A DNA stretch of 38,975 nucleotides from an uncultured Gammaproteobacteria bacterium (GTDB lineage: Bacteria > Patescibacteriota > Patescibacteriia > Patescibacteriales > Patescibacteriaceae): NCBI GenBank assembly GCA_964401085.1, contig CAYNWZ010000001.1, forward strand, positions 1 through 38,975. Reading direction: 5' to 3'. This document shows, piece by piece, positions 1 through 38,975 of this stretch (positions within the stretch are counted from its first letter, which is position 1; the number at the start of each line of letters is the position of its first letter). The translations under genes were made by a program, and so were the position numbers. The notes beneath the pieces were generated by a model. The model was given only the letters and a program-made list of their open reading frames with translations, was not told the origin of the DNA and did not search any database.

Positions 1-9
1 ACTCCAGGC

Positions 10-37
10 AAAAACACGCCAGCAATGGTGTGTTTTT
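10..37. terminator. Bidirectional intrinsic terminator hairpin downstream of tRNA-Ser
   Basis: A-run, then stem cacgcc/ggtgtg (one G-U pair) with a 6-nt loop, then T-run. Read on the minus strand it sits just 3' of the tRNA and is followed by a T-run. Confidence 0.5.
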
Positions 38-44
38 ACGTTCG

Positions 45-131
45 CGGAGGAGAAGGGATTCGAACCCTTGATGCCATTGCTGGCATAGTGCTTTTCGAGA
101 GCACCCGATTCAACCACTCTCGCACTCCTCC
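45..131 (-). tRNA. tRNA-Ser (anticodon CGA), long variable arm
   Basis: The reverse complement reads GGAGGAG..GTGCT CTCGAAA AGCAC..long variable arm TATGCCAGCAATGGCATC..AAGGG TTCGAAT CCCTT..CTCCTCC G. Acceptor, anticodon and T arms all pair. CCA is not encoded. Confidence 0.9.
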
Positions 132-138
132 CAATTAT

Positions 139-876
139 TTAAGCCCTTCTATTCTGGGCTAACTGTTTTAATCTGTCAATCTCGTTTTTGGTCAATTTGC
201 GGCAAGCGCCAATTGGTAATTTACCCAATTCCAAACCGGCTAAAGCGCTCCGTTTCAAATCAACCACCTCATAGCCGGCCGCCTTCATTAGCAAACGAAT
301 CTGCCGCTTTTGCCCTTGCCGTAAAATTATCTCCAGCCGATCACTGGCTAACTGTTCGCCCACCTGAGCTGTGGCTAAAGCCTGATCGTCATAAAGACGA
401 CGGCCTTTGGTCAAAAATTCTTTAAGCTTTTCCAAATCTCGACTAGACAAGCCCGGACGAATAACTACTTCATAGGTTTTTGGATGAGCAAAGCGCGGAT
501 GGGTCAATTTCTCGGTTAAATCGCCATCATTAGTTAACAGAACCAGGCCACGGCTATCTTTATCCAGACGGCCAACGACAAAAAGACGGCCGGAATAATC
601 AATTAATTCAAAAATATTGTGTTCGCCCTTGAAACGGCGATTGGTGCAAGTATAATCGACCGGCTTATTAAGCATAAAATAAACCAACGGCTCGTCTTGA
701 CTAGCAACTGGCCGGCCGTCAACCATAATCACTGTCTGATTAGAACCAATAGTTTGGCCTAATTGGGCTATCTGCCCATCGACCATTACTCGGCCGTCTC
801 TAATCAAGGCTTCGGCTCGGCGCCGCGACCATGGTCCATGGCTAGCTAAATATTTAGTCAACGGCTGGCTAATCAT
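139..876 (-). CDS. RsuA/RluB-family rRNA pseudouridine synthase (S4 domain plus catalytic domain)
   Basis: The 245-aa ORF has an N-terminal S4-like RNA-binding region (SRRRAEALIRDGRVMVDG) and the catalytic motif GRLDKDSRGLVLLTNDG typical of the RsuA/RluB/RluE family. It overlaps the stop of the upstream gene by 8 nt. Confidence 0.85.
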   Translation of the reverse strand: MISQPLTKYLASHGPWSRRRAEALIRDGRVMVDGQIAQLGQTIGSNQTVIMVDGRPVASQDEPLVYFMLNKPVDYTCTNRRFKGEHNIFELIDYSGRLFVVGRLDKDSRGLVLLTNDGDLTEKLTHPRFAHPKTYEVVIRPGLSSRDLEKLKEFLTKGRRLYDDQALATAQVGEQLASDRLEIILRQGQKRQIRLLMKAAGYEVVDLKRSALAGLELGKLPIGACRKLTKNEIDRLKQLAQNRRA

Positions 877-2230
877 GGTCTAACTTATTTTTACTCAAAC
901 CCTCTTTAACCCAGATGGTCATGGCTAAACCCAGCCAGAACAAAACCGCTAAATCATTCTTAAAATAAGGCACATCCACTAAGCCGTGGACAACCGTGGA
1001 CAGCCAAGCGCCCAATAGTCCCCAACTCAACCAGGCTAAATTATTCTGGCGGCGATAGCGCCAAAAATTAAAAAAATTAATCACAACAGCCTTAAACCAC
1101 AACCAGATAAAAATTATTAAGCCAACTAAACCCAATTCACTCCAAAAATTCAAGATAAGATTATGCGGATAAAGATAAATCTCCAATGGTTGCCAGCTTG
1201 GCTTCGCTTTCTTATTAGCTGATTTTATCCAGATTCCTTCATGATGATAAGGCTCAATTGTTTTCTGGTAATTCGCTAATCCGGCTCCAGTCAGCCAACG
1301 ACCGTCACCCAGCATTTGCCAAGTTTCCTGCCATTGCGATTGGCGAATCTGACCGGATAAATCAGCGAGGCGGACTTTCTGCCCAATGATCGCCTGATAA
1401 TCCGGCCGCTGCCAGATTATTAACCCAGCCGCCATTATTACTGCCGCCACAGCTAAACGACTCCAACGATTAGCTAGTAGACCCAGAGCAATCATGGCCG
1501 CCGCTAGACCGATCAGCGCTCCTTCGCTTTTGGCCCAATAAATGGCCAACCAACCGACAATAATACTGCTGGCCAGTAATAGATTGGCCCAATTAAACCA
1601 GTTTTTAACTGTTTTAAGCCGATAAACCAGATAACCCAGCACGGCCAGGATAACTGGCCCGGCAAATAAACCAATGGCGTTAGGATAACCAAAAACCGAG
1701 GTAGCCCGTCTGGTAGCGGCGGCGGCCCAAAACGGATTAGCAATCAGATGGCCGGTTAAATATTGGTAGCCAGCCAATAGACTAATTAACAATAAGCTGC
1801 TGGCCAAAAACAAATAACTGAAACTTATATATTTTGTTCCACGCGGAACATTCCAAAAGAGAATAAAAACTAAGATTGGCTCAATAAAATAGGCCTTCCA
1901 CAAACCCAGAGCGCTAGCGGTTGAGCCACCAATTATCAGCGCCAGCCAAGCCACCAATAACACAACAATCATCTCAATAGTCAATGGGTAGGCTCGCCAA
2001 TTCTTCGCCCGAGAGCGTAAATTAGCCCATGGTTGCGGATATTGTTTAATTAGCCAGACAGCGGTGGTCAGCAATATAAGCTCCTCTAAAACCGTCATCG
2101 GCAGCGGCCCGATTTTAAAACGCAATAGATAGGTCGGCAATAATCCGACTAATAGGCTAACAGTTAGCGGCCAATTGCGCCAAGCTAGTAGTGACCAAAA
2201 AATAGCAACCAATAAGGCGACTAGCCACAT
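869..2230 (-). CDS. O-antigen ligase / Wzy_C-family polytopic membrane protein
   Basis: The 453-aa ORF has about 10-12 hydrophobic helices, a large loop, and the family-type signature H-N-x-x-L-x-x-x-x-E-x-G-x-x-G (YPHNLILNFWSELGLVG). Confidence 0.65.
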   Translation of the reverse strand: MWLVALLVAIFWSLLAWRNWPLTVSLLVGLLPTYLLRFKIGPLPMTVLEELILLTTAVWLIKQYPQPWANLRSRAKNWRAYPLTIEMIVVLLVAWLALIIGGSTASALGLWKAYFIEPILVFILFWNVPRGTKYISFSYLFLASSLLLISLLAGYQYLTGHLIANPFWAAAATRRATSVFGYPNAIGLFAGPVILAVLGYLVYRLKTVKNWFNWANLLLASSIIVGWLAIYWAKSEGALIGLAAAMIALGLLANRWSRLAVAAVIMAAGLIIWQRPDYQAIIGQKVRLADLSGQIRQSQWQETWQMLGDGRWLTGAGLANYQKTIEPYHHEGIWIKSANKKAKPSWQPLEIYLYPHNLILNFWSELGLVGLIIFIWLWFKAVVINFFNFWRYRRQNNLAWLSWGLLGAWLSTVVHGLVDVPYFKNDLAVLFWLGLAMTIWVKEGLSKNKLDHD

Positions 2231-2231
2231 A

Positions 2232-2726
2232 TTATTTATCTAATTGCTGTAAGTTTTTTAATTCCCAAGTGTTATTTAAGGGGTCATAGAGCGCAAAAGT
2301 CGCTGGATAATAAACTCCACCTAGGGTTCCGGGGTTAACTCGCCAAATATTATCGCGTTGCTCTTGCCACGGCTTATGGGTGTGGCCATAAAAGAGAACA
2401 TCAACCGGCCCCTCGGCCAAAACAATGTCTTGATATTCCGGCTCATGACAAATGCCAATCGTTCGTCCTTCAATCTCTAGTTGGCCATAGCGGCCCAAAT
2501 TGTGAAAATCAGGCCGGGCCGGGATAGCGTCTGGAGCATAGCTATCGGCATTACCTTGAACGAAATAGAGTTGGCCTGGCCATAGAGACGCTAACTGCTG
2601 AAAAATGTCGCTATTGGTCAAATCTCCGCAAAAAACCGCCTGCTGGATACCTTGCGATTGGCACCATTTAGCCCAAAGCTGCAAATTAACTAAATTATCG
2701 TGAAGATCACTACAAACTGCCAGCAT
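2232..2726 (-). CDS. YfcE/MJ0936-family metallophosphoesterase
   Basis: The 164-aa ORF carries the calcineurin-like motif series: D-x-H (SDLHDN), GD (FCGDL), GNAD, H (ICHEPE) and GHTH. Confidence 0.8.
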   Translation of the reverse strand: MLAVCSDLHDNLVNLQLWAKWCQSQGIQQAVFCGDLTNSDIFQQLASLWPGQLYFVQGNADSYAPDAIPARPDFHNLGRYGQLEIEGRTIGICHEPEYQDIVLAEGPVDVLFYGHTHKPWQEQRDNIWRVNPGTLGGVYYPATFALYDPLNNTWELKNLQQLDK

Positions 2727-2727
2727 A

Positions 2728-5700
2728 CTAATTGGCCACGCGCCAAATTTCGTCTAGGCTGGTCTCGCCATTGGCGGCTTTCAATAGGCCGTCGTGAGTC
2801 ATTAATAACGCCCCCTGGCTAATGGCTAATTGTTCTATTTCGGCATCGGTGGTCAGTGGCTGTTGAATCAACTTTTGTAATTCCGGGGTCATCACAATAA
2901 CTTCGTAAATACCAACCCGCCCCTTATAGCCAATACCGCGGCATTCCGGACAACCAACTGGGCCATAGAATTGTGGCTGATCAGGTAATTTTAGCTCAGG
3001 TCTAGTTCTTAATAACTGCCAGAATGGCTCAATCTGCGCCTGCATCTCTGGAGAAACGCTAATGGCTTGCTTACATTTAGGACACAACCGCCGCGCTAAA
3101 CGTTGGCCGATAGAACACTCTAGGGCACTGGCTAGCATAGTTCGTTCCACACCTAGACCGGCAAAACGAGCAATAGCGCCGGCCGCGCTATTGGCATGAA
3201 TCGTGGATAACACCAAATGACCGGTTAAACTAGCTTCAATAGCTGTTTTGGCAGTCTCATCGTCGCGGATTTCTCCAACCATAATAATATTCGGGTTCTG
3301 CCGCATTAGCGATCTCAGGGCAGCGGCAAAAGTATAGCCGCCAGCCGTATCAATCTGGGTCTGCATCAAGCCGTCCAAATGATATTCAATCGGATCTTCA
3401 ATGGTAATTATCTTTATTTCTGGATTATTAAGCTGCTTTAACAATGCGTAAAGAGTTGTTGTTTTACCAGAACCGGTCGGACCAGTGGTAATGATAATGC
3501 CCTTGGTTTTATGAATTGATTTTTCAATAGCCGCCAATACAGCATCACGGATACCTAAATCAGCTAAATCCAAGCTGATAGCCTGATTAGACAATAGTCT
3601 AATAACCACTGTCTCGCCATAACCGCCGGTAATTAAAGAAACGCGGCAATCCATCCGTTCGTCCGGCAGATCCATGCCAAAGCGACCGTCAAAAGTCGGC
3701 TGTTTAACACTCAACGACAAACCGACTAAATTCTTAATCTCACCAATCAGCGGCACATAGTGCTCTGAACCCAAAGTCACAATATCGTGCAAAATACCAT
3801 CCAGACGATAACGAATCTTAACCCCGCCCTCAATCGGGTCAATATGGACATCGGCCGCCTTGCTAACAATGGCGCCAGCCATGACAGCGGCCAACATTTC
3901 GCTGGTTGGCTTATTGGCCAATAATTTCTCAGCGCCAACAATGTCTTGGGTCACCTGCTCGCCAAATTGTAGATCTTCCTTAGAAATTTTAAGACCACGG
4001 CCCAGGGTTTGGGAAACGACAATATCATATAATTCATCAATATAATCGGTCTTGCCAATCACCCGCAGCACTTCATCAAATGAGGTTTGGCCATCTAAAA
4101 CTTTTAAGACACCATCCTGCAGCATCGTTACCATACCGTCTTCAATGGCTTGGCGCATAATCTTAAATGATGGCACACCGTCGGCAATTAAACCTTTCAT
4201 CGCTTCGCTCATGGTAAAAATTTCATAGATACCAATCCGCCCTTTATAGCCAAAACCGGAGCATTCTAAACAGCCATCGCCAGCTTCATAAAGCGTCGGT
4301 AATTCTTTGGGCACATCAATATTAGCTTTCGGCGAAATAACCGCTAAAATCTTGTTAATTTGTTGCTTCTCATCTTCACTGAGCTGATGAACGCGGCGGC
4401 AATGCGGACACAATTTGCGCACCAGGCGTTGACCCATAATAGCGTTAATCGCTGGAACTAATTGGTATGGCTGAACCCCCAAATCAACCAGCCGCGGCAA
4501 CACCCCGGCCGCGTCGTTGGTGTGTAAAGTGGAAAAGACTAAATGACCGGTTAAACTGGCCTGAACGGCAATCTCGGCAGTATCTAAATCACGGACCTCA
4601 CCAATCATAACGATATTCGGATCTTGCCGCAAAATTGATTTTAGGCCGTTGGCAAAAGTATAACCGCTTTTTTCATCAACCTGGCTCTGATTAATTCCCT
4701 GAAGCTCATATTCGATTGGATCTTCCAGGGTAATAATCTTAACTCCCGGTTGATTGAGCTTATTCAAAACGGCATAAAGCGTTGTTGTTTTACCAGACCC
4801 CGTTGGCCCAGTGGTTAAAACTAAGCCATTAGGTTTAGCCATTTCGTTTTCCAGGGTCTGCCGAACTTCTGGCCGCATCCCTAAGCTGTCTAGCGGTAAA
4901 ACCGCTGATTTCGGCCGTAATAAGCGCATAACCACACTCTCACCATAGGCGGTTGGCAAAAACGAACTGCGCACTGCCACTTTTTCATCAGGCAAAAAGA
5001 TGTCAAAACGACCATCTTGTGGCTTATTCTCAACGTTTAATTTAACCCGAGCAACAACCTTGAGTCGGGACAATACCTTTTTCCATTGCTGACGAGGAAT
5101 GGTAGCTACCGGCTGCAATAAGCCATCAACCCGCAAGCGAACAATAACCGCCGTTTCTTCGGCTTCAATATGAATATCGCTACTTTCAGCCCGCAAAGCC
5201 GCGGCAATCACTAATGTCAGTATTTGACTGATGTTGGCTTCTTTCAACTTATTGTTCAACAGATTCATCTCACTGAGTTCGGCTTGATAACGAGCCAACT
5301 CTTCCGGGTTAATCTCTACCCCCTCTAAGCGGTTAATCTTCGGTAAAGTATCATAAATCTTGTGAGCATATTCCAAACTGCGCTGAGAAATCAAATACAG
5401 CTTGGCCTTAAGGTGGTGATTGGTCGACAATTCAGCTATCTTGGCCGTTAAAATCTCACTAGGTTGAGTCGTTCCGATACGAATATTATTCTTTTCATAA
5501 TAAAAGCAAACAGCCGCTAAGGCAACAGCATCGTCTTTACTCAACAAACTAATCGCTTCCGGGCTAATTGGAAAATCTAATAAATTGATGTAAGCCAAGC
5601 CTGAAGACTGCGCTTGGGCCGCCACCTGATCTTCAATCGCCTGATAGCGTAAATCGGATTGGCGCTTAGTCAGCTGGGCCGCTGGCGAATCTTTGCTTGC

Positions 5701-5754
5701 CAACACCTTATCATTAAGCAGGTCTTCAATGGAAAGATTGTTATCTTCAACCAT
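2728..5754 (-). CDS. Tandem-duplicated PilB/GspE-family secretion ATPase (two complete ATPase modules in one polypeptide)
   Basis: The 1008-aa ORF repeats every family motif once per module. Walker A: GPTGSGKTTTLYA at aa 316 and aa 758. Asp box: ITLEDPIEY and ITIEDPIEY. Walker B: IVMIGEVRD and IIMVGEIRD. His box: TGHLVFSTLHTND and TGHLVLSTIHANS. Tetracysteine: CPHC..CLEC and CPKC..CPEC. The first ~135 aa look like a T2SSE_N-type N-terminal domain. Confidence 0.9.
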   Translation of the reverse strand: MVEDNNLSIEDLLNDKVLASKDSPAAQLTKRQSDLRYQAIEDQVAAQAQSSGLAYINLLDFPISPEAISLLSKDDAVALAAVCFYYEKNNIRIGTTQPSEILTAKIAELSTNHHLKAKLYLISQRSLEYAHKIYDTLPKINRLEGVEINPEELARYQAELSEMNLLNNKLKEANISQILTLVIAAALRAESSDIHIEAEETAVIVRLRVDGLLQPVATIPRQQWKKVLSRLKVVARVKLNVENKPQDGRFDIFLPDEKVAVRSSFLPTAYGESVVMRLLRPKSAVLPLDSLGMRPEVRQTLENEMAKPNGLVLTTGPTGSGKTTTLYAVLNKLNQPGVKIITLEDPIEYELQGINQSQVDEKSGYTFANGLKSILRQDPNIVMIGEVRDLDTAEIAVQASLTGHLVFSTLHTNDAAGVLPRLVDLGVQPYQLVPAINAIMGQRLVRKLCPHCRRVHQLSEDEKQQINKILAVISPKANIDVPKELPTLYEAGDGCLECSGFGYKGRIGIYEIFTMSEAMKGLIADGVPSFKIMRQAIEDGMVTMLQDGVLKVLDGQTSFDEVLRVIGKTDYIDELYDIVVSQTLGRGLKISKEDLQFGEQVTQDIVGAEKLLANKPTSEMLAAVMAGAIVSKAADVHIDPIEGGVKIRYRLDGILHDIVTLGSEHYVPLIGEIKNLVGLSLSVKQPTFDGRFGMDLPDERMDCRVSLITGGYGETVVIRLLSNQAISLDLADLGIRDAVLAAIEKSIHKTKGIIITTGPTGSGKTTTLYALLKQLNNPEIKIITIEDPIEYHLDGLMQTQIDTAGGYTFAAALRSLMRQNPNIIMVGEIRDDETAKTAIEASLTGHLVLSTIHANSAAGAIARFAGLGVERTMLASALECSIGQRLARRLCPKCKQAISVSPEMQAQIEPFWQLLRTRPELKLPDQPQFYGPVGCPECRGIGYKGRVGIYEVIVMTPELQKLIQQPLTTDAEIEQLAISQGALLMTHDGLLKAANGETSLDEIWRVAN

Positions 5755-5758
5755 AAAT

Positions 5759-7471
5759 TTAATTTATTTGACTGCGGCGTTCTTTAACATAGTTGGTCCA
5801 ATCTTCGGCCATATCGACAAAAAACTTGAATGGCGTTTCAATAATAAAATCTAATAAGAATACAAAAACATTGACTTTATCAAATTTCTCACTCAGCCAC
5901 TTGCCAACTGCCATCACTGGTAAAGTAAAAACATCAAACAAAATCAACCACAAACTCTCTTTGTCTTCAGTAATTCTTAGCTCATTAGTCACCCGCTTGA
6001 TACGAATTATGAAAAAACTGACAAAAACTAAGAAGAACAAGAAAATAATAATACTGATGAGGGTAAAATGCAGAGCGTGCAGCGCCCAGATGATAGCGCT
6101 AAAGGTTATCAAAAAAGTAAAAGAGTAGATAACATTAAAGATCTTCGTCAATATGTTGGCCTTTTTCTGAGATAATCGAACGGCAATCGGTGTTTGACGA
6201 CGATTTTCTTCAAAAGACAGCTCATTAACCAAACCGATTATCTTATCCGTGTTAGATTCGTTGGGTAACTTGGTAATCAACACTGAGAAGAATAAAAGGG
6301 CCGCCGGAAAAGCGGCGTTAATTAGTAGAGCTCCCCAGCTAACCGGCGCGCCGAATATCTTATTGGCTGGAATCTCTAAGGCGATTACCAAAACCGTTTT
6401 GGTTAAAAAGATATAAATAATACTACGAACAGCCGCCCGCCACAATAAACTTTTGGCCCTGGTATAATTTTTCTCACAAACTTTTTTAATCTGCCGCGGA
6501 AAAGCTTTTGGGTCAGTTTTAATACTAGTATAAATACCGACCGGATCGGCTCGTAACACATCTAACAGCACCGAGGTAGAAACGGCGTAGCGCCTAGTTA
6601 GCTTATCTAATGGTCCAGCTAGTGGGTGGTGGAGCTGTTGGTTAATGGCCTGACGAATTTCCTGAATTTTCTTGGCAACAGCCGGCCAGCGGCTGGCCTC
6701 CATTTTTTGCCAATCGGCTAAATAATATTTAAACAAAATAAAGGCCAGCATGTCATTGTCCAGCTTGGCAAAATTACGATTAACCGAAAGATAAATTTGA
6801 ATTGGCAAATCGGCCGATAATTCTGGATGGTTGGCTAGTTCAATATTATCTAATAAATACTGGTACAAATTATTAATGGCTTGATTTAGGGGTTGATCAT
6901 TGCCCAGTCGACTCTCGATTTCGCTGGCAGCCACGGCCAGTAGCCAGGCCACCAACTCATTGCGTTGCGACAACTCTTCTTTAAACTTAACCAAATCCTT
7001 TTTTATTAAGCTGGCCGATCCGGACAATTGACCCAACTGAGCAACAGCAATATCTTTAATAACCAAATACTTCTTAATAATAGCCGCTACCTCATCAATC
7101 AAACTGGTCGGCAAATGATTGTTCGGCAAATAGCCGCCGCGAATCAATTCAGCCAATAGATGCTGGCTGATTTTTTCATGATCATTGTCGGTTATCGTGC
7201 CCTCAATCAATATTTGGCGCCGCAAAATCCGCTCAATCGCCTCTTTGCGCAGCAAATATTCTTCTTTATAGTCAACGGCGTTGCGAATCTTTTCATAAAA
7301 AAAAGACATCCGCGAAATCACGCTGGATACCTTGATTCTTGGCTGATCTCCTTTGGCTCCGCCTGAGCTATGTTGAGCGTGATAAATAGCCTGCAACAAT
7401 TTCTTGGTGCTATCATTAACCGTTAAGACAGCGGCTGGATGTTCGTGAATTTTTGGATTTAACATAAACAA
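5759..7471 (-). CDS. Uncharacterised 570-aa membrane protein (about 340-aa soluble helical N-terminus, about 5-6 C-terminal TM helices)
   Basis: Long ORF ending 4 nt before the ATPase start. Hydrophobic segments cluster from about aa 345 to 540. I recognise no family motif, and it is not PilC/GspF-like. Confidence 0.6.
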   Translation of the reverse strand: MFMLNPKIHEHPAAVLTVNDSTKKLLQAIYHAQHSSGGAKGDQPRIKVSSVISRMSFFYEKIRNAVDYKEEYLLRKEAIERILRRQILIEGTITDNDHEKISQHLLAELIRGGYLPNNHLPTSLIDEVAAIIKKYLVIKDIAVAQLGQLSGSASLIKKDLVKFKEELSQRNELVAWLLAVAASEIESRLGNDQPLNQAINNLYQYLLDNIELANHPELSADLPIQIYLSVNRNFAKLDNDMLAFILFKYYLADWQKMEASRWPAVAKKIQEIRQAINQQLHHPLAGPLDKLTRRYAVSTSVLLDVLRADPVGIYTSIKTDPKAFPRQIKKVCEKNYTRAKSLLWRAAVRSIIYIFLTKTVLVIALEIPANKIFGAPVSWGALLINAAFPAALLFFSVLITKLPNESNTDKIIGLVNELSFEENRRQTPIAVRLSQKKANILTKIFNVIYSFTFLITFSAIIWALHALHFTLISIIIFLFFLVFVSFFIIRIKRVTNELRITEDKESLWLILFDVFTLPVMAVGKWLSEKFDKVNVFVFLLDFIIETPFKFFVDMAEDWTNYVKERRSQIN

Positions 7472-7544
7472 TCTTATACCATTAAGAATAGCGGAAAGAG
7501 CCCTTAAAGTAAAGGCTGAGCTAGGATGATAAAGCTGTTAGCGG

Positions 7545-7618
7545 TGGACCTTAAGGGATTCGAACCCTTGACCTCCTGCATGCAAAGCAGGCGCTCTAGC
7601 CAACTGAGCTAAAGGCCC
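7545..7618 (-). tRNA. tRNA-Ala (anticodon TGC)
   Basis: The reverse complement reads GGGCCTT TA GCTC AGTTGGCTA GAGC G CCTGC TTTGCAT GCAGG AGGTC AAGGG TTCGAAT CCCTT AAGGTCC A, including the G3:U70 Ala identity pair. Confidence 0.9.
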
Positions 7619-7622
7619 AAAA

Positions 7623-7886
7623 CTAAATACTCTTCTGATAGCGGATTAATGGACCAAGCAACCAGCCCATAAAATTACTTATTAAACCAAAGGCGATAGA
7701 AAAACCAATAAAAATAGCAACCAAACCAACCAACAAATAAGCCAAACGAGATCCGCCATAAAGACCAAGTTTTTCTTCAAAAAACTCCATTCGGCCAAAA
7801 TTATTCAGAAACCATTCGCGCTTCATAATAATTAGAGCACCAATCGCCACAATCGCTAGCCCGCCCAAAAAACGTAACAAAAACAT
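7623..7886 (-). CDS. Small membrane protein (87 aa, 2-3 TM), hypothetical
   Basis: ORF packed 3 nt downstream of the M23 peptidase gene. It is strongly hydrophobic with no recognisable motif. Confidence 0.45.
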   Translation of the reverse strand: MFLLRFLGGLAIVAIGALIIMKREWFLNNFGRMEFFEEKLGLYGGSRLAYLLVGLVAIFIGFSIAFGLISNFMGWLLGPLIRYQKSI

Positions 7887-7889
7887 AGT

Positions 7890-9293
7890 TTAACGAATAT
7901 AATTCAAAGGATTATATCTAACCTTACCAGACAAAACCTCAAAGTGCAAATGTGGTCCGGTGGATCGACCGGTCGAACCCATCTCGCCGATAACCTGCCC
8001 CTTAACTACCGTTTGACCGGCACGAACATAGAGTCTAGACAGGTGGCCATAGCGAGTTTTAAGCTTGCCATGATTTAATAAAACAGTATTGCCATAACCA
8101 CCGTTCCAGCCGCTGGCCGCTACCTCCACCTTACCGCCATCAGCGGCATAAATCGGTGTGCCGACTTTATTACCAATATCAACACCATTATGACGCAAAG
8201 AATAATATTGAGTAATCCGATGACCAACCGTTGGCCAAGTCATACCTCCAGTACCCAAATTGGCTTTGACCGTATTTTTAACATTACTGAAAACTTGTTG
8301 GACTTTTGGAGCTAACTTGCTGCTGGCCGCGGCCACTTGGCTAGCGGCTGAGGCTGGCGGCTGCCCACCAGGAATAACTAACGATTGACCAATAATCACC
8401 CGATCACCGGCTAAATTGTTATAGCTAATAATAGCGGCCGCTTCAACCTTATACTGCCGAGCAATCTTAGATAAACTGTCCCCAGGGCGGACTTTATACA
8501 AAACACCACTCACCGGCAAGATAACCAATTTATCACCAGGCCGCAGCATAGCCTTGGCACTTAAATTGTTTTGCCAAGCGATAGTATTAACAGTCACTCC
8601 AAAAGCCTTGGCCACGCCGCTTAAGGTGTCACCAATCTTGACCGTATAATAGGTAATCGTCCGCTGGCTGCCGGCGGCGCCAGTTGCCGGCTGATTATTG
8701 GCCGGCAAGCTAGCCAAGCCCAAACTATAAATCCAACGATCAGTAACCACGCCAACTAGGCCAGTCGAATCTGTATCACCAATCCCTAGAGTGGCTAGTT
8801 TGGCCGAAACCTCTATAGATTGATTTGGCGCCAGCTGATAACCAGCTCGATCGTCAACCACAAAATTATTTAATTGGTTGAACTCACTGCCTACCAACCT
8901 TGATAACCAAGTACCCCTAACCAGGTCTTCCGCAGCGGTCAGTCGACCACTGGCTTGCCAATTACTAAACACAACACCCATAGCCACTAGAGCGATAACC
9001 ACAACCGTTAACCAAAGATTTTGCTGATAATGATTAATTAATCTTCTTTTAACTCGCAAATAGCCACGATACAACCAAACCGCCGGCTGATAAATCACCA
9101 ACCAATTAAAAGCTTTTAAGAAAAGAGAAAACAGCCAAAAACTTATTTTTTTGGCTTTTAATAAAATATTAATCAGCAATATAAGTCCTTTGATGGCCAA
9201 TCCCGCCACTAAACGGACTGGTTGTGGTTTGGCAATATGTTTTTTGGTCTTAATAGCTGGTCTAACTCTAGCATTTTTATTCCCTATCGTCAA
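7890..9293 (-). CDS. LysM-domain M23 family peptidoglycan metalloendopeptidase
   Basis: The 467-aa ORF has an N-terminal TM region, two LysM repeats (YYTVKIGDTLSGVAKAFGV.. and LYKVRPGDSLSKIARQYKV..), and a C-terminal M23 domain with HxxxD (RHNGVD) and HLHFEV motifs. Confidence 0.85.
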   Translation of the reverse strand: MTIGNKNARVRPAIKTKKHIAKPQPVRLVAGLAIKGLILLINILLKAKKISFWLFSLFLKAFNWLVIYQPAVWLYRGYLRVKRRLINHYQQNLWLTVVVIALVAMGVVFSNWQASGRLTAAEDLVRGTWLSRLVGSEFNQLNNFVVDDRAGYQLAPNQSIEVSAKLATLGIGDTDSTGLVGVVTDRWIYSLGLASLPANNQPATGAAGSQRTITYYTVKIGDTLSGVAKAFGVTVNTIAWQNNLSAKAMLRPGDKLVILPVSGVLYKVRPGDSLSKIARQYKVEAAAIISYNNLAGDRVIIGQSLVIPGGQPPASAASQVAAASSKLAPKVQQVFSNVKNTVKANLGTGGMTWPTVGHRITQYYSLRHNGVDIGNKVGTPIYAADGGKVEVAASGWNGGYGNTVLLNHGKLKTRYGHLSRLYVRAGQTVVKGQVIGEMGSTGRSTGPHLHFEVLSGKVRYNPLNYIR

Positions 9294-9339
9294 TTATAGC
9301 CAACAAATATGGGCTAAAAATAATAACCACTGATCGGGC

Positions 9340-9368
9340 TTGTCGGGTGACCGCTTTTTTGTTAGACT
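9340..9368 (+). promoter_or_regulatory. Sigma70-like promoter for tRNA-Cys
   Basis: TTGTCG, 17-nt spacer, TAGACT, ending 13 nt before the tRNA 5' end. It has the same CTTGNCG plus T-rich-spacer architecture as the promoters at 9629 and 9898. Confidence 0.45.
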
Positions 9369-9381
9369 GGTTTTGTTTTCT

Positions 9382-9457
9382 GGTCACGTCGCCAAGAGGC
9401 TAAGGCAACGGTTTGCAAAACCGTCATTCGTGGGTTCGACTCCCACCGTGACCTCCA
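9382..9457 (+). tRNA. tRNA-Cys (anticodon GCA), CCA encoded
   Basis: GGTCACG..ACGGT TTGCAAA ACCGT..GTGGG TTCGACT CCCAC CGTGACC T CCA. Confidence 0.9.
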
Positions 9458-9475
9458 TTAGCTCCGACCAATTCC

Positions 9476-9484
9476 TGTGGATAA
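9476..9484. promoter_or_regulatory. Perfect-consensus DnaA box (TGTGGATAA, the reverse complement of TTATCCACA)
   Basis: 9/9 match to the E. coli-type DnaA box consensus. It is part of a 14-bp string, GTGGATAACTTGTG, repeated exactly at 10284. Confidence 0.5.
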
Positions 9485-9628
9485 CTTGTGAATCTTGCTC
9501 AGCTTTGGTCTATAACTCTCTAGACAAACGCTCCAATTCAGACCTAATCTCAAATGTCTACAGTTAAGTAGACAGCCCGCAATTATTGGTGATTACAAGA
9601 ATAGTCCACACAACTCTACCCTAAACTC

Positions 9629-9657
9629 TTGACGACTTTTTCTTTTTTTGCTATACT
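9629..9657 (+). promoter_or_regulatory. Strong sigma70-like promoter with no protein gene downstream
   Basis: TTGACG (9629-9634), 17-nt T-rich spacer, TATACT (9652-9657). Confidence 0.6.
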
Positions 9658-9663
9658 GTGGAT

Positions 9664-9884
9664 ATCGTTCTTTTTAGACCTCTTCTCTGGTCTCTCCTAA
9701 AAAACAAAAATAAAAAAATTGGACCCAGTGTTTCTATAAAAGAAACCGCAAGGTTCCCTGAGACCGGTTAAGAATATAGTTCTTGAAATTTTTGCAAAAA
9801 ATTTCAAGGGGAAGGCCGTCGGAGCTATTTTCTATTATTACTTTATGTAAATTGAAGGGCTCGTCTGTGGCCTTCCTTTTGTTT
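9664..9884 (+). ncRNA. Candidate structured small RNA of about 220 nt, class unassigned
   Basis: It is bounded by the 9629 promoter and a terminator-like hairpin (ggaaggcc 9810-9817 pairing with ggccttcc 9869-9876, then TTTTGTTT). Internal hairpins are agacc/ggtct, gtttct/agaaac and a perfect 12-bp stem, cttgaaattttt/aaaaatttcaag (9782-9808). There is no ATG-initiated ORF. Confidence 0.4.
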
Positions 9885-9897
9885 ATAAAACTCCGGC

Positions 9898-9926
9898 TTG
9901 ACGATTCGTTTTTTTTTACCTACAAT
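9898..9926 (+). promoter_or_regulatory. Sigma70-like promoter for the tRNA-Arg/tRNA-Ala unit
   Basis: TTGACG (9898-9903), 17-nt T-rich spacer, TACAAT (9921-9926), 29 nt upstream of the tRNA-Arg 5' end. Confidence 0.55.
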
Positions 9927-9955
9927 AATCAGCGTCAACTTGTTTCCCGAGGACA

Positions 9956-10027
9956 GCCCTCATAGTTCAATGGATAGAACAAGGGACTCCTAAGCCCTAG
10001 ATCCGTGTTCGACTCATGGTGGGGGCA
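9956..10027 (+). tRNA. tRNA-Arg (anticodon CCT)
   Basis: GCCCTCA TA GTTC AATGGATA GAAC..loop CTCCTAA..CCGTG TTCGACT CATGG TGGGGGC A. The acceptor stem has one G-U pair, and the anticodon stem has one A-G mismatch at its last pair. Confidence 0.8.
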
Positions 10028-10051
10028 CAGGAATAATAATTAAATATTTAT

Positions 10052-10128
10052 GGGCCATTAGCTCAGTTGGCTAGAGCGCTTCCATGGCATGGAAGAGGTC
10101 AAGGGTTCAAGTCCCTTATGGTCCACCA
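10052..10128 (+). tRNA. tRNA-Ala (anticodon GGC), CCA encoded
   Basis: GGGCCAT TA GCTC AGTTGGCTA GAGC G CTTCC ATGGCAT GGAAG AGGTC AAGGG TTCAAGT CCCTT ATGGTCC A CCA. Confidence 0.9.
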
Positions 10129-10131
10129 CCC

Positions 10132-10170
10132 CCACCATAGTTCCACATGGAACTATGGTGGTTTGTTTTT
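10132..10170 (+). terminator. Rho-independent terminator of the tRNA unit
   Basis: A 13-bp perfect stem ccaccatagttcc/ggaactatggtgg with a 4-nt loop, followed by TTTGTTTTT. Confidence 0.85.
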
Positions 10171-10282
10171 ATTAGCTATTCATGGTTTGTCCAAAAAAAT
10201 ATAGACCCAACAAGCAGTGGAAAAGTCCAAAAAAGTATAGACAAAATGCAAATTTTATACTAATATTGGCTAAATTATTTCT

Positions 10283-10302
10283 AGTGGATAACTTGTGGAT
10301 TA
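10283..10302. promoter_or_regulatory. Pair of near-consensus DnaA boxes (AGTGGATAA and TGTGGATTA)
   Basis: Two 8/9 matches to TGTGGATAA, 2 nt apart, about 55 nt upstream of the yraN start. Contains the second copy of GTGGATAACTTGTG. Confidence 0.45.
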
Positions 10303-10357
10303 TTCTAAATAAAGTCCAGAAAAACCTGCCATTTATTTATCTCCCTCCACCGAATCT

Positions 10358-10714
10358 ATGCTAAACCATAACCAGCTTTGGGGAACCTATGGCGAGGATT
10401 TATCCAGCGCTTATCTGTTGCGCCAAGGCTACCAAATAATCGCCCGCAATTGGCGTTGCCACCACCACGAAATTGATCTAATCGCTCAAAATCAAACCAT
10501 GCTAATACTGGTTGAGGTTAAATTGCGGTTAGTTAATAATTTCGCTCCGGCGGTCGATGCTTTAAATTGGCGTAAGCTCAAACAATTAAAACGAGCGGCT
10601 AGTTACGCTTTGTATTTTTATCATCCTAAAGACTGGCGCTACGACTTTATTGCCATCGACCTTAACCCTAGAAATCACTTGGCTCGACTCTGTCATTATC
10701 GTCAGATTCTATGA
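10358..10714 (+). CDS. yraN: YraN-family (UPF0102) endonuclease-like protein
   Basis: The 118-aa ORF shows the family pattern G(E/D)..A..YL...G..I...N.R....EIDLIA......LVEVK. Its ATGA stop/start overlaps dprA. Confidence 0.8.
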   Translation: MLNHNQLWGTYGEDLSSAYLLRQGYQIIARNWRCHHHEIDLIAQNQTMLILVEVKLRLVNNFAPAVDALNWRKLKQLKRAASYALYFYHPKDWRYDFIAIDLNPRNHLARLCHYRQIL

Positions 10715-11598
10715 ATTTTTTAGCCACCAGCCAACCGCCAATCAGGCGGGTTGAAAATAATCAAGCGGATTTCCCTAAACTGCTAAACAATATTTACCAT
10801 CCGGTAAAACAACTTTGGTATCGCGGCAACCTCGCCCTAGCCAGTCAAAGCAATCTTTTGGCCGTTGTTGGCAGCCGCCGATCCAGTTGGTATGGCCAAT
10901 TAATTATTAACCGCCTGCTTGATCGCCATATTGCCAACCAGATAGTAATTATCAGTGGACTGGCCGTGGGGATTGACAGCTTGGCTCATCAGGCCAGTCT
11001 AAATTCTCACAATCCAACTATTGCCGTCCTCGGTAGTGGTCTTGATCCAGACAGTCTTTACCCGCCCAGTAATTGGCAGTTGGCTGAAGAAATCGTCAAT
11101 AGCGGCGGTCTCTTGTTGTCGGAATACCCACCGGGTCAATCGGCGCGTAATTACCATTTTCCCCAAAGAAATCGGATTATCGCCGGGTTGTCGGCAGCTG
11201 TTCTAGTAATTGAAGCCGCCGCCAAATCTGGTGCTTTGATCACGGCTGAACTAGCCCTACAAGAGGGGCGAACAGTCTTGGCGGTTCCAGGCAATATTAA
11301 CCAACCCCTATCAGCGGGCACTAATCAATTGATTCAACTCGGCGCCCAGGCAATTCTCAGCTCGACCGACTTAGCAATTGCGCTTGACTTGCCCCAATCA
11401 ACTTCTTATAGTAAAACTGATCTACCGATTACTGATTGCCACTCGGTTTTATTAAAGCTATTAATAAAGCCGCTGAGTTTAGACGAGTTACTCCAAATTA
11501 CTAATCAATCGGTTAGCCAAATTAGTCAACAGCTTACCGACCTTGAATTAGACGGACACATAAAACAACAGGCCGACCAAACTTATGTCGCCTGCTAG
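10711..11598 (+). CDS. dprA: DNA-processing protein DprA (Smf)
   Basis: The 295-aa ORF has a Rossmann-like DprA core (VVGSRRSS.YG, ISGLAVGIDSLAHQASL, FPQRNRIIAGLS, VLVIEAAAKSGALITA) plus a C-terminal winged-helix-like tail. Confidence 0.85.
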   Translation: MNFLATSQPPIRRVENNQADFPKLLNNIYHPVKQLWYRGNLALASQSNLLAVVGSRRSSWYGQLIINRLLDRHIANQIVIISGLAVGIDSLAHQASLNSHNPTIAVLGSGLDPDSLYPPSNWQLAEEIVNSGGLLLSEYPPGQSARNYHFPQRNRIIAGLSAAVLVIEAAAKSGALITAELALQEGRTVLAVPGNINQPLSAGTNQLIQLGAQAILSSTDLAIALDLPQSTSYSKTDLPITDCHSVLLKLLIKPLSLDELLQITNQSVSQISQQLTDLELDGHIKQQADQTYVAC

Positions 11599-11607
11599 CT
11601 AAAAAAT

Positions 11608-13671
11608 ATGCGCTTAATTATTGTTGAATCGCCAACTAAGGCCAAAACAATCAGCCGTTTCTTAGGAAAGGCCGATGTTGTTGAATCATCTTTTGGCCAT
11701 GTTCGCGACCTGCCCACTAAAAAAATGGGGATTGCTATTGATAACAACTTTGAGCCCAGTTATGAAGTTCCCGCTAAGGCTAAAAAAACTGTTACCAAGC
11801 TTAAAGAGTTGGCCAAGAAGGCTGACGAAGTTATCCTAGCTTCCGACGAAGACCGCGAAGGAGAGGCGATTGCTTGGCATTTACAACAGTTATTAAAGCT
11901 GCCGCCAAAAGATAATAACCGGATTGTTTTTCACGAAATTACCGAGTCGGCGATCAAGGCGGCCCTGAAAAATCCCCGCCAGCTAAACCAAGATTTAATT
12001 GATGCGCAACAGGCCAGGCGAGTATTGGACCGCTTAGTCGGTTATGAGCTGTCGCCATTTTTATGGAAAAAGGTGGCTAAAAATTTGTCAGCCGGTCGTG
12101 TTCAGTCGGTCGCTGTGCGCCTGATTGTAGAAAGAGAGCGAGAGATAGAAAACTTTCAACAACAGGAATATTGGACTATAAACGCTGATTTGCAGGCTAA
12201 GAGTGGCCAATTTAGCGCTCAACTGGCTCGTTGGCAAAATAAAAGCCTAGACAAATTAACCCTTAGCAATGAAGCAATCGCCAACGAAATCAAAGACAAG
12301 CTACTCAGTGCCCAATACACAATCAGCTCTGTAACTAAAAATCGTCTAACTAAAAAGCCGGCCGCTCCTTTTACCACCTCCACCTTGCAACAAACCGCCA
12401 ATCGCTGGTTCGGGTTTTCTGCCAAACAGACCATGGTTATTGCTCAGCAGCTTTATGAGGGTGTCAATCTCGGGCCCCATGGACAAACCGGTCTAATCAC
12501 CTATATGCGTACTGATGCGGTTAATTTATCCAATGAGTTTGTCGCACAATCTCGCGAAGTTTTACATAATAATTTCGGTTCTCAATTTTTATCATCAAGT
12601 CCGAGAAAATTTGCCAACAAGAGCAAGGGGGCGCAAGAAGCTCACGAGGCCATTCGGCCAACCGATCCGCAACGAACACCAGAGTCAATAAAGTCATACT
12701 TAGAACCACGACAATTCAAGCTTTATCAACTAATCTGGCAAAGAGCCTTGGCTAGCCAAGCAGCTGAAGCGCAAATTGATCATATTAGCGTTGATATTGC
12801 CGCTGGTGCGGGGCTGTTCCGAGCCACTGGGCAAACCATTGCTTTCCCTGGCTACTTAATGATCTACCCTGAGCAAACTCAAGAAAAATTATTACCGCCA
12901 TTAGCTACTGAGGAGACTTTAAAGCTTTTAAGACTACAGGCCGAACAACATTTTACCCAACCGCCAGCTCGCTATAGTGATGCCGGACTTGTTAAACAGC
13001 TAGAAAAGCATGGCATTGGCCGGCCATCAACTTATGCTCCGACCATCGCAACCATCGAGGCTCGCAATTATGTTATGCGCGACGAGCATAAAAGATTGGA
13101 GCCAACCGCTATCGCTAAAGTCGTTAACGATCTTCTGGTAGCTCACTTCCCAGAAATTGTTGACTATCAATTTACTGCCAATATTGAAGAGCGCTTAGAC
13201 CAAATCGCCCACGGTCACTTAAGCTGGCAGCCAGTCATTGCTGATTTTTATCAGCCTTTCCATCAAAATCTAGAAACAAAAAACAAACAATTATCCCGCC
13301 AAGACATCCTGCCCGACCAAGCTAGCACTGAGGTTTGCGATAAATGTGGCGCGGCCATGATTATTAAAACTGGCCGCTATGGCCCATTCTTGGCTTGCAG
13401 CGCTTTCCCTAAATGCCGGAATATCAAGTCGATGAAAGAAAAAAAGGTTAACAAGCCACTGCCCGAAAAATTCCAACACCTGTTAACAGAATATGCTGAC
13501 CACGTTTGCGATAAATGTGGCGCGCCAATGGCGGTTAAGGTCGGCCGCTACGGCCCATTCTTGGCTTGCAGCGCTTTCCCTAAATGCCGGAATCTCCAAA
13601 AAATTATCGTCAAAAAAGCAGCCGCAACGGCGACTGCTGTGAAGAGGGGCAAAAAAAGCAAAAAGGCTTAA
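11608..13671 (+). CDS. topA: DNA topoisomerase I with two C-terminal C4 zinc ribbons and a Lys-rich tail
   Basis: The 687-aa ORF has a TOPRIM N-terminus (LIIVESPTKAKTI, DEDREGEAI), the active-site region GLITYMRTD and the GIGRPSTYA motif. It also has two copies of CDKCGA..GRYGPFLACSAFPKCRN. Confidence 0.95.
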   Translation: MRLIIVESPTKAKTISRFLGKADVVESSFGHVRDLPTKKMGIAIDNNFEPSYEVPAKAKKTVTKLKELAKKADEVILASDEDREGEAIAWHLQQLLKLPPKDNNRIVFHEITESAIKAALKNPRQLNQDLIDAQQARRVLDRLVGYELSPFLWKKVAKNLSAGRVQSVAVRLIVEREREIENFQQQEYWTINADLQAKSGQFSAQLARWQNKSLDKLTLSNEAIANEIKDKLLSAQYTISSVTKNRLTKKPAAPFTTSTLQQTANRWFGFSAKQTMVIAQQLYEGVNLGPHGQTGLITYMRTDAVNLSNEFVAQSREVLHNNFGSQFLSSSPRKFANKSKGAQEAHEAIRPTDPQRTPESIKSYLEPRQFKLYQLIWQRALASQAAEAQIDHISVDIAAGAGLFRATGQTIAFPGYLMIYPEQTQEKLLPPLATEETLKLLRLQAEQHFTQPPARYSDAGLVKQLEKHGIGRPSTYAPTIATIEARNYVMRDEHKRLEPTAIAKVVNDLLVAHFPEIVDYQFTANIEERLDQIAHGHLSWQPVIADFYQPFHQNLETKNKQLSRQDILPDQASTEVCDKCGAAMIIKTGRYGPFLACSAFPKCRNIKSMKEKKVNKPLPEKFQHLLTEYADHVCDKCGAPMAVKVGRYGPFLACSAFPKCRNLQKIIVKKAAATATAVKRGKKSKKA

Positions 13672-13676
13672 CTTGT

Positions 13677-14075
13677 CTACTTCTTGTCTCGACGGGCGGA
13701 CCGTCGCTTTGGCTGTTTTTTAGGCGAATCATCGGTTACAGAATCACTCTCCATAGAACTGACTGACGAAGTATAGCGATCAAATTTATCCTTAACTTTA
13801 TTAATCAGGTTTTTCTGCACTAAACCAATGGCCTTATTGGCCAGCTTTTCTAACACTGCCCAATAAGAAAACATATAGGTTATCTTGTTCTTCACTGACT
13901 CGGTAATCTGATTAATGTTCTCTAGCTGTCGATTAATCTCATCAATGGTCTGCCGCATTTCTTTAATAAAGCCGGCAGCACTAATAAAGAAATAAACAAT
14001 CGCCGCACTGATGCCAACAACGCCGATTGCGAGAGCCAAGTTGACCAAATCTTTAGAGGTTGTAAATAACTCCAT
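13677..14075 (-). CDS. Hypothetical membrane-anchored coiled-coil protein with a basic C-tail (start moved to the internal Met)
   Basis: One N-terminal TM helix (LALAIGVVGISAAIVYFFISAAG), then a helical region and a K/R-rich tail. An ATG at 14075 removes the overlap with the upstream gene, whose stop is at 14080. It may be DUF948-like, but I cannot verify that. Confidence 0.45.
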   Translation of the reverse strand: MELFTTSKDLVNLALAIGVVGISAAIVYFFISAAGFIKEMRQTIDEINRQLENINQITESVKNKITYMFSYWAVLEKLANKAIGLVQKNLINKVKDKFDRYTSSVSSMESDSVTDDSPKKQPKRRSARRDKK

Positions 14076-14079
14076 AAAA

Positions 14080-14478
14080 TTATTGGCGCGCCAGATAGCT
14101 GTCCAAACTTTCACCTAACTGGCGAACTTGTGAAATATTTAATAACATAATGCCGGAATGATCGTCACCCAAGCCTAGCTCTTTGGCTGAACACAGCATG
14201 CCATAGGACATCTGGCCACGCAATTCAGCCGGCTGGATGGTTGAGCCATCAGGTAACTGGGCGCCAACTGTGGCCACCGGGACCAATTGACCAGCCTCAA
14301 TATTGGGTGCCCCGCAAACAATATTTAAAATCTCACCACCAGTGTCAACCTTGGCCAAACGCAAACGATCGGCTTGCGGATGTTGACTGACCTCAACAAT
14401 CTTACCAACAACAATTAGAGGGAATCTAGTCGCGGGGACTGCTTTTGGTTGAAAGATTTTTTTAAGCCACTGAAACAT
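14080..14478 (-). CDS. Stand-alone tRNA-binding (EMAP/CsaA/YtpR-like OB-fold) domain protein
   Basis: GKIVEVSQHPQADRLRLAKVDTGGE..IVCGAPN...G..VPVA.VGA.LP.G..I....LRG..S.GMLCS..ELGL matches the tRNA-binding domain found at the PheT N-terminus and in CsaA. The start was chosen at Met14 (14478), just after the upstream stop. Confidence 0.75.
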   Translation of the reverse strand: MFQWLKKIFQPKAVPATRFPLIVVGKIVEVSQHPQADRLRLAKVDTGGEILNIVCGAPNIEAGQLVPVATVGAQLPDGSTIQPAELRGQMSYGMLCSAKELGLGDDHSGIMLLNISQVRQLGESLDSYLARQ

Positions 14479-14488
14479 AGTTTGATGT

Positions 14489-14959
14489 TTAACGATTGGG
14501 GGGTAATTTATCTTCAAAGCTGGAGCTGATTATTTCCGGATCTGGGGTCGGCACTGCTTGCTTTGGAACAAAACAGCGGCCAGCAGCTGGTTGGCAACTC
14601 AACATAAAAAACTCTAGCATAGACAGCCCGCCAACTAAAATTAAAAGATTAAACCAATTGAATAACTGCTGCGACAATAACCAGAGAGTAACAACTACAC
14701 CAAAAGCCAAAAGACCGGCCTGTCTAAAAGCAGCCACCACTGCCTGATGGGCCAGTTTCTGATGAACCAGACTAAATCGACCGACAAATCCGACTAAAGA
14801 CATGGTGCTGAAAACAGCAACAAATAAAGTTAAATAAAACAGGCTTCGGCCAAACCAATTGGCGGCGAAAGGATCAACTCGAAACAAAATAAATAACCAT
14901 AATAGCCAAGCTATAATGGCAACAATCAGATTGCTAACTAAATAATGTTTTAACTTCAT
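14489..14959 (-). CDS. Hypothetical membrane protein (4 TM)
   Basis: 156-aa hydrophobic ORF, first gene of a three-gene minus-strand unit. No motif recognised. Confidence 0.45.
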   Translation of the reverse strand: MKLKHYLVSNLIVAIIAWLLWLFILFRVDPFAANWFGRSLFYLTLFVAVFSTMSLVGFVGRFSLVHQKLAHQAVVAAFRQAGLLAFGVVVTLWLLSQQLFNWFNLLILVGGLSMLEFFMLSCQPAAGRCFVPKQAVPTPDPEIISSSFEDKLPPNR

Positions 14960-15029
14960 GTTTTCAAATACTGACCAATGAATATATTATACTATAAATA
15001 TTCAGGAACCGCAAAATATCACTGCTAAA

Positions 15030-15058
15030 TTGTCCGACCATTAAAAAAATGATATACT
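15030..15058 (+). promoter_or_regulatory. Sigma70-like promoter with extended -10 for the glycoside-hydrolase operon
   Basis: TTGTCC (15030-15035), 17-nt spacer, TGaTATACT (-10 at 15053-15058), 31 nt before the ATG at 15090. Confidence 0.5.
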
Positions 15059-15089
15059 GCTGATATCAATCAATAAAATCAGCAATTGC

Positions 15090-16262
15090 ATGCCTGATAA
15101 GCCAAACCATTCTTTTCCCAAGGGATTCCTTTGGGGAACGGCCACATCATCCCACCAAATTGAAGGTGGCACTCTTAATGATTGGACCATCTGGGAGCCT
15201 GGTCACACTAATGACGGATCAATCTCGGGGGTAGCTTGTGATTCTTATCGCCGATTCAAAGAAGATGTCAGCCTGGCCAAAAAAATCAACAACAATGCTT
15301 ATCGCTTTTCAATTGAGTGGAGCCGCATTGAACCACGACAACAACAATTTTCCCAACAAGCTCTGCGGCATTATCAAGCAGTAATTGACGAGTGCCGACG
15401 ACAAAAAATTGAGCCGGTGGTTACTATTTATCATTTTACCCAGCCAATTTGGTTTGCCGAACTAGGTGGTTGGAATAATCCAGCGGCACCGCAAATTTTT
15501 AATAATTATGTGCTCTATTTAGCCCAAAATCTGAAACGGGTCAAAATCTGGTGCACAATTAACGAGCCTGGTTTGTATGTTTGGAACGCCTATGGACAAG
15601 GAAAATGGCCACCACAAAAATACAGTCTATGGTCTTGGTGGACAGCCTCTAATAATCTAATCAGGAGTCACCGCCTGGCCTATCGAACACTGCATCTGAC
15701 GCAAAAAAATTGTCAGGTCGGTATTGCTAATAATAGCCAAGCCATTGAACCAATTAACAATCACTTCCTTAATCGTTTGGTCGGAAAAATTGCCAACCAT
15801 TTAATTAACGATCATTTCTTCCAAAAAACTGCCGGTTGCCACGACTACTTAGGCATTAATTATTACTTTCACCGGCAAATCGGTTTAGGGCGACGACCCA
15901 AAAATCAACAGTGGCGCAATGACTTGGGTTGGGAAATTTATCCGCAAGGTCTTTATCAGGTGCTGATGGCCGCTAAAAAATACAACCTGCCCATCTACAT
16001 CTTAGAAAATGGCTTGGCCGACTCTCAAGATCAACATCGCCAACGATTTATCATGGAACATTTAACAATGGTTTATCGAGCCATTCAAGATGGCTGTCCA
16101 GTCAAAGGTTATTTTCATTGGTCGTTACTAGATAATTTTGAATGGAAGTGGGGATTTGAGCCGCGTTTTGGACTTTATGTGGTTGACTATCAATCTTTGG
16201 AGCGCCGACCGCGGCCCAGCAGCCGAACTTATGCCAAAATCGGTAAGAATAACGGTTTTTAG
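15090..16262 (+). CDS. Glycoside hydrolase family 1 (beta-glucosidase-like), compact 390-aa form
   Basis: N-terminal FPKGFLWGTATSSHQIEGG, the acid/base motif TINEPG, the nucleophile motif YILENGLAD, and C-terminal YFHWSLLDNFEW. Confidence 0.85.
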   Translation: MPDKPNHSFPKGFLWGTATSSHQIEGGTLNDWTIWEPGHTNDGSISGVACDSYRRFKEDVSLAKKINNNAYRFSIEWSRIEPRQQQFSQQALRHYQAVIDECRRQKIEPVVTIYHFTQPIWFAELGGWNNPAAPQIFNNYVLYLAQNLKRVKIWCTINEPGLYVWNAYGQGKWPPQKYSLWSWWTASNNLIRSHRLAYRTLHLTQKNCQVGIANNSQAIEPINNHFLNRLVGKIANHLINDHFFQKTAGCHDYLGINYYFHRQIGLGRRPKNQQWRNDLGWEIYPQGLYQVLMAAKKYNLPIYILENGLADSQDQHRQRFIMEHLTMVYRAIQDGCPVKGYFHWSLLDNFEWKWGFEPRFGLYVVDYQSLERRPRPSSRTYAKIGKNNGF

Positions 16263-16265
16263 ACT

Positions 16266-17216
16266 ATGTGGCTACTTATCACTGTCTTGGCTAATTTATT
16301 TAACGGGGCTGTTTATCTAGCCGATAAATACTTTTTATCTAAAAAAGTTCACTCTTCCATCTCCTATACTTTTTATGTCGGCATTTGGAGCGTTGGCAAC
16401 TGCGTTCTATTCCTATTCAACCGCCACGTCCCGACTTGGCCATGGTTATTGCTAGATTTAGCCGCCGGCTTAGTGTTTATGGCTGCCCTCTATTTTTGGT
16501 ATAAGGCGCTTCATCAGGGAGAAACCACCAAGGTCGTGCCCATTGCCGGAGCTTTCATTCCAATTTTTACCTTGCTGTTAAATTATTTAATTGGTCGCCA
16601 CAATTTAACTGGTCAAGAGCTTGGGGCTCTGGTTATTTTGATTATTGGCAGCGGATTATTGTCGGCTAGACCAAAAGATAACCAATGGTTGGCTTGGTGG
16701 ATTAGACTAAAAAGATTCTTACAACCTGATAAGGTTATTTTTCGCAGCACAAGACGGTTGATTTTTAATTCTCTATTGGCCTCATTCATTTTCGCTACCT
16801 ACTATGTGCTCATCAAATTTTTATATGATTCTCAGGGCTTTGCCAACGCTTTTATCTGGACTAGGCTGGGCAGTTTTGTCGGCGCCCTAGCCCTAATAGT
16901 TTGGCCAGCCAGCCGACGCCTGATTCTAGATAAACCGCGCCGACAAACAACCATCAAGAGCCTGCCGTTATTTTTACTAATTAGAATTATTGCCTTTATC
17001 GCTTTTGTTCTCAGTAACTTTGCCATAGCCCTGGCCGATGTTTCTCTGGTTAACAGCCTGCAGGGATTGCAGTATTTATTCTTACTGGTAATCGTTTTGA
17101 CTTTAACTAAGCGCTACCCCAAGCTGGTCAAACAAGAAATTAGTCGCGATAATCTGTGGCAAAAAATTAGCGGTATTGTCCTAATTAACTTGGGCTTATT
17201 TTTATTATTATGGTAA
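16266..17216 (+). CDS. Polytopic membrane protein, possibly a DMT/EamA-like permease
   Basis: 316 aa with about 9-10 TM helices, sandwiched between two glycosidase genes with gaps of 3 nt or less or overlaps. The family assignment rests on size and topology only. Confidence 0.35.
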   Translation: MWLLITVLANLFNGAVYLADKYFLSKKVHSSISYTFYVGIWSVGNCVLFLFNRHVPTWPWLLLDLAAGLVFMAALYFWYKALHQGETTKVVPIAGAFIPIFTLLLNYLIGRHNLTGQELGALVILIIGSGLLSARPKDNQWLAWWIRLKRFLQPDKVIFRSTRRLIFNSLLASFIFATYYVLIKFLYDSQGFANAFIWTRLGSFVGALALIVWPASRRLILDKPRRQTTIKSLPLFLLIRIIAFIAFVLSNFAIALADVSLVNSLQGLQYLFLLVIVLTLTKRYPKLVKQEISRDNLWQKISGIVLINLGLFLLLW

Positions 17217-18232
17217 AAAATATACAACGACGGTGGCGCTGGATAATTGCTGGGCTAACCACTTTAATTGTTTTGGGAATACTGTGGATCTGGCTAACAA
17301 GGCGGGATATCTACCAGCCAAACCAAATGAGCTATGGCCTAACTTTTTCACCATTGGTTTTAAAAGATATGGGCCTAGATTGGCGCGCCGCCCTTACCGA
17401 AACATTGGATGATTTGGCCGTCAAACGACTGCGGTTAGTGGCTTATTGGCCAATGATTGAACCGACCAAGGATAATTATGATTTTAGTGATTTAGATTGG
17501 CAAATTGAACAAGCCGGACAAAAAAATGCCCAAATTATATTAGCAGTTGGCGCACGCTTGCCCCGCTGGCCCGAATGTCATTATCCGCAATGGTATAATG
17601 CCGAAAACGCAACTGAAAGACAGCAACAATTATTAACTTATTTACAGGCGGTCATGGAGCGCTATGACCACAACCCGGCCATCGCCGCCTGGCAAATTGA
17701 AAATGAGCCGTTTTTAATCGGCTTTGGTGAATGTCCCAAATTAAATATTAAGCTTTTGGACCAAGAAATCGCCCTCGCCCGTAGTCTCACTAAAAAACCA
17801 ATAATTATCACTGACAGCGGCGAACTGAGCATCTGGTTACCAGCTGCCAAACGAGCCGATATTTTTGGCACATCAATCTATCGCCACACTTACAGCAAAT
17901 ATTTGCGCCATTATATTACCTATCCGATGACTCCAAATTTTTTCAGGATCAAAACCAAGCTGGTTGAGCTTTTAACCAAGACTAAAGATTTGATTGTTAT
18001 CGAAATGCAGGCTGAGCCCTGGGGGCGCAAAGCCTATTTTACCCTTTCTCCGGCCGAAAGAAATCGCACGATGAACATGGAAAAACTACAAGAAATGCTG
18101 GAATTTAGCCGTCAGAGCGGTTTTCAAACAATTTATTTATGGGGCGTAGAGTGGTGGTATTGGGAAAAACAAGTTAACCACAACCCTGAATATTGGCAAT
18201 TTATCAAAAATCTTTTGTCTCAATCAATATGA
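17210..18232 (+). CDS. Membrane-anchored TIM-barrel glycoside hydrolase (clan GH-A, GH5-like)
   Basis: 340 aa with an N-terminal TM anchor (WIIAGLTTLIVLGILWIWL) and the clan GH-A acid/base motif AWQIENEPF. A later E in the IEMQAEPWG region is a candidate nucleophile. Confidence 0.55.
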   Translation: MVKNIQRRWRWIIAGLTTLIVLGILWIWLTRRDIYQPNQMSYGLTFSPLVLKDMGLDWRAALTETLDDLAVKRLRLVAYWPMIEPTKDNYDFSDLDWQIEQAGQKNAQIILAVGARLPRWPECHYPQWYNAENATERQQQLLTYLQAVMERYDHNPAIAAWQIENEPFLIGFGECPKLNIKLLDQEIALARSLTKKPIIITDSGELSIWLPAAKRADIFGTSIYRHTYSKYLRHYITYPMTPNFFRIKTKLVELLTKTKDLIVIEMQAEPWGRKAYFTLSPAERNRTMNMEKLQEMLEFSRQSGFQTIYLWGVEWWYWEKQVNHNPEYWQFIKNLLSQSI

Positions 18233-19074
18233 ATAAACGGCAATTACTAATCGGCCTGGATATCGGCGGCTCTAAAGTTTTGGGCCTGCTTTATGACCGA
18301 CAAACTGGCAAGTCTTACGCGGCCAAGCGCCAACCAATTAGCAAAGAAGGGCTGTCTAATCTATTAAATCAGCTTAATATGGAAATTAGTCGGCTTTCAA
18401 TGGAAGCTGACCGGCTACAGGCCAAAATAACCGGCATTGGTATTGGTATTCCCGGGTCAATTAATAATGGCAAAATTATTCGTTGTCCAAACCTACCGAT
18501 ACTCAACGGCCAAAAATTGGGTCGACTCCTGGCTCCAACCCATAAAATAAACAATATAGTTCTAGACAATGATTTAAACTGTTTCTTGCGCGCTTATTTA
18601 GAAAAACATCCTGCCTTAAAAAAACAAACCTTAATTGTGATTGCCCTGGGCACTGGTGTCGGCGGGTCAATTGCCATTAATGGCCAGAATATCATTAAAT
18701 ATTTAGGGATTAGCAGTGAGCTGGGTCATCTTGCCGTTGATCAATCCGGCCATGATTTGGAATATTATTATCACAAAATAACCGGCCATCCCGCTGGTCG
18801 ATTATTTACCGCAGCCGAAGGTGGCGATCAGACAGCTCAAAGAAAAGTCAATCAATTCGCCAATATCTTTGGGTTAGCGGTGGCTAATCTTAACACTATC
18901 TTCAACCCGAACTCCATTATTTTGACCGGCGGTGTTTCCCGCTACCATAGATTTTATCTAGCTCAGGTTAAAAAAATAGTTAAAAAACACAGCTTCACCG
19001 ACAACCGTCCTGGCTGGCGAATTGGCCATGATCAAAAAGCTGGGGCTATCGGTGCCAGCCTCCTGATTAACTAA
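18229..19074 (+). CDS. ROK-family sugar kinase (glucokinase-like)
   Basis: The N-terminal ATP-binding motif GLDIGGSKV and ALGTGVGGSI are present. The ATG at 18229 overlaps the upstream TGA (ATGA), so the internal Met start is preferred over the track start. Confidence 0.8.
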   Translation: MNKRQLLIGLDIGGSKVLGLLYDRQTGKSYAAKRQPISKEGLSNLLNQLNMEISRLSMEADRLQAKITGIGIGIPGSINNGKIIRCPNLPILNGQKLGRLLAPTHKINNIVLDNDLNCFLRAYLEKHPALKKQTLIVIALGTGVGGSIAINGQNIIKYLGISSELGHLAVDQSGHDLEYYYHKITGHPAGRLFTAAEGGDQTAQRKVNQFANIFGLAVANLNTIFNPNSIILTGGVSRYHRFYLAQVKKIVKKHSFTDNRPGWRIGHDQKAGAIGASLLIN

Positions 19075-19096
19075 AAAAGACCGTCTGGTCTTTTTT
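19073..19096. terminator. Bidirectional intrinsic terminator between convergent genes
   Basis: aaaaaagacc gtct ggtctttttt is a 10-bp stem flanked by an A-run and a T-run, so it can serve both strands. Confidence 0.75.
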
Positions 19097-19102
19097 AGTT
19101 GA

Positions 19103-22006
19103 CTATTTCAATCCCTTAATAATTAGTCCGAGCGGGGGGCTGGTTTTTGTTTGCCCCGACCACAATTCAGCTTCGGCAACAATAGAATAATTGCCATTAC
19201 CCTCAGCTGGCTGTTTAAAATTAATGCTAGCTAAACCGTCGCTATCGGGCGAAACAGCGTCAATCAACTGCCGCTGGCCGCCCTTAATGCTGTAATAAAC
19301 CTTAATCTTGGCCGCCAGCTTAGCTTGGTTAACTCTTAATTGCAAATTTATTGGAAAGTCGGCCGCCCGAAAAGTCAGGCCATCGGCTGGGGATTGCCAG
19401 GCTAGCGATAACGACTGACTATTAGCCTGATTATTGGCTACATTTAAATCAAAGGTCAGTTCGTGCTTAGAACAATTTTTAATATCGTCACAGGCCTCAA
19501 CTGCTAATTTGTGCTGACCATTGGGCAAGAAGTCCAGGTTTAGGTTATCGTCGAACGGTTCACTGGAGTTAGTTTTTAGCAATAAACCATTAATATAGAA
19601 ATTAACCTCTTTGACTCCGCGCGGAGCTGTAGCCTTTAACTTAACTGATAAATTATTGCTGGTTATCCGCTGCCCGGCCGTTGGGCTAATAATGGTTAAG
19701 TCGGGCAGGTTCTCGGTGGTATGTAAATTATCTTTTTCGGTCGGCGGCTCAGCCATATTAAATTTTTGCTTAGTGGCCCAATTCTTAACTCCGGCTTCCC
19801 AGAGCCCAAACTGTGGATCAGCGGCAGCGTTGGTTGGCGCTGCCCCTCGCGGGTCATCACGATTAACATAATACAAGATAGAGTGGCCCTGCCAATAGCG
19901 GTCCTCTCTAATCATGTCCGGTGGCGTAGAGCTGGTGGCCAACAAATTAGAGTTTTTATCAATCTTGACTACGGTGGTGGTTGGAATAACACCATCCAAA
20001 ACGGCCTTACCGGTAGTTTCTGTTTCCGGCTTCTTAAAACTCTCGGCCGGTCCAGACAAAGCGCGGTTCATATAGCCATTCCAAATTGGTGCCGCCACCA
20101 CACTACCATCAGCACCGCGACTCATTGATTTATTGTCGTTGTTACCAACCCAGACACCAGTAATAATTGATGGCGTATAGCCGATGGTCCAGGCGTCCTT
20201 ATAGTCGTTAGTAGTGCCAGTCTTGGCGGCAGCACTACGACTATTAAGCGTCAAATAATTCTTAGCACCGAAAACATAGGCCCGCTCATTGTTGTCACTC
20301 AAAATATCGTTAATTTCTCTAGCGATTTGCGGTTCTAGAACTTTCTGTTGTTCAACCTTGGTTTCTTCCAGAACCTTACCGCGATCATCCTCAATCTTGA
20401 GGATATAGCGGGGGCGAACCATTTCGCCATCACGAGCAAAAGCGCTATAAGCAGCCACGTGCTCCAATAACTTAACTTCACCGCCGCCTAACACCAGGGA
20501 CAGACCAAAACGACTCTTATCAGTTAGCGTGGTGTAGCCAAGATTCTTGGCGACAGCCAAGACGTCGTCTAGTCCGGCCAGATACAGCGTTTTAACTGCC
20601 GGAATATTCAGCGAACCAGCCAAAGCCTTTTTCATGGTGACTGGGCCATGTTCTTGCCCATTATAATTGCTGGGCTGATAAGCCTTATCTGGATCAAGAG
20701 AAAAATTAGTGGCAACATCAAATAAGACCGTCCGCGGCGTATACCCTTTCATAAAAGCAGCAGCATAAACAATCGGCTTGAATGATGATCCAGGTTGCCG
20801 TGGACGCAAGACCAGGTTAACTTGGCCGTCAATATCATCATTAAAATAGTCCCTGGAGCCAACCATGGCCAAAATATCACCGGTCTTGGCGTCTATGGAT
20901 AATAAAGCGGCATTGCTGGCATTAAAATTCTTGGCATTTTTTTCGGCCTGAGCAGTTAGAACCTCTTCAGCAATTTTTTGTTTTTCCGTGTCTAGAGTAG
21001 AATAAATTTTTAATCCGCCCTGTTCGATCATCTTTTCACCGTATTTCTCCGCCAGTTGATCTTTTATAGCCATGACAAAATGGGGGGCAATCATGTTGCC
21101 GTTTTCTTGCAATGGTTTAAATTGAACCTCAAAATTCTTGGCAACAATCGCCTCATCTTCACTGATATAGCCCTGCTTAACCATCACATCTAAAACATAG
21201 TGCTGGCGAGCAATTAACATGTCTTTGCCGGTGCCATAGGGTGAATAACGGCTAGGTGCCTGCGGCAAAGCTGCCAAGATGGCGGCTTCGGCTAAGTTAA
21301 CCTGATTAACCCCTTTGCCAAAATAGCGCTGACTGGCAGCTTCAACACCATAGGCGTTGGAACCATAGGGAATTTCATTAAGATACATCTGTAAGATCTG
21401 GTCCTTAGAGAAGCGTTTTTCAATACGATAAGCCAATATCAACTCCTTGGCTTTGCGAGTGTAGGTCTTTTCTGAGGTTAATAGGGCGTTCTTAACAAAT
21501 TGTTGGGTTAAAGTTGAGCCGCCAGCATGCCGACCTAATAAAACATTAGTCACGACCGTTCTAAACATCGCCCACAAGCTAAAACCGCCATGTTTATAAA
21601 AATCTTTATCTTCAATGGAGATGGTTGCTTGTTTAACGTGGTCAGGAATTTGCTCTAAATTGACCAACGTCCTCTTTTGTTCACCGTGAATCTCATAAAG
21701 AATGGTTTCACCCTTGCGGTCATAGATCTTGGTGCTCTGAGCGACTTGGCGATCTAATAATTTGTTAGGATCCGGCAAGCCGCGAGATAACCACAACAAA
21801 GTAACACCGCCAATGATAGTCATTACCAAAACCAGGGCGCCAAAAAATTTAATAATCTTCGGCCAATCTAATTGTTGTCTTAATTGTGCCGACCGCTGGC
21901 GACTAATTTTTTTAGCCCTAACAATTAAGGCTGAGCGATTGACGGTTTGATTAATAAAACGCTTGGCTGGCGTCGGTTTACGAACCACAAGTTTAGGAAT
22001 AGGCAT
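19103..22006 (-). CDS. Class A penicillin-binding protein (GT51 transglycosylase plus transpeptidase) with a long C-terminal extension
   Basis: 967 aa with an N-terminal TM helix. GT51 motifs are EDKDFYKHGG, GGSTLTQQ and RKAKE. Transpeptidase motifs are SSFKP, SLN and KTGTT. About 270 extra C-terminal residues show a beta-rich, Ig-like repeat character. Confidence 0.9.
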   Translation of the reverse strand: MPIPKLVVRKPTPAKRFINQTVNRSALIVRAKKISRQRSAQLRQQLDWPKIIKFFGALVLVMTIIGGVTLLWLSRGLPDPNKLLDRQVAQSTKIYDRKGETILYEIHGEQKRTLVNLEQIPDHVKQATISIEDKDFYKHGGFSLWAMFRTVVTNVLLGRHAGGSTLTQQFVKNALLTSEKTYTRKAKELILAYRIEKRFSKDQILQMYLNEIPYGSNAYGVEAASQRYFGKGVNQVNLAEAAILAALPQAPSRYSPYGTGKDMLIARQHYVLDVMVKQGYISEDEAIVAKNFEVQFKPLQENGNMIAPHFVMAIKDQLAEKYGEKMIEQGGLKIYSTLDTEKQKIAEEVLTAQAEKNAKNFNASNAALLSIDAKTGDILAMVGSRDYFNDDIDGQVNLVLRPRQPGSSFKPIVYAAAFMKGYTPRTVLFDVATNFSLDPDKAYQPSNYNGQEHGPVTMKKALAGSLNIPAVKTLYLAGLDDVLAVAKNLGYTTLTDKSRFGLSLVLGGGEVKLLEHVAAYSAFARDGEMVRPRYILKIEDDRGKVLEETKVEQQKVLEPQIAREINDILSDNNERAYVFGAKNYLTLNSRSAAAKTGTTNDYKDAWTIGYTPSIITGVWVGNNDNKSMSRGADGSVVAAPIWNGYMNRALSGPAESFKKPETETTGKAVLDGVIPTTTVVKIDKNSNLLATSSTPPDMIREDRYWQGHSILYYVNRDDPRGAAPTNAAADPQFGLWEAGVKNWATKQKFNMAEPPTEKDNLHTTENLPDLTIISPTAGQRITSNNLSVKLKATAPRGVKEVNFYINGLLLKTNSSEPFDDNLNLDFLPNGQHKLAVEACDDIKNCSKHELTFDLNVANNQANSQSLSLAWQSPADGLTFRAADFPINLQLRVNQAKLAAKIKVYYSIKGGQRQLIDAVSPDSDGLASINFKQPAEGNGNYSIVAEAELWSGQTKTSPPLGLIIKGLK

Positions 22007-22100
22007 ATTGAATATTTTATTGTGCTAATTATAGCAAACTGTTCCAATAGATTCAAAAGCGGTTTCTCGCTGATTGGTTCTTGTTGACTTTTTCTGGTTA

Positions 22101-22109
22101 TGTTATAAT
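22101..22109 (+). promoter_or_regulatory. Extended -10 promoter element (TGtTATAAT) upstream of the first pilin gene
   Basis: TG-n-TATAAT at 22101-22109, about 50 nt before the ATG at 22161, with a weak -35 (TTGTTG) 17 nt upstream. Confidence 0.45.
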
Positions 22110-22160
22110 GGCGGCAGAATAAATTTTAATTCTTAGCCCTTGTTGGTTAAAACAAATTTT

Positions 22161-22553
22161 ATGAATCAAATTAAAAAGTTTCTGTTCGGATTGTTGGCAC
22201 TCCAATGCCTCGCTCTAAGTCCAGTCGCCATTGCTCCAGTTAGAGCAGATGTTGATTTATGGGGTGGCAACAATATCGCCAACAACGCTTTCAACAGTAT
22301 CGGTTTCAGCAGAAAAGACCCGCGAGAAATTGTGGCCAATATTATTAAGATCTTGCTAGGCTTTCTCGGGACCATTGCTGTTGTTTTGATTATCTATGCC
22401 GGCTTTTTGTGGATGACGGCGGCTGGCAAGCCCGACAACACCAAAAAAGCCAAAGACATAATGTCGGCGGCAGTGACTGGCTTGGTGATTATTTTAATAT
22501 CTTACGGTATTACGGTATTTGTTACCAATGCCTTAAGTAACGCTATTCAATAA
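22161..22553 (+). CDS. TrbC/VirB2-like small pilin-family membrane protein, paralog 1
   Basis: Signal peptide (..LSPVAIAPVRA|D), a variable region, then two hydrophobic helices flanking the loop FLWMTAAGKPDNTKKAKD. The ATG at 22161 is preferred to the TTG start in the track. Confidence 0.6.
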   Translation: MNQIKKFLFGLLALQCLALSPVAIAPVRADVDLWGGNNIANNAFNSIGFSRKDPREIVANIIKILLGFLGTIAVVLIIYAGFLWMTAAGKPDNTKKAKDIMSAAVTGLVIILISYGITVFVTNALSNAIQ

Positions 22554-22587
22554 AAATTAATTAACTATTAATAAGGTTAAGAAACTT

Positions 22588-22977
22588 ATGAAAAAACTTT
22601 TTGTCGGCTTAATGTCTTTAGTCTGGGCCGCCAGCTTACTGTCTTTAGCTCCAGCCGCTAGCCAGGCTCAAAGCATGAACGCCAATGACTTATGGGGAAA
22701 TGGCACGGTTAGCACTTATCAGAATCAGGGCTTTTCCACCACTGATCCTCGTCAAACAGTTGCCAAGATCATCAAAGTGGCTCTTGGTTTTTTGGGATCA
22801 ATCGCCGTTATCTTAATCGTCCTAGCTGGCTTCAAATGGATGACCGCGGCTGGCAACGAAGATAAAATTGCTGAATCCAAGAAATTAATGGCCGCCGCCT
22901 TTGTCGGTTTGGTTATTATCTTAACTGCCTTTGCTCTAACCAATTTCGTTATTAATTCGGTTATCTCCACTATCTAG
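22588..22977 (+). CDS. TrbC/VirB2-like pilin-family protein, paralog 2
   Basis: Signal peptide (..APAASQA|Q). The same DLWG..F(S)..DPR...A.IIK..LGFLG.IAV..I..AGF.WMTAAG core as paralog 1. Confidence 0.6.
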   Translation: MKKLFVGLMSLVWAASLLSLAPAASQAQSMNANDLWGNGTVSTYQNQGFSTTDPRQTVAKIIKVALGFLGSIAVILIVLAGFKWMTAAGNEDKIAESKKLMAAAFVGLVIILTAFALTNFVINSVISTI

Positions 22978-22986
22978 CGATAGCTT

Positions 22987-23050
22987 AATTCGCCAAATTA
23001 TCTTGGCGAATTTTGTCTCAACCCAAATATTTTGGATTGAGACAAAATTT
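22987..23050 (+). terminator. Two consecutive hairpins (attenuator/terminator-like) splitting the pilin array into 2+4 genes
   Basis: Hairpin A is aattcgccaa/ttggcgaatt (10 bp, loop attatc) followed by TTTT. Hairpin B is ttttgtctcaa/ttgagacaaaa (11 bp) followed by TTTCTT. Confidence 0.5.
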
Positions 23051-23064
23051 CTTAAACAAACTCC

Positions 23065-23424
23065 ATGTCTAGACAGTTGACAATTATTCAGCGGGCAACC
23101 TATCTGCTTGGTTTTTATTTTCTACCAATAATTGCTCGAGCCGACAACTTTGGGCTAGATCAGGCTGCAGGCAGCGCTGGACTAAAAAGTAGCAGCACCC
23201 TGGCAGAAAAATCAGGCCAAATTATTGGTTCTCTCTTAAGTCTAGTTGGCGTCATCTTTTTGGTCTTAATGATTTATGGTGGAATCACTTGGATGACGGC
23301 TAGCGGCAATGATAAGCAGGTAGATAAAGCTAAAAATATTATTACTTATGCCATCATAGGCTTGGTGATAATCCTATCAGCCTATACTATTACCGCCTTT
23401 TTGGGCGGGACATTGGCCCGATAA
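23065..23424 (+). CDS. TrbC/VirB2-like pilin-family protein, paralog 3
   Basis: N-terminal hydrophobic leader, then LSLVGVIFLVLMIYGGITWMTASGNDKQVDKAKNII and a second helix. Confidence 0.6.
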   Translation: MSRQLTIIQRATYLLGFYFLPIIARADNFGLDQAAGSAGLKSSSTLAEKSGQIIGSLLSLVGVIFLVLMIYGGITWMTASGNDKQVDKAKNIITYAIIGLVIILSAYTITAFLGGTLAR

Positions 23425-23425
23425 T

Positions 23426-23836
23426 ATGTTTTGGCAAAGCAAAACAAAACTATTAATTACTTCCGTAGCCCTACTGTTAACGCCAGGTCTTAGAGTTAAG
23501 GCGCAATCTAATAGCGCCACCGAGGCCACCAATGCTTTTGGTTATTTTTTTGGCGGTGCCCAGAAAACAGCTAACCAGATGGGGTATGTGGCCAGCACCA
23601 CCGATGGCACCAGCCTGCTGCTTCTCCAGGCCGCGGCCATAGTTAGTTTTATTTTAAGCCTAGTTGGCGTCATCTTTTTGGTCTTAATGATTTATGGTGG
23701 AATCACTTGGATGACGGCTAGCGGTAATGATAAGCAGGTGGAAAAAGCCAAGGGGACTATCAGTCGCGCGGCCATTGGCTTAATTATAGTTATTCTGGCC
23801 TATGCTATTACTTTTTTTGTTGTTAACCGAATATAA
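23426..23836 (+). CDS. TrbC/VirB2-like pilin-family protein, paralog 4
   Basis: Signal peptide (..LRVKA|Q). The core LSLVGVIFLVLMIYGGITWMTASGNDKQVEKAK shares 65 identical consecutive nucleotides with paralog 3. Confidence 0.6.
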   Translation: MFWQSKTKLLITSVALLLTPGLRVKAQSNSATEATNAFGYFFGGAQKTANQMGYVASTTDGTSLLLLQAAAIVSFILSLVGVIFLVLMIYGGITWMTASGNDKQVEKAKGTISRAAIGLIIVILAYAITFFVVNRI

Positions 23837-23838
23837 TT

Positions 23839-24147
23839 ATGCCAGCTAATCTACAAAACGCCTTTTCCGGAGACAGTTTGAACCAAACCGCAGTAGCTGC
23901 CGGCTATAATCCAGCTCAAAATAACGCCCTAACAACTATTGGTAATTTTATAACCATTATTCTTGGGTTGATTGGTGTTATTTTTTTAGCTCTAATAATT
24001 TATGGCGGTTTTTTGTGGATGACGGCTAGCGGCAATGATAAGCAGGTAGATAAAGCCAAAGCCATTATTGGTCAAGCAACCGTCGGTCTTGTAATTATAA
24101 TCCTGGCCTATTCTATAACCTTTTTTATTATTAAAATTCTTCCATAA
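23839..24147 (+). CDS. TrbC/VirB2-like pilin-family protein, paralog 5 (no obvious signal peptide)
   Basis: 102 aa starting with a polar stretch (MPANLQNAFSGDSLNQ..), followed directly by the two-helix core FLWMTASGNDKQVDKAK. Confidence 0.55.
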   Translation: MPANLQNAFSGDSLNQTAVAAGYNPAQNNALTTIGNFITIILGLIGVIFLALIIYGGFLWMTASGNDKQVDKAKAIIGQATVGLVIIILAYSITFFIIKILP

Positions 24148-24151
24148 CCCT

Positions 24152-24559
24152 ATGTCAAAAACAAATATCTTGGCAACAAGACTGATTTCTTTAATAATAA
24201 TGGCTGTCGGCTTGATAAATATTCCCCTGGCGCAAGCCGTGCCAGCAGAAACATTGACCAACCTTAGAACGGTGGCATCACCGAGTTATCAAGCCCCAAC
24301 CGATGAAAACACTTTGTTTAACAACATATCGTCTATAATAAAGCTGGTCCTGGAATTACTGGGTTTCATTTTTGTTATTTTAATGATTTATGCTGGCATT
24401 CTGTGGATGACGGCCGGTGGCAATGAAAAACAAGTAGAAAAAGCCAAAAACATTATCAGCCGAGCGGCCATTGGTTTGATCATTGTGGTCTCAGCTTACG
24501 CGATAACTTATTTTATCTTTACTAATTTACCGGGCGGAGGCGGAGCTGGACCAGCTTAA
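24152..24559 (+). CDS. TrbC/VirB2-like pilin-family protein, paralog 6 (Gly-rich C-tail)
   Basis: Signal peptide (..IPLAQA|V), core ILWMTAGGNEKQVEKAKNII, and C-terminal LPGGGGAGPA. Confidence 0.6.
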   Translation: MSKTNILATRLISLIIMAVGLINIPLAQAVPAETLTNLRTVASPSYQAPTDENTLFNNISSIIKLVLELLGFIFVILMIYAGILWMTAGGNEKQVEKAKNIISRAAIGLIIVVSAYAITYFIFTNLPGGGGAGPA

Positions 24560-24584
24560 GAAAAAACCCGTTCAAGGAACGGGT
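24560..24584 (-). terminator. Intrinsic terminator of the minus-strand lipoprotein gene
   Basis: Stem acccgttc/gaacgggt. On the minus strand it is followed by a T-run of 6 (the complement of aaaaaa at 24561-24566). Confidence 0.6.
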
Positions 24585-24602
24585 CTCGTGTCAAAAGTGG
24601 AT

Positions 24603-24641
24603 ACAATCGTCATTGCTTGTTAACAATGACGATTGTTTTTT
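24603..24641 (+). terminator. Intrinsic terminator of the pilin operon, embedded in the 3' end of the convergent lipoprotein CDS
   Basis: A 13-bp perfect stem acaatcgtcattg/caatgacgattgt with an 8-nt loop, then TTTTTT on the plus strand. Confidence 0.65.
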
Positions 24642-25122
24642 GTCCGGCTGACACTGACCGGACAATTGTGGCCCGCTGGTTGTCGCCCCAGGCGACGGAG
24701 AATGACAACCAGCCAACCGGAACCCTGATTGCTGAAGAGCTGGCAGAGCCAGGGTTTAAAGTAACGCCGGCGTACGGTCCGTCCAGAACCGTAATCCGAT
24801 AATCGCTAGCGTTAACCAGGCTGGCTAGGGTTGAGCCGCCGCCGCCAACTTGGGCGGCCAGGTCGAGCCATTGTTGGCTTTCAGCTGGCGTAGCGGCCCG
24901 TTGAGCCTTAACCAGATAATAGGCCTGGGTCTCGACCAGGCTCTGTTGAGATCGGGTCTCCAACCAGTCGGTGGCCGGCATGGAACCACTCACGCTGTCG
25001 GCCACTAATTGCTGACTAGCGTTGAGCCGGACATCCACCCGAGCAGTATTACGGTTGGCGCTACAGCCAACCAACAAAATCAAACCGACAAGCAGGGCGA
25101 TAACGACAAGATGCTTCTTCAT
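24610..25122 (-). CDS. Predicted lipoprotein, unknown family, GC-rich outlier
   Basis: 170 aa with a signal peptide plus lipobox (LILLVG|C) and AGGAGG 6 nt upstream of the ATG. Sampled 60-nt lines inside the gene give 38/60 and 41/60 G+C, against 18/60 in a nearby pilin line. Confidence 0.7.
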   Translation of the reverse strand: MKKHLVVIALLVGLILLVGCSANRNTARVDVRLNASQQLVADSVSGSMPATDWLETRSQQSLVETQAYYLVKAQRAATPAESQQWLDLAAQVGGGGSTLASLVNASDYRITVLDGPYAGVTLNPGSASSSAIRVPVGWLSFSVAWGDNQRATIVRSVSAGQKTIVIVNKQ

Positions 25123-25175
25123 GAAACACCTCCTTTTTATTTTTTCTTTCTATATTTTGATAGGTACGATATTAA

Positions 25176-25204
25176 ACTATACCACAAAATAATCAAGTAG
25201 TCAA
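25176..25204 (-). promoter_or_regulatory. Sigma70-like promoter with extended -10 for the lipoprotein gene
   Basis: The minus strand reads TTGACT, 17-nt spacer, TGgTATAGT. It lies back to back with the nusA promoter. Confidence 0.5.
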
Positions 25205-25210
25205 TAGCTA

Positions 25211-25238
25211 TTGACAAACTCGGCTGATTTGGTATACT
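25211..25238 (+). promoter_or_regulatory. Sigma70-like promoter for nusA
   Basis: TTGACA (25211-25216), 16-nt spacer, TGgTATACT (-10 at 25233-25238). Confidence 0.55.
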
Positions 25239-25301
25239 CAATTTATTGCTAGTTTATGATTAAACTGGCTTTTTTATTAGCCAATTTATTTTATCAAAAA
25301 T

Positions 25302-26612
25302 ATGTCCGAATTAATGAATGCCATCAAGCTGATTTGCGAAGAAAAAAACCTCAGCTATGACGCGGTAATTGAAACCATTGAAGCGGCCTTAGCCGCCGCC
25401 TATCGCAAAGATTATGGCGACAAAAACCAGAATATCAAAGTAACTTATAACGAAGATCTCTCCAAGATAAGAGTGTTTGATGTGAAGACGGTGGTTGAAG
25501 ACATGCCGCTACCAGCTTTTAGTGCCCCGTTAACTCTAGAAAACCTGCAAGACTCCACTATCACTATTGACCCTGAGGCAGCCAAAGAGGCGGTTAATTT
25601 TCAAACTGAAGACCAATTGCCGACCGAAATCCGCGATGAGAATGGTGAAATTATTCGCAAATTCAATCCCAAAACGGAAATTCAGCTTTGCGAGGCTCAA
25701 TTAATCAAACCGGGAATTAAACTGGGCGAAGAAATTATTACCGAATTACCGGTCCAGACCGATTACGGCCGGATGGCGGCGCAAACCGCCAAGCAAGTTA
25801 TTATCCAAAAATTACGCGAAGCTGAGCGCAATATGATTTATGAAGACTTTAAAGATAAGGAGCGCGAGGTCATCAGCGGTATTGTCCAGCGCCGTGAAGG
25901 ACGCAATGTTTTGGTTGATGTTGGTAAAACCGCTGGCATTATCCCGCCGCAATACCAAATTCCCGGCGAGTCTTATCGGCCCAATAGCCGTATTAAGGTT
26001 TTTGTAGAAGAGGTGCGCGTCAGCAGTCGCGGTCCAGAAATTGTGCTGTCTAGAACCGCTGATGAAATTTTAAGTAAGGTTTTTTATTTGGAAATCCCAG
26101 AAATATCCAATGGATTGGTTGATCTGAAGGCGGTCGCCCGAGAAGCGGGCAGCCGTTCCAAAGTAGCGGTTATTGCCAATAGCGACAATGTTGACCCAAT
26201 CGGCTCTTGCGTCGGCCAGCGCGGCTCCAGAATCCAAACCATTATCAATGAAGTTGGTGGAGAAAAAATTGATATTATTGAATATAGCGACGATGCTGCC
26301 AAGTTTATCGCTAATTCATTGGCACCAGCCAAAATTGAACAGGTGGAACTAGACTACGAAACCAAACATGCCGTTATTACAGTTGATTCGGAGCAATTAT
26401 CGTTAGCTATCGGCCGTGATGGCCAAAATGTCCGCCTGGCCGCCCGCCTAACTGGTTGGCACTTGGACATTACCAGCAATCAGGATAAACAACTAGCCGC
26501 CGAAGACCAGCCGACAATTGAGCCAGAAGAAGTAACTAAAGAAAAGAAGGTTAAAAAAACAACTGCCAAAACTCCGGCCAAAAAGACAACCAAGAAATCA
26601 GTCTCTAAATAA
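25302..26612 (+). CDS. nusA: Transcription termination/antitermination factor NusA with a Lys-rich C-tail
   Basis: 436 aa with a NusA N-terminal domain, an S1 domain (ISGIVQRREGRNVLVDVGK), two KH domains (GSCVGQRGSRIQ and AIGRDGQNVRLA) and the tail KEKKVKKTTAKTPAKKTTKK. Confidence 0.9.
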   Translation: MSELMNAIKLICEEKNLSYDAVIETIEAALAAAYRKDYGDKNQNIKVTYNEDLSKIRVFDVKTVVEDMPLPAFSAPLTLENLQDSTITIDPEAAKEAVNFQTEDQLPTEIRDENGEIIRKFNPKTEIQLCEAQLIKPGIKLGEEIITELPVQTDYGRMAAQTAKQVIIQKLREAERNMIYEDFKDKEREVISGIVQRREGRNVLVDVGKTAGIIPPQYQIPGESYRPNSRIKVFVEEVRVSSRGPEIVLSRTADEILSKVFYLEIPEISNGLVDLKAVAREAGSRSKVAVIANSDNVDPIGSCVGQRGSRIQTIINEVGGEKIDIIEYSDDAAKFIANSLAPAKIEQVELDYETKHAVITVDSEQLSLAIGRDGQNVRLAARLTGWHLDITSNQDKQLAAEDQPTIEPEEVTKEKKVKKTTAKTPAKKTTKKSVSK

Positions 26613-26628
26613 TTAATTAATTCACCGA

Positions 26629-27663
26629 ATGTTTTTCTTTCGTTACGGTGAAGATGATTTTCAGATTAAACGAGCCATCCATCAACAGCTGGCTGATTTT
26701 GGTCAATCAGCCGCTGAGGGGGCAATATATCTCAATGCCGCCGATATAGACGGCGCCGTTTTAGTTAACGCTATTGGCAATCAATCTCTTTTCCGGCAAA
26801 CCAAGATTATTATTTTAGATAACCCGTTTAGCAGTAAAAACACCTTATTACTGGACAGCCTGTACGCCCTATTGGAAGATGCCGAACAAAAATCAACAGC
26901 GTGGTTATTATTAATTAATGAAACCAATCTTAAGCTTAAATATCAAGCCGGCAAAAATCGACCAGTCCTTGTTGATATTGAGGGTAGATCCAAACCACTA
27001 ACCAAGGCACAAGAAAAGCTATTTGCCTTATTAACGGTCGATGCCAAACAACAACAATATTATCCACGATTAACTGGGTTGGCGGCTGATAATTTTTTAG
27101 AGACTCTAATTAAAGAACGCGGCGGACAGATGACGCCAGCAGCTAAAAAACTTTTATTAGAATTAACCAATTATAGTTTCTGGCAAATCAGTCACGAGCT
27201 CAACAAGCTCATAAACTACCAAGCTTCTATTAACCAAAAAACGGCCATAGACGACGACTTGGTCCGTCTTTTGGTTAACGACACATCTCGGCATCTATTT
27301 GAGTTTATAGAGGCTTTTAGCCGCCAAGATTTAGCCGTCGCCGCTGGTCTCTTGGAAGAAATTTTTGCCAGTGAAGATGATTTGGCTATCAGTGTTGCCC
27401 TCCTTAATCGTCAAGCATTGCAATTCTTACAAATAAAAACTCAGCTAGCCGCCGGCCAAACAACAGGCAGTTTGGAAAAATCTTTGGGCTTGCCGCTTAG
27501 TGTCAGTCGCAAACTAATCCAACAAGCAACGCTTATTCAATTGACCAGCTTACAAAGATTAGTAGACAATTTAACCAGATTTGATTGGTCAAAAAAACGC
27601 AGCCGGGGAAACCTGGCCGCGCTTTTTGCCTTGCTATTGATTAATCATGCTAATCAAAAATAG
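26629..27663 (+). CDS. holA: DNA polymerase III delta subunit (HolA-like)
   Basis: 344 aa. Its size, N-terminal pattern (FFRYGEDDFQI..) and helical C-terminal domains fit HolA, but the sequence is divergent, so the call is moderate. Confidence 0.55.
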   Translation: MFFFRYGEDDFQIKRAIHQQLADFGQSAAEGAIYLNAADIDGAVLVNAIGNQSLFRQTKIIILDNPFSSKNTLLLDSLYALLEDAEQKSTAWLLLINETNLKLKYQAGKNRPVLVDIEGRSKPLTKAQEKLFALLTVDAKQQQYYPRLTGLAADNFLETLIKERGGQMTPAAKKLLLELTNYSFWQISHELNKLINYQASINQKTAIDDDLVRLLVNDTSRHLFEFIEAFSRQDLAVAAGLLEEIFASEDDLAISVALLNRQALQFLQIKTQLAAGQTTGSLEKSLGLPLSVSRKLIQQATLIQLTSLQRLVDNLTRFDWSKKRSRGNLAALFALLLINHANQK

Positions 27664-27668
27664 CCTGA

Positions 27669-28805
27669 TTATTTGCGCAGCGGCACAATAATATATTGAT
27701 AATTATCGTCTTTAGGGACGCTGATTTGACAGGCGGCGACATCGTCAATTAATTTAATTATCACCTGGCCAGTCGATAAAATATTTAAGCACTCCAAAAG
27801 ATAGCGATAATTCAAGCGCACGCTATTATTTTGGCCGTCAATTTTGGCCGTCAATTCAGCTTGCTGACTGCCGGTTTGTCCCGCCACCGCCTCAATAATA
27901 ATTTTTTGCTCAAGACTATTAACAGTTATATCAATAGCATTGGTCGTATTAGCACTAAAAATAGAGGCCATTTTAATGGCTCGCGATAATTCGCCGCGAT
28001 CAACAATGGCTTCCGTCTTAAAATTAACTGGCAGAACCTGCTCATAGTCAGGGTAATGACCCTCGATTAATCTAGAAACGATAGTTGTTCCTTGATAGAC
28101 AAACATTGCTTGATTGTCAGATAGGAATAATTTTAATTGATCGGCATCTCCAGATAATTCATCGGTCGAAGAATTAATAATCCGTGAAATTTCCTGCATT
28201 GTCTTAAATGGTATAATCACCTTTAACCCATCAGCGCCAACTTGTCCGGACTCTAAAGAGAAATCTAACTCGGTCTTGGCTAAACGAAAACTATCGGTTG
28301 CTACTAAATTCATTGCCTTACCCTTAATATCAAATAAGACGCCGGTTAATTCTAGGCGATTATCACCAGGATTAATTGCAAACAATATTTGGCTAAGCGC
28401 ATTTTTTAGACTGGTAACTGACAAATTAAAGCCAATTTTTTTATCAACCTGAGGAATAACTGGAAAATCTTGTGCTTCCTGCCCCTTGATGACCGTATTA
28501 TATTGTTGGCAATTAATTTTTAATTCCTTTTTATCTAAAGATATATCTATTTTTTCGTTTGGCAACAGGGCAATATAGTCGCTTAATATTTTAGCATCAA
28601 CAGTGATCTCACCATCTTTATCGGCTTTACCTCTAATTTGTTTTGTGATGCCTATCTCCAAATTGGTTGCTGATAAATTGATTAAACCATCTTTAATACT
28701 AATCAAAACATTATTAAGTATCGGCATGCCGGCATTCTTAGTGGCGATATGTCCAACGGTGGTTAATCCTTGGTGGAGATTTTTTTGTAGGATGGTTAGT
28801 TTCAT
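27669..28805 (-). CDS. dnaN: DNA polymerase III beta sliding clamp
   Basis: 378 aa. The N-terminus MKLTILQKNLHQGL..V..I....A..PILNNVLI and the three-domain length fit DnaN, and it lies immediately downstream of dnaA. Confidence 0.9.
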   Translation of the reverse strand: MKLTILQKNLHQGLTTVGHIATKNAGMPILNNVLISIKDGLINLSATNLEIGITKQIRGKADKDGEITVDAKILSDYIALLPNEKIDISLDKKELKINCQQYNTVIKGQEAQDFPVIPQVDKKIGFNLSVTSLKNALSQILFAINPGDNRLELTGVLFDIKGKAMNLVATDSFRLAKTELDFSLESGQVGADGLKVIIPFKTMQEISRIINSSTDELSGDADQLKLFLSDNQAMFVYQGTTIVSRLIEGHYPDYEQVLPVNFKTEAIVDRGELSRAIKMASIFSANTTNAIDITVNSLEQKIIIEAVAGQTGSQQAELTAKIDGQNNSVRLNYRYLLECLNILSTGQVIIKLIDDVAACQISVPKDDNYQYIIVPLRK

Positions 28806-29012
28806 ATTAATTTATAATATATAAATAAAGAGATAATAATATAGTTTGGGTAAAAGTTGATAACCTGTTTTTGTTTTAAACTTTGGCTAAAAAATAAACT
28901 GGCTGTTTGGGGATAAAAATTTAATAAAAAGTTAATGGTTGGTGGATAAAAAAAATATTTATTGCTTGGCTGTGGATTAAGCATTGTTTTCCACAACAAT
29001 TTCTTTGTCATG
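28806..29012. other. Candidate oriC: AT-rich unwinding tract plus a cluster of DnaA boxes in the dnaA-dnaN spacer
   Basis: The AT-rich stretch at 28806-28850 is attaatttataatatataaataaagagataataatatag. The 8/9 boxes are TGGGGATAA (28908), GGTGGATAA (28941), TGTGGATTA (28971) and, in the opposite orientation, TTTTCCACA (28987). There is also a 7/9 box at 28856. Confidence 0.55.
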
Positions 29013-30401
29013 TTAATAAGTTGAAGTAATCGCTTGGGTAATTTGGTCTATGTCTTGTTTTAATTGGTTGTTGGTTTTTAGGTCGGCCTCAATTTTGGTG
29101 CAAGCATACATAGCGGTGGTGTGATCGCGTCCGCCTAGTTCTTGGCCGATGGCCGGGAATGAGGCATTAACTTTGGTACGTAGTAAATACATAGCAATTT
29201 GGCGCGGACCAACTAACTCTTTTTTGCGACTTTGGCCAGTTAATTCAGCGACGTTAATATTATAAAAATTGGCGACCGCTTCTAATATTTTTTGTGGAGT
29301 GGATAGATTGCTAGTCTGAATGGAGGTAAAAAATTCTTTTAGTACTTGTTGAGCAACGGCGATGTCGGGAGAGCAATTATGAAATTGGCAGAAACCCATA
29401 ATCCGATTGAGAGCACCCTCTAGTTCCCGGACATTATTGTTGATGTTAGTGGCAATATATTGAATTATGGATTGATCTAGGGAAAATTGTTTTTGTTGAC
29501 ATTTGGTATTTAAGATAGCCATTCTGGTTTCTAGGTCCGGTTGACTGATGTCGGCCACCATACCCCACTCAAAACGGGTAATTAACCGAGCTTCTACTGC
29601 TTTCATGCTGCGTGGCGGTCGGTCCGAAGTAATAACTATTTGTTTATTGGCACGATGCAGTTGATCAAAGGTATGAAAAAACTCTTGCTGGGTGCCGTCT
29701 TTGCCGGCCATGAACTGGATATCATCGATTAGCAGCAGATCAACGTTACGGTATAGGCTTTTAAAAGTGTTGCCGCGGCCATGATAAACAGCTTCAACAT
29801 AATCATTGGTAAATTTTTCTGAGGTCACATAGAGGACTTTTTTGCCAGACTTAATTAATTCATGGCCAATTGCTTGTAGGAGGTGGGTTTTGCCCAGGCC
29901 GACTCCGCCATAAATAAAAAGTGGATTGTAGGTTTCGCCGGGTTGACGCACCGCTGCCCAGCAGGCAGCATGAGCCAATTCATTATGCTTGCCAATCACA
30001 AAGGTTTCAAAAGTATAACGCGGATTTAGTCCAGCCGACAAACAGGCTTGCTGATCAGCGGTTGGTTTGATGTCGACTATGGGTTCTGTTGGTTGTTTAT
30101 CTTCAGTGACTAAAAAATTGTTAGTTGGCGTGGCGTGTTGCGGTTTAAGTTTTATAATATACTTAATTTCTGTTGGTTTCTTGCCGGTAATCTTATTGAA
30201 TATATGGACAATTTCTTGACTGAATTTAGTTTCAAACCAGGCCCGGGTAAAGCCATTGGGAACGCCGATGGTTAAAACATCTTCTTCATAGCTAGAGATA
30301 AAGGAGTTTTTAAACCAAGTGATGAAATTGGCTTTAGAGATAGTTAATTCGGCTTCGCCTAAAATAGCTTGCCAGATTTGTTCTAAGGAGGGGTGTTCCA
30401 T
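29013..30401 (-). CDS. dnaA: Chromosomal replication initiator protein DnaA
   Basis: 462 aa with Walker A GGVGLGKTHLL, Walker B LLLIDDIQF, sensor motifs, and the C-terminal DNA-binding helix-turn-helix (..GGRDHTTAMYA..). Confidence 0.95.
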   Translation of the reverse strand: MEHPSLEQIWQAILGEAELTISKANFITWFKNSFISSYEEDVLTIGVPNGFTRAWFETKFSQEIVHIFNKITGKKPTEIKYIIKLKPQHATPTNNFLVTEDKQPTEPIVDIKPTADQQACLSAGLNPRYTFETFVIGKHNELAHAACWAAVRQPGETYNPLFIYGGVGLGKTHLLQAIGHELIKSGKKVLYVTSEKFTNDYVEAVYHGRGNTFKSLYRNVDLLLIDDIQFMAGKDGTQQEFFHTFDQLHRANKQIVITSDRPPRSMKAVEARLITRFEWGMVADISQPDLETRMAILNTKCQQKQFSLDQSIIQYIATNINNNVRELEGALNRIMGFCQFHNCSPDIAVAQQVLKEFFTSIQTSNLSTPQKILEAVANFYNINVAELTGQSRKKELVGPRQIAMYLLRTKVNASFPAIGQELGGRDHTTAMYACTKIEADLKTNNQLKQDIDQITQAITSTY

Positions 30402-30488
30402 AATATTTAGATTAGCGGCTTGATTTTATTATAACAGGCTTGGTTTTTTCGGCAACCCAAAAATAAGTTAATAAGTTTGTTAATAACC

Positions 30489-30497
30489 TGTGGACAA
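30489..30497. promoter_or_regulatory. DnaA box (TGTGGACAA, 8/9) in the dnaA/rpmH divergent control region
   Basis: A single near-consensus box 88 nt upstream of the dnaA start, plausibly autoregulatory. Confidence 0.4.
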
Positions 30498-30517
30498 ATT
30501 TAGGTTAAGAGTAAGTA

Positions 30518-30546
30518 TTGACCAAAGCCAAATTAGCTGTTATGCT
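30518..30546 (+). promoter_or_regulatory. Sigma70-like promoter for rpmH-rnpA-yidD-yidC
   Basis: TTGACC (30518-30523), 17-nt spacer, TATGCT (30541-30546). Confidence 0.5.
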
Positions 30547-30598
30547 AGCACCTAGACTGAACCAGTTTGAAGTTAAGTCTTTTTAAATTCCTGACAAT

Positions 30599-30736
30599 AT
30601 GCCAAAACGCACCTATCAGCCAAATAATCGGCGCGCTCATAAGAAGCATGGTTTTCTAAAGAGGATGCTGACAAAAAATGGCCGAAATGTTTTAAGACGC
30701 CGTCGTAATAAGGGGCGGAAGAAATTAACCAAATAA
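30599..30736 (+). CDS. rpmH: 50S ribosomal protein L34 (too short for the ORF track)
   Basis: My own translation gives [45 protein letters not shown], 45 aa, the canonical L34 pattern. The position upstream of rnpA is also canonical. Confidence 0.9.
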
Positions 30737-30755
30737 AATTGGTTAATTTTTTTAT

Positions 30756-31100
30756 ATGTTAAAGAAACAATTTCGCTTAACCAAAAAAAAAGATTTTGAT
30801 CGCCTTTTTCAGGCGGGTAGTCATAAGTACTATGGTAATAAATTAGCTGTCAGGCTGGTGGCCAACGGTTTAAATTACAATCGATTTGGTTTTATGATTA
30901 GCCGCCGCTTGTGCCGATTGGCGGTTAGTCGCAATTTAATTCGTCGTCGCCTAGCCGCGCTGATTAGACAGGATTGGCCCAACCTCCAGTCTGGCTATGA
31001 TGTGGTGGTTTTATTGTTAAGCAAGCAATCGGCGGTTAAGTTAACTGATTTACAAGAAGAGTTAACCGAGGCTTGGAAAAGATTGCGAATAATAGTATGA
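30756..31100 (+). CDS. rnpA: Ribonuclease P protein component
   Basis: A basic 114-aa protein with the RNR-like motif ([11 protein letters not shown]), sitting between rpmH and yidD. Confidence 0.85.
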
Positions 31101-31360
31101 TGTTTATTAGAACGCTAGACAATTTTTTAGTCTCTCTCGCTTGCCAAATAATCCGGTTTTATCAAAAATCGTTATCGCCAGATCATGGGTTTTTAAGTCG
31201 TCGTTTTCCTAATGGTTATTGCCGTTTTCGTCCGACTTGCTCTGAGTATTCTTTGGCTGCCTTTAAAAAATACGGTTTTTTAAAGGGCGGGTTATTGGCT
31301 AGTGGGCGGATCTTGCGCTGTCATCCATGGTCAAAGGGCGGTTGGGATCCGCTTCGTTAA
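31097..31360 (+). CDS. yidD: Membrane protein insertion efficiency factor YidD
   Basis: YQKSLSP......CRF.PTCSEY...A....G...G......[12 protein letters not shown]. The ATG at 31097 overlaps the rnpA TGA (ATGA) and is preferred over the TTG start in the track. Confidence 0.85.
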
Positions 31361-31374
31361 ATCTTAATAAATAT

Positions 31375-32088
31375 ATGGGACATATTTTTACAATTATTTT
31401 TTATCAACCGGTACTTAACTTGCTGGTTTTTTTCTATAATATTTTACCGGGTCATGATATTGGATTGGTTATTGTGGCTCTAACCGTAGCTATTAAATTA
31501 ATTTTATGGCCGCTATCACAAAGAGCTTTAAAATCACAGCAGGCAATCAGTCAAATACAGCCAAAAATTAAGGAGATACAAAATAAATATAAAGACAATA
31601 AAGAGGAGCAAGGTCGAGCGATGATGGCTCTTTATCGTGAAGCTAAGGTTAATCCGACATCGTCTTGCTTGCCACTTTTGGTTCAGCTGCCTTTTTTGTG
31701 GGCGGTTTTTCGGGTGTTTCGTGATGGGTTGTCCAACAAATCATTAGCATTGGTTTATCCATTTATTAGTCGTCCAGAATTGCTGCAAACAACATCATTT
31801 GGTATAATAGACTTAGCTAAGCCGAACATTCTTTTGGCTATTCTAACCGGATTGGCTCAGTACTTTCAAGCTAAAACAGCCACTCGTCAAACGCCACCGT
31901 CGGGTGGCGGACAGGCTGAAGAATTAGCATCAATGATGAACAAACAGATGCTATATTTTATGCCAGTAATGACCATTGCTATTTGTTGGACATTACCGAG
32001 CGGCTTGTCGTTATATTGGTTTCTATCTAGTGTTCTGACTGTTTTGCAACAAATTTATTGGTTTAAAAAACATAATAATTCAAATTAA
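31375..32088 (+). CDS. yidC: YidC/Oxa1-family membrane protein insertase (short form)
   Basis: YidC motifs present are ILWPL, MMALYREAKVNP..SCLPLLVQLPF and LPSGLSLYW. The start was moved to the ATG at 31375, after the yidD stop. Confidence 0.85.
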   Translation: MGHIFTIIFYQPVLNLLVFFYNILPGHDIGLVIVALTVAIKLILWPLSQRALKSQQAISQIQPKIKEIQNKYKDNKEEQGRAMMALYREAKVNPTSSCLPLLVQLPFLWAVFRVFRDGLSNKSLALVYPFISRPELLQTTSFGIIDLAKPNILLAILTGLAQYFQAKTATRQTPPSGGGQAEELASMMNKQMLYFMPVMTIAICWTLPSGLSLYWFLSSVLTVLQQIYWFKKHNNSN

Positions 32089-32097
32089 ACAAGCCAT

Positions 32098-33072
32098 ATG
32101 ATTCTTTATCGTCAAATCATTAAGCAAGCCTGGCAAAACACCATCAAGAATAGCTGGTTGTGGGTTGCCGGTGTGCTAGCTGCCTTATTGACCAATGTTG
32201 GTCAGTATAGTAATTTGTTCGGCTCGCTGGATGGCACCAATGGTTGGCTAAGAATCAATCAAAATTTAGCTGAATTTTGGTCTAAGGCGATTATGGTTAT
32301 TAAGGGCGCGATTAGTAGCCCGTTGCTTTTATTGATTTGCTTGCTTATTGTTGTGTTAGCCTTGGTGGTGTTATTCTTGGCGGTTAATAGTCAAATTTTC
32401 GTGGTTAAGCAGGTTGAGCTAGGGCTAAAGTCTGGCGAACAGCCACTTCCTCGACCAAAAGCTGGCCTATGGAAACAATTAGTTGGCAATTGGCCAATAT
32501 TCTGGTCAGCGGCTGGGGCAATAGTGGCGATTAAGATTTTATTATTATTCTGTTTATTGGTTATTAGTTTATTAATGGCGGTTATTTACGCCGTTCATCA
32601 GCCGATTATCAGCTCTTTCCTGTATATTTTGTTATCGCTATTAGCGCTGGCCGTAATTTGGCTGGTAGCGGTTTGGACTCGTTATTGGATTTTGTTATTA
32701 TTGACCAGCAAGAAAAGCAATTTATTACTATCGGCTCGACAGGCCTGGGCAATGCTCAAGCAAAACATTTTAGTCAGCCTAGAGATGTCAATAATTATTG
32801 TATTAATAAATTTGTTGGCCTATTTATTGTGGGTATTCATTATATATTTATTAGCCATCCCCTTCGTTTTACTGACGTTGTTACTGATTAAGTATTTGGC
32901 GGTTAGCCAGTTATTATTAATTACTGTTGCCAATATTTTATTGATTGCCAGTTTATTGGTTTTGGTTGGTTTTATGGTGGTGCTGGAAACCAGTTTGTGG
33001 CTTAATTTCATGAATAATTTAAATAACCAAAAGATCACTAGTAAGTTAAGGCGGATTTTTAAGCGTCGCTAA
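32098..33072 (+). CDS. Hypothetical polytopic membrane protein (324 aa)
   Basis: About 7-8 Leu/Ile-rich TM helices. It occupies the position where jag/R3H usually follows yidC, and I recognise no motif. Confidence 0.45.
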   Translation: MILYRQIIKQAWQNTIKNSWLWVAGVLAALLTNVGQYSNLFGSLDGTNGWLRINQNLAEFWSKAIMVIKGAISSPLLLLICLLIVVLALVVLFLAVNSQIFVVKQVELGLKSGEQPLPRPKAGLWKQLVGNWPIFWSAAGAIVAIKILLLFCLLVISLLMAVIYAVHQPIISSFLYILLSLLALAVIWLVAVWTRYWILLLLTSKKSNLLLSARQAWAMLKQNILVSLEMSIIIVLINLLAYLLWVFIIYLLAIPFVLLTLLLIKYLAVSQLLLITVANILLIASLLVLVGFMVVLETSLWLNFMNNLNNQKITSKLRRIFKRR

Positions 33073-33102
33073 ATTGAATAAGAGCAAGGTCGCAATAAGC
33101 AA

Positions 33103-33130
33103 AAAGCCCGCTTTTAGCGGGCTTTTGTTA
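33103..33130 (+). terminator. Rho-independent terminator
   Basis: aaagcccgc / gcgggcttt stem followed by TTTTGTTAT. Confidence 0.8.
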
Positions 33131-33234
33131 TCTCTTCAGGTTGACTGGGCCAAAAAAATATTGTAAGGTAAGAGCAGAAAATATTTAGTTTATTCTGGCC
33201 GACAACCACTGGCTAGATTTTGATTATCTTTATT

Positions 33235-35205
33235 ATGAACGTTACTGAGCTCGCTCGTCATTTAAGAGTTTCACCACAAGAGTTGCGCGATACTTTACCG
33301 CGGATCGGTTTTGATATTGGTCAGCGGGCGATTAAGATTGACCAACGACTGGCCCAGCGGATCATTAAAGAATGGCCGCGATTGGTTCGCGAGCTTAAAA
33401 ATCGCGAAGAGCGAGAGCGTCGTCAAGAGGAGGCGGTGGCTGCCGCTCGCGCCGAACAACGAGTGGCTAAAATTGGCTCAGTTGTTACTATTAAGGATTT
33501 AGCCAATGACTTTGGTCTGCCGGTTAATCGTATTTTGGCGGAATTAATGAAAAATGGTATTTTTGCTTCGCTAAATGAGAAGATTGACGCCGATACCGCC
33601 ATGATTATCGGTAGTGAATTGGGAATTGAAGTGGTGGTAGAGAATGCCGCTGACAACAAGAACGATGATGTTGATCTGTTAGAAGAAAGCCGCCGTAATC
33701 AAGGTGATCAGGACGGCTTAGAAGTGCGTCCACCGGTTATTGTGGTGATGGGTCACGTTGACCACGGTAAAACCAAACTATTAGATGCTATCCGAACAAC
33801 TGATGTCGTCGCTACCGAAGCTGGCGGTATTACTCAGCATATTGGCGCCTATCAGATTACGCGCAAGGGCAAGGTGGTTACTTTTATTGACACCCCTGGT
33901 CATGAGGCTTTTACTGCTATGCGTAAGCGTGGCGCCAGAGTGGCTGATTTGGCCATCTTGGTGGTGGCGGCCGATGACGGTGTTAAGCCGCAAACCGTTG
34001 AGGCTTATAGGATAATTGAAGAAGCCAAAATTCCTTTTGTGGTGGCGATTAATAAGATTGATAAGCCAGAGGCTAATATTGAAAAAGCTAAACAAGAATT
34101 AGCCAACCAATTAAATTTACTACCCGAAGACTGGGGCGGCAAAGTAGTGACTTGTCCAATATCGGCCAAACAGAGGCTGGGCATAGAAGATTTATTAGAC
34201 ACTATTCTCTTGTTGGCTGATTTAGAGGAAAGTAATCGGCTGGCTAATCCAAATTTGGAAGCGATTGGGACGATTGTAGAGTCACATGTTAATAAAAGTG
34301 AAGGACCAGTGGCCACAGTGCTGGTGCAGAATGGAACTCTCAAGATTGGCGACACACTGATTTGTAATGAACAGTATTATGGCCATGTTCGGGCCCTCAA
34401 GAATTATCGTGGTCAAAACATTGAACAGGCTGGTCCATCAACGCCGGTTAAGATTATTGGACTGAAGGCGACTCCCGAGATTGGCGATGTTGTTCGTGTT
34501 GGTCAGGCCGAGCGCAGCAATAAGGTTAAAGCAGCCGCCAAAGGCCATAATCAGGCCATTACCAGGGTTCAGGACAATGGATCATTTAATGGTAAGACGA
34601 TTAACCTGATTGTGAAGACTGATGTTTTTGGTAGCGGTGAAGCGATTGAGGAGTCATTGTTAAAACTAAATAATGAAGAGGTGGCAGTACGGATTATCCA
34701 CCGCAGTTTGGGCAATATTACTGAAGGCGATATTGTTCGGGCCGAAGCTAACCAGGCTCGGGTTATTGGCTTTAATGTCAAAGCTAGCGCTCAGGTGGAA
34801 GACTTGGCTCGTGGCAAAGAGGTGGTTATTGAGCAATATGAAATTATTTATGATTTGATTAATAAGATTAAGAAAGAAATGCAGGATTTGATGCAGCCGG
34901 AGATTAAGCGGGTTGATCTGGGTCGTTTAAAGGTGCTAGCTGTTTTTCGTTTTGAGGGCGACGGCCAGGTAGTTGGCGGTAAAGTTCTAGATGGCAGCAT
35001 CAAGGCCGATTGCCAGCTGGAAATCGTGCGCAACAAAGAGATTGTCGGTCAAGGCAAATTACTGAAATTACAATCAGGCCGACAAGATGTCAGTGAAATA
35101 TTGGTTGATCAAGAGGGCGGGTTGCAGGTTAGCAGTCAAACCACTATTGAAGTTGGTGACATCCTTCAAGCCTATCGCGAGGACAAGCTATTTAAGAAAA
35201 TGTAG
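33235..35205 (+). CDS. infB: Translation initiation factor IF-2
   Basis: IF2_N-like start (MNVTELARHLRVSPQEL), G domain (GHVDHGKTKLLD, DTPGHEAF, NKID), and domains II-IV. The ATG at 33235 is preferred. Confidence 0.95.
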   Translation: MNVTELARHLRVSPQELRDTLPRIGFDIGQRAIKIDQRLAQRIIKEWPRLVRELKNREERERRQEEAVAAARAEQRVAKIGSVVTIKDLANDFGLPVNRILAELMKNGIFASLNEKIDADTAMIIGSELGIEVVVENAADNKNDDVDLLEESRRNQGDQDGLEVRPPVIVVMGHVDHGKTKLLDAIRTTDVVATEAGGITQHIGAYQITRKGKVVTFIDTPGHEAFTAMRKRGARVADLAILVVAADDGVKPQTVEAYRIIEEAKIPFVVAINKIDKPEANIEKAKQELANQLNLLPEDWGGKVVTCPISAKQRLGIEDLLDTILLLADLEESNRLANPNLEAIGTIVESHVNKSEGPVATVLVQNGTLKIGDTLICNEQYYGHVRALKNYRGQNIEQAGPSTPVKIIGLKATPEIGDVVRVGQAERSNKVKAAAKGHNQAITRVQDNGSFNGKTINLIVKTDVFGSGEAIEESLLKLNNEEVAVRIIHRSLGNITEGDIVRAEANQARVIGFNVKASAQVEDLARGKEVVIEQYEIIYDLINKIKKEMQDLMQPEIKRVDLGRLKVLAVFRFEGDGQVVGGKVLDGSIKADCQLEIVRNKEIVGQGKLLKLQSGRQDVSEILVDQEGGLQVSSQTTIEVGDILQAYREDKLFKKM

Positions 35206-35207
35206 TT

Positions 35208-35537
35208 ATGGTGGTAGACAATAGGCGGTTGAACGATTTATTGCGTCAGAAAATAGCCGAGCTAGTCAATCAGCTGGTTGAGTTTTATGATGGCTTGATT
35301 ACTGTTTCTTATGTTGATTTAAGCGGCGACGGCCAGGAGGCCAAAGTTGGCGTTTCGGTCTTGCCGATTAGTTTATATGGGACAGCTTTGCGGCAATTGC
35401 GCAAGAATTCAGCTGAAATAGCTAAACGAGCGGCTCGAGCGTCCCGTCTCAGCAGAACACCGCGAGTTGTCTGGTTAATTGATGATACCGCTGAAAGAGC
35501 GGCGGATTTAGACAGAGCCATTGGGCAGGTTGATTAA
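35208..35537 (+). CDS. rbfA: Ribosome-binding factor A
   Basis: 109 aa immediately after infB, with an RbfA-like KH fold pattern (..ITVSYVDLSGDGQEAKVGVSV.. and RTPRVVWLIDD). Confidence 0.8.
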   Translation: MVVDNRRLNDLLRQKIAELVNQLVEFYDGLITVSYVDLSGDGQEAKVGVSVLPISLYGTALRQLRKNSAEIAKRAARASRLSRTPRVVWLIDDTAERAADLDRAIGQVD

Positions 35538-35540
35538 CCT

Positions 35541-36506
35541 ATGGATCAGGTGTCAGCTAAGCAAGCTTGGCAGGTATTGCGTCAAGCTGAAAGATGGTTG
35601 ATTATTGCCCACTATAATCCCGATGGTGACGCCCTGGCGTCGGTCAATATTTTTTTAGAGATAGCTGCTCAATTAGGCAAGCCGGCGCTGGCTTATTGCG
35701 CCAATCAACCAAGTGATAATTTTGGTTTTTTATCTAAGATTAGCCAGCTCACCAGCCAACTTGACTATGAACAATTCAAGCAGTTCTCGGCGGTAATCGT
35801 AGTTGATTGTGGTAGCGCTAGTCGAACCAAATTAGCTGATTGGTTAAAACAAGATCGGCCCGGGCAGGTTATTATTGAATTTGATCATCATGAGCCGCAA
35901 GATAATTATGCCGACATTAGTTTTAAAGAAAGTCAGGCGGCAGCTACAGTTGAGGTGATTCATGATTTCTTAATCGCTATCCATTGGCCGATTAACACTG
36001 AAATTGCCAAATCAATCTTGACCGGTCTAGTTACTGATACTGGTAATTTTTTACACTCCAACACTACTGAAAAAACCACTAAATTAGCGGCCAAGATGAT
36101 GCTTTTGGGGGCACGCTTGCCGAAGATTATCAATCAAACACTAGCCAGTAAGAATTTGGCGGTAATGCGGCTATGGGGGCGGGCGTTAAGTCGTCTGAAA
36201 ATTAACCCCGATTATTTATTGGCAGTGGTGATTATTCGGCAGCAAGATTTAATTGAGTTCGGGTTAACAAGTGATGATTTGTCGGGCTTAATCGGATTGA
36301 TTAATAGTCTTCAAGGGGTGACTGGCAATTTGCTTTTAGTTGAAACCGATGACGGCCAACTTAAGGGTAGTCTAAGAACCAATCAAATTAATGTTGATAT
36401 GTCTTTCTTGGCCGGTCTTCTGGGCGGCGGTGGTCATCAAAAAGCGGCCGGCTTTACTATTCCTGGGAAGATTATTGGCGATAACGACCAATTGATTGTC
36501 GCTTAG
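35541..36506 (+). CDS. nrnA: DHH/DHHA1-family phosphoesterase (NrnA-like oligoribonuclease / pAp phosphatase)
   Basis: Motifs are HYNPDGDALAS, VVDCGS, FDHH, TGLVTDTGNF and the DHHA1 motif GGGGHQKAAG. Confidence 0.8.
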   Translation: MDQVSAKQAWQVLRQAERWLIIAHYNPDGDALASVNIFLEIAAQLGKPALAYCANQPSDNFGFLSKISQLTSQLDYEQFKQFSAVIVVDCGSASRTKLADWLKQDRPGQVIIEFDHHEPQDNYADISFKESQAAATVEVIHDFLIAIHWPINTEIAKSILTGLVTDTGNFLHSNTTEKTTKLAAKMMLLGARLPKIINQTLASKNLAVMRLWGRALSRLKINPDYLLAVVIIRQQDLIEFGLTSDDLSGLIGLINSLQGVTGNLLLVETDDGQLKGSLRTNQINVDMSFLAGLLGGGGHQKAAGFTIPGKIIGDNDQLIVA

Positions 36507-36565
36507 TGAATATTTTTGAAATAAGCAGTTTGTGCTATAATCAAGTTATTAATCTTAATAATTAT

Positions 36566-36799
36566 ATGGAAAAAATTTTTAAGGCTATCCGTGGCGGACT
36601 AAACAAAATGATTGTTAGTCTGACAATTGTCGGTGTTTTACTTTTAATCCTAAGCTTCTTAACAGTTTGGACTGAGTTTATGGCCAAATTGGTGCTAGGC
36701 ATGGTTATTTTACTATTAGCCTATGCGCTTTTGTCTACCGCTTATCGTTTATGGCGGTTTAGCCAAGATTTGAATAATTTTTGGAAAATAAAAAAATAA
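36566..36799 (+). CDS. Small membrane protein (77 aa, 2 TM), hypothetical
   Basis: The internal ATG at 36566 precedes two hydrophobic helices. The track's longer version starts by overlapping the nrnA stop. Confidence 0.4.
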   Translation: MEKIFKAIRGGLNKMIVSLTIVGVLLLILSFLTVWTEFMAKLVLGMVILLLAYALLSTAYRLWRFSQDLNNFWKIKK

Positions 36800-36802
36800 G
36801 TT

Positions 36803-37306
36803 ATGGCAAAGAAGAAGATAAGTAAATCAGTTTGGCGTTGGCTAGCAATTGTTTTGGGGATTGGAGTATTAGTTGCAATAAGCTGGTGGATCGTTGCCAG
36901 CCGCCAACCAATTAATATGGATGAGCTGGGTCGGGATAATTTATATCATTATCGCAATCAAGATCTTAATTTTAGCCTGGACTTACCCGAACAGTTTATT
37001 TATTATCAAACCGAAAGAACCAATTTTGCTGACTATCAAGAAATTAAATTCTATGTGCCGACCAATGATCCAGACTATCTGTATGAGGCTTTACCGAGTT
37101 ATGCCAAGCCAATTATTGTCAGAATTTATGATGAAAAAGCCTGGAATGATTTAAGCGACAACGAAGAGAGTAAAAGCGATTTTCAAAAAATCACCGTTAA
37201 AGATGGTAAAGTTTATTTAATTTGGTTTTGGGAACGTCAACCTAAAGATTGGCAAGACAAGTGGAGCGATGAAATGAAGGCGTCTATCAGCCAGTCATTA
37301 AAATAG
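36803..37306 (+). CDS. Hypothetical N-terminally anchored extracytoplasmic protein (167 aa)
   Basis: Basic N-terminus plus one TM helix (WRWLAIVLGIGVLVAISWWIVA), then a Trp/Asp/Tyr-rich soluble domain. No family recognised. Confidence 0.5.
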   Translation: MAKKKISKSVWRWLAIVLGIGVLVAISWWIVASRQPINMDELGRDNLYHYRNQDLNFSLDLPEQFIYYQTERTNFADYQEIKFYVPTNDPDYLYEALPSYAKPIIVRIYDEKAWNDLSDNEESKSDFQKITVKDGKVYLIWFWERQPKDWQDKWSDEMKASISQSLK

Positions 37307-37321
37307 CCAACAAATAAGAAT

Positions 37322-37350
37322 AAAACACCCCGACTCCAGGGGTGTTTTAT
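37322..37350 (+). terminator. Rho-independent terminator of the infB-rbfA-nrnA unit
   Basis: aaaacacccc / ggggtgtttt 10-bp stem with a 7-nt loop and a T-run. Confidence 0.85.
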
Positions 37351-37397
37351 TATATTTAAAGCTGTTCAATGGGCTGTTTTTCCCGTATAATATAAGA

Positions 37398-38975
37398 ATG
37401 AAGGCCAACAAGGAAAAATTAGTAGTCATTGATGGTAATGCCGTTATTTATCGGTCATTTTATGCAGTCCAGTCGGGTCTGTCTTATAATGGTCAGGCAA
37501 CTAATGCGGTTTATGGGTTTTTTAGTATTTTATTTAAAGTTATTAATGAACTACAGCCGCAATATTTATTGGTTGCCCTAGATCGTCCCGAGCCAACTTT
37601 TCGCCATCAGCTATCCGTCGACTATAAGGCGCAGCGCGTCAAACAGCCAGATGAGCTATATAGCCAAATTCCAATCATTAAAGAGTTGTTAAAAACCATG
37701 GCCGTGCCAGTCTTGGAGTTGGCTGGCTATGAGGCTGATGATATTATTGGCACCGTTGTTAATAAGGCGCCAAAGGGCGTACAATGCTATATTGTTACTG
37801 GTGACAAGGATAGCTTTCAATTAGTTGACGAAAAAACTAGTGTTTACTGGTTAAAGCAAGGGCTACAAAAAACGGTTGTTTTAGACCAAGATGGAGTTAA
37901 GCAGGTTCTTGGATTAGAGCCGCGACAGGTAGTTGATTATAAAGCGTTGCGGGGTGACCCTAGTGACAATATTCCTGGCGTTCCCGGTATCGGCGATAAA
38001 ACGGCGCTGGATCTATTAAAATCTTTTGACACTCTTGATAAATTGCAAGCGGCCTTGGCAGCTGATTTAGTGGATGAACGCATCAAGCCGCGCTGGCGAC
38101 AATTAATTAAGGATAACCAAGTAAGTCTAGACTTAAGTCAGCGACTGGCAACGATTGATTGTAATGTGCCGCTAGACTTTGTTTGGCCCGTGGCCAGGTT
38201 TGGCGATTTTGATATTATTGCTGCTCGCCAAGCTTTTTTGGATTGGCAGTTACGCAGTCTGGTTCCGCGTCTGGAAAAATTGGTCGAGCAGCCGATTAAA
38301 AGCGTTGCTCAACAACCGGCGGCAGCTAGATTGCCGATTATTGCCGTTAAAAGTGTTAATGAGTCAGTTCGGTTAGCGGACGAATGTACCGAAAAAATTA
38401 TTAGCTTACTGCCGTTGTGGGAAGGTGAGCGGTTGACCAAGTTGATTTTAAACAGTTCGGGTCAATTATTGGAGTTTACCGTTGCTGGCCCAGCTCAACA
38501 GGGATTATTCCAGAGCAGCGCTGATGAACCAGTAGATACCATAAAGCCGTGGCAACAGATTTTTGAGAATGAGCAAATAGAAAAAATAATTTTTCAAGCC
38601 AAAGAGGTTAGCAAACTTTTATCTAAATCGGCAATTAAGCTTGCCGGTTTAGCTGGTGATCCTTTGTTGGCCAATTATTTGCTCAATCCTGGAGCTAGAC
38701 AAGACAGTTTGGTTGATATTGGGCAACAGGCTGGTTTTAGTTTGGAACCAGCAGTTGATTCATTAAAAATGACGGACAGCTATTATCAAAATTGTGGCCA
38801 GCTAGAGGCTGTTCACCAAAAGCTGACAGAACAGTTAAAAGATAATGGCTTATTAGATATTTATCAAAGGATTGAATTGCCATTAACTAAGGTTTTGGCG
38901 ACGATGGAACTTAACGGCATTAAGATTGATCAAGCTTGGCTAGTCGGCTTAGCGGATGAATGGCAGGCTCAGCTA
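37398..38975 (+). CDS. polA: DNA polymerase I, N-terminal 526 codons (open at the window end)
   Basis: I translated the frame by hand from the ATG at 37398 to the window end and found no stop codon. 5'-nuclease motifs are LVVIDGNAVIYRSFYA, GYEADDIIGT, IVTGDKDSFQL and LRGDPSDNIPGVPGIGDKTA. The central region lacks an obvious DxE ExoI motif. It is absent from the track because it has no stop in the window. Confidence 0.9.
   Translation, partial: MKANKEKLVVIDGNAVIYRSFYAVQSGLSYNGQATNAVYGFFSILFKVINELQPQYLLVALDRPEPTFRHQLSVDYKAQRVKQPDELYSQIPIIKELLKTMAVPVLELAGYEADDIIGTVVNKAPKGVQCYIVTGDKDSFQLVDEKTSVYWLKQGLQKTVVLDQDGVKQVLGLEPRQVVDYKALRGDPSDNIPGVPGIGDKTALDLLKSFDTLDKLQAALAADLVDERIKPRWRQLIKDNQVSLDLSQRLATIDCNVPLDFVWPVARFGDFDIIAARQAFLDWQLRSLVPRLEKLVEQPIKSVAQQPAAARLPIIAVKSVNESVRLADECTEKIISLLPLWEGERLTKLILNSSGQLLEFTVAGPAQQGLFQSSADEPVDTIKPWQQIFENEQIEKIIFQAKEVSKLLSKSAIKLAGLAGDPLLANYLLNPGARQDSLVDIGQQAGFSLEPAVDSLKMTDSYYQNCGQLEAVHQKLTEQLKDNGLLDIYQRIELPLTKVLATMELNGIKIDQAWLVGLADEWQAQL

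Follow-up and report, generated by a model that had tools for sequence, protein, structure and literature searches.

The five genes packed at positions 139-7471 of the window, by which we mean the whole 39-kb stretch of DNA that was analysed, are in our judgement a fairly probable case of a composite put together by rearrangement in a single clade and not of a conserved machine. In this reading, the membrane protein encoded upstream of the ATPase, hereafter called X570, is not the platform on which the ATPase acts. The homologues that were recovered bear out the original prediction that the lineage would be CPR/Patescibacteria.

Organization of the five-gene block

The block consists of five minus-strand ORFs (Table 1), whose junctions in coordinate order are -8, 1, 1 and 4 nt, which confirms that the genes overlap or are separated by gaps of no more than 4 nt. 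Domains were assigned to the five genes with Pfam and NCBIfam, and X570 was also compared with PDB sequences. The co-directional run exceeds the five genes, since it comprises an M23 peptidase gene, a gene for an 87-aa protein, tRNA-Ala, the block itself and tRNA-Ser. A hairpin and a T-run can be seen by eye in the sequence after tRNA-Ser(CGA). Terminator and promoter scans of the block gave weak consensus matches only, all of them within genes.

Table 1. Coordinates of the block, its flanking tRNA genes and the related plus-strand genes in the window
Feature	Position	Strand	Evidence or remark
tRNA-Ser(CGA)	44..131	-	ARAGORN; closes the co-directional run
RsuA/RluF-family rRNA pseudouridine synthase with S4 domain	139..876	-	PseudoU_synth_2 and S4
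Wzy_C-family polytopic membrane protein	869..2230	-	PF04932, 61.1 bits (cutoff 31.7)
YfcE/MJ0936-type metallophosphodiesterase	2232..2726	-	Metallophos_2, 85.4 bits
Tandem-fused PilB/GspE ATPase, 1008 aa	2728..5754	-	Two complete T2SSE modules
X570 membrane protein	5759..7465	-	ATG start at 7465; 568 aa
tRNA-Ala(UGC)	7543..7618	-	ARAGORN; 77 nt before the start codon of X570
c1 homologue, 324-aa polytopic membrane protein	32098..33072	+	c1 profile, E 1.9e-39, full length
c4 and c5 homologues, small genes of 97 aa and 167 aa	36506..37306	+	hmmsearch, E 4.8e-23 and 4.2e-51

The block of five genes is real and is probably co-transcribed. The earlier argument that their packing implies co-transcription holds in so far as the block is tight and is kept in relatives of the clade, but the window has 24 further pairs of same-strand genes, and 16 of these are also no more than 4 nt apart, unrelated genes among them. 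Since such junctions are usual in the window, the packing favours co-transcription and says nothing for a shared function. In the clade, the block is unbroken in all 8-9 loci and the flanks vary: RM/OLD/helicase, GT-like and DUF5655 genes are inserted upstream of X570 in relatives, and variable defence or mobile inserts occur on both sides. That the block is unbroken despite changing flanks could reflect selection for co-expression.

A tandem PilB ATPase

The ATPase joins PilB to PilB in a single chain, and both of its catalytic modules are intact in sequence. It scores 763 bits over two stretches against T2SSE (PF00437; cutoff 24.9) and exceeds the GspE and PilB equivalog models (TIGR02533, 874 with a cutoff of 630; TIGR02538, 842 with a cutoff of 676). 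The first half (~nt 4057-5754) contains an N-terminal domain, an N2 domain and the ATPase C-terminal domain; the second half (~nt 2728-4047) contains N2 and the C-terminal domain only, and the two halves are 40% identical (E 1e-119). As in PilB, GspE and PilF, each half has a Walker A motif (GPTGSGKTTT), the Walker B Glu in GE(V/I)RD, a His box (TGHLV..T.H) and a tetracysteine zinc motif (CxxC...CxxC, four Cys), and the catalytic and zinc-binding residues are invariant among 14 diverse homologues. Unlike those proteins, the double PilB carries two modules in one chain, with an N-terminal domain in the first only. The closest PDB relatives are Geobacter and Myxococcus PilB, Vibrio GspE and Thermus PilF. 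The family, with proteins of ~1003-1015 aa, is widespread in Patescibacteria, and no description of a tandem PilB was found in the literature.

The double PilB would assemble into a pseudo-hexameric ring made up of three tandem chains, or else into two stacked rings. The tandem-duplicated ring ATPases KaiC and p97/Cdc48 also have two homologous NTPase modules per chain, both apparently active, but they belong to other superfamilies, and the resemblance would be one of architecture only. The competence pseudopilus likewise uses a PilB-family ATPase, ComGA; the double PilB scores 472 bits against the NCBIfam ComGA model, and its second half is like the short ComGA without N1. Unlike in the competence system, ComGB/PilC, ComGC-type pilins, ComEC and ComEA are not linked to the double PilB, and a role in DNA uptake can only be inferred. 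As a separate observation, DprA is encoded in the window.

Absence of PilC and type IV prepilins from the window

The window had been described as lacking PilC and type IV prepilins, and domain, PilC-query and motif searches confirm this: no T2SSF domain was found in any window ORF of at least 90 aa, Patescibacteria PilC used as the query had no match in the six-frame translation of the window, and no class-III signal-peptide motif was found in any frame of the window. When PilC was searched with phmmer against 2.3 Mb of six-frame translations (the window and 167 loci), the query itself was the sole match. The loci of relatives were examined with flanks of 8-10 kb, and the window covers 39 kb of the source genome. 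Across 85 double-PilB loci, PilC/GspF occurs at none and a prepilin at one (L136), where a true prepilin is inserted in the gene cassette described below. The ATPase is therefore in a non-canonical context, as had been claimed, and its loci are unlike those of PilB, GspE and PilF in being linked to c1, Translin and YfcE. The window also contains six tandem PF18895 'T4SS_pilin' genes (22140-24559), whose products resemble type IV secretion pilins and not type IV pilus pilins.

X570 in close and distant relatives

The 570-aa gene had been placed directly upstream of the ATPase, which is correct, with a gap of 4 nt. The longest ORF (5759-7471) begins at TTG, 7471, and all homologues begin at the ATG at 7465, so that the protein is probably 568 aa long rather than 570 aa. 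An AF2 model (pLDDT 74.5, pTM 0.74; moderately confident) and hydropathy indicate that the first ~340 aa are helical and that 4-6 TM helices come after them; the earlier description had a long helical N-terminus and 5-6 TM helices.

X570 had no match in Pfam, NCBIfam or PDB sequences, and no T2SSF domain was found in it even at E<=10. Its hhalign probability with Patescibacteria PilC was 0.13%, and a Foldseek search of the model against the PDB returned nothing at E<=0.001, with top TM-scores of <=0.15. Like PilC/GspF (T2SSF, PF00482), both X570 and c1 are polytopic and are encoded directly upstream of a PilB-type ATPase, and X570 alone shares the large helical cytoplasmic region. Unlike PilC/GspF, neither has T2SSF or matches a fold in the PDB; they differ in length and topology, and the adjacency of X570 to the ATPase is not conserved. 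No similarity between X570 and c1 was found.

The X570 gene adjoins PilB in 11 of 11 close loci (X570 identity of at least 66%), with a spacing of exactly 4 nt in 9 of 9 clade loci, whereas PilB was within three genes of X570 in 0 of 59 distant loci (45-49% identity, with downstream sequence). Downstream of X570 in these 59 loci lie an rsmI-like gene (49 loci), metG (39) and cvpA (31), and many distant loci have the order c4-c5-X570. At 50% identity this Patescibacteria family falls into 1041 clusters, and the close homologues of X570 number at least 888. Since X570 has a stable non-PilB context in distant loci, its role is likely independent of PilB. X570 is improbable as a PilC/GspF platform, given that it has no T2SSF, profile or fold match and that its adjacency to PilB is limited to one narrow clade. 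The proposal of a novel platform or partner of the ATPase therefore finds no support in the comparison of relatives or in the remote-homology search and is probably wrong. Most likely, X570 is a membrane protein that is conserved widely in Patescibacteria, has a job of its own and is not a platform of the PilC kind.

A conserved cassette around the double PilB

The membrane protein conserved beside the double ATPase is the c1 family, not X570. Across Patescibacteria, the gene order is c1 (a 326-aa membrane protein), double PilB, Translin and YfcE. In non-clade loci, c1 is upstream of the double PilB in 57 of 62, Translin is downstream in 56 of 60 and YfcE is downstream in 46 of 52. YfcE is also directly downstream in 8 of 8 clade loci, and it is the sole block gene that is a conserved double-PilB neighbour across lineages. 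The YfcE assignment of this gene is consistent with TIGR00040 (yfcE; 62.6, cutoff 56.25) and with MJ0936 in the PDB (3e-8). The cassette is retained despite differing flanks, for example at L096, L121, L142 and L162, and its gaps have medians of 14.5, 14, 3 and 4 nt. At least five lineages (five to eight; L126, L128, L147, L153 and L155) are without c1, Translin and YfcE beside the ATPase. The non-clade loci have long-range synteny in common (tRNA synthetases, uvrA), and therefore part of the cassette conservation may be inherited gene order and not functional coupling.

The window c1 lies behind rnpA-yidD-yidC, 25 kb from the ATPase. Its reciprocal profile recovered all 68 PilB-adjacent c1 proteins and nothing else, and a 56%-identical relative (L166) has the same yidC-c1-infB position. 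The protein had no Pfam match, its model was poor (pLDDT 61) and had no PDB fold match, and its hhalign probability with Patescibacteria PilC was 0.09%. Translin was not found in the window. In other lineages the conserved genes downstream of the double PilB encode Translin/TRAX (C3PO) and MJ0936/YfcE proteins, of which the window keeps YfcE and is without Translin; we know of no system in which Translin/YfcE-type enzymes are coupled to a PilB-type motor.

The Wzy_C protein and the pseudouridine synthase

The Wzy_C protein has ~10 hydrophobic segments by hydropathy and, with PF04932 and many TM helices, is like the Wzy_C family (WaaL, Wzy, PglL, PilO/TfpO). It differs in having no subfamily match: there was no NCBIfam match and no PDB sequence relative, and for the pilin O-oligosaccharyltransferase (PglL/TfpO) subgroup there was neither a subfamily match nor a pilin nearby. 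Its gene is linked to the ATPase in the window clade only (cluster c14, 8 loci). Because this link is clade-specific and no pilin was found in the window, the suggestion that the Wzy_C protein could glycosylate a fibre subunit finds no support here. The pseudouridine synthase falls well short of the equivalog cutoffs for RluF and RsuA, and its gene is also beside the ATPase in the clade only (cluster c15).

The proposed rearrangement and the alternative readings

According to the rearrangement that we favour, the PilB-YfcE pair alone would have stayed together from the cassette in the narrow Falkowbacteria-related clade of the window. The c1 gene would have been relocated behind yidC, X570 would have moved from a c4-c5-X570-rsmI-metG-cvpA arrangement into its present place just upstream of the ATPase, and the Wzy_C and pseudouridine-synthase genes would have come to lie after YfcE. 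The c4 and c5 homologues, elsewhere the usual upstream neighbours of X570, are present in the window without X570 beside them, and their position is the putative ancestral site that X570 left. The swap of one polytopic membrane-protein gene for another in the same slot could be a functional displacement rather than chance.

It is possible, although we hold it to be somewhat unlikely, that the double PilB simply powers the assembly of a type IV pilus of the ordinary CPR kind, with pilC, pilM-O, pilD and the pilins elsewhere in the genome and with c1, Translin, YfcE and X570 functionally unrelated to it. Canonical PilB/T/C/M/N/O/D genes and pilins are common in CPR genomes, in many of which they co-localise elsewhere (PMC6744442), and L027 has a canonical single PilB-PilC pair. 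Each half of the ATPase has a bona fide PilB/GspE score and the zinc-binding motif, the prepilin at L136 is inside the cassette, and tight junctions are common in this gene-dense genome. However, the described canonical clusters carry their own single PilB beside PilC, as L027 does, and the linkage of c1, Translin and YfcE outlasts flank changes. The absence of PilC beside the double PilB at all 85 loci suggests a role separate from the canonical pilus.

A more doubtful reading is that the double PilB, c1, Translin and YfcE, at times with an inositol-monophosphatase-family enzyme, form an undescribed PilC-independent machine, of which the window clade has a reduced and rearranged version with X570 perhaps recruited to the c1 slot. 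The short gaps of the cassette, its presence in about 45-57 of 52-62 informative loci, differing flanks included, the absence of PilC from all 85 loci and that of a prepilin from all but one are consistent with such a machine. As general background, single-stranded nucleic acid is both bound and cleaved by Translin/C3PO proteins, the MJ0936/YfcE family has phosphodiesterase activity, PilB ATPases of the ComGA type power the uptake of DNA, and nucleotides have to be scavenged by CPR bacteria; the machine might be a motor in the membrane that takes up nucleic acid and is coupled to its breakdown and salvage. However, c1 stands stably apart from the ATPase in the window clade and the window has no Translin gene, so the cassette is not an obligatory unit. 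The lineages without c1, Translin and YfcE beside the ATPase point the same way, the linkage may be historical given the wider synteny of the sampled loci, and c1, a putative component, has no recognisable domain and a poor model.

Least probable is the earlier model restricted to the clade, in which X570 displaced c1 as the membrane partner or platform of the double PilB, the five genes cooperate and the Wzy_C protein glycosylates a fibre subunit: X570 does occupy, in 9 of 9 clade loci, the slot that c1 holds elsewhere, the block is unbroken despite variable inserts on either side, and the modelled helical cytoplasmic domain and TM helices of X570 may be platform-like, but X570 occurs in ~1,000 clusters with a stable, different context without PilB, c1 is still retained in the clade, X570 resembles PilC/GspF in neither sequence, profile nor fold, the links of the Wzy_C and pseudouridine-synthase genes are confined to the clade, no pilin substrate is in the window, and unrelated genes are packed as tightly throughout the window.

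Under the favoured reading of a clade-specific composite, the double PilB would power a type-IV-filament-like or related membrane process, and its platform and substrates would be encoded elsewhere in the genome, or c1 would be involved.

Organization of the block around the double PilB gene

The original prediction of a tight minus-strand block of five genes around the double PilB ATPase was confirmed by the domain assignments and by the junctions between the five ORFs, which measure -8, 1, 1 and 4 nt. Of the window's 24 further same-strand junctions, 16 likewise measure 4 nt or less, and the genes that they join are plainly unrelated. The tight packing is therefore an argument for co-transcription, not for a common function. 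An M23/LysM peptidase gene and the gene of an 87-aa membrane protein lie farther upstream and are co-directional with the block, and promoter and terminator scans gave no clear operon boundaries. The unannotated membrane protein of the block, hereafter X570, stood as a gene, while its predicted length of 570 aa did not: all of its homologues start at the position equivalent to the ATG at 7465, which gives a protein of 568 aa. By eye, an extended -10-like element (TGgTATAAG) is found on the minus strand about 10-20 nt 5′ of this ATG (window 7466-7542), and the ATG has no Shine-Dalgarno sequence, so X570 could have a leaderless or short-leader start. The tRNA-Ser gene is followed by a hairpin and a T-run (by eye; window 1-43, minus strand).

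Features of the window and their coordinates
Feature	Position	Strand	Evidence or remark
tRNA-Ser	44-131	-	brackets the five-gene block, same strand
RsuA/RluF-type pseudouridine synthase	139-876	-	PseudoU_synth_2 and S4
Wzy_C membrane protein	869-2230	-	61 bits, cutoff 31.7
YfcE/MJ0936 metallophosphodiesterase	2232-2726	-	TIGR00040 62.6 vs 56.25; PDB MJ0936 3e-8
1008-aa protein with two complete PilB/GspE modules (double PilB)	2728-5754	-	T2SSE 763 bits, two stretches; GspE and PilB equivalog cutoffs exceeded
X570, unannotated membrane protein	5759-7471	-	no Pfam, NCBIfam or PDB sequence match
tRNA-Ala	7543-7618	-	brackets the five-gene block, same strand
87-aa membrane protein	7623-7886	-	
Sugar-use cluster	15090-19074	+	
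Six tandem small genes	22140-24559	+	all match PF18895 ‘T4SS_pilin’
dnaN	27669-28805	-	
dnaA	29013-30401	-	
c1 homologue, membrane protein	32098-33072	+	c1 profile E 1.9e-39, full length
c4 homologue	36506-36799	+	profile E 4.8e-23
c5 homologue	36803-37306	+	profile E 4.2e-51

The remaining window ORFs of at least 90 aa include an origin-proximal housekeeping region (dnaA, dnaN, rnpA, yidC, infB, nusA, topA, dprA and a PBP1). The chromosomal origin region lies at about 26000-31000, where dnaN and dnaA are minus-strand genes and rnpA-yidD-yidC plus-strand genes; the minimum of the cumulative GC skew falls at about 26-28 kb, and the coding-strand bias switches at the same place. The sugar-use cluster is tight and encodes a GH1 beta-glucosidase, an EamA transporter, a GH42/GH10-like hydrolase and a ROK kinase.

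The ATPase is a fusion of two PilB modules

The double PilB represents a widespread Patescibacteria family, whose best 120 matches are all 992-1015 aa long and, outside the window clade (the close relatives sharing the X570-double PilB order), 57-60% identical to the window protein. It gave a positive result in every sequence test of PilB/GspE membership. The two halves are 40% identical to each other (E 1e-119), and both retain the Walker A motif (GPTGSGKTTT), GE(V/I)RD, the His box and the four zinc-binding Cys; an N-terminal domain is found in the first half only. The catalytic and Cys motif residues are invariant across 14 diverse members, and, by what is established for the family, the retained tetracysteine motif identifies the second half as PilB/GspE-like and not PilT-like. 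These results show, at the level of sequence, that the protein is a PilB-PilB fusion with both predicted catalytic sites intact. Three chains would form a six-module ring, or the modules may be arranged as a stacked double ring, and the assembly would power a type-IV-filament-like or related membrane process. CPR genomes commonly carry canonical pilus gene clusters that include a single PilB of their own (PMC6744442; also locus L027), so the double PilB may be a second, specialised motor. No description of a tandem or fused PilB, or of its gene cassette, was found in the literature searched.

PilC and prepilins near the double PilB

The prevailing view is that the motors of type IV filaments act on a PilC/GspF platform. 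In agreement with the original prediction, the window has neither PilC nor a type IV prepilin: no T2SSF/PilC domain was found among the annotated ORFs of at least 90 aa, a phmmer search with a genuine Patescibacteria PilC had no match, and a relaxed class-III signal-peptide pattern had no match in any frame. The non-canonical context of the ATPase also generalises. We examined 85 double-PilB loci, which were the window itself, 80 loci from metagenomes and those of two look-ups, a few of them duplicating genome-collection contigs (e.g. L087 and L002); PilC is missing from all 85, and by the tests applied the double-PilB locus is not that of a canonical pilus or T2SS. The single type IV prepilin in 2.3 Mb of fetched loci (N_methyl and Fib_succ_major; L136, 5885-6997) is a genuine one, inserted between the Translin and YfcE genes of a double-PilB cassette. 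The methods used detect PilC where it is present, since in locus L027 a canonical single PilB (MshEN and T2SSE, 578 aa) was found paired with a canonical PilC with two T2SSF domains (77-3006, minus strand). The six tandem small genes of the window encode proteins of 102-137 aa that resemble the pilins of type IV secretion (VirB2/TrbC), unlike those of type IV pili; a 2025 paper (PMC12102498) reportedly deals with type IV secretion in Patescibacteria.

A conserved cassette surrounds the double PilB in other lineages

Outside the window clade, the gene directly upstream of the double PilB encodes c1, a 326-aa polytopic membrane protein with no Pfam match, in 57 of 62 informative loci (median gap 14.5 nt). 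A Translin-family protein (PF01997) is encoded directly downstream in 56 of 60 (median gap 14 nt), followed by the YfcE phosphodiesterase in 46 of 52 (median gap 3 nt); after YfcE comes an Inositol_P-family enzyme in 20 loci (median gap 4 nt). This cassette is retained despite differing flanks in L096, L121, L142 and L162, and is lacking in a few lineages (L126, L128, L147, L153 and L155). Across the loci, the results show that PilB-YfcE is the most persistent linkage. A bacterial Translin-family gene just 3′ of the double PilB was seen in L081 (13020-13595) and 59 other loci.

The window itself has a c1 homologue of 324 aa, with no Pfam match, behind rnpA-yidD-yidC and before infB. The reciprocal profile, built from the clade proteins, recovers all 68 PilB-adjacent c1 proteins and nothing else, and a relative with 56% identity (L166) has the same yidC-linked position. 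A word-indexed search with c1 found only 14 clade members and a single distant match (P0254, DUF7544), which has no adjoining PilB. The predicted model of c1 is too poor for interpretation (pLDDT 61), and c1 matched no fold and no profile, those of PilC and X570 among them. The possibilities that c1 is a divergent PilC or that c1 and X570 are mutual homologues were both rejected on hhalign, and weak matches of c1 to CysZ, choline-transporter-like proteins and VirB6 were not significant.

X570 is a CPR-wide family found mostly away from PilB

X570 had been proposed as a candidate platform or partner of the double PilB on account of its helical N-terminus, its TM helices and its adjacent gene. 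At least 888 close homologues were found, all in Patescibacteria (Falkowbacteria, Parcubacteria and unclassified MAGs), full length and 45-50% identical across lineages. When 1.84 billion representatives were searched with a profile, 1,041 clusters at 50% identity were found, nearly all of 515-570 aa, and the distant members had no informative extra domain; an IF2_N fusion in one of them looks like a gene-call merge. Homologues of all window proteins were mapped in 80 loci, taken with 10-kb flanks from genomes that represent species. In this sample the double PilB follows X570 in 11 of 11 close relatives (X570 identity of at least 66%), and L001, L002 and L009 show all five genes in order. In contrast, PilB lies within three genes of X570 in none of the 59 more distant loci having downstream sequence. 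There, X570 is followed by an rsmI-like TP_methylase (49 of 59), metG (39) and cvpA (31), then yrdC and tatD, and is preceded by c4, which encodes an 83-aa TM protein, and c5, whose product has about 157 aa. The conservation of this housekeeping context argues for a PilB-independent role of X570. The only nearby PilB among the distant loci is that of the L027 PilB-PilC pair, 2 kb upstream of the X570 homologue on the opposite strand, so the X570 family and canonical pilus motors do occur together.

The tests of X570 as a PilC-like platform were also negative. Searches with X570 gave no match in Pfam down to E 10, T2SSF included, nor among NCBIfam and PDB sequences, and hhalign of the family profile against the L027 PilC gave a probability of 0.13%. 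The AlphaFold2 model (22-sequence alignment) is moderately confident (pLDDT 74.5, pTM 0.74), and in it some 340 N-terminal residues are entirely helical and precede the membrane helices; a Foldseek search of the PDB found nothing at E ≤ 0.001, with the best TM-scores at ≤ 0.15, and weak fold matches to the TM domains of ABC exporters were noise. X570 as a divergent PilC is thus rejected on hhalign, with X570 negative in every test of PilC membership, and the proposed partnership is unsupported since the adjacency is confined to the window clade.

Two ancestral arrangements appear broken in the window clade

In nine loci including the window, X570 replaces c1 exactly 4 nt 5′ of the ATPase. These loci have no Translin gene (nor has the window a Translin homologue elsewhere), and YfcE is directly 3′ of the double PilB in 8 of 8, followed by Wzy_C and the pseudouridine synthase. 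X570, Wzy_C and the pseudouridine synthase are thereby shown to neighbour the ATPase in this clade only. In the window, the c4 and c5 homologues are followed by a polA-like partial ORF in place of X570, which marks this as the site that X570 left; the 87-aa protein near tRNA-Ala was rejected as c4, the c4 profile having matched the gene at 36506-36799 instead. The simplest reading is that an ancestral c1-double PilB-Translin-YfcE cassette and an ancestral c4-c5-X570-rsmI arrangement would both have been broken in this clade, giving the present five-gene composite.

The flanks of the block vary among relatives. Inserts on the tRNA-Ala side carry restriction-modification, OLD-nuclease, helicase, GT2-like and DUF5655 genes, and a serine recombinase gene follows the block in L094. 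Inserts adjoining the block, a DNA methylase included, were seen in L089 (51-5248), L094 (2043-6225 and 13681-15186) and L091 (5264-6178). Variable islands appear to favour these tRNA-flanked borders as hotspots.

Implications for the function of the double PilB

The protein encoded next to YfcE belongs to the Wzy_C family, and nothing connects its gene with pilin glycosylation, the role suggested for it originally. Proteins of the Translin/C3PO kind bind single-stranded nucleic acids and cleave them, and the MJ0936/YfcE enzymes are phosphodiesterases; these activities suggest a possible, if speculative, link of the c1/Translin/YfcE association to nucleic-acid handling. In the window clade c1 is separated and Translin lost, and the sampled loci share a broader synteny; both points weaken this link.

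X570 is a large CPR-wide family in a housekeeping context, and the candidate partner worth testing is c1, not X570. The epibiotic lifestyle of CPR bacteria depends on pili and imported nucleic acids. The double PilB family, never beside PilC in the loci examined, could represent a distinct machine; alternatively, it could represent a distinct mode of motor assembly, with a fixed 1:1 alternation of two non-identical ring subunits.

Follow-up and report, generated by a model that had tools for sequence, protein, structure and literature searches.

The window, i.e., the whole 38,975-nucleotide stretch of DNA that we analyzed, carries a large ATPase gene on its minus strand (2728..5754; 1008 amino acids [aa] plus stop), supported by the open reading frame call, its translation, two T2SSE family matches, and orthologs. 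The frame opens with ATG, and the plus-strand reading of the same interval contains many stops. The gene is on the chromosome of an ultrasmall, Falkowbacteria-related bacterium of the Patescibacteria (CPR). Four nucleotides from its start, on the upstream side, lies a gene for a 570-aa membrane protein (5759..7471, minus strand) that may be a partner of the ATPase. This protein has no Pfam or NCBIfam match and combines a soluble N-terminal part with at least 4 hydrophobic segments; a counterpart with 74% identity occupies the same position in locus L003. Downstream, 1 nucleotide past the ATPase stop, is a YfcE-like metallophosphoesterase gene (2232..2726, minus strand; Metallophos_2, TIGR00040), and the same tight gene string continues with a Wzy_C (O-antigen-ligase-like) membrane protein gene (869..2230, minus strand; Pfam Wzy_C, 61 bits). 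The metallophosphoesterase neighbor and the Wzy_C gene both keep their positions in L003 and L094; in L001, L004, L006, and L088, the metallophosphoesterase gene recurs behind a Translin gene. An Rfam scan returned only tRNAs.

Architecture and family assignment

The protein is a PilB-type tandem motor ATPase whose domains run N1D-[N2D-CTD]A-connector-[N2D-CTD]B (all coordinates below are on the minus strand). An N1 domain region (aa 1 to 127; 5374..5754), present in a single copy, is linked by connector A (aa 128 to 170; 5245..5373) to the first N2D. There follow the module A core (aa 171 to 566; 4057..5244), made up of N2D and CTD ATPase and delimited by a module HMM and Pfam (171 to 564); an intermodule connector (aa 567 to 612; 3919..4056) that is homologous to connector A and kept across the family; and the module B core (aa 613 to 1008; 2731..3918), again N2D and CTD ATPase by the module HMM. 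Residues 128 to 565 align with residues 570 to 1006 at 40% identity (E = 1e-119), far above chance expectation, with the two connectors paired where this internal alignment begins. The first-pass annotation had described a single frame holding two complete PilB/GspE modules head to tail, which the two T2SSE stretches and the internal repeat bear out. A regular-expression search placed the Walker A motif GPTGSGKT at aa 316 to 323 (4786..4809) and aa 758 to 765 (3460..3483), exactly 442 aa apart as had been claimed, and both copies are invariant in 27 family members. The nucleotide-level similarity also claimed for the Walker A regions amounts to 14 of 35 positions as they were originally paired and to ∼24 of 29 (by eye) in register. 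It arises because both modules encode the peptide TTGPTGSGKT, and with an overall nucleotide identity of 53% between the modules, it adds no information.

In the Pfam scan, T2SSE (PF00437) scored 762.9 bits (cutoff, 24.9) over two stretches, the better of which covers aa 171 to 564 and profile positions 4 to 370 of 370. Together with two full copies found by the module HMM, this is the outcome sought by the domain scan that the first-pass annotation had recommended. Weak AAA matches in the same scan are Walker A matches. The NCBIfam models for GspE (TIGR02533) and PilB (TIGR02538) each matched two stretches as well; their "equivalog" scores of 874 and 842 bits pass the cutoffs only when both stretches are added together, so equivalence to PilB or GspE is not shown by them. 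Against chains of known structure, the protein scored 304 to 332 bits with PilB, GspE, and PilF and 114 to 123 bits with PilT; taken separately, module A scored 322 bits against Geobacter metallireducens PilB, and module B scored 283 to 289 bits against PilB chains. PilT/PilU proteins are about 350 aa long and lack both the N1 domain and the Zn tetracysteine, and this Zn-binding CTD tetracysteine distinguishes PilB/GspE from PilT. The lower PilT scores and the presence of the tetracysteine in both modules do not fit a PilT/PilU retraction ATPase. The protein has no sequence relationship with the two-tier ring ATPases ClpB, p97, and KaiC except in the P-loop.

The N-terminal region had been called T2SSE_N-like. 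Its own Pfam model supports this poorly (MshEN, aa 52 to 126, 20.6 bits, under the cutoff of 23.1), whereas the TIGR02538 PilB model aligns from aa 43 and PDB PilB chains align from aa 48. Module B has no N1 domain, so this region occurs once per chain. The solved structures of the type IVa pilus extension ATPases PilB and PilF, namely, those of G. metallireducens PilB (5TSG/5TSH/6OLJ), Geobacter sulfurreducens PilB (5ZFR), and Thermus thermophilus PilF (5IT5/5OIU), share the N2D-plus-CTD fold with the tandem modules (target-normalized TM-score, 0.87 to 0.93; 38 to 42% identity). Like them, the tandem protein probably has an N1 domain at its N terminus, and each module has the Walker A motif, Asp box, atypical Walker B motif, His box, tetracysteine, and Arg/Thr/His sensors. 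What sets the tandem protein apart is the second module in its chain (1008 aa versus about 570 for PilB, and outside the one-module range of about 450 to 600 aa for PilB/GspE), with one N1 domain per two modules. PilF reaches about 890 aa through extra N-terminal domains, not through a second ATPase. In an AF2 monomer model of the 1008-aa chain, each module matches PilB cores with a target-normalized TM-score of about 0.9, and no solved chain spans both. The N1 region is modeled as an alpha/beta domain (pLDDT around 80), and the intermodule connector is predicted to contain helices; confidence is low at 137 to 143 (connector A) and 577 to 585 (intermodule connector). The overall pTM of 0.46 leaves the relative position of the modules undefined in this model.

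Conservation of the two modules

Both modules retain the Walker A motif, Asp box, atypical Walker B motif (GE.RD), and His box, all invariant in 27 relatives. The CxxC pairs of the Zn tetracysteine lie at 449/495 in module A and 891/935 in module B, and C449, C452, C495, C498, C891, C894, C935, and C938 are all invariant across the 27 family members. In G. metallireducens PilB, the corresponding set of residues is R257, R271, R286, T327, E357, D398/E400, T411, H413, H420, and R455 (PMC5424180). Alignment gives R249, R262, R277, T318, E348, D389/D391, T402, H404, H411, and R446 as the counterparts in module A and R691, R704, R719, T760, E790, D831/E833, T844, H846, H853, and R888 as those in module B. 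These mapped positions are invariant in the 27 family members, with position 391 as the sole exception. The earlier view that neither module is degenerate therefore agrees with the retention of every catalytic motif, the tetracysteine, and the Arg/Thr/His sensors in both.

Both modules are also under strong purifying selection: in comparison with a 95%-identical ortholog, dN/dS amounts to 0.016 (module A), 0.011 (module B), and 0.055 (intermodule connector). Of the two modules, B is the somewhat faster-evolving one (mean distance, 0.48 versus 0.39 for module A) and has fewer columns conserved at 90% or more (81 versus 100). A single column is fixed differently between the modules (G370 versus A812), which gives no clear signal of specialization of A and B. 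One could suppose that a single module does the motor work and that the other serves as a regulatory or structural pseudo-subunit, like the noncatalytic subunits of F1/V1. The faster evolution of module B points this way, as does the decay of one module in distant tandem relatives: P0121 lacks the Zn cysteines in module B, and module A of P0134 reads GSGTTT, with the Walker A lysine gone. However, all catalytic and sensor residues are retained in both modules of this protein and its family, dN/dS is 0.01 to 0.04 in both, and there is just the one A/B-fixed column, so we regard a pseudo-subunit as very unlikely.

The tandem architecture is conserved well beyond the window. The best 120 matches of a family search represent at least 120 clusters (90% identity) of proteins of 992 to 1015 aa with this architecture, which is what the survey for the same fused length suggested by the first-pass annotation was to look for. 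Among 15,716 cluster representatives (E ≤ 1e-30), about 14 are full-length tandem proteins with 38 to 58% identity; the more distant representatives that share the architecture number about 13 (38 to 45% identity). All named members belong to the Patescibacteria (Falkowbacteria, Parcubacteria, and Moraniibacteriota). One of them, KKU82539.1, comes from a GW2011 Parcubacteria genome and carries the annotation "General secretory pathway protein E," and one tandem member has been in GenBank as "GspE" since about 2015. Among the matches listed from species genomes (600 stretches), most are single-module PilBs from many phyla, with one tandem locus, L013.

That the fusion is an artifact, either a misassembly or a frameshift joining two adjacent pilB genes, has a negligible probability. 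Nothing found speaks for it, except that the exact window protein has no independent duplicate on record. The same unbroken length is seen in NCBI, ENA, JGI, and Logan assemblies at 95%, 81%, and 57 to 60% identity; two orthologs (95% and 81% identity) have identical lengths without indels and run unbroken through the junction, which is itself under purifying selection; and no adjacent pilB-pilB pair occurs in CPR loci among the matches listed. As the architecture is kept in many independent assemblies, misassembly or a junction frameshift is excluded, and the fusion stands against the misgiving that the first-pass annotation itself had raised. The novelty that it had claimed holds in part. 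We found no tandem PilB chain among solved structures by PDB sequence and fold comparison and no description of one in a full-text literature search, but the architecture is abundant, not rare, in public protein collections, with many of the sequences coming from metagenomes. Of the counterargument that such fusions might already be "common and characterised," the first half is thus true and the second is not: the tandem ATPase is a real, conserved, and uncharacterized form of a known motor, common in databases.

Gene neighborhood and descent

We searched the surroundings of the tandem genes for pilus components. No T2SSF, PilM, or prepilin motif occurs in the 39-kb window, and no pilC, pilM, pilT, or prepilin gene lies within it or beside the tandem genes examined (gene tables of L001, L003, L004, L006, L089 to L091, and L093). 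Canonical CPR operons, in contrast, hold pilB, pilT, and pilC together, and the tandem gene differs from PilB in not being encoded with pilT, pilC, or pilM. The link to pili is therefore by homology only. The first-pass annotation had passed over both the position of the gene outside a pilus operon and its membership in a separate CPR lineage of paralogs, some of which are single-module proteins.

This "orphan" PilB paralog has no adjacent pilT, pilC, or pilins. At a locus with the order PolA<-TsaE/(DHH)->ATPase->RuvB, tandem genes are present in L013, L090, and L091 and single-module genes are present in L010, L011, L016, L022, L029, and L031, i.e., single-module orphans of Patescibacteria share a locus with the tandem genes of other lineages. 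The single-module orphans (L008 to L011, L016, L022, L029, and L031) differ in having one module and 546 to 590 aa, and the trees place them closest to module A; in these neighbor-joining trees of the modules, single-module CPR proteins cluster with the A modules from the clade of the window. Module B was monophyletic in 98 of 100 bootstraps in the first tree and in 135 of 200 (68%) when distant members were added, and the deep branches of these trees are short. Synteny and trees together suggest that the tandem family belongs to an orphan PilB paralog that is specific to the CPR and separate from the pilB-pilT-pilC operon. The ancestral position of this paralog would have been a TsaE/(DHH)-PilB-like-RuvB locus.

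As module B has no N1 domain, the tandem gene likely originated by internal duplication of the segment past that domain. The repeat starts right past N1D, and module B carries a homolog of the connector. Once duplicated, the gene would have been passed on vertically as a core gene: identities of the tandem ATPase to its relatives (95, 81, 80, 79, and then about 58%) mirror those of TopA (94, 86, 81, 73, and then about 60% to Falkowbacteria), and these parallel series suggest vertical inheritance.

Two members depart from this pattern in the trees, as the A and B modules of P0126, and likewise those of P0128, are mutually closest (200 of 200 bootstraps each). We rejected independent fusions as the simplest reading of these two, given that they have the synteny of the main family and that identity between their A and B modules is uneven along the gene, with values of up to 88% at the nucleotide level. 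Within-gene homogenization of the modules would fit this similarity. P0144 (390 aa), a candidate for a freestanding module B, is a fragment at a contig end with the usual Translin-Metallophos neighbors. A chain with two T2SSE modules also occurs outside the CPR, in P0134 (L092, from a planctomycete-like metagenome-assembled genome; T2SSF-T2SSE-T2SSE). The modules of P0134 are mutually closest (189 of 200 bootstraps). This protein has an independent origin, and it differs in its PilC/GspF-like N-terminal domain and in the lysine missing from its first module.

Assembly and possible function

PilB-type motors have been modeled as homohexamers with a two-fold symmetric rotary cycle in which two opposite sites fire together; N2D of one chain and CTD of the next form a rigid unit, with ATP bound between units (PMC5424180). 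Which symmetry they use physiologically is debated (PMC6858323). By analogy with these motors, the most likely assembly of the tandem protein is a putative trimer forming an A3B3 pseudohexamer, a three-chain ring like the one that the first-pass annotation had proposed. Three chains would close into one ring of six alternating modules, with six active ATP sites, each inside one module, with only three N1 docking domains, and with only three noncovalent interfaces to close the ring. The covalent link may stabilize an otherwise weakly associated hexamer and would give the rotary cycle a fixed repeat of two subunits. A point against this ring is that opposite positions in an ABABAB arrangement are A and B, so that a C2 cycle could be only pseudosymmetric. 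Like PilB, the ring would drive a membrane type IV filament platform, either of a pilus or of a competence pilus. To the reading as a whole, i.e., a tandem motor that arose by internal duplication, descended vertically, and forms an A3B3 ring driving a type IV filament platform, we assign a probability slightly above one-half (about 0.55).

Alternating rings of duplicated ATPase subunits and two-tier tandem ATPases are conceptual analogs of assembly only. The F1/V1 alpha3beta3 ring shows how a duplicated RecA/ASCE-type ATPase yields a two-subunit repeat, and the tandem ATPases KaiC, ClpB, and p97 form two tiers; all belong to different superfamily branches, and we claim no membership in them. 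The F1/V1 subunits are separate chains, one of them noncatalytic, whereas the tandem modules are covalently joined and both look catalytic. GspE hexamers reportedly required an engineered Hcp1 fusion (Lu et al. 2013). Such GspE-Hcp1 fusions (4KSR and 4KSS), apparently made for this purpose, resemble the tandem chain as a covalent aid to hexamer formation but are artificial, and they join GspE to an unrelated ring protein instead of to another ATPase module.

Since other ring ATPases with tandem ATPase domains usually form stacked rings, six chains could instead place their A and B modules in two separate hexameric rings, stacked or side by side, as a 12-module machine. At about 46 residues and with a low-confidence stretch at 577 to 585, the intermodule connector is long enough for this, and the monomer model (pTM, 0.46) does not fix the domain arrangement. 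However, the N2D(n)-CTD(n+1) packing of PilB-type rings favors neighboring modules in one ring, only module A carries the N1 docking domain, and no two-tier PilT/VirB11-type ATPase was seen among the solved structures compared. We consider a two-ring assembly unlikely.

The neighborhood raises a different doubt, about function. A ring ATPase with alternating subunits could, together with the upstream membrane protein, power a nonpilus membrane process independent of PilC, e.g., DNA uptake or export or cell-to-cell transfer. Besides the lack of type IV pilus genes in the window and beside the tandem genes examined, this is suggested by a membrane-protein gene tightly coupled upstream of tandem genes (3 to 8 nucleotides; L001, L004, and L006) and of single-module orphan genes (3 to 6 nucleotides; L008 and L009). 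These five partners form one family, and their being divergent PilC proteins was rejected by profile comparison (probability, 0.2%). In addition, the presumed ancestral locus lies among DNA repair genes (PolA, RuvB, RuvC, and the DHH protein), and DprA is encoded 5 kb from the tandem gene in the window. Against this, T4aP genes are often dispersed over the genome (PMC6668835), small CPR genomes may keep gene order without a functional link, the window's own 570-aa upstream protein has no similarity to the membrane family of the five loci, and the nearest proteins in sequence and fold are the pilus extension ATPases PilB and PilF. A nonpilus role thus appears doubtful, if somewhat less so than two rings. 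The most far-reaching proposal, an obligate A3B3 hetero-ring outside the pilus machinery that works with a non-PilC membrane partner in a separate CPR-specific nanomachine, is speculative and about as unlikely as the two-ring assembly. If true, its two-subunit repeat would force a three-fold, not two-fold, rotary cycle on a PilB-type motor, and the CPR would possess a nanomachine of their own for, e.g., DNA uptake or transfer to or from a host cell.

Two nonidentical and seemingly active modules hardwired in a natural, strongly conserved chain mean that every second site of the ring could be mutated independently. The protein would also test whether a PilB motor can run when its repeat unit is two subunits and its N1 docking domains number only three, and it may provide a hexamer of sufficient stability for structural studies. 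Type IV pili have a central part in the episymbiotic life of Patescibacteria (PMC6744442 and PMC12206443), and the tandem ATPase marks a widespread paralog lineage of pilus-type ATPases in these bacteria that lies outside the pilus operons.

Two PilB-type modules in one chain

The open reading frame that the first-pass annotation placed at 2728 to 5754 is real, with an ATG start and a 1,008-amino-acid (aa) product, but it lies on the minus strand, the plus-strand reading being ridden with stops. As proposed there, two PilB/GspE modules share one chain: Pfam T2SSE matched in two stretches (762.9 bits), as did each of the NCBIfam models GspE, PilB, TfpB, and ComGA. The predicted pair of Walker A motifs (GPTGSGKT) is found at aa 316 and 758, a spacing of 442 aa, and CxxC pairs occur at 449/495 and 891/935. 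Residues 128 to 565 align with 570 to 1006 at 40% identity (E = 1e-119), and the repeat therefore begins directly after the N-terminal domain. In the second module (B), a homologue of the N1-N2 connector is present and the N1 domain is missing. The single N1 domain matched Pfam MshEN weakly (20.6 bits; cutoff, 23.1), and full-length PilB models and PilB chains from the PDB aligned to the protein from about aa 43 to 48. The nucleotide likeness noted between the Walker A regions merely mirrors the identical peptide; the whole modules are 53% identical in DNA.

We compared both modules with Geobacter metallireducens PilB, in which arginines R257, R271, and R286 sense nucleotide, T327 belongs to Walker A, E357 is the Mg-binding Asp-box residue, D398 and E400 are pore residues, and R455 is also described (McCallum et al., PMC5424180). 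Residues were mapped through HMMER alignments to PDB chains, which have a 20-residue tag offset. With T411, H413, and H420 included, the equivalents are R249, R262, R277, T318, E348, D389/D391, T402, H404, H411, and R446 in module A and R691, R704, R719, T760, E790, D831/E833, T844, H846, H853, and R888 in module B. One module could possibly serve as a regulatory pseudo-subunit. Across 27 aligned family members, no motif residue varies in either module, which bears out the earlier view that neither is degenerate, and a single column is fixed differently in A and B across the family (G370 versus A812). Columns conserved at 90% or more number 81 in module B versus 100 in module A. Judged by these residues, both modules look catalytically complete.

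The AlphaFold2 model (mean pLDDT, 79.8) contains two PilB-like units, each with an N2 domain (N2D) and a C-terminal domain (CTD). Its pTM of 0.46 and the low-confidence stretches at 137 to 143 and 577 to 585 leave the relative placement of the modules unpredicted. In Foldseek comparisons, each module matched PilB and PilF cores with target-normalized TM-scores of 0.87 to 0.93, and neither Foldseek nor a sequence search of structures found a solved chain covering more than one module. Every sequence criterion that we applied identifies each module as a genuine PilB/GspE-type ATPase.

Conservation and origin of the tandem gene

The survey for the same fused length that the first-pass annotation had suggested found it in every top match: among 5.8 billion proteins searched, the best 120 matches range from 992 to 1,015 aa, with query coverage of 95 to 100%. 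One is 95% identical, four are 79 to 81% identical, and the remainder are 57 to 60% identical. The source assemblies are those of NCBI, ENA, JGI, and Logan; the named matches belong to Falkowbacteria, Parcubacteria, or the "Patescibacteria group" and are annotated as "GspE/PulE family protein" or "PilB," nothing more. When 1.84 billion cluster representatives were searched exhaustively with HMMER (E ≤ 1e-30), 15,716 relatives emerged, about 14 of them full-length tandem proteins (38 to 58% identity); KKU82539.1, from a GW2011 Parcubacteria genome, falls in the cluster of one such representative. Three shorter matches are fragments, including P0144, which is truncated at the end of its contig and lies among the usual family neighbors. 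The tandem architecture is not rare in sequence space, as public databases already contain many examples.

Gene length is identical in the orthologues at loci L094 (95% identity) and L003 (81%). Relative to L094, modules A and B have dN/dS values of 0.016 and 0.011, respectively, and the connector between them has one of 0.055, figures that are qualitative because dS is saturated; dN is far below dS in all parts. The recurrence of the same length in many assemblies and the purifying dN/dS therefore exclude a misassembly or frameshift at the module junction.

In canonical Patescibacteria (CPR) pilus operons, pilM/N/O-like genes are followed by pilB, pilT, and pilC and then by pilins, and the PilBs of these operons form a separate branch from the paralog found outside them, here called the orphan paralog. 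Module B was monophyletic by neighbor joining in 98 of 100 replicates in a first tree and in 135 of 200 with distant representatives added, while module A of the window's clade was sister to the single-module proteins of L008 to L010. In the main family, A never groups as sister to B, but the subclades within A match those within B. The simplest reading is that one old internal duplication in the orphan paralog was followed by codivergence of the halves, with module B probably evolving faster thereafter; single-module lineages would be either primitive or derived by loss.

Two relatives show a different pattern. In P0126 (L089, 3226 to 6213) and P0128 (L093, 8001 to 10985), the A-B identity is 74% and 54%, respectively, and the two modules of each protein cluster together (200/200). 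New fusions are disfavored by the usual family synteny of both genes and by the patchy A-B identity, in which core windows reach 88% at the nucleotide level; these features instead suggest homogenization of the two modules within the gene, i.e., gene conversion. P0134 (L092, 8001 to 11144; 1,047 aa), from a planctomycete-like metagenome-assembled genome (MAG), clearly represents a separate tandem fusion: a T2SSF (PilC/GspF)-like domain at its N terminus precedes two T2SSE modules. Its first module is apparently inactive, as GSGTTT replaces the Walker A GSGKT and the lysine is absent.

Gene neighborhoods

The window derives from a Patescibacteria chromosome, close to oriC, and contains dnaA, dnaN, rnpA, yidC, infB, nusA, topA, dprA, a class A PBP gene, six T4SS_pilin genes, and five tRNA genes. 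The origin region (27669 to 33072) has dnaN and dnaA on the minus strand and rnpA and yidC on the plus strand, and GC skew turns near 26 to 28 kb, the minimum of the cumulative profile. The nearest named relatives of TopA are Falkowbacteria (about 60% identity). Identities of TopA to its relatives fall off in step with those of the ATPase, an indication that the latter has been inherited vertically.

The ATPase gene lies in a tightly packed minus-strand string: tRNA-Ala (TGC; 7543 to 7618), a 570-aa membrane protein directly downstream of it (5759 to 7471), the ATPase, a YfcE-like metallophosphoesterase (2232 to 2726), a Wzy_C (O-antigen-ligase-like) membrane protein (869 to 2230), an RluF-like pseudouridine synthase, and tRNA-Ser (CGA; 44 to 131). 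The 570-aa gene, 4 nt upstream of the ATPase, encodes a soluble N-terminal part of ∼345 aa and then at least four hydrophobic segments, has no Pfam or NCBIfam match, and has a counterpart in the same position of L003 (74% identity). The metallophosphoesterase starts 1 nt past the ATPase. The pilin O-oligosaccharyltransferases PilO/TfpO and PglL are members of the Wzy_C family, and a link of the Wzy_C protein to filament glycosylation is conceivable.

No pilC, pilM, pilT, or prepilin motif was found within the window. The six consecutive T4SS_pilin genes (22140 to 24559, plus strand; PF18895, TrbC/VirB2-like; 102 to 137 aa) encode pilins of the type IV secretion kind rather than those of type IV pili. 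A plus-strand tRNA cluster (Cys-GCA, Arg-CCT, and Ala-GGC; 9382 to 10128) is followed by dprA and a UPF0102 gene (10358 to 11598).

Other tandem genes have two neighborhood patterns. In the clade with 57 to 60% identity (L001, L004, and L006), a polytopic membrane protein of 325 to 335 aa is followed by the tandem ATPase, Translin, and a metallophosphoesterase. In L013 (Moraniibacteriota), L090, and L091, divergently oriented PolA and TsaE genes and a DHH-like gene precede the ATPase and RuvB follows, sometimes with bPH_2, YebC, and RuvC next; L089 (TsaE and PolA upstream) and L093 (RuvB downstream) have one flank each. A single-module PilB-like gene occupies the same TsaE/DHH/RuvB locus in Doudnabacteria (L010), Giovannonibacteria (L016), Minisyncoccia (L022), Nealsonbacteria (L031), L029 (a MAG labeled Saccharibacteria), and L011. 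The locus is thus conserved across the CPR with either form of the ATPase. Neither pilT nor pilC ever adjoins the PilB-like gene in L010, L011, L013, L016, L022, L029, L031, L090, or L091.

The polytopic family (L001, 9017 to 9997; L004, 8985 to 9992; L006, 9020 to 9997; L008, 6975 to 7979; L009, 349 to 1608) comprises proteins of 325 to 419 aa with 24 to 58% mutual identity and no Pfam or NCBIfam match. Its genes lie 3 to 8 nt before an orphan ATPase, either tandem (L001, L004, and L006) or single-module, as in Falkowbacteria L008 and L009, where the latter is beside TsaE. A non-pilus role with such an upstream membrane partner is possible. The family is unrelated to PilC (hhalign probability, 0.2%), and the 570-aa protein has no similarity to its upstream equivalent in the sister clade. 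YfcE-like genes (window, 2232 to 2726; L001, 13601 to 14098; L004, 13616 to 14122; L006, 13601 to 14098; L088, 1744 to 2220) lie downstream of the tandem ATPase in two clades with otherwise different neighbors, with Translin intervening in the second. More distant members have a DHH-family phosphoesterase-like gene ahead of the ATPase, and the phosphoesterase association thus recurs.

Assembly and standing within the family

Each chain has two complete PilB-type ATP sites under selection and one N1 domain. The PilB ring has been described as "six beads on a string," with each N2D rigidly packed on the neighbor's CTD and ATP clamped between units; two opposite sites fire together, turning and pushing PilC (PMC5424180). 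We infer both the assembly state and the cellular role of the tandem ATPase: three chains would form one ABABAB ring, in which one of the two kinds of N2D-CTD packing would become intramolecular and which would be closed by only three noncovalent contacts and docked by only three N1 domains. Opposite positions in such a ring are A and B, and a C2 cycle would therefore be pseudosymmetric. A C3 state of the "OCOCOC" type, as seen for PilT (PDB 6OJY; PMC6858323), would fit the ABABAB ring naturally. A two-tier assembly of the chains is also possible.

Unlike the tandem ATPase, PilB/GspE family members have one module per chain and are encoded in operons with PilC, PilM, and pilins. The first-pass annotation knew of no characterized example of the tandem architecture, and we likewise found none among solved structures or in full-text literature searches, which took in the main publications on CPR bacteria and type IV filaments; the orphan paralog, too, does not appear to receive separate attention there. 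We therefore rate the protein an undescribed variant of the PilB-type motor, one that is neither categorically new nor rare in sequence space. It is a useful and somewhat surprising domain-architecture variant for those who study pilus motors or CPR bacteria, and it has stood unremarked in public databases.

Follow-up and report, generated by a model that had tools for sequence, protein, structure and literature searches.

Several described bacterial RNAs resemble the locus studied here in one respect or another. 6S RNA (SsrS) is encoded by a stand-alone, single-copy gene with a sigma-70 promoter, has the character of a housekeeping RNA and measures ~200 nt; its fold runs from a closing stem through a central bubble to a terminal stem. 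SRP (4.5S) RNA comes from a small stable RNA gene and carries a GNRA-capped domain IV motif. CrcZ and CrcY of Pseudomonas present AAnAAnAA motifs, which are bound by Hfq/Crc. Finally, raiA motif RNA, OLE and ROOL/GOLLD are lineage-restricted orphan RNAs with several conserved, covarying helices and a tertiary contact.

The window, i.e. the whole stretch of 38,975 nt that was analysed, corresponds to contig C1 of a Patescibacteria genome (745 kb, 92% complete). A segment of about 220 nt in a tRNA island had been singled out, from the letters alone, as an orphan unit that runs from a promoter to a terminator and might encode a novel structured small RNA. We consider it very probable that this is a real, independently signalled structured RNA, and that it belongs to a family not described before. 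The locus comprises the following features:

9382-9457: tRNA-Cys(GCA), upstream of the RNA
9629-9657, + strand: extended sigma-70-type promoter (TTGACG at 9629-9634, 17 nt, TATACT at 9652-9657, with TG at 9649-9650), scoring 10/12 in a promoter scan
9664-9884, + strand: predicted RNA of ~221 nt, with a putative start at A9664 (7 nt past the -10 hexamer) and a putative 3' end in the U-run
9667-9672, + strand: 5' GUUCUU motif, invariant in 10/10 species, which can pair with AAGAAU at 9770-9775 (P1) in the genus
9687-9694, + strand: 5' strand of P2, CUGGUCUC, pairing with 9760-9767
9699-9718, + strand: A-rich strand AAAAAACAAAAAUAAAAAAA, unpaired in every consensus fold
9721-9756, + strand: hairpin P3 in the junction, GGACC...GGUUC around GUGUUUC-UAUAAAA-GAAACCGC
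9760-9767, + strand: 3' strand of P2, GAGACCGG, pairing with 9687-9694
9770-9775, + strand: AAGAAU, the 3' partner in P1, which equals the GUAGAAAG extension of P2 in larger members
9782-9808, + strand: P4, a 12-bp hairpin CUUGAAAUUUUU-GCA-AAAAAUUUCAAG (9782-9793 with 9797-9808), the reduced form of a long P4 arm
9809-9877, + strand: P5, a long terminator hairpin GGGAAGGCCG...UGGCCUUCCU with inner helices, its closing stem formed by 9809-9818 with 9868-9877
9878-9885, + strand: U-rich tail UUUGUUUA (UUUGUUU) of the intrinsic terminator
9898-9926: second promoter, TTGACG-17-TACAAT, upstream of tRNA-Arg/tRNA-Ala
9956-10028: tRNA-Arg(CCT), 3' of the second promoter
10052-10128: tRNA-Ala(GGC), after tRNA-Arg(CCT)

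The promoter, the terminator hairpin with its U-run, the second promoter of similar architecture, the A-rich tract and the 12-bp stem were all found where the original prediction had placed them. A scan of the region returned 10 promoter-like sites, where 5.1 were expected. Nine of the ten sister species of the genus keep the segment as a single copy in the same tRNA context, at 75-99% identity. The pattern TTGAC[CG]-N17-TGnTATACT is common to all 10 genus members, and no carrier of the genus has lost either hexamer, the TG or the U-run; at order level, there are members with an equivalent promoter, TTGAC-N17-TGGTATAWT. As had been claimed, the + strand between the two promoters holds no ATG-initiated frame of at least 20 aa, and the only other frames are GTG- or TTG-initiated ones of 23-60 aa. 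Among genus members, the A-rich tract differs by indels of 1-3 nt with lengths that are not multiples of three, which excludes coding. A small protein gene was rejected on both grounds. A gene on the opposite strand was rejected as well. The window copy is matched over 9660-9887 by two covariance models, R1, built from the genus (265.8 bits), and R2, which includes also the weak matches of R1 in two other genera (247.6 bits), while reverse-strand scores were merely 24-32 bits and arise because the hairpins are palindromic. Moreover, invariant G-U pairs of the fold would be A-C mismatches on the other strand, which places the RNA on the + strand. Judged by its sequence signals, the segment is thus a predicted independent transcription unit, and with its conserved promoter and intrinsic terminator, no conserved ORF and a fold under selection it looks as a stand-alone small RNA gene would.

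Selection on the fold is apparent already within the genus. The 227 nt from position 9660 have a minimum free energy of -62.4 kcal/mol, compared with -46.1 +/- 3.9 for shuffled sequences (z = -4.19; 0 of 200 shuffles were as low). For the genus alignment, RNAalifold predicted 52 pairs, and compensatory double changes were seen in 14. In the refined structure of 10 species, 94.7% of cells were paired, as opposed to 39-62% in registers slid by 1-3 columns, and 13 pairs changed on both sides. Helix by helix, P2 was paired in 100% of cells with three pairs changing on both sides, and P3 showed compensatory UA/CG and GC/AU changes. The P5 helices were 97-100% paired (100% in the closing stem), with both partners altered in seven pairs, and every family member has a U-run after P5. 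The stem sequence of P4 is invariant in the 10 species. The P1 pairing never varies either, so that covariation is silent for or against it; genera g7 and g5, and some members at order level, likewise have a GUUCUU near the 5' end. Homologues in relatives, with compensatory changes in their helices, were therefore found, and together with the segment's own promoter and terminator they support the earlier view of a probably independently transcribed, structured non-coding RNA.

It had also been proposed that GGUCUC could pair with either of two mutually exclusive partners. The part concerning GAGACC stands, as the pairing of 9689-9694 with 9760-9765 covaries (UA/CG and CG/UA swaps). The part concerning AGACC (9676-9680) does not, this motif being lost in six species (G008, G006, G002, G004, G007 and G009). 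A structural switch between the two pairings is without covariation support and was rejected, since the second pairing alone is conserved.

The assertion that the segment is not SRP, 6S, tmRNA or RNase P RNA held up. With Rfam 15, only tRNAs were returned for the window at gathering score and nothing meaningful for positions 9400-10000 at E<=10; at E<=0.5, there was no match in 16 related loci from other families. A literature search, which was not exhaustive, found no earlier description of the family. RNase P RNA was rejected, as the genome has its copy at C4:14882-15262 (192.5 bits), and so was tmRNA, with a copy at C49:2046-2429 (108.3 bits) and none found by ARAGORN in the window. The 6S model (RF00013) gave no match at E<=1 genome-wide, at E<=10 in positions 9400-10000 or at E<=0.5 in the 16 related loci; in a control, this model was positive in 5 of 14 known genomes. 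The consensus fold is not the 6S rod: a junction closed by P2 is followed by the separate hairpins P4 and P5, and the two ends do not pair with each other.

SRP RNA deserved closer attention, as here, too, a small stable RNA is encoded in tRNA-rich surroundings, and the genome has no annotated SRP RNA. However, the GNRA-capped domain IV motif was not seen by eye in the window RNA, and the SRP RNA models (RF00169 / RF01854) had no match in genome G000, in eight related genomes or at the locus itself. As for the proteins, the SRP_SPB and SRP54 domains (PF02978 and PF00448) were absent, a GTPase motif search came back empty, and E. coli Ffh found nothing better than E = 1 in the genome by tblastn. 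Ffh and FtsY were likewise absent from 61 genomes of the order and ~180 of the phylum; a 25.9-bit 'SRP54' match in another genome turned out to be a Mur ligase. In an organism with no SRP proteins the locus cannot be SRP RNA, and a divergent SRP RNA was rejected on the model, Pfam, motif and tblastn results. Loss of SRP subunits has already been reported as common in CPR bacteria (PMC8080830).

Next, we consider how far the RNA extends beyond the genus. R1 found weak matches in two further genera. Of 40 genomes sampled from the family, R2 found 18 to carry the RNA; at order level it was positive in 27 of 40 (each at least 90% complete), across most of the order's families; the genomes are samples of their groups, so a group in which the RNA was not found need not lack it. 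A third model, R3, was made from alignment A4, i.e. 21 sequences of other genera and families with none from the window genus. It recovers the window copy with 45.5 bits (E = 2e-7 genome-wide, a rough value owing to short calibration). With strict filters, R3 was positive in 8 of 40 other families of the class, and anchoring on a conserved downstream gene added 8 more, so that the RNA is present in at least 16 of the 40, a prevalence in which the distant members rest on weak covariance model scores (20-50 bits) plus synteny. Three further upstream regions contain motifs of the A-rich strand (hereafter A-strand), a hint that even more divergent members exist. When genomes were sampled across the phylum, one that is labelled as not belonging to the class scored 197 bits and another 41.7 bits, with the others at noise level.

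Synteny provides a check on these matches. Of the 17 best order-level loci, 15 have a tRNA-Cys(GCA) gene a few hundred nucleotides before the RNA in the same orientation, as have 6 of 7 weak family-level hits (21/24). The models make no use of this linkage, which therefore validates the weak matches (27-52 bits). Two covariance model matches, L058 (genus g6) and L083, have no such tRNA-Cys and look different; they were left out of the family. By homology, conservation of the RNA family appears to extend across one order of Patescibacteria and a large part of one class. The idea of an isolated orphan had to be given up accordingly; the window holds a reduced form of an RNA whose family is order-wide to class-wide.

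Members at order level measure 290-380 nt, whereas the window copy has ~221 nt. In the full-size layout, the promoter is followed by an AU-rich 5' end (often GUUCUUU), a hairpin P0 and P2 (CUUUCUACUGG with CCGGUAGAAAG), to which P2 of the window is homologous and in which 8 of 11 pairs covary at order level. P2 encloses hairpin Pa, the unpaired UAAAAYAAAAAYAAAAWAA and hairpin P3, the latter hence also present at this level. Past P2 come hairpin Pb, the long arm P4, P5 (GGGGCUCAG...CUGGGCCCC) and the U-run. The P4 arm (CCCUGAAGG...CUUUAGGG with inner helices) covaries and contains the conserved internal sequences UAGGGAUUUU and GAAAUAA. In A4, 84.3% of cells of this structure were paired, versus 75.4 +/- 0.6 in shuffles and 39-60% in slid registers, and changes on both sides affected 42 of the 65 pairs, versus 25.9 +/- 3.1 in shuffles, none of 500 shuffles being as high.

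Pa and Pb have complementary loops (CCGAC and GUCGG, respectively) that vary in concert, for example as GUUCAC/GUGAAC, CCCAC/GUGGG, GCAGAC/GUCUGC and UGUUGA/UCAACA. In A4, this kissing helix was 95.7% paired and all five of its pairs covary. Both Pa and Pb have been lost from the window genus and from genus g7, in which P4 is cut down to a plain hairpin, while P2, the A-strand, P3 and P5 are kept. The joint loss of both hairpins is further evidence for the kissing contact. The reduced genus form is a natural minimal version of the RNA, and the core shared by both forms consists of the P2-closed junction, the A-strand beside P3, the arm P4 and the terminator hairpin P5.

Such a complex architecture, with a tertiary contact proven by covariation and with conserved internal-loop sequences in P4, is of an order typical of ribozymes and riboswitches. 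It might suggest a self-contained catalytic or ligand-sensing RNA in which the A-strand is an internal tertiary element (A-minor or triplex). We regard this as improbable, as conservation persists in the reduced forms, which have neither kissing loop nor P4 internal loop, no signature of a cleavage site or ligand pocket could be recognised, and the Rfam ribozyme and riboswitch models gave no match.

The genomic neighbourhood of the RNA bears on two more possibilities. Across the order, a gene for a 3D-domain protein is followed by tRNA-Cys, the RNA and a co-oriented DksA/TraR-type zinc-finger gene plus lspA. In other orders the tRNA-Cys linkage is gone, but the DksA-type/lspA pair still lies directly downstream. 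We equate this pair with the ylyA-lspA arrangement of Bacillus subtilis. The RNA is located immediately upstream of, and co-oriented with, the DksA/TraR-type gene in eight order-level and seven class-level loci, and the same applies to 11 of the 12 covariance model matches anchored on that gene. There are exceptions: in genera g4, g5 and g7, a yidC-yidD-rnpA cluster converges on the RNA, and in the window genus (g1) the ylyA-like/lspA pair follows tsaE on contig C34, where it has a promoter of its own and no copy of the RNA.

From this position, conserved across the class, and from the terminator at its end, as in transcription-attenuating leaders, the RNA could be a cis-acting leader (riboswitch or attenuator) of ylyA-like/lspA, of which the genus copy, having lost Pa, Pb and inner P4, would be an orphaned remnant. 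However, promoter-like -35/-10 pairs lie between the U-run of the RNA and the ylyA-like start codon at 11 of 16 among the loci listed, and in the window it is the second promoter at 9898-9926 and tRNA genes that follow the RNA. No conserved antiterminator that would compete with P5 was seen on inspection of the consensus folds. Furthermore, structural selection persists where the linkage is broken, i.e. next to the tRNA promoter in g1 and opposite the convergent yidC in g4, g5 and g7. We therefore hold a leader to be quite unlikely. The unlinked copies of the genus also show structure-preserving substitutions, and the conservation of structure in such copies argues for a function in trans.

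The same neighbour gene raises the question of a functional analogue of 6S RNA, that is, an RNA that binds RNA polymerase, is linked to a DksA/TraR-type (YlyA-like) factor and has a non-6S fold. YlyA of B. subtilis binds RNA polymerase. The lack of any detectable 6S RNA in the genome or the related loci, the adjoining DksA/TraR-type gene in the counts given above and the housekeeping-style promoter/terminator architecture all fit such a role, yet it is unlikely in our estimation: the covarying fold is a multi-domain junction with terminal hairpins and not a rod with a central bubble, the linkage is broken in the window genus, g4, g5 and g7, and a neighbourhood is weak evidence, as ylyA-lspA is an old operon and the RNA may merely sit beside it. 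Slightly less likely still is the fuller version of this idea, a class-wide housekeeping RNA of Patescibacteria which would act with the YlyA-like factor on RNA polymerase, with the A-strand engaged by the enzyme. If true, it would amount to a structurally unprecedented counterpart of 6S in bacteria without detectable 6S RNA.

The most conserved part of the RNA is the A-strand. Its family motif, AAAA-Y-AAAAA-Y-AAAA, is near-invariant and unpaired, with the pyrimidines fixed 6 nt apart. No other stretch of the order alignment has as many consecutive invariant columns; the strand also persists in other orders, and even the reduced forms without Pa, Pb and most of P4 retain it. A conserved unpaired strand, combined with an own promoter and the Rho-independent terminator typical of trans-acting sRNAs, could serve a base-pairing riboregulator, the A-strand or another conserved single strand being the seed for U-rich/G-containing mRNA or 3'-tail sites; indeed, the A-strand is complementary to UUUUGUUU-type terminator tails, its own tail included. 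When the genome was searched with the reverse complement of the A-strand, though, the only extended match was the RNA's own gene, and the 11-mer core TTTTTGTTTTT occurs 14 times in the genome. The U-tails have no G at a fixed position, while the pyrimidines of the A-strand are fixed, i.e. strand and tails do not covary. For these reasons, U-tails (that of the RNA itself or those of others) and a long antisense target were both rejected as pairing partners of the A-strand. Full-size members of 290-380 nt with a kissing loop are also far more elaborate than seed-type sRNAs, and Hfq is absent (PF17209 was not found in five RNA-positive genomes and no Sm2 motif in G000). On balance, a riboregulator of this kind is doubtful.

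With no extended target and no covariation with U-tails, recognition of the A-strand by a protein is favoured. We propose that the RNA would be expressed from its own promoter, ended at its own intrinsic terminator and act in trans, and that the A-strand, rigidly displayed at the junction, would be the recognition site for a conserved protein partner. Thus, the RNA may be a stand-alone, trans-acting, protein-binding RNA, of either RNP or sequestering type, a reading drawn from comparative sequence data to which we would assign a probability of roughly one in three (0.35). As for the partner, the RRM protein of the genome (C16:7119-7328), present in 22 of 41 class genomes, was rejected, because it occurs in 2 of 8 RNA-positive as opposed to 18 of 31 RNA-negative genomes. 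A search for CsrA motifs gave none.

In genomes of 0.6-1.4 Mb, this RNA of 220-380 nt has persisted through an order and a large part of a class, together with its promoter, its terminator, the invariant single strand of 17 nt and, in most lineages, the kissing contact, which suggests an important role. CPR/Patescibacteria, with their minimal genomes, account for a large part of bacterial diversity, and their RNA biology is almost unexplored. For this family, an alignment, a covariation-supported fold, two conserved neighbourhoods and a concrete mutation site are now at hand.

Compared with the systems described at the outset, the RNA shares most outward traits with 6S RNA, i.e. a stand-alone, single-copy, housekeeping-style gene of similar size with a sigma-70 promoter. 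No other 6S candidate was detected in the genome, and the RNA neighbours the gene of an RNA-polymerase-binding factor. In place of closing stem, central bubble and terminal stem, however, it has a junction, hairpins and an autonomous 3' terminator hairpin. With CrcZ/CrcY it has in common unpaired A-R-N triplets (AAY AAA AAY AAA ...) on a structured scaffold. Here, a single tract of 17-20 nt with about six ARN triplets stands against the several separate motifs of CrcZ/CrcY, there is no similarity in sequence or structure, and the CrcZ-type model gave only an 11-bit noise match on the opposite strand; as the genomes are without Hfq, the RNA is not an Hfq sponge. Finally, like raiA motif RNA, OLE and ROOL/GOLLD, it is a conserved, covarying multi-helix orphan RNA with a tertiary contact and a restricted lineage, but it differs from them in size, motifs and range (Patescibacteria), in having no Rfam match and in its lack of association with mobile elements. 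What is new therefore lies at the level of the RNA family, whereas the general kind, a stand-alone structured bacterial RNA, is a familiar one.

The RNA (the predicted structured non-coding RNA of about 221 nt, positions 9664-9884 of the forward strand) contains a strongly conserved hairpin, P4, with a 12-bp stem at positions 9782-9808. Its sequence is invariant in 10 species whose copies are otherwise as low as 75% identical, and 11 of its 12 pairs show no variation at all. As this conservation exceeds the needs of a helix, it suggests that P4 may be recognised in a sequence-specific manner. At the DNA level, P4 forms a near-perfect palindrome of 27 bp.

The chromosomal surroundings of the RNA include sequences matching the DnaA box, and the genes dnaN and dnaA lie in the same window:

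9476-9490, perfect DnaA box TGTGGATAA, in extended form TGTGGATAACTTGTG, directly after tRNA-Cys and 184 nt upstream of the RNA
10285-10299, near copy of the DnaA box, GTGGATAACTTGTGG, downstream of the tRNA-Ala terminator
27669-28805, reverse strand, dnaN
29013-30401, reverse strand, dnaA, adjoining dnaN

The position of the perfect box after tRNA-Cys is kept in seven of the ten genus members. The cumulative GC skew reaches its minimum at approximately 27-28 kb of the window, and the segment at 28-29 kb has a low GC content (0.336). The replication origin is probably situated near dnaN/dnaA (positions 28000-31000), about 19 kb from the RNA.

Two genomes carried unusual copies of the RNA. In G023, a 77% complete genome of a sister genus, two differing loci composed of tRNA-Cys and the RNA (L024 and L027) were present on two contigs, scoring 39 and 32 bits, respectively, with the covariance model built from the genus (R1), and 106 and 88 bits with the model that also included other genera (R2). 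These could represent either a duplication or a mixture of strains within the bin. The other instance, L106, is a full-size copy in genome G132, which is labelled only as belonging to the same phylum; it reached 197 bits with the model built without the window's genus (R3), a score on a par with those of order members. Either the RNA family extends beyond the class, or the G132 bin, consisting of 90 contigs, is misplaced or mixed.

Throughout most of the class, a gene pair encoding a DksA/TraR-type (YlyA-like) zinc-finger protein and LspA follows directly downstream of the RNA. In the window's genome, this pair is found on another contig together with its own promoter (TTGCCA-17-TATACT), and that locus has no copy of the RNA. 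A protein with a single RRM is encoded elsewhere in the same genome:

C34:5486-6297, reverse strand, genes for the YlyA-like zinc-finger protein and LspA, immediately preceded by a tsaE-like gene
C16:7119-7328, single-RRM protein of about 100 aa (RNP2 LYVGGL, RNP1 KGFGFVEM; RRM_1, 76 bits)

The RRM_1 family was detected in 22 of the 41 class genomes, and just 2 of the 14 genomes serving as controls gave a hit; among the class genomes, the distribution of the RRM protein does not follow that of the RNA.

Finally, the SRP system was searched for by Pfam, with the E. coli Ffh protein as query, by local tblastn and by motif. No SRP RNA, Ffh M domain or SRP54-type GTPase (Ffh or FtsY) was detected in the window's genome, and the same result was obtained for 61 genomes from its order and about 180 from across the phylum; none of the 101 near-complete genomes was SRP-positive. 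The two SRP subunits have been reported as missing from many CPR bacteria (PMC8080830), so the absence itself is already known, although its breadth across the near-complete genomes is striking.

Follow-up and report, generated by a model that had tools for sequence, protein, structure and literature searches.

The window analysed here is a complete contig of 38,975 bases, and judging by its genes the source organism is a Falkowbacteria-like patescibacterium of the class ABY1, with its closest relatives among Falkowbacteria, Magasanikbacteria, and other Patescibacteria. It carries a cluster of six VirB2-like pilin genes. The best explanation, to which we give a probability of about 0.6, is that the six products are subunits working together, probably drawn by a distant T4SS into a pilus-like or channel-lining surface structure. 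To our knowledge, a T4SS-dependent pilus has yet to be observed in the Patescibacteria, and the proteins are called ‘pilin’ for their similarity alone. This kind of array has already been published (2023–2025), and the window holds another example. The initial annotation had treated the arrangement as unusual. That view was given up, because tandem arrays, virB4-distant pilin genes, and T4SS genes near dnaA are known in Patescibacteria (PMC10633639, PMC12857230, and the available part of PMC12102498).

ORF calling on the contig detected six tandem small ORFs between 22161 and 24559, all on the + strand and of 102–136 aa, as first annotated. Paralog 1 (22161–22553) encodes 130 aa, or 137 aa when read from an upstream TTG at 22140. 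It is followed by paralog 2 (22588–22977, 129 aa), paralog 3 (23065–23424, 119 aa), paralog 4 (23426–23836, 136 aa), paralog 5 (23839–24147, 102 aa), and paralog 6 (24152–24559, 135 aa, with a Gly-rich C-tail). The gaps between paralogs 3–6 are only 1–4 nt, and paralog 4 starts 1 nt past the stop of paralog 3. Sequence reading found the W-M-T-A-(A/S/G)-G motif in all six paralogs, continued by N-(D/E)-K-Q-V-(D/E)-K-A-K in paralogs 3–6 and by a looser version in paralogs 1 and 2, exactly as the initial annotation had described it. The loop reads WMTAAGKPDNTKKAK in paralog 1 and WMTASGNDKQVDKAK in paralog 3. Mean identity among the paralogs was 20% for the N-terminal parts and 46% for the cores, so the proposed N-terminal divergence and core conservation were borne out, and between orthologs, too, the cores change more slowly than the N-terminal parts. 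A direct-repeat search at the DNA level showed that paralogs 3 and 4 have a common 169-nt core, 80% identical.

Hydropathy analysis showed two hydrophobic segments within the C-terminal ~70 residues of every paralog. The AlphaFold2 model of paralog 6 predicts a confident helix–loop–helix over residues 52–125, with helices at 52–86 and 92–125 and a pLDDT of about 90. The layout proposed earlier, a leader followed by two helices, stood for the helices in all six proteins and for the leader in five. Hydropathy and cleavage-site reading gave Sec-type leaders for paralog 1 (MNQIKK…VRA↓D), paralog 2 (…ASQA↓QS), paralog 3 (…ARA↓D), paralog 4 (…VKA↓Q), and paralog 6 (…AQA↓V), those of paralogs 3 and 4 being weakly hydrophobic. 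Paralog 5 showed no N-terminal hydrophobic segment by hydropathy; its N-tail is 30 residues long and polar, contains one charged residue, and leads directly into the hairpin. Its start lies approximately at the start of the mature part of its ortholog at locus L007, which does have a leader. The paralog 5 gene is maintained, as shown by its dN/dS of 0.04–0.08. The loop between the helices is net-positive in the paralogs, and hydropathy, leaders, and loop charge together agree with a predicted N-out, C-out hairpin. The type IV pilus pattern (class III leader ending in G, hydrophobic helix, and Glu 5) was observed in none of the six N-termini, which either end their leader in an Ala-x-Ala type site or lack a leader. 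A type IV pilus motor does occur inside the window, at 2728–5754, as part of a separate system.

All six proteins belong to the family PF18895 (T4SS_pilin). Against the whole-protein HMM, with a Pfam gathering score of 26.6 bits, paralogs 1–6 scored 31.3, 33.4, 44.4, 37.2, 30.2, and 40.8 bits respectively; as all six exceed the cut-off, chance is ruled out. Nearly all homologs carry the precomputed PF18895 label, which belongs to a very large family (62,332 cluster representatives). The TrbC/VirB2 family PF04956 (gathering score 27.9 bits) was reached by none of the six, with sub-threshold matches only for paralog 1 (14.8 bits) and paralog 3 (16.8 bits). The family assignment made at the outset is supported as far as PF18895 goes, with PF04956 staying below threshold. 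NCBIfam VirB2 (PRK13857) gave 13.6–17.1 bits against a cut-off of 103. All six paralogs matched NF045849, the pilin-like conjugal transfer family of Mycoplasma ICEs, with E-values of 4e-10 to 1.5e-6 (paralog 2: 4.3e-10) and alignments spanning 64–78 of the 80 profile positions. The scores of 27.8–39.1 bits stayed below the equivalog cut-off of 40 bits in all six cases; significant E-values below this cut-off indicate that the paralogs are related to the Mycoplasma proteins, not equivalent to them.

Similarity to true VirB2/TrbC is weak. The hhalign comparison with an alignment of eight VirB2/TrbC sequences gave a probability of 11% (E 0.0027), with 58 columns in register. In a Foldseek comparison of the AlphaFold2 model with the PDB no entry came below E 3.5, and 8exh, the T-pilus subunit, stood at E 6.1; this is non-discriminating since helical hairpins are too simple. 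When a 53-sequence profile was run against the sequences of solved structures, it gave no match to any solved pilin, and PDB matches to designed ‘Pizza’ repeat proteins were rejected as spurious, being caused by a short W-x-T-x-x-G-N-like motif. PrgF of pCF10 was also considered. By phmmer it matched only the pilin ORFs among the loci, weakly (E 1e-5 to 1e-2), and these matches gained backing neither from hhalign (probability 0.4%) nor from Pfam, where PrgF itself gave no PF18895 match. Plasmid PrgF homologs are confined to Enterococcus and therefore yield no useful profile.

The array is flanked, as the initial annotation had stated, by PBP1A (19103–22006, −) and a lipobox protein (24610–25122, −). 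The dnaN and dnaA genes lie nearby at 27669–30401. Four DnaA-box-like sites at 28908–28995 are about 4.3 kb from the array end, close to the earlier estimate of about 5 kb to oriC, and the cumulative GC-skew minimum falls near 28 kb. The ORF running off the right contig end is DNA polymerase I. VirB4, VirB6, and VirD4 domains were absent from all contig ORFs of at least 100 aa, a negative that reaches about 15–22 kb from the array, and the absence of T4SS machinery nearby holds for the 39-kb contig. The identical PBP1A…NusA-DnaN-DnaA setting with a six-gene array was observed at three related loci (L004, L005, and L007). In mainstream Falkowbacteria the array is preceded by genes for a ~530-aa polytopic membrane protein and a GT2 glycosyltransferase, and the window has no homolog of either; the lipoprotein neighbour is confined to the window's own clade. 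A conserved partner gene beside the array was rejected on these grounds.

A putative extended −10 promoter, TGtTATAAT (22101–22109, +), was seen by eye ~50 nt upstream of paralog 1. The consensus scan omits it because its −35 element is poor or mis-spaced, and in that sigma-70 scan promoter-like sites were no commoner than in shuffled sequence. Two adjacent strong hairpins occupy the spacer between paralogs 2 and 3 (22988–23047, +), with a fold energy of −28.4 kcal/mol and a z-score of −7.3, matched by none of 200 shuffles. They are probably a terminator or attenuator dividing paralogs 1–2 from paralogs 3–6. Downstream of paralog 6, two further hairpins (24566–24636, +) showed a fold energy of −33.9 kcal/mol and a z-score of −5.6. 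The second of them (24603–24636), picked up in a scan for terminator-like sites, has a 13-bp stem with a T run behind it and is the probable terminator of the array.

The survey of related loci with at least four small pilin genes comprised 66 loci, and the modal array size was six (39 arrays). In the flanks of all 66 loci, examined up to 10 kb and for a shorter distance where the contig ends, no VirB4, VirD4, or VirB6 was found. Genomic context lends a T4SS connection no support here, because the array was never T4SS-linked in this lineage. Natural fusions were also observed, with 2–8 hairpins per polypeptide behind a single leader. At 13 loci we observed paired proteins of 600–3300 aa with one N-terminal PF18895 domain followed by Ig-like domains, and these pairs too lay away from T4SS genes.

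The best-hit matrix by array position was strongly diagonal, and the six positions are orthologous classes across 28 more distant genomes, which shows that the paralogs are old and each conserved. At locus L036, for example, same-position scores were 92–159 bits against 58–79 bits for other positions, and classes 1, 2, and 6 formed near-pure clusters. The window's own clade, on its class scores, does not follow the six-class scheme. Paralog 1 scores best against ABY1 class 1, which paralog 2 resembles too, and paralog 2 is for this reason probably a lineage-specific duplicate of paralog 1. Paralog 3 scores best against class 2, which paralog 4 resembles too; paralog 5 is ambiguous in class, and paralog 6 is the ortholog of class 6. 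A universal six-class scheme was rejected: domains of the 4–8-domain fusion proteins gave nearly equal best and second-best ABY1 class scores and fail to map onto the six classes, so the ABY1 classes are lineage-specific. The agreement with the number six in S. epibionticum may be a coincidence. Purifying selection acts on each of the six window genes, whose dN/dS against orthologs is 0.02–0.20, and the dN/dS of the N-terminal parts (0.00–0.36) never came near 1.

Several other explanations were weighed against this evidence. The probability that the six ORFs arose by chance or were wrongly called as genes within AT-rich repeats is close to nil. Nothing was seen in its favour, and six independent Pfam matches above threshold, the recurrence of the exact proteins on other metagenome contigs, and ortholog dN/dS well below 1 refute it. 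In another explanation the paralogs are alternative versions of one exposed subunit, held as a repertoire for host choice or for evading recognition. The fast N-terminal divergence within the array and between orthologs speaks for it, as do the signs of local duplication or gene conversion, namely the class 1 likeness of paralogs 1 and 2 and the 80% identical core of paralogs 3 and 4. It is also the reading offered for such arrays in the available part of PMC12102498, and a similar role has been proposed for the multiplied VirB2 or TrwL genes of Anaplasma and Bartonella. The low N-terminal dN/dS and the orthologous positions in the 28 genomes stand against it, and the genes, being co-oriented and tightly packed, are probably co-expressed and not switched. 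Among what the direct-repeat search and a general reading of the region brought out, there were no silent cassettes or invertible elements. We consider such a repertoire quite improbable. The initial annotation had put forward diversification of an exposed subunit, which the dN/dS values and the orthology of positions across species disfavour; its second suggestion, several subunits of one structure, fits the same data better.

An envelope module independent of any T4SS was considered as well and seems unlikely in our judgement. In it, the PF18895 hairpin would serve the Patescibacteria generally for membrane anchoring or oligomerisation, and the six small paralogs would form a membrane or surface hetero-oligomer, with related hairpins anchoring giant adhesins and with neither pilus nor VirB4 involved. 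The flanks of all 66 arrays, T4SS-free as far as they were available, the pairs of PF18895-Ig proteins away from T4SS genes at 13 loci, the sheer size of PF18895, and the weak similarity to real VirB2 are points in its favour, and proteins with 2–8 fused hairpins would be hard to draw out one pilus subunit at a time. The significant likeness to the pilin-like family of Mycoplasma conjugative elements counts against it. Conjugative pilins have both termini on the outside of the pilus, and if this holds, tandem fusions and C-terminal adhesin domains would be compatible with a filament too. Also against it, a Saccharibacteria array lies within an essential T4SS cluster (PMC10633639), and pilin genes stand beside virB4 in 1135 assemblies according to the available part of PMC12102498. 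A version for ABY1, in which the PF18895 hairpin is the block of a T4SS-independent heteromeric envelope structure co-assembled from the six small subunits of conserved position, and also anchors the paired giant Ig-domain adhesins, is improbable in our view. If it were true, ‘T4SS pilin’ would be the wrong name for a family that ranks among the largest in Patescibacteria.

Under the preferred explanation of co-working subunits drawn by a distant T4SS, the product of each gene would be small and would insert into the cytoplasmic membrane in the form of a helical hairpin. Five paralogs would be exported via a leader of the signal-peptidase-I type, and the leaderless paralog 5 probably by YidC-type N-tail translocation. 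The variable N-terminal segment and the C-terminus would then face outward, with the W-M-T-A-x-G-N…K-A-K loop in the cytoplasm. The array would be free-standing, with two probable transcription units (paralogs 1–2 and 3–6), a few kb from the origin and physically apart from the VirB4-type T4SS locus. The paralogs would be a maintained set of distinct subunits acting jointly, and the distant T4SS would most likely draw them from a membrane pool into the pilus-like or channel-lining structure, whose outward N-terminal segments would touch the host cell that epibiotic bacteria need. Positional orthology, purifying selection, and the array-size survey speak for subunits that work together in a fixed set rather than for antigenic-type diversification. 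VirB4 in the window organism is assumed from its relatives; among the rows listed in Table S1 of PMC12102498, in its available part, five of five Falkowbacteria are VirB4-positive.

Much of bacterial diversity consists of Patescibacteria, which apparently live attached to other cells. Few systems have been shown to be essential for this attached lifestyle, and their T4SS with its pilin array is one of them. The 66-locus survey, the positional orthology over 28 genomes, and the purifying selection on the six window genes are new here. They suggest that the paralogs are conserved and maintained together as a set and do not act as a variation repertoire, which narrows an open question. In one whole class, ABY1, the array is encoded apart from the secretion machinery, and related hairpins occur as tandem fusions or form the N-terminus of giant surface proteins. 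These comparative data may help in choosing experiments in the tractable Saccharibacteria.

The array of Southlakia epibionticum ML1 (Wang et al. 2023) likewise consists of six tandem, divergent pilin-like genes near the origin and is reportedly detected by similar profiles (PF18895 and VirB2 profiles), a likeness taken from the published description rather than from direct sequence alignment. It lies inside the T4SS cluster and is essential by Tn-seq (PMC10633639, PMC12857230), whereas the window array stands alone between PBP1A and NusA. S. epibionticum is a member of Saccharimonadia, and the window organism belongs to ABY1.

Quinonero-Coronel et al. 2025 (PMC12102498), in the part available, report 441 tandem VirB2-like pilin arrays of 2–11 genes in 383 Patescibacteria assemblies, most abundant in Microgenomatia and Saccharimonadia. 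Pilin genes were near virB4 in 1135 of 1948 assemblies and apart from it in about 40%. Their arrays are often not beside virB4, and T4SS genes are often near dnaA, similar to what we observed for the window array. Mean within-array identity is low, at about 25% in their data and 31–49% to paralog 1 in the window. The same part of that paper places ABY1 virB4 loci near comF, recG, and radA, nests patescibacterial VirB4 within a T4SS class that includes Tenericutes, and does not mention a near-universal, position-conserved six-gene ABY1 array unlinked to virB4.

Canonical VirB2/TrbC (PF04956, 8exh) and the window proteins have in common a leader, a ~70-residue helix–loop–helix, a positive loop, and a G-x-x-W-M motif at the end of helix 1. 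All eight VirB2/TrbC genes used for comparison lie between a VirB1-like gene and VirB3, whereas the window genes have no adjoining VirB1, VirB3, or VirB4. The canonical systems belong to diderm cells with one major pilin; the window cell is monoderm and has several distinct paralogs. The Mycoplasma proteins Mbov_0395 and MMCAP2_0565 (NF045849) come from a host that, like the window host, has no outer membrane, but by the family description they are single genes in a mobile element, in contrast to the chromosomal array seen here. VirB2 of Anaplasma phagocytophilum and TrwL of the Bartonella Trw system are likewise tandem paralogs with divergent exposed parts in a host-dependent organism. These arrays reportedly accompany T4SS genes and serve host-range or antigenic variation (as cited in the available part of PMC12102498). 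The window genes differ from them in having no linked T4SS, in being conserved one by one across species, and in evolving under purifying selection.

The six co-oriented ORFs of the pilin-like array (22161–24559, + strand; 130, 129, 119, 136, 102, and 135 aa for paralogs 1–6) were recovered by ORF calling, and all six exceeded the Pfam gathering score of PF18895 (T4SS_pilin, 26.6 bits) with values of 30.2–44.4 bits. The canonical TrbC/VirB2 model PF04956 (cut-off 27.9 bits) matched two paralogs only, paralog 1 at 14.8 bits and paralog 3 at 16.8. The array is real: the initial annotation was right about six small consecutive ORFs of 102–136 aa and close with its TrbC/VirB2 assignment, as the proteins belong to PF18895 but stay below the cut-off for PF04956. 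The best NCBIfam match of every paralog was the Mycoplasma ICE 'Mbov_0395 family pilin-like conjugal transfer protein', significant (E 4e-10 to 1.5e-6) with scores lower than the equivalog cut-off. For comparison, eight VirB2/TrbC genes, all of them with a VirB1-like gene on one side and virB3 on the other, were fetched and aligned, and plasmid records confirmed the Agrobacterium VirB2 sequence. With hhalign, a window-family profile of 53 sequences aligned to this eight-gene profile over 58 columns (probability 11%, E 0.0027) in the expected register, G-x-x-W-M ending helix 1 in both. AlphaFold2 gave paralog 6 a confident helix-loop-helix at residues 52–125 (pLDDT ~90 there, whole-protein mean 73.9). 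Foldseek of this model against the PDB gave E 3.5 at best, with the T-pilus subunit 8exh in 17th place (E 6.1), and a profile search of PDB sequences with the window family gave spurious matches only. Judged by their sequences, the paralogs are PF18895 members that resemble VirB2 in layout; the profile and fold comparisons do not establish homology to VirB2.

The alignment of the six paralogs held 18 invariant columns, among them the W-M-T-A-x-G that ends the first hydrophobic helix and the Lys of the following K-A-K loop. The pattern was WMTA(S/G)GN(D/E)KQV(D/E)KAK in paralogs 3–6 and looser in paralogs 1 and 2, so that the W-M-T-A-(A/S/G)-G core and Lys-rich loop were seen as first described. 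Hydropathy showed two hydrophobic segments in the last ~70 residues of all six. Paralogs 1, 2, and 6 had strongly hydrophobic leaders ending VRA|D, SQA|Q, and AQA|V, respectively, and paralogs 3 and 4 had weaker ones ending ARA|D and VKA|Q. The layout proposed for all six thus stood for the hydrophobic segments but not for the leader, which paralog 5 (23839–24147, +) lacks. This protein starts approximately where the mature part of its leader-bearing ortholog in the related locus L007 starts; the signal peptide is lost in the window and in the related loci L004 and L005. Its dN/dS (0.04–0.08) showed a gene still under purifying selection, and its N-tail of 30 residues is nearly uncharged. Leader loss in a gene still selected implies that paralog 5 would insert into the membrane leader-independently through this tail.

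Paralogs 3–6 were separated by only 1–4 nt, the 87-nt spacer of paralogs 2 and 3 folded as two strong hairpins (−28.4 kcal/mol, z −7.3), and a hairpin with a downstream T run was located 3' of paralog 6. The array is thus probably transcribed as two units. Next to it lies a 170-aa lipoprotein gene (24610–25122, −; lipobox LLVGC) of slightly raised GC content, which has no assigned family and is conserved beside the array in the window's own clade only (55–81% identity in L004, L005, and L007). The other window genes are housekeeping genes, namely pseudouridine synthase, a double T2SSE ATPase of a type IV pilus, DprA, TopA, PBP1A, NusA, HolA, DnaN, DnaA, RnpA, YidC, IF-2, RbfA, and a partial Pol I. 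The 1008-aa protein with the two T2SSE secretion-ATPase domains (2728–5754, −) resembles a fused type IV pilus motor, a system different from T4SS-type pilins, and is adjoined by an ORF of 570 aa (5759–7471, −) that matched no Pfam family.

Four near-consensus DnaA-box-like sites clustered at 28908–28995 in the dnaN–dnaA spacer, with an additional box at 30489–30497 upstream of dnaA, and the cumulative GC skew minimum near 28 kb coincided with the cluster. These features mark a probable oriC. The array end lies ~4.3 kb from it (~5 kb in the initial annotation). The pilin genes, NusA, and HolA, on the + strand to its left, are oriented towards the origin. Matches to the DnaA box inside the pilin genes (TCATCCACA, one mismatch; 22408–22416, 24014–24022, and 24402–24410, −) were rejected as regulatory sites, since the conserved L-W-M-T codons, read in reverse complement, account for them.

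VirB4, VirB6, VirD4, and TrbL domains were absent from window ORFs of at least 100 aa, as the initial annotation had claimed for T4SS machinery. The window spans an entire contig of 38,975 bases, and relatives in the genome collection included Falkowbacteria, Magasanikbacteria, Uhrbacteria, and further Patescibacteria. Eighty loci totalling 1.26 Mb were fetched, and an HMM of the six window proteins was run on the ORFs called in them; 66 of the 80 had at least four small pilin genes, and the commonest array size was exactly six (39 cases). L004, L005, and L007 shared the six genes and the PBP1A…lipoprotein–NusA–HolA–DnaN–DnaA context of the window, with paralog 1 identities of 96%, 95%, and 68%, respectively. 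More distantly related Falkowbacteria, among them the closed genome CP066698.1, carried a six-gene array in a different yet conserved context: SMC, ComM, solute-binding protein, solo seventh pilin, HTH protein, methyltransferase, GT2, a ~530-aa polytopic membrane protein, the array, and a PEP-utilising enzyme. Flanks were searched by phmmer with pCF10 PrgJ, PcfC, and PrgH and by Pfam scans of large-ORF clusters and further selected large ORFs, which covered nearly all those with a Walker A motif (a 508-aa ORF being excepted) and a minority of the singletons. No VirB4, VirD4, or VirB6 homolog was detected in the available flanks of any locus (up to 10 kb, less at contig ends). The absence of machinery beside the array is therefore a lineage property and not a contig edge effect.

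In many Falkowbacteria, the solo seventh pilin (L036:5076–5513 in one such locus, equivalents in ~25 loci) directly follows the solute-binding protein gene and precedes the six-gene array by ~5 kb; it has no window counterpart. The ~530-aa membrane protein (L036:8285–9871, −; at least nine TM-like segments, no Pfam match) and its accompanying GT2 glycosyltransferase (L036:7522–8268, −) are divergently oriented upstream of the array in mainstream Falkowbacteria, with homologs in 30 loci and none in the window. A link of this pair to envelope or pilin glycosylation would be pure speculation.

For 32 complete six-gene arrays, we recorded the array position of each protein's best match in every other genome. 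The matrix was strongly diagonal (position 1, 835/992; position 6, 873/992; positions 2–5, 361–635), and L036 gave same-position scores of 92–159 bits versus 58–79 bits at other positions. Clustering gave near-pure classes 1, 2, and 6 (F1 0.86–0.96) and pure but split classes 3–5, the classes being numbered by array position. The window clade was remodelled: paralogs 1 and 2 were both class 1-like, paralog 3 and, more weakly, paralog 4 resembled class 2, paralog 6 was class 6-like, and paralog 5 was ambiguous. Paralogs 3 and 4 shared a 169-nt core with 80% identity.

Against L004 and L005, each of the six genes showed a dN/dS of 0.02–0.20 (cores 0.00–0.15, N-terminal parts 0.00–0.36), comparable with neighbouring housekeeping genes (0.01–0.11); these ratios are rough because dS was high. 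The N-terminal parts diverged faster than the cores, a point that speaks for a variation repertoire. Array dN/dS gave no sign of diversifying selection, the N-terminal parts included, and the array positions are orthologous across genomes, which makes such a repertoire improbable. The divergent N-termini of the initial annotation were thus confirmed, but not their reading as exposed-fibre diversification. Positional orthology and low dN/dS instead favour several distinct subunits, each needed, which fits its alternative of major and minor subunits of one filament better.

An exhaustive profile search yielded 62,332 cluster representatives at E ≤ 0.001, of which 21,461 reached E ≤ 1e-10, and 59 of the 150 best representatives carried 2–8 pilin domains per polypeptide. 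P0124 (six hairpins), P0131 (eight), and P0121 (four) are natural 'polypilins' with one N-terminal leader and no internal leaders, and such fusions suggest that the hairpins act side by side. A universal six-class scheme was rejected because the fusion-protein domains had no one-to-one match to the ABY1 classes. Thirteen fetched loci (e.g., L066, L013, L024, L053, and L076) encoded pairs of large proteins of 600–1000 aa and 1500–3300 aa (L066:7214–9877 and L066:9911–15622), each with a single N-terminal PF18895 hairpin (residues ~35–125); in the scanned examples, Big_5, TIG, and fn3 Ig-like domains come after it. These proteins resemble pilin-anchored adhesins, and their architecture fits an outward-facing hairpin C-terminus. 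L066, the sole large-pair locus with neighbours scanned, showed no T4SS genes in its flanks.

We consider it probable (about 0.6) that the paralogs are membrane hairpins exported by Sec, apart from the leaderless one, and form a maintained set of co-working subunits, and that, by analogy with Saccharibacteria, a T4SS encoded elsewhere would assemble them into a surface structure serving host contact or exchange. Going from a membrane hairpin to a T4SS-dependent pilus is the inferred part of this reading. The main rival, an envelope structure independent of any T4SS, draws on the consistent lack of linkage to T4SS genes, the fusions to adhesin domains, and the low similarity of the paralogs to true VirB2; we regard it as unlikely, though likelier than the variation repertoire.

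The distant-T4SS reading can be set beside published systems. The T4SS cluster of S. epibionticum was essential for epibiotic growth by Tn-seq (Wang et al. 2023, PMC10633639), and a FEMS review describes its pilins as six structurally conserved, sequence-divergent VirB2-like proteins and speculates on a pilus-like conduit (PMC12857230). A structure-clustering preprint found PF18895 to be the most abundant domain of its freshwater-specific clusters. In Quinonero-Coronel et al. 2025 (PMC12102498), whose profiles include PF18895 and whose Table S1 places Falkowbacteria and Magasanikbacteria assemblies in class ABY1, VirB4 is reported in 2,417 of 3,035 assemblies and VirB2-like pilins in 1,948 VirB4-positive assemblies, near virB4 in 1,135. 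The same study reports 441 arrays of 2–11 pilin genes each across 383 assemblies, T4SS genes often near dnaA, and ABY1 virB4 loci near comF, recG, and radA. The feature type, the arrays, their frequent distance from virB4, and T4SS genes near the origin are thus already published, and the window array is a further example of this described class, with modest additions.
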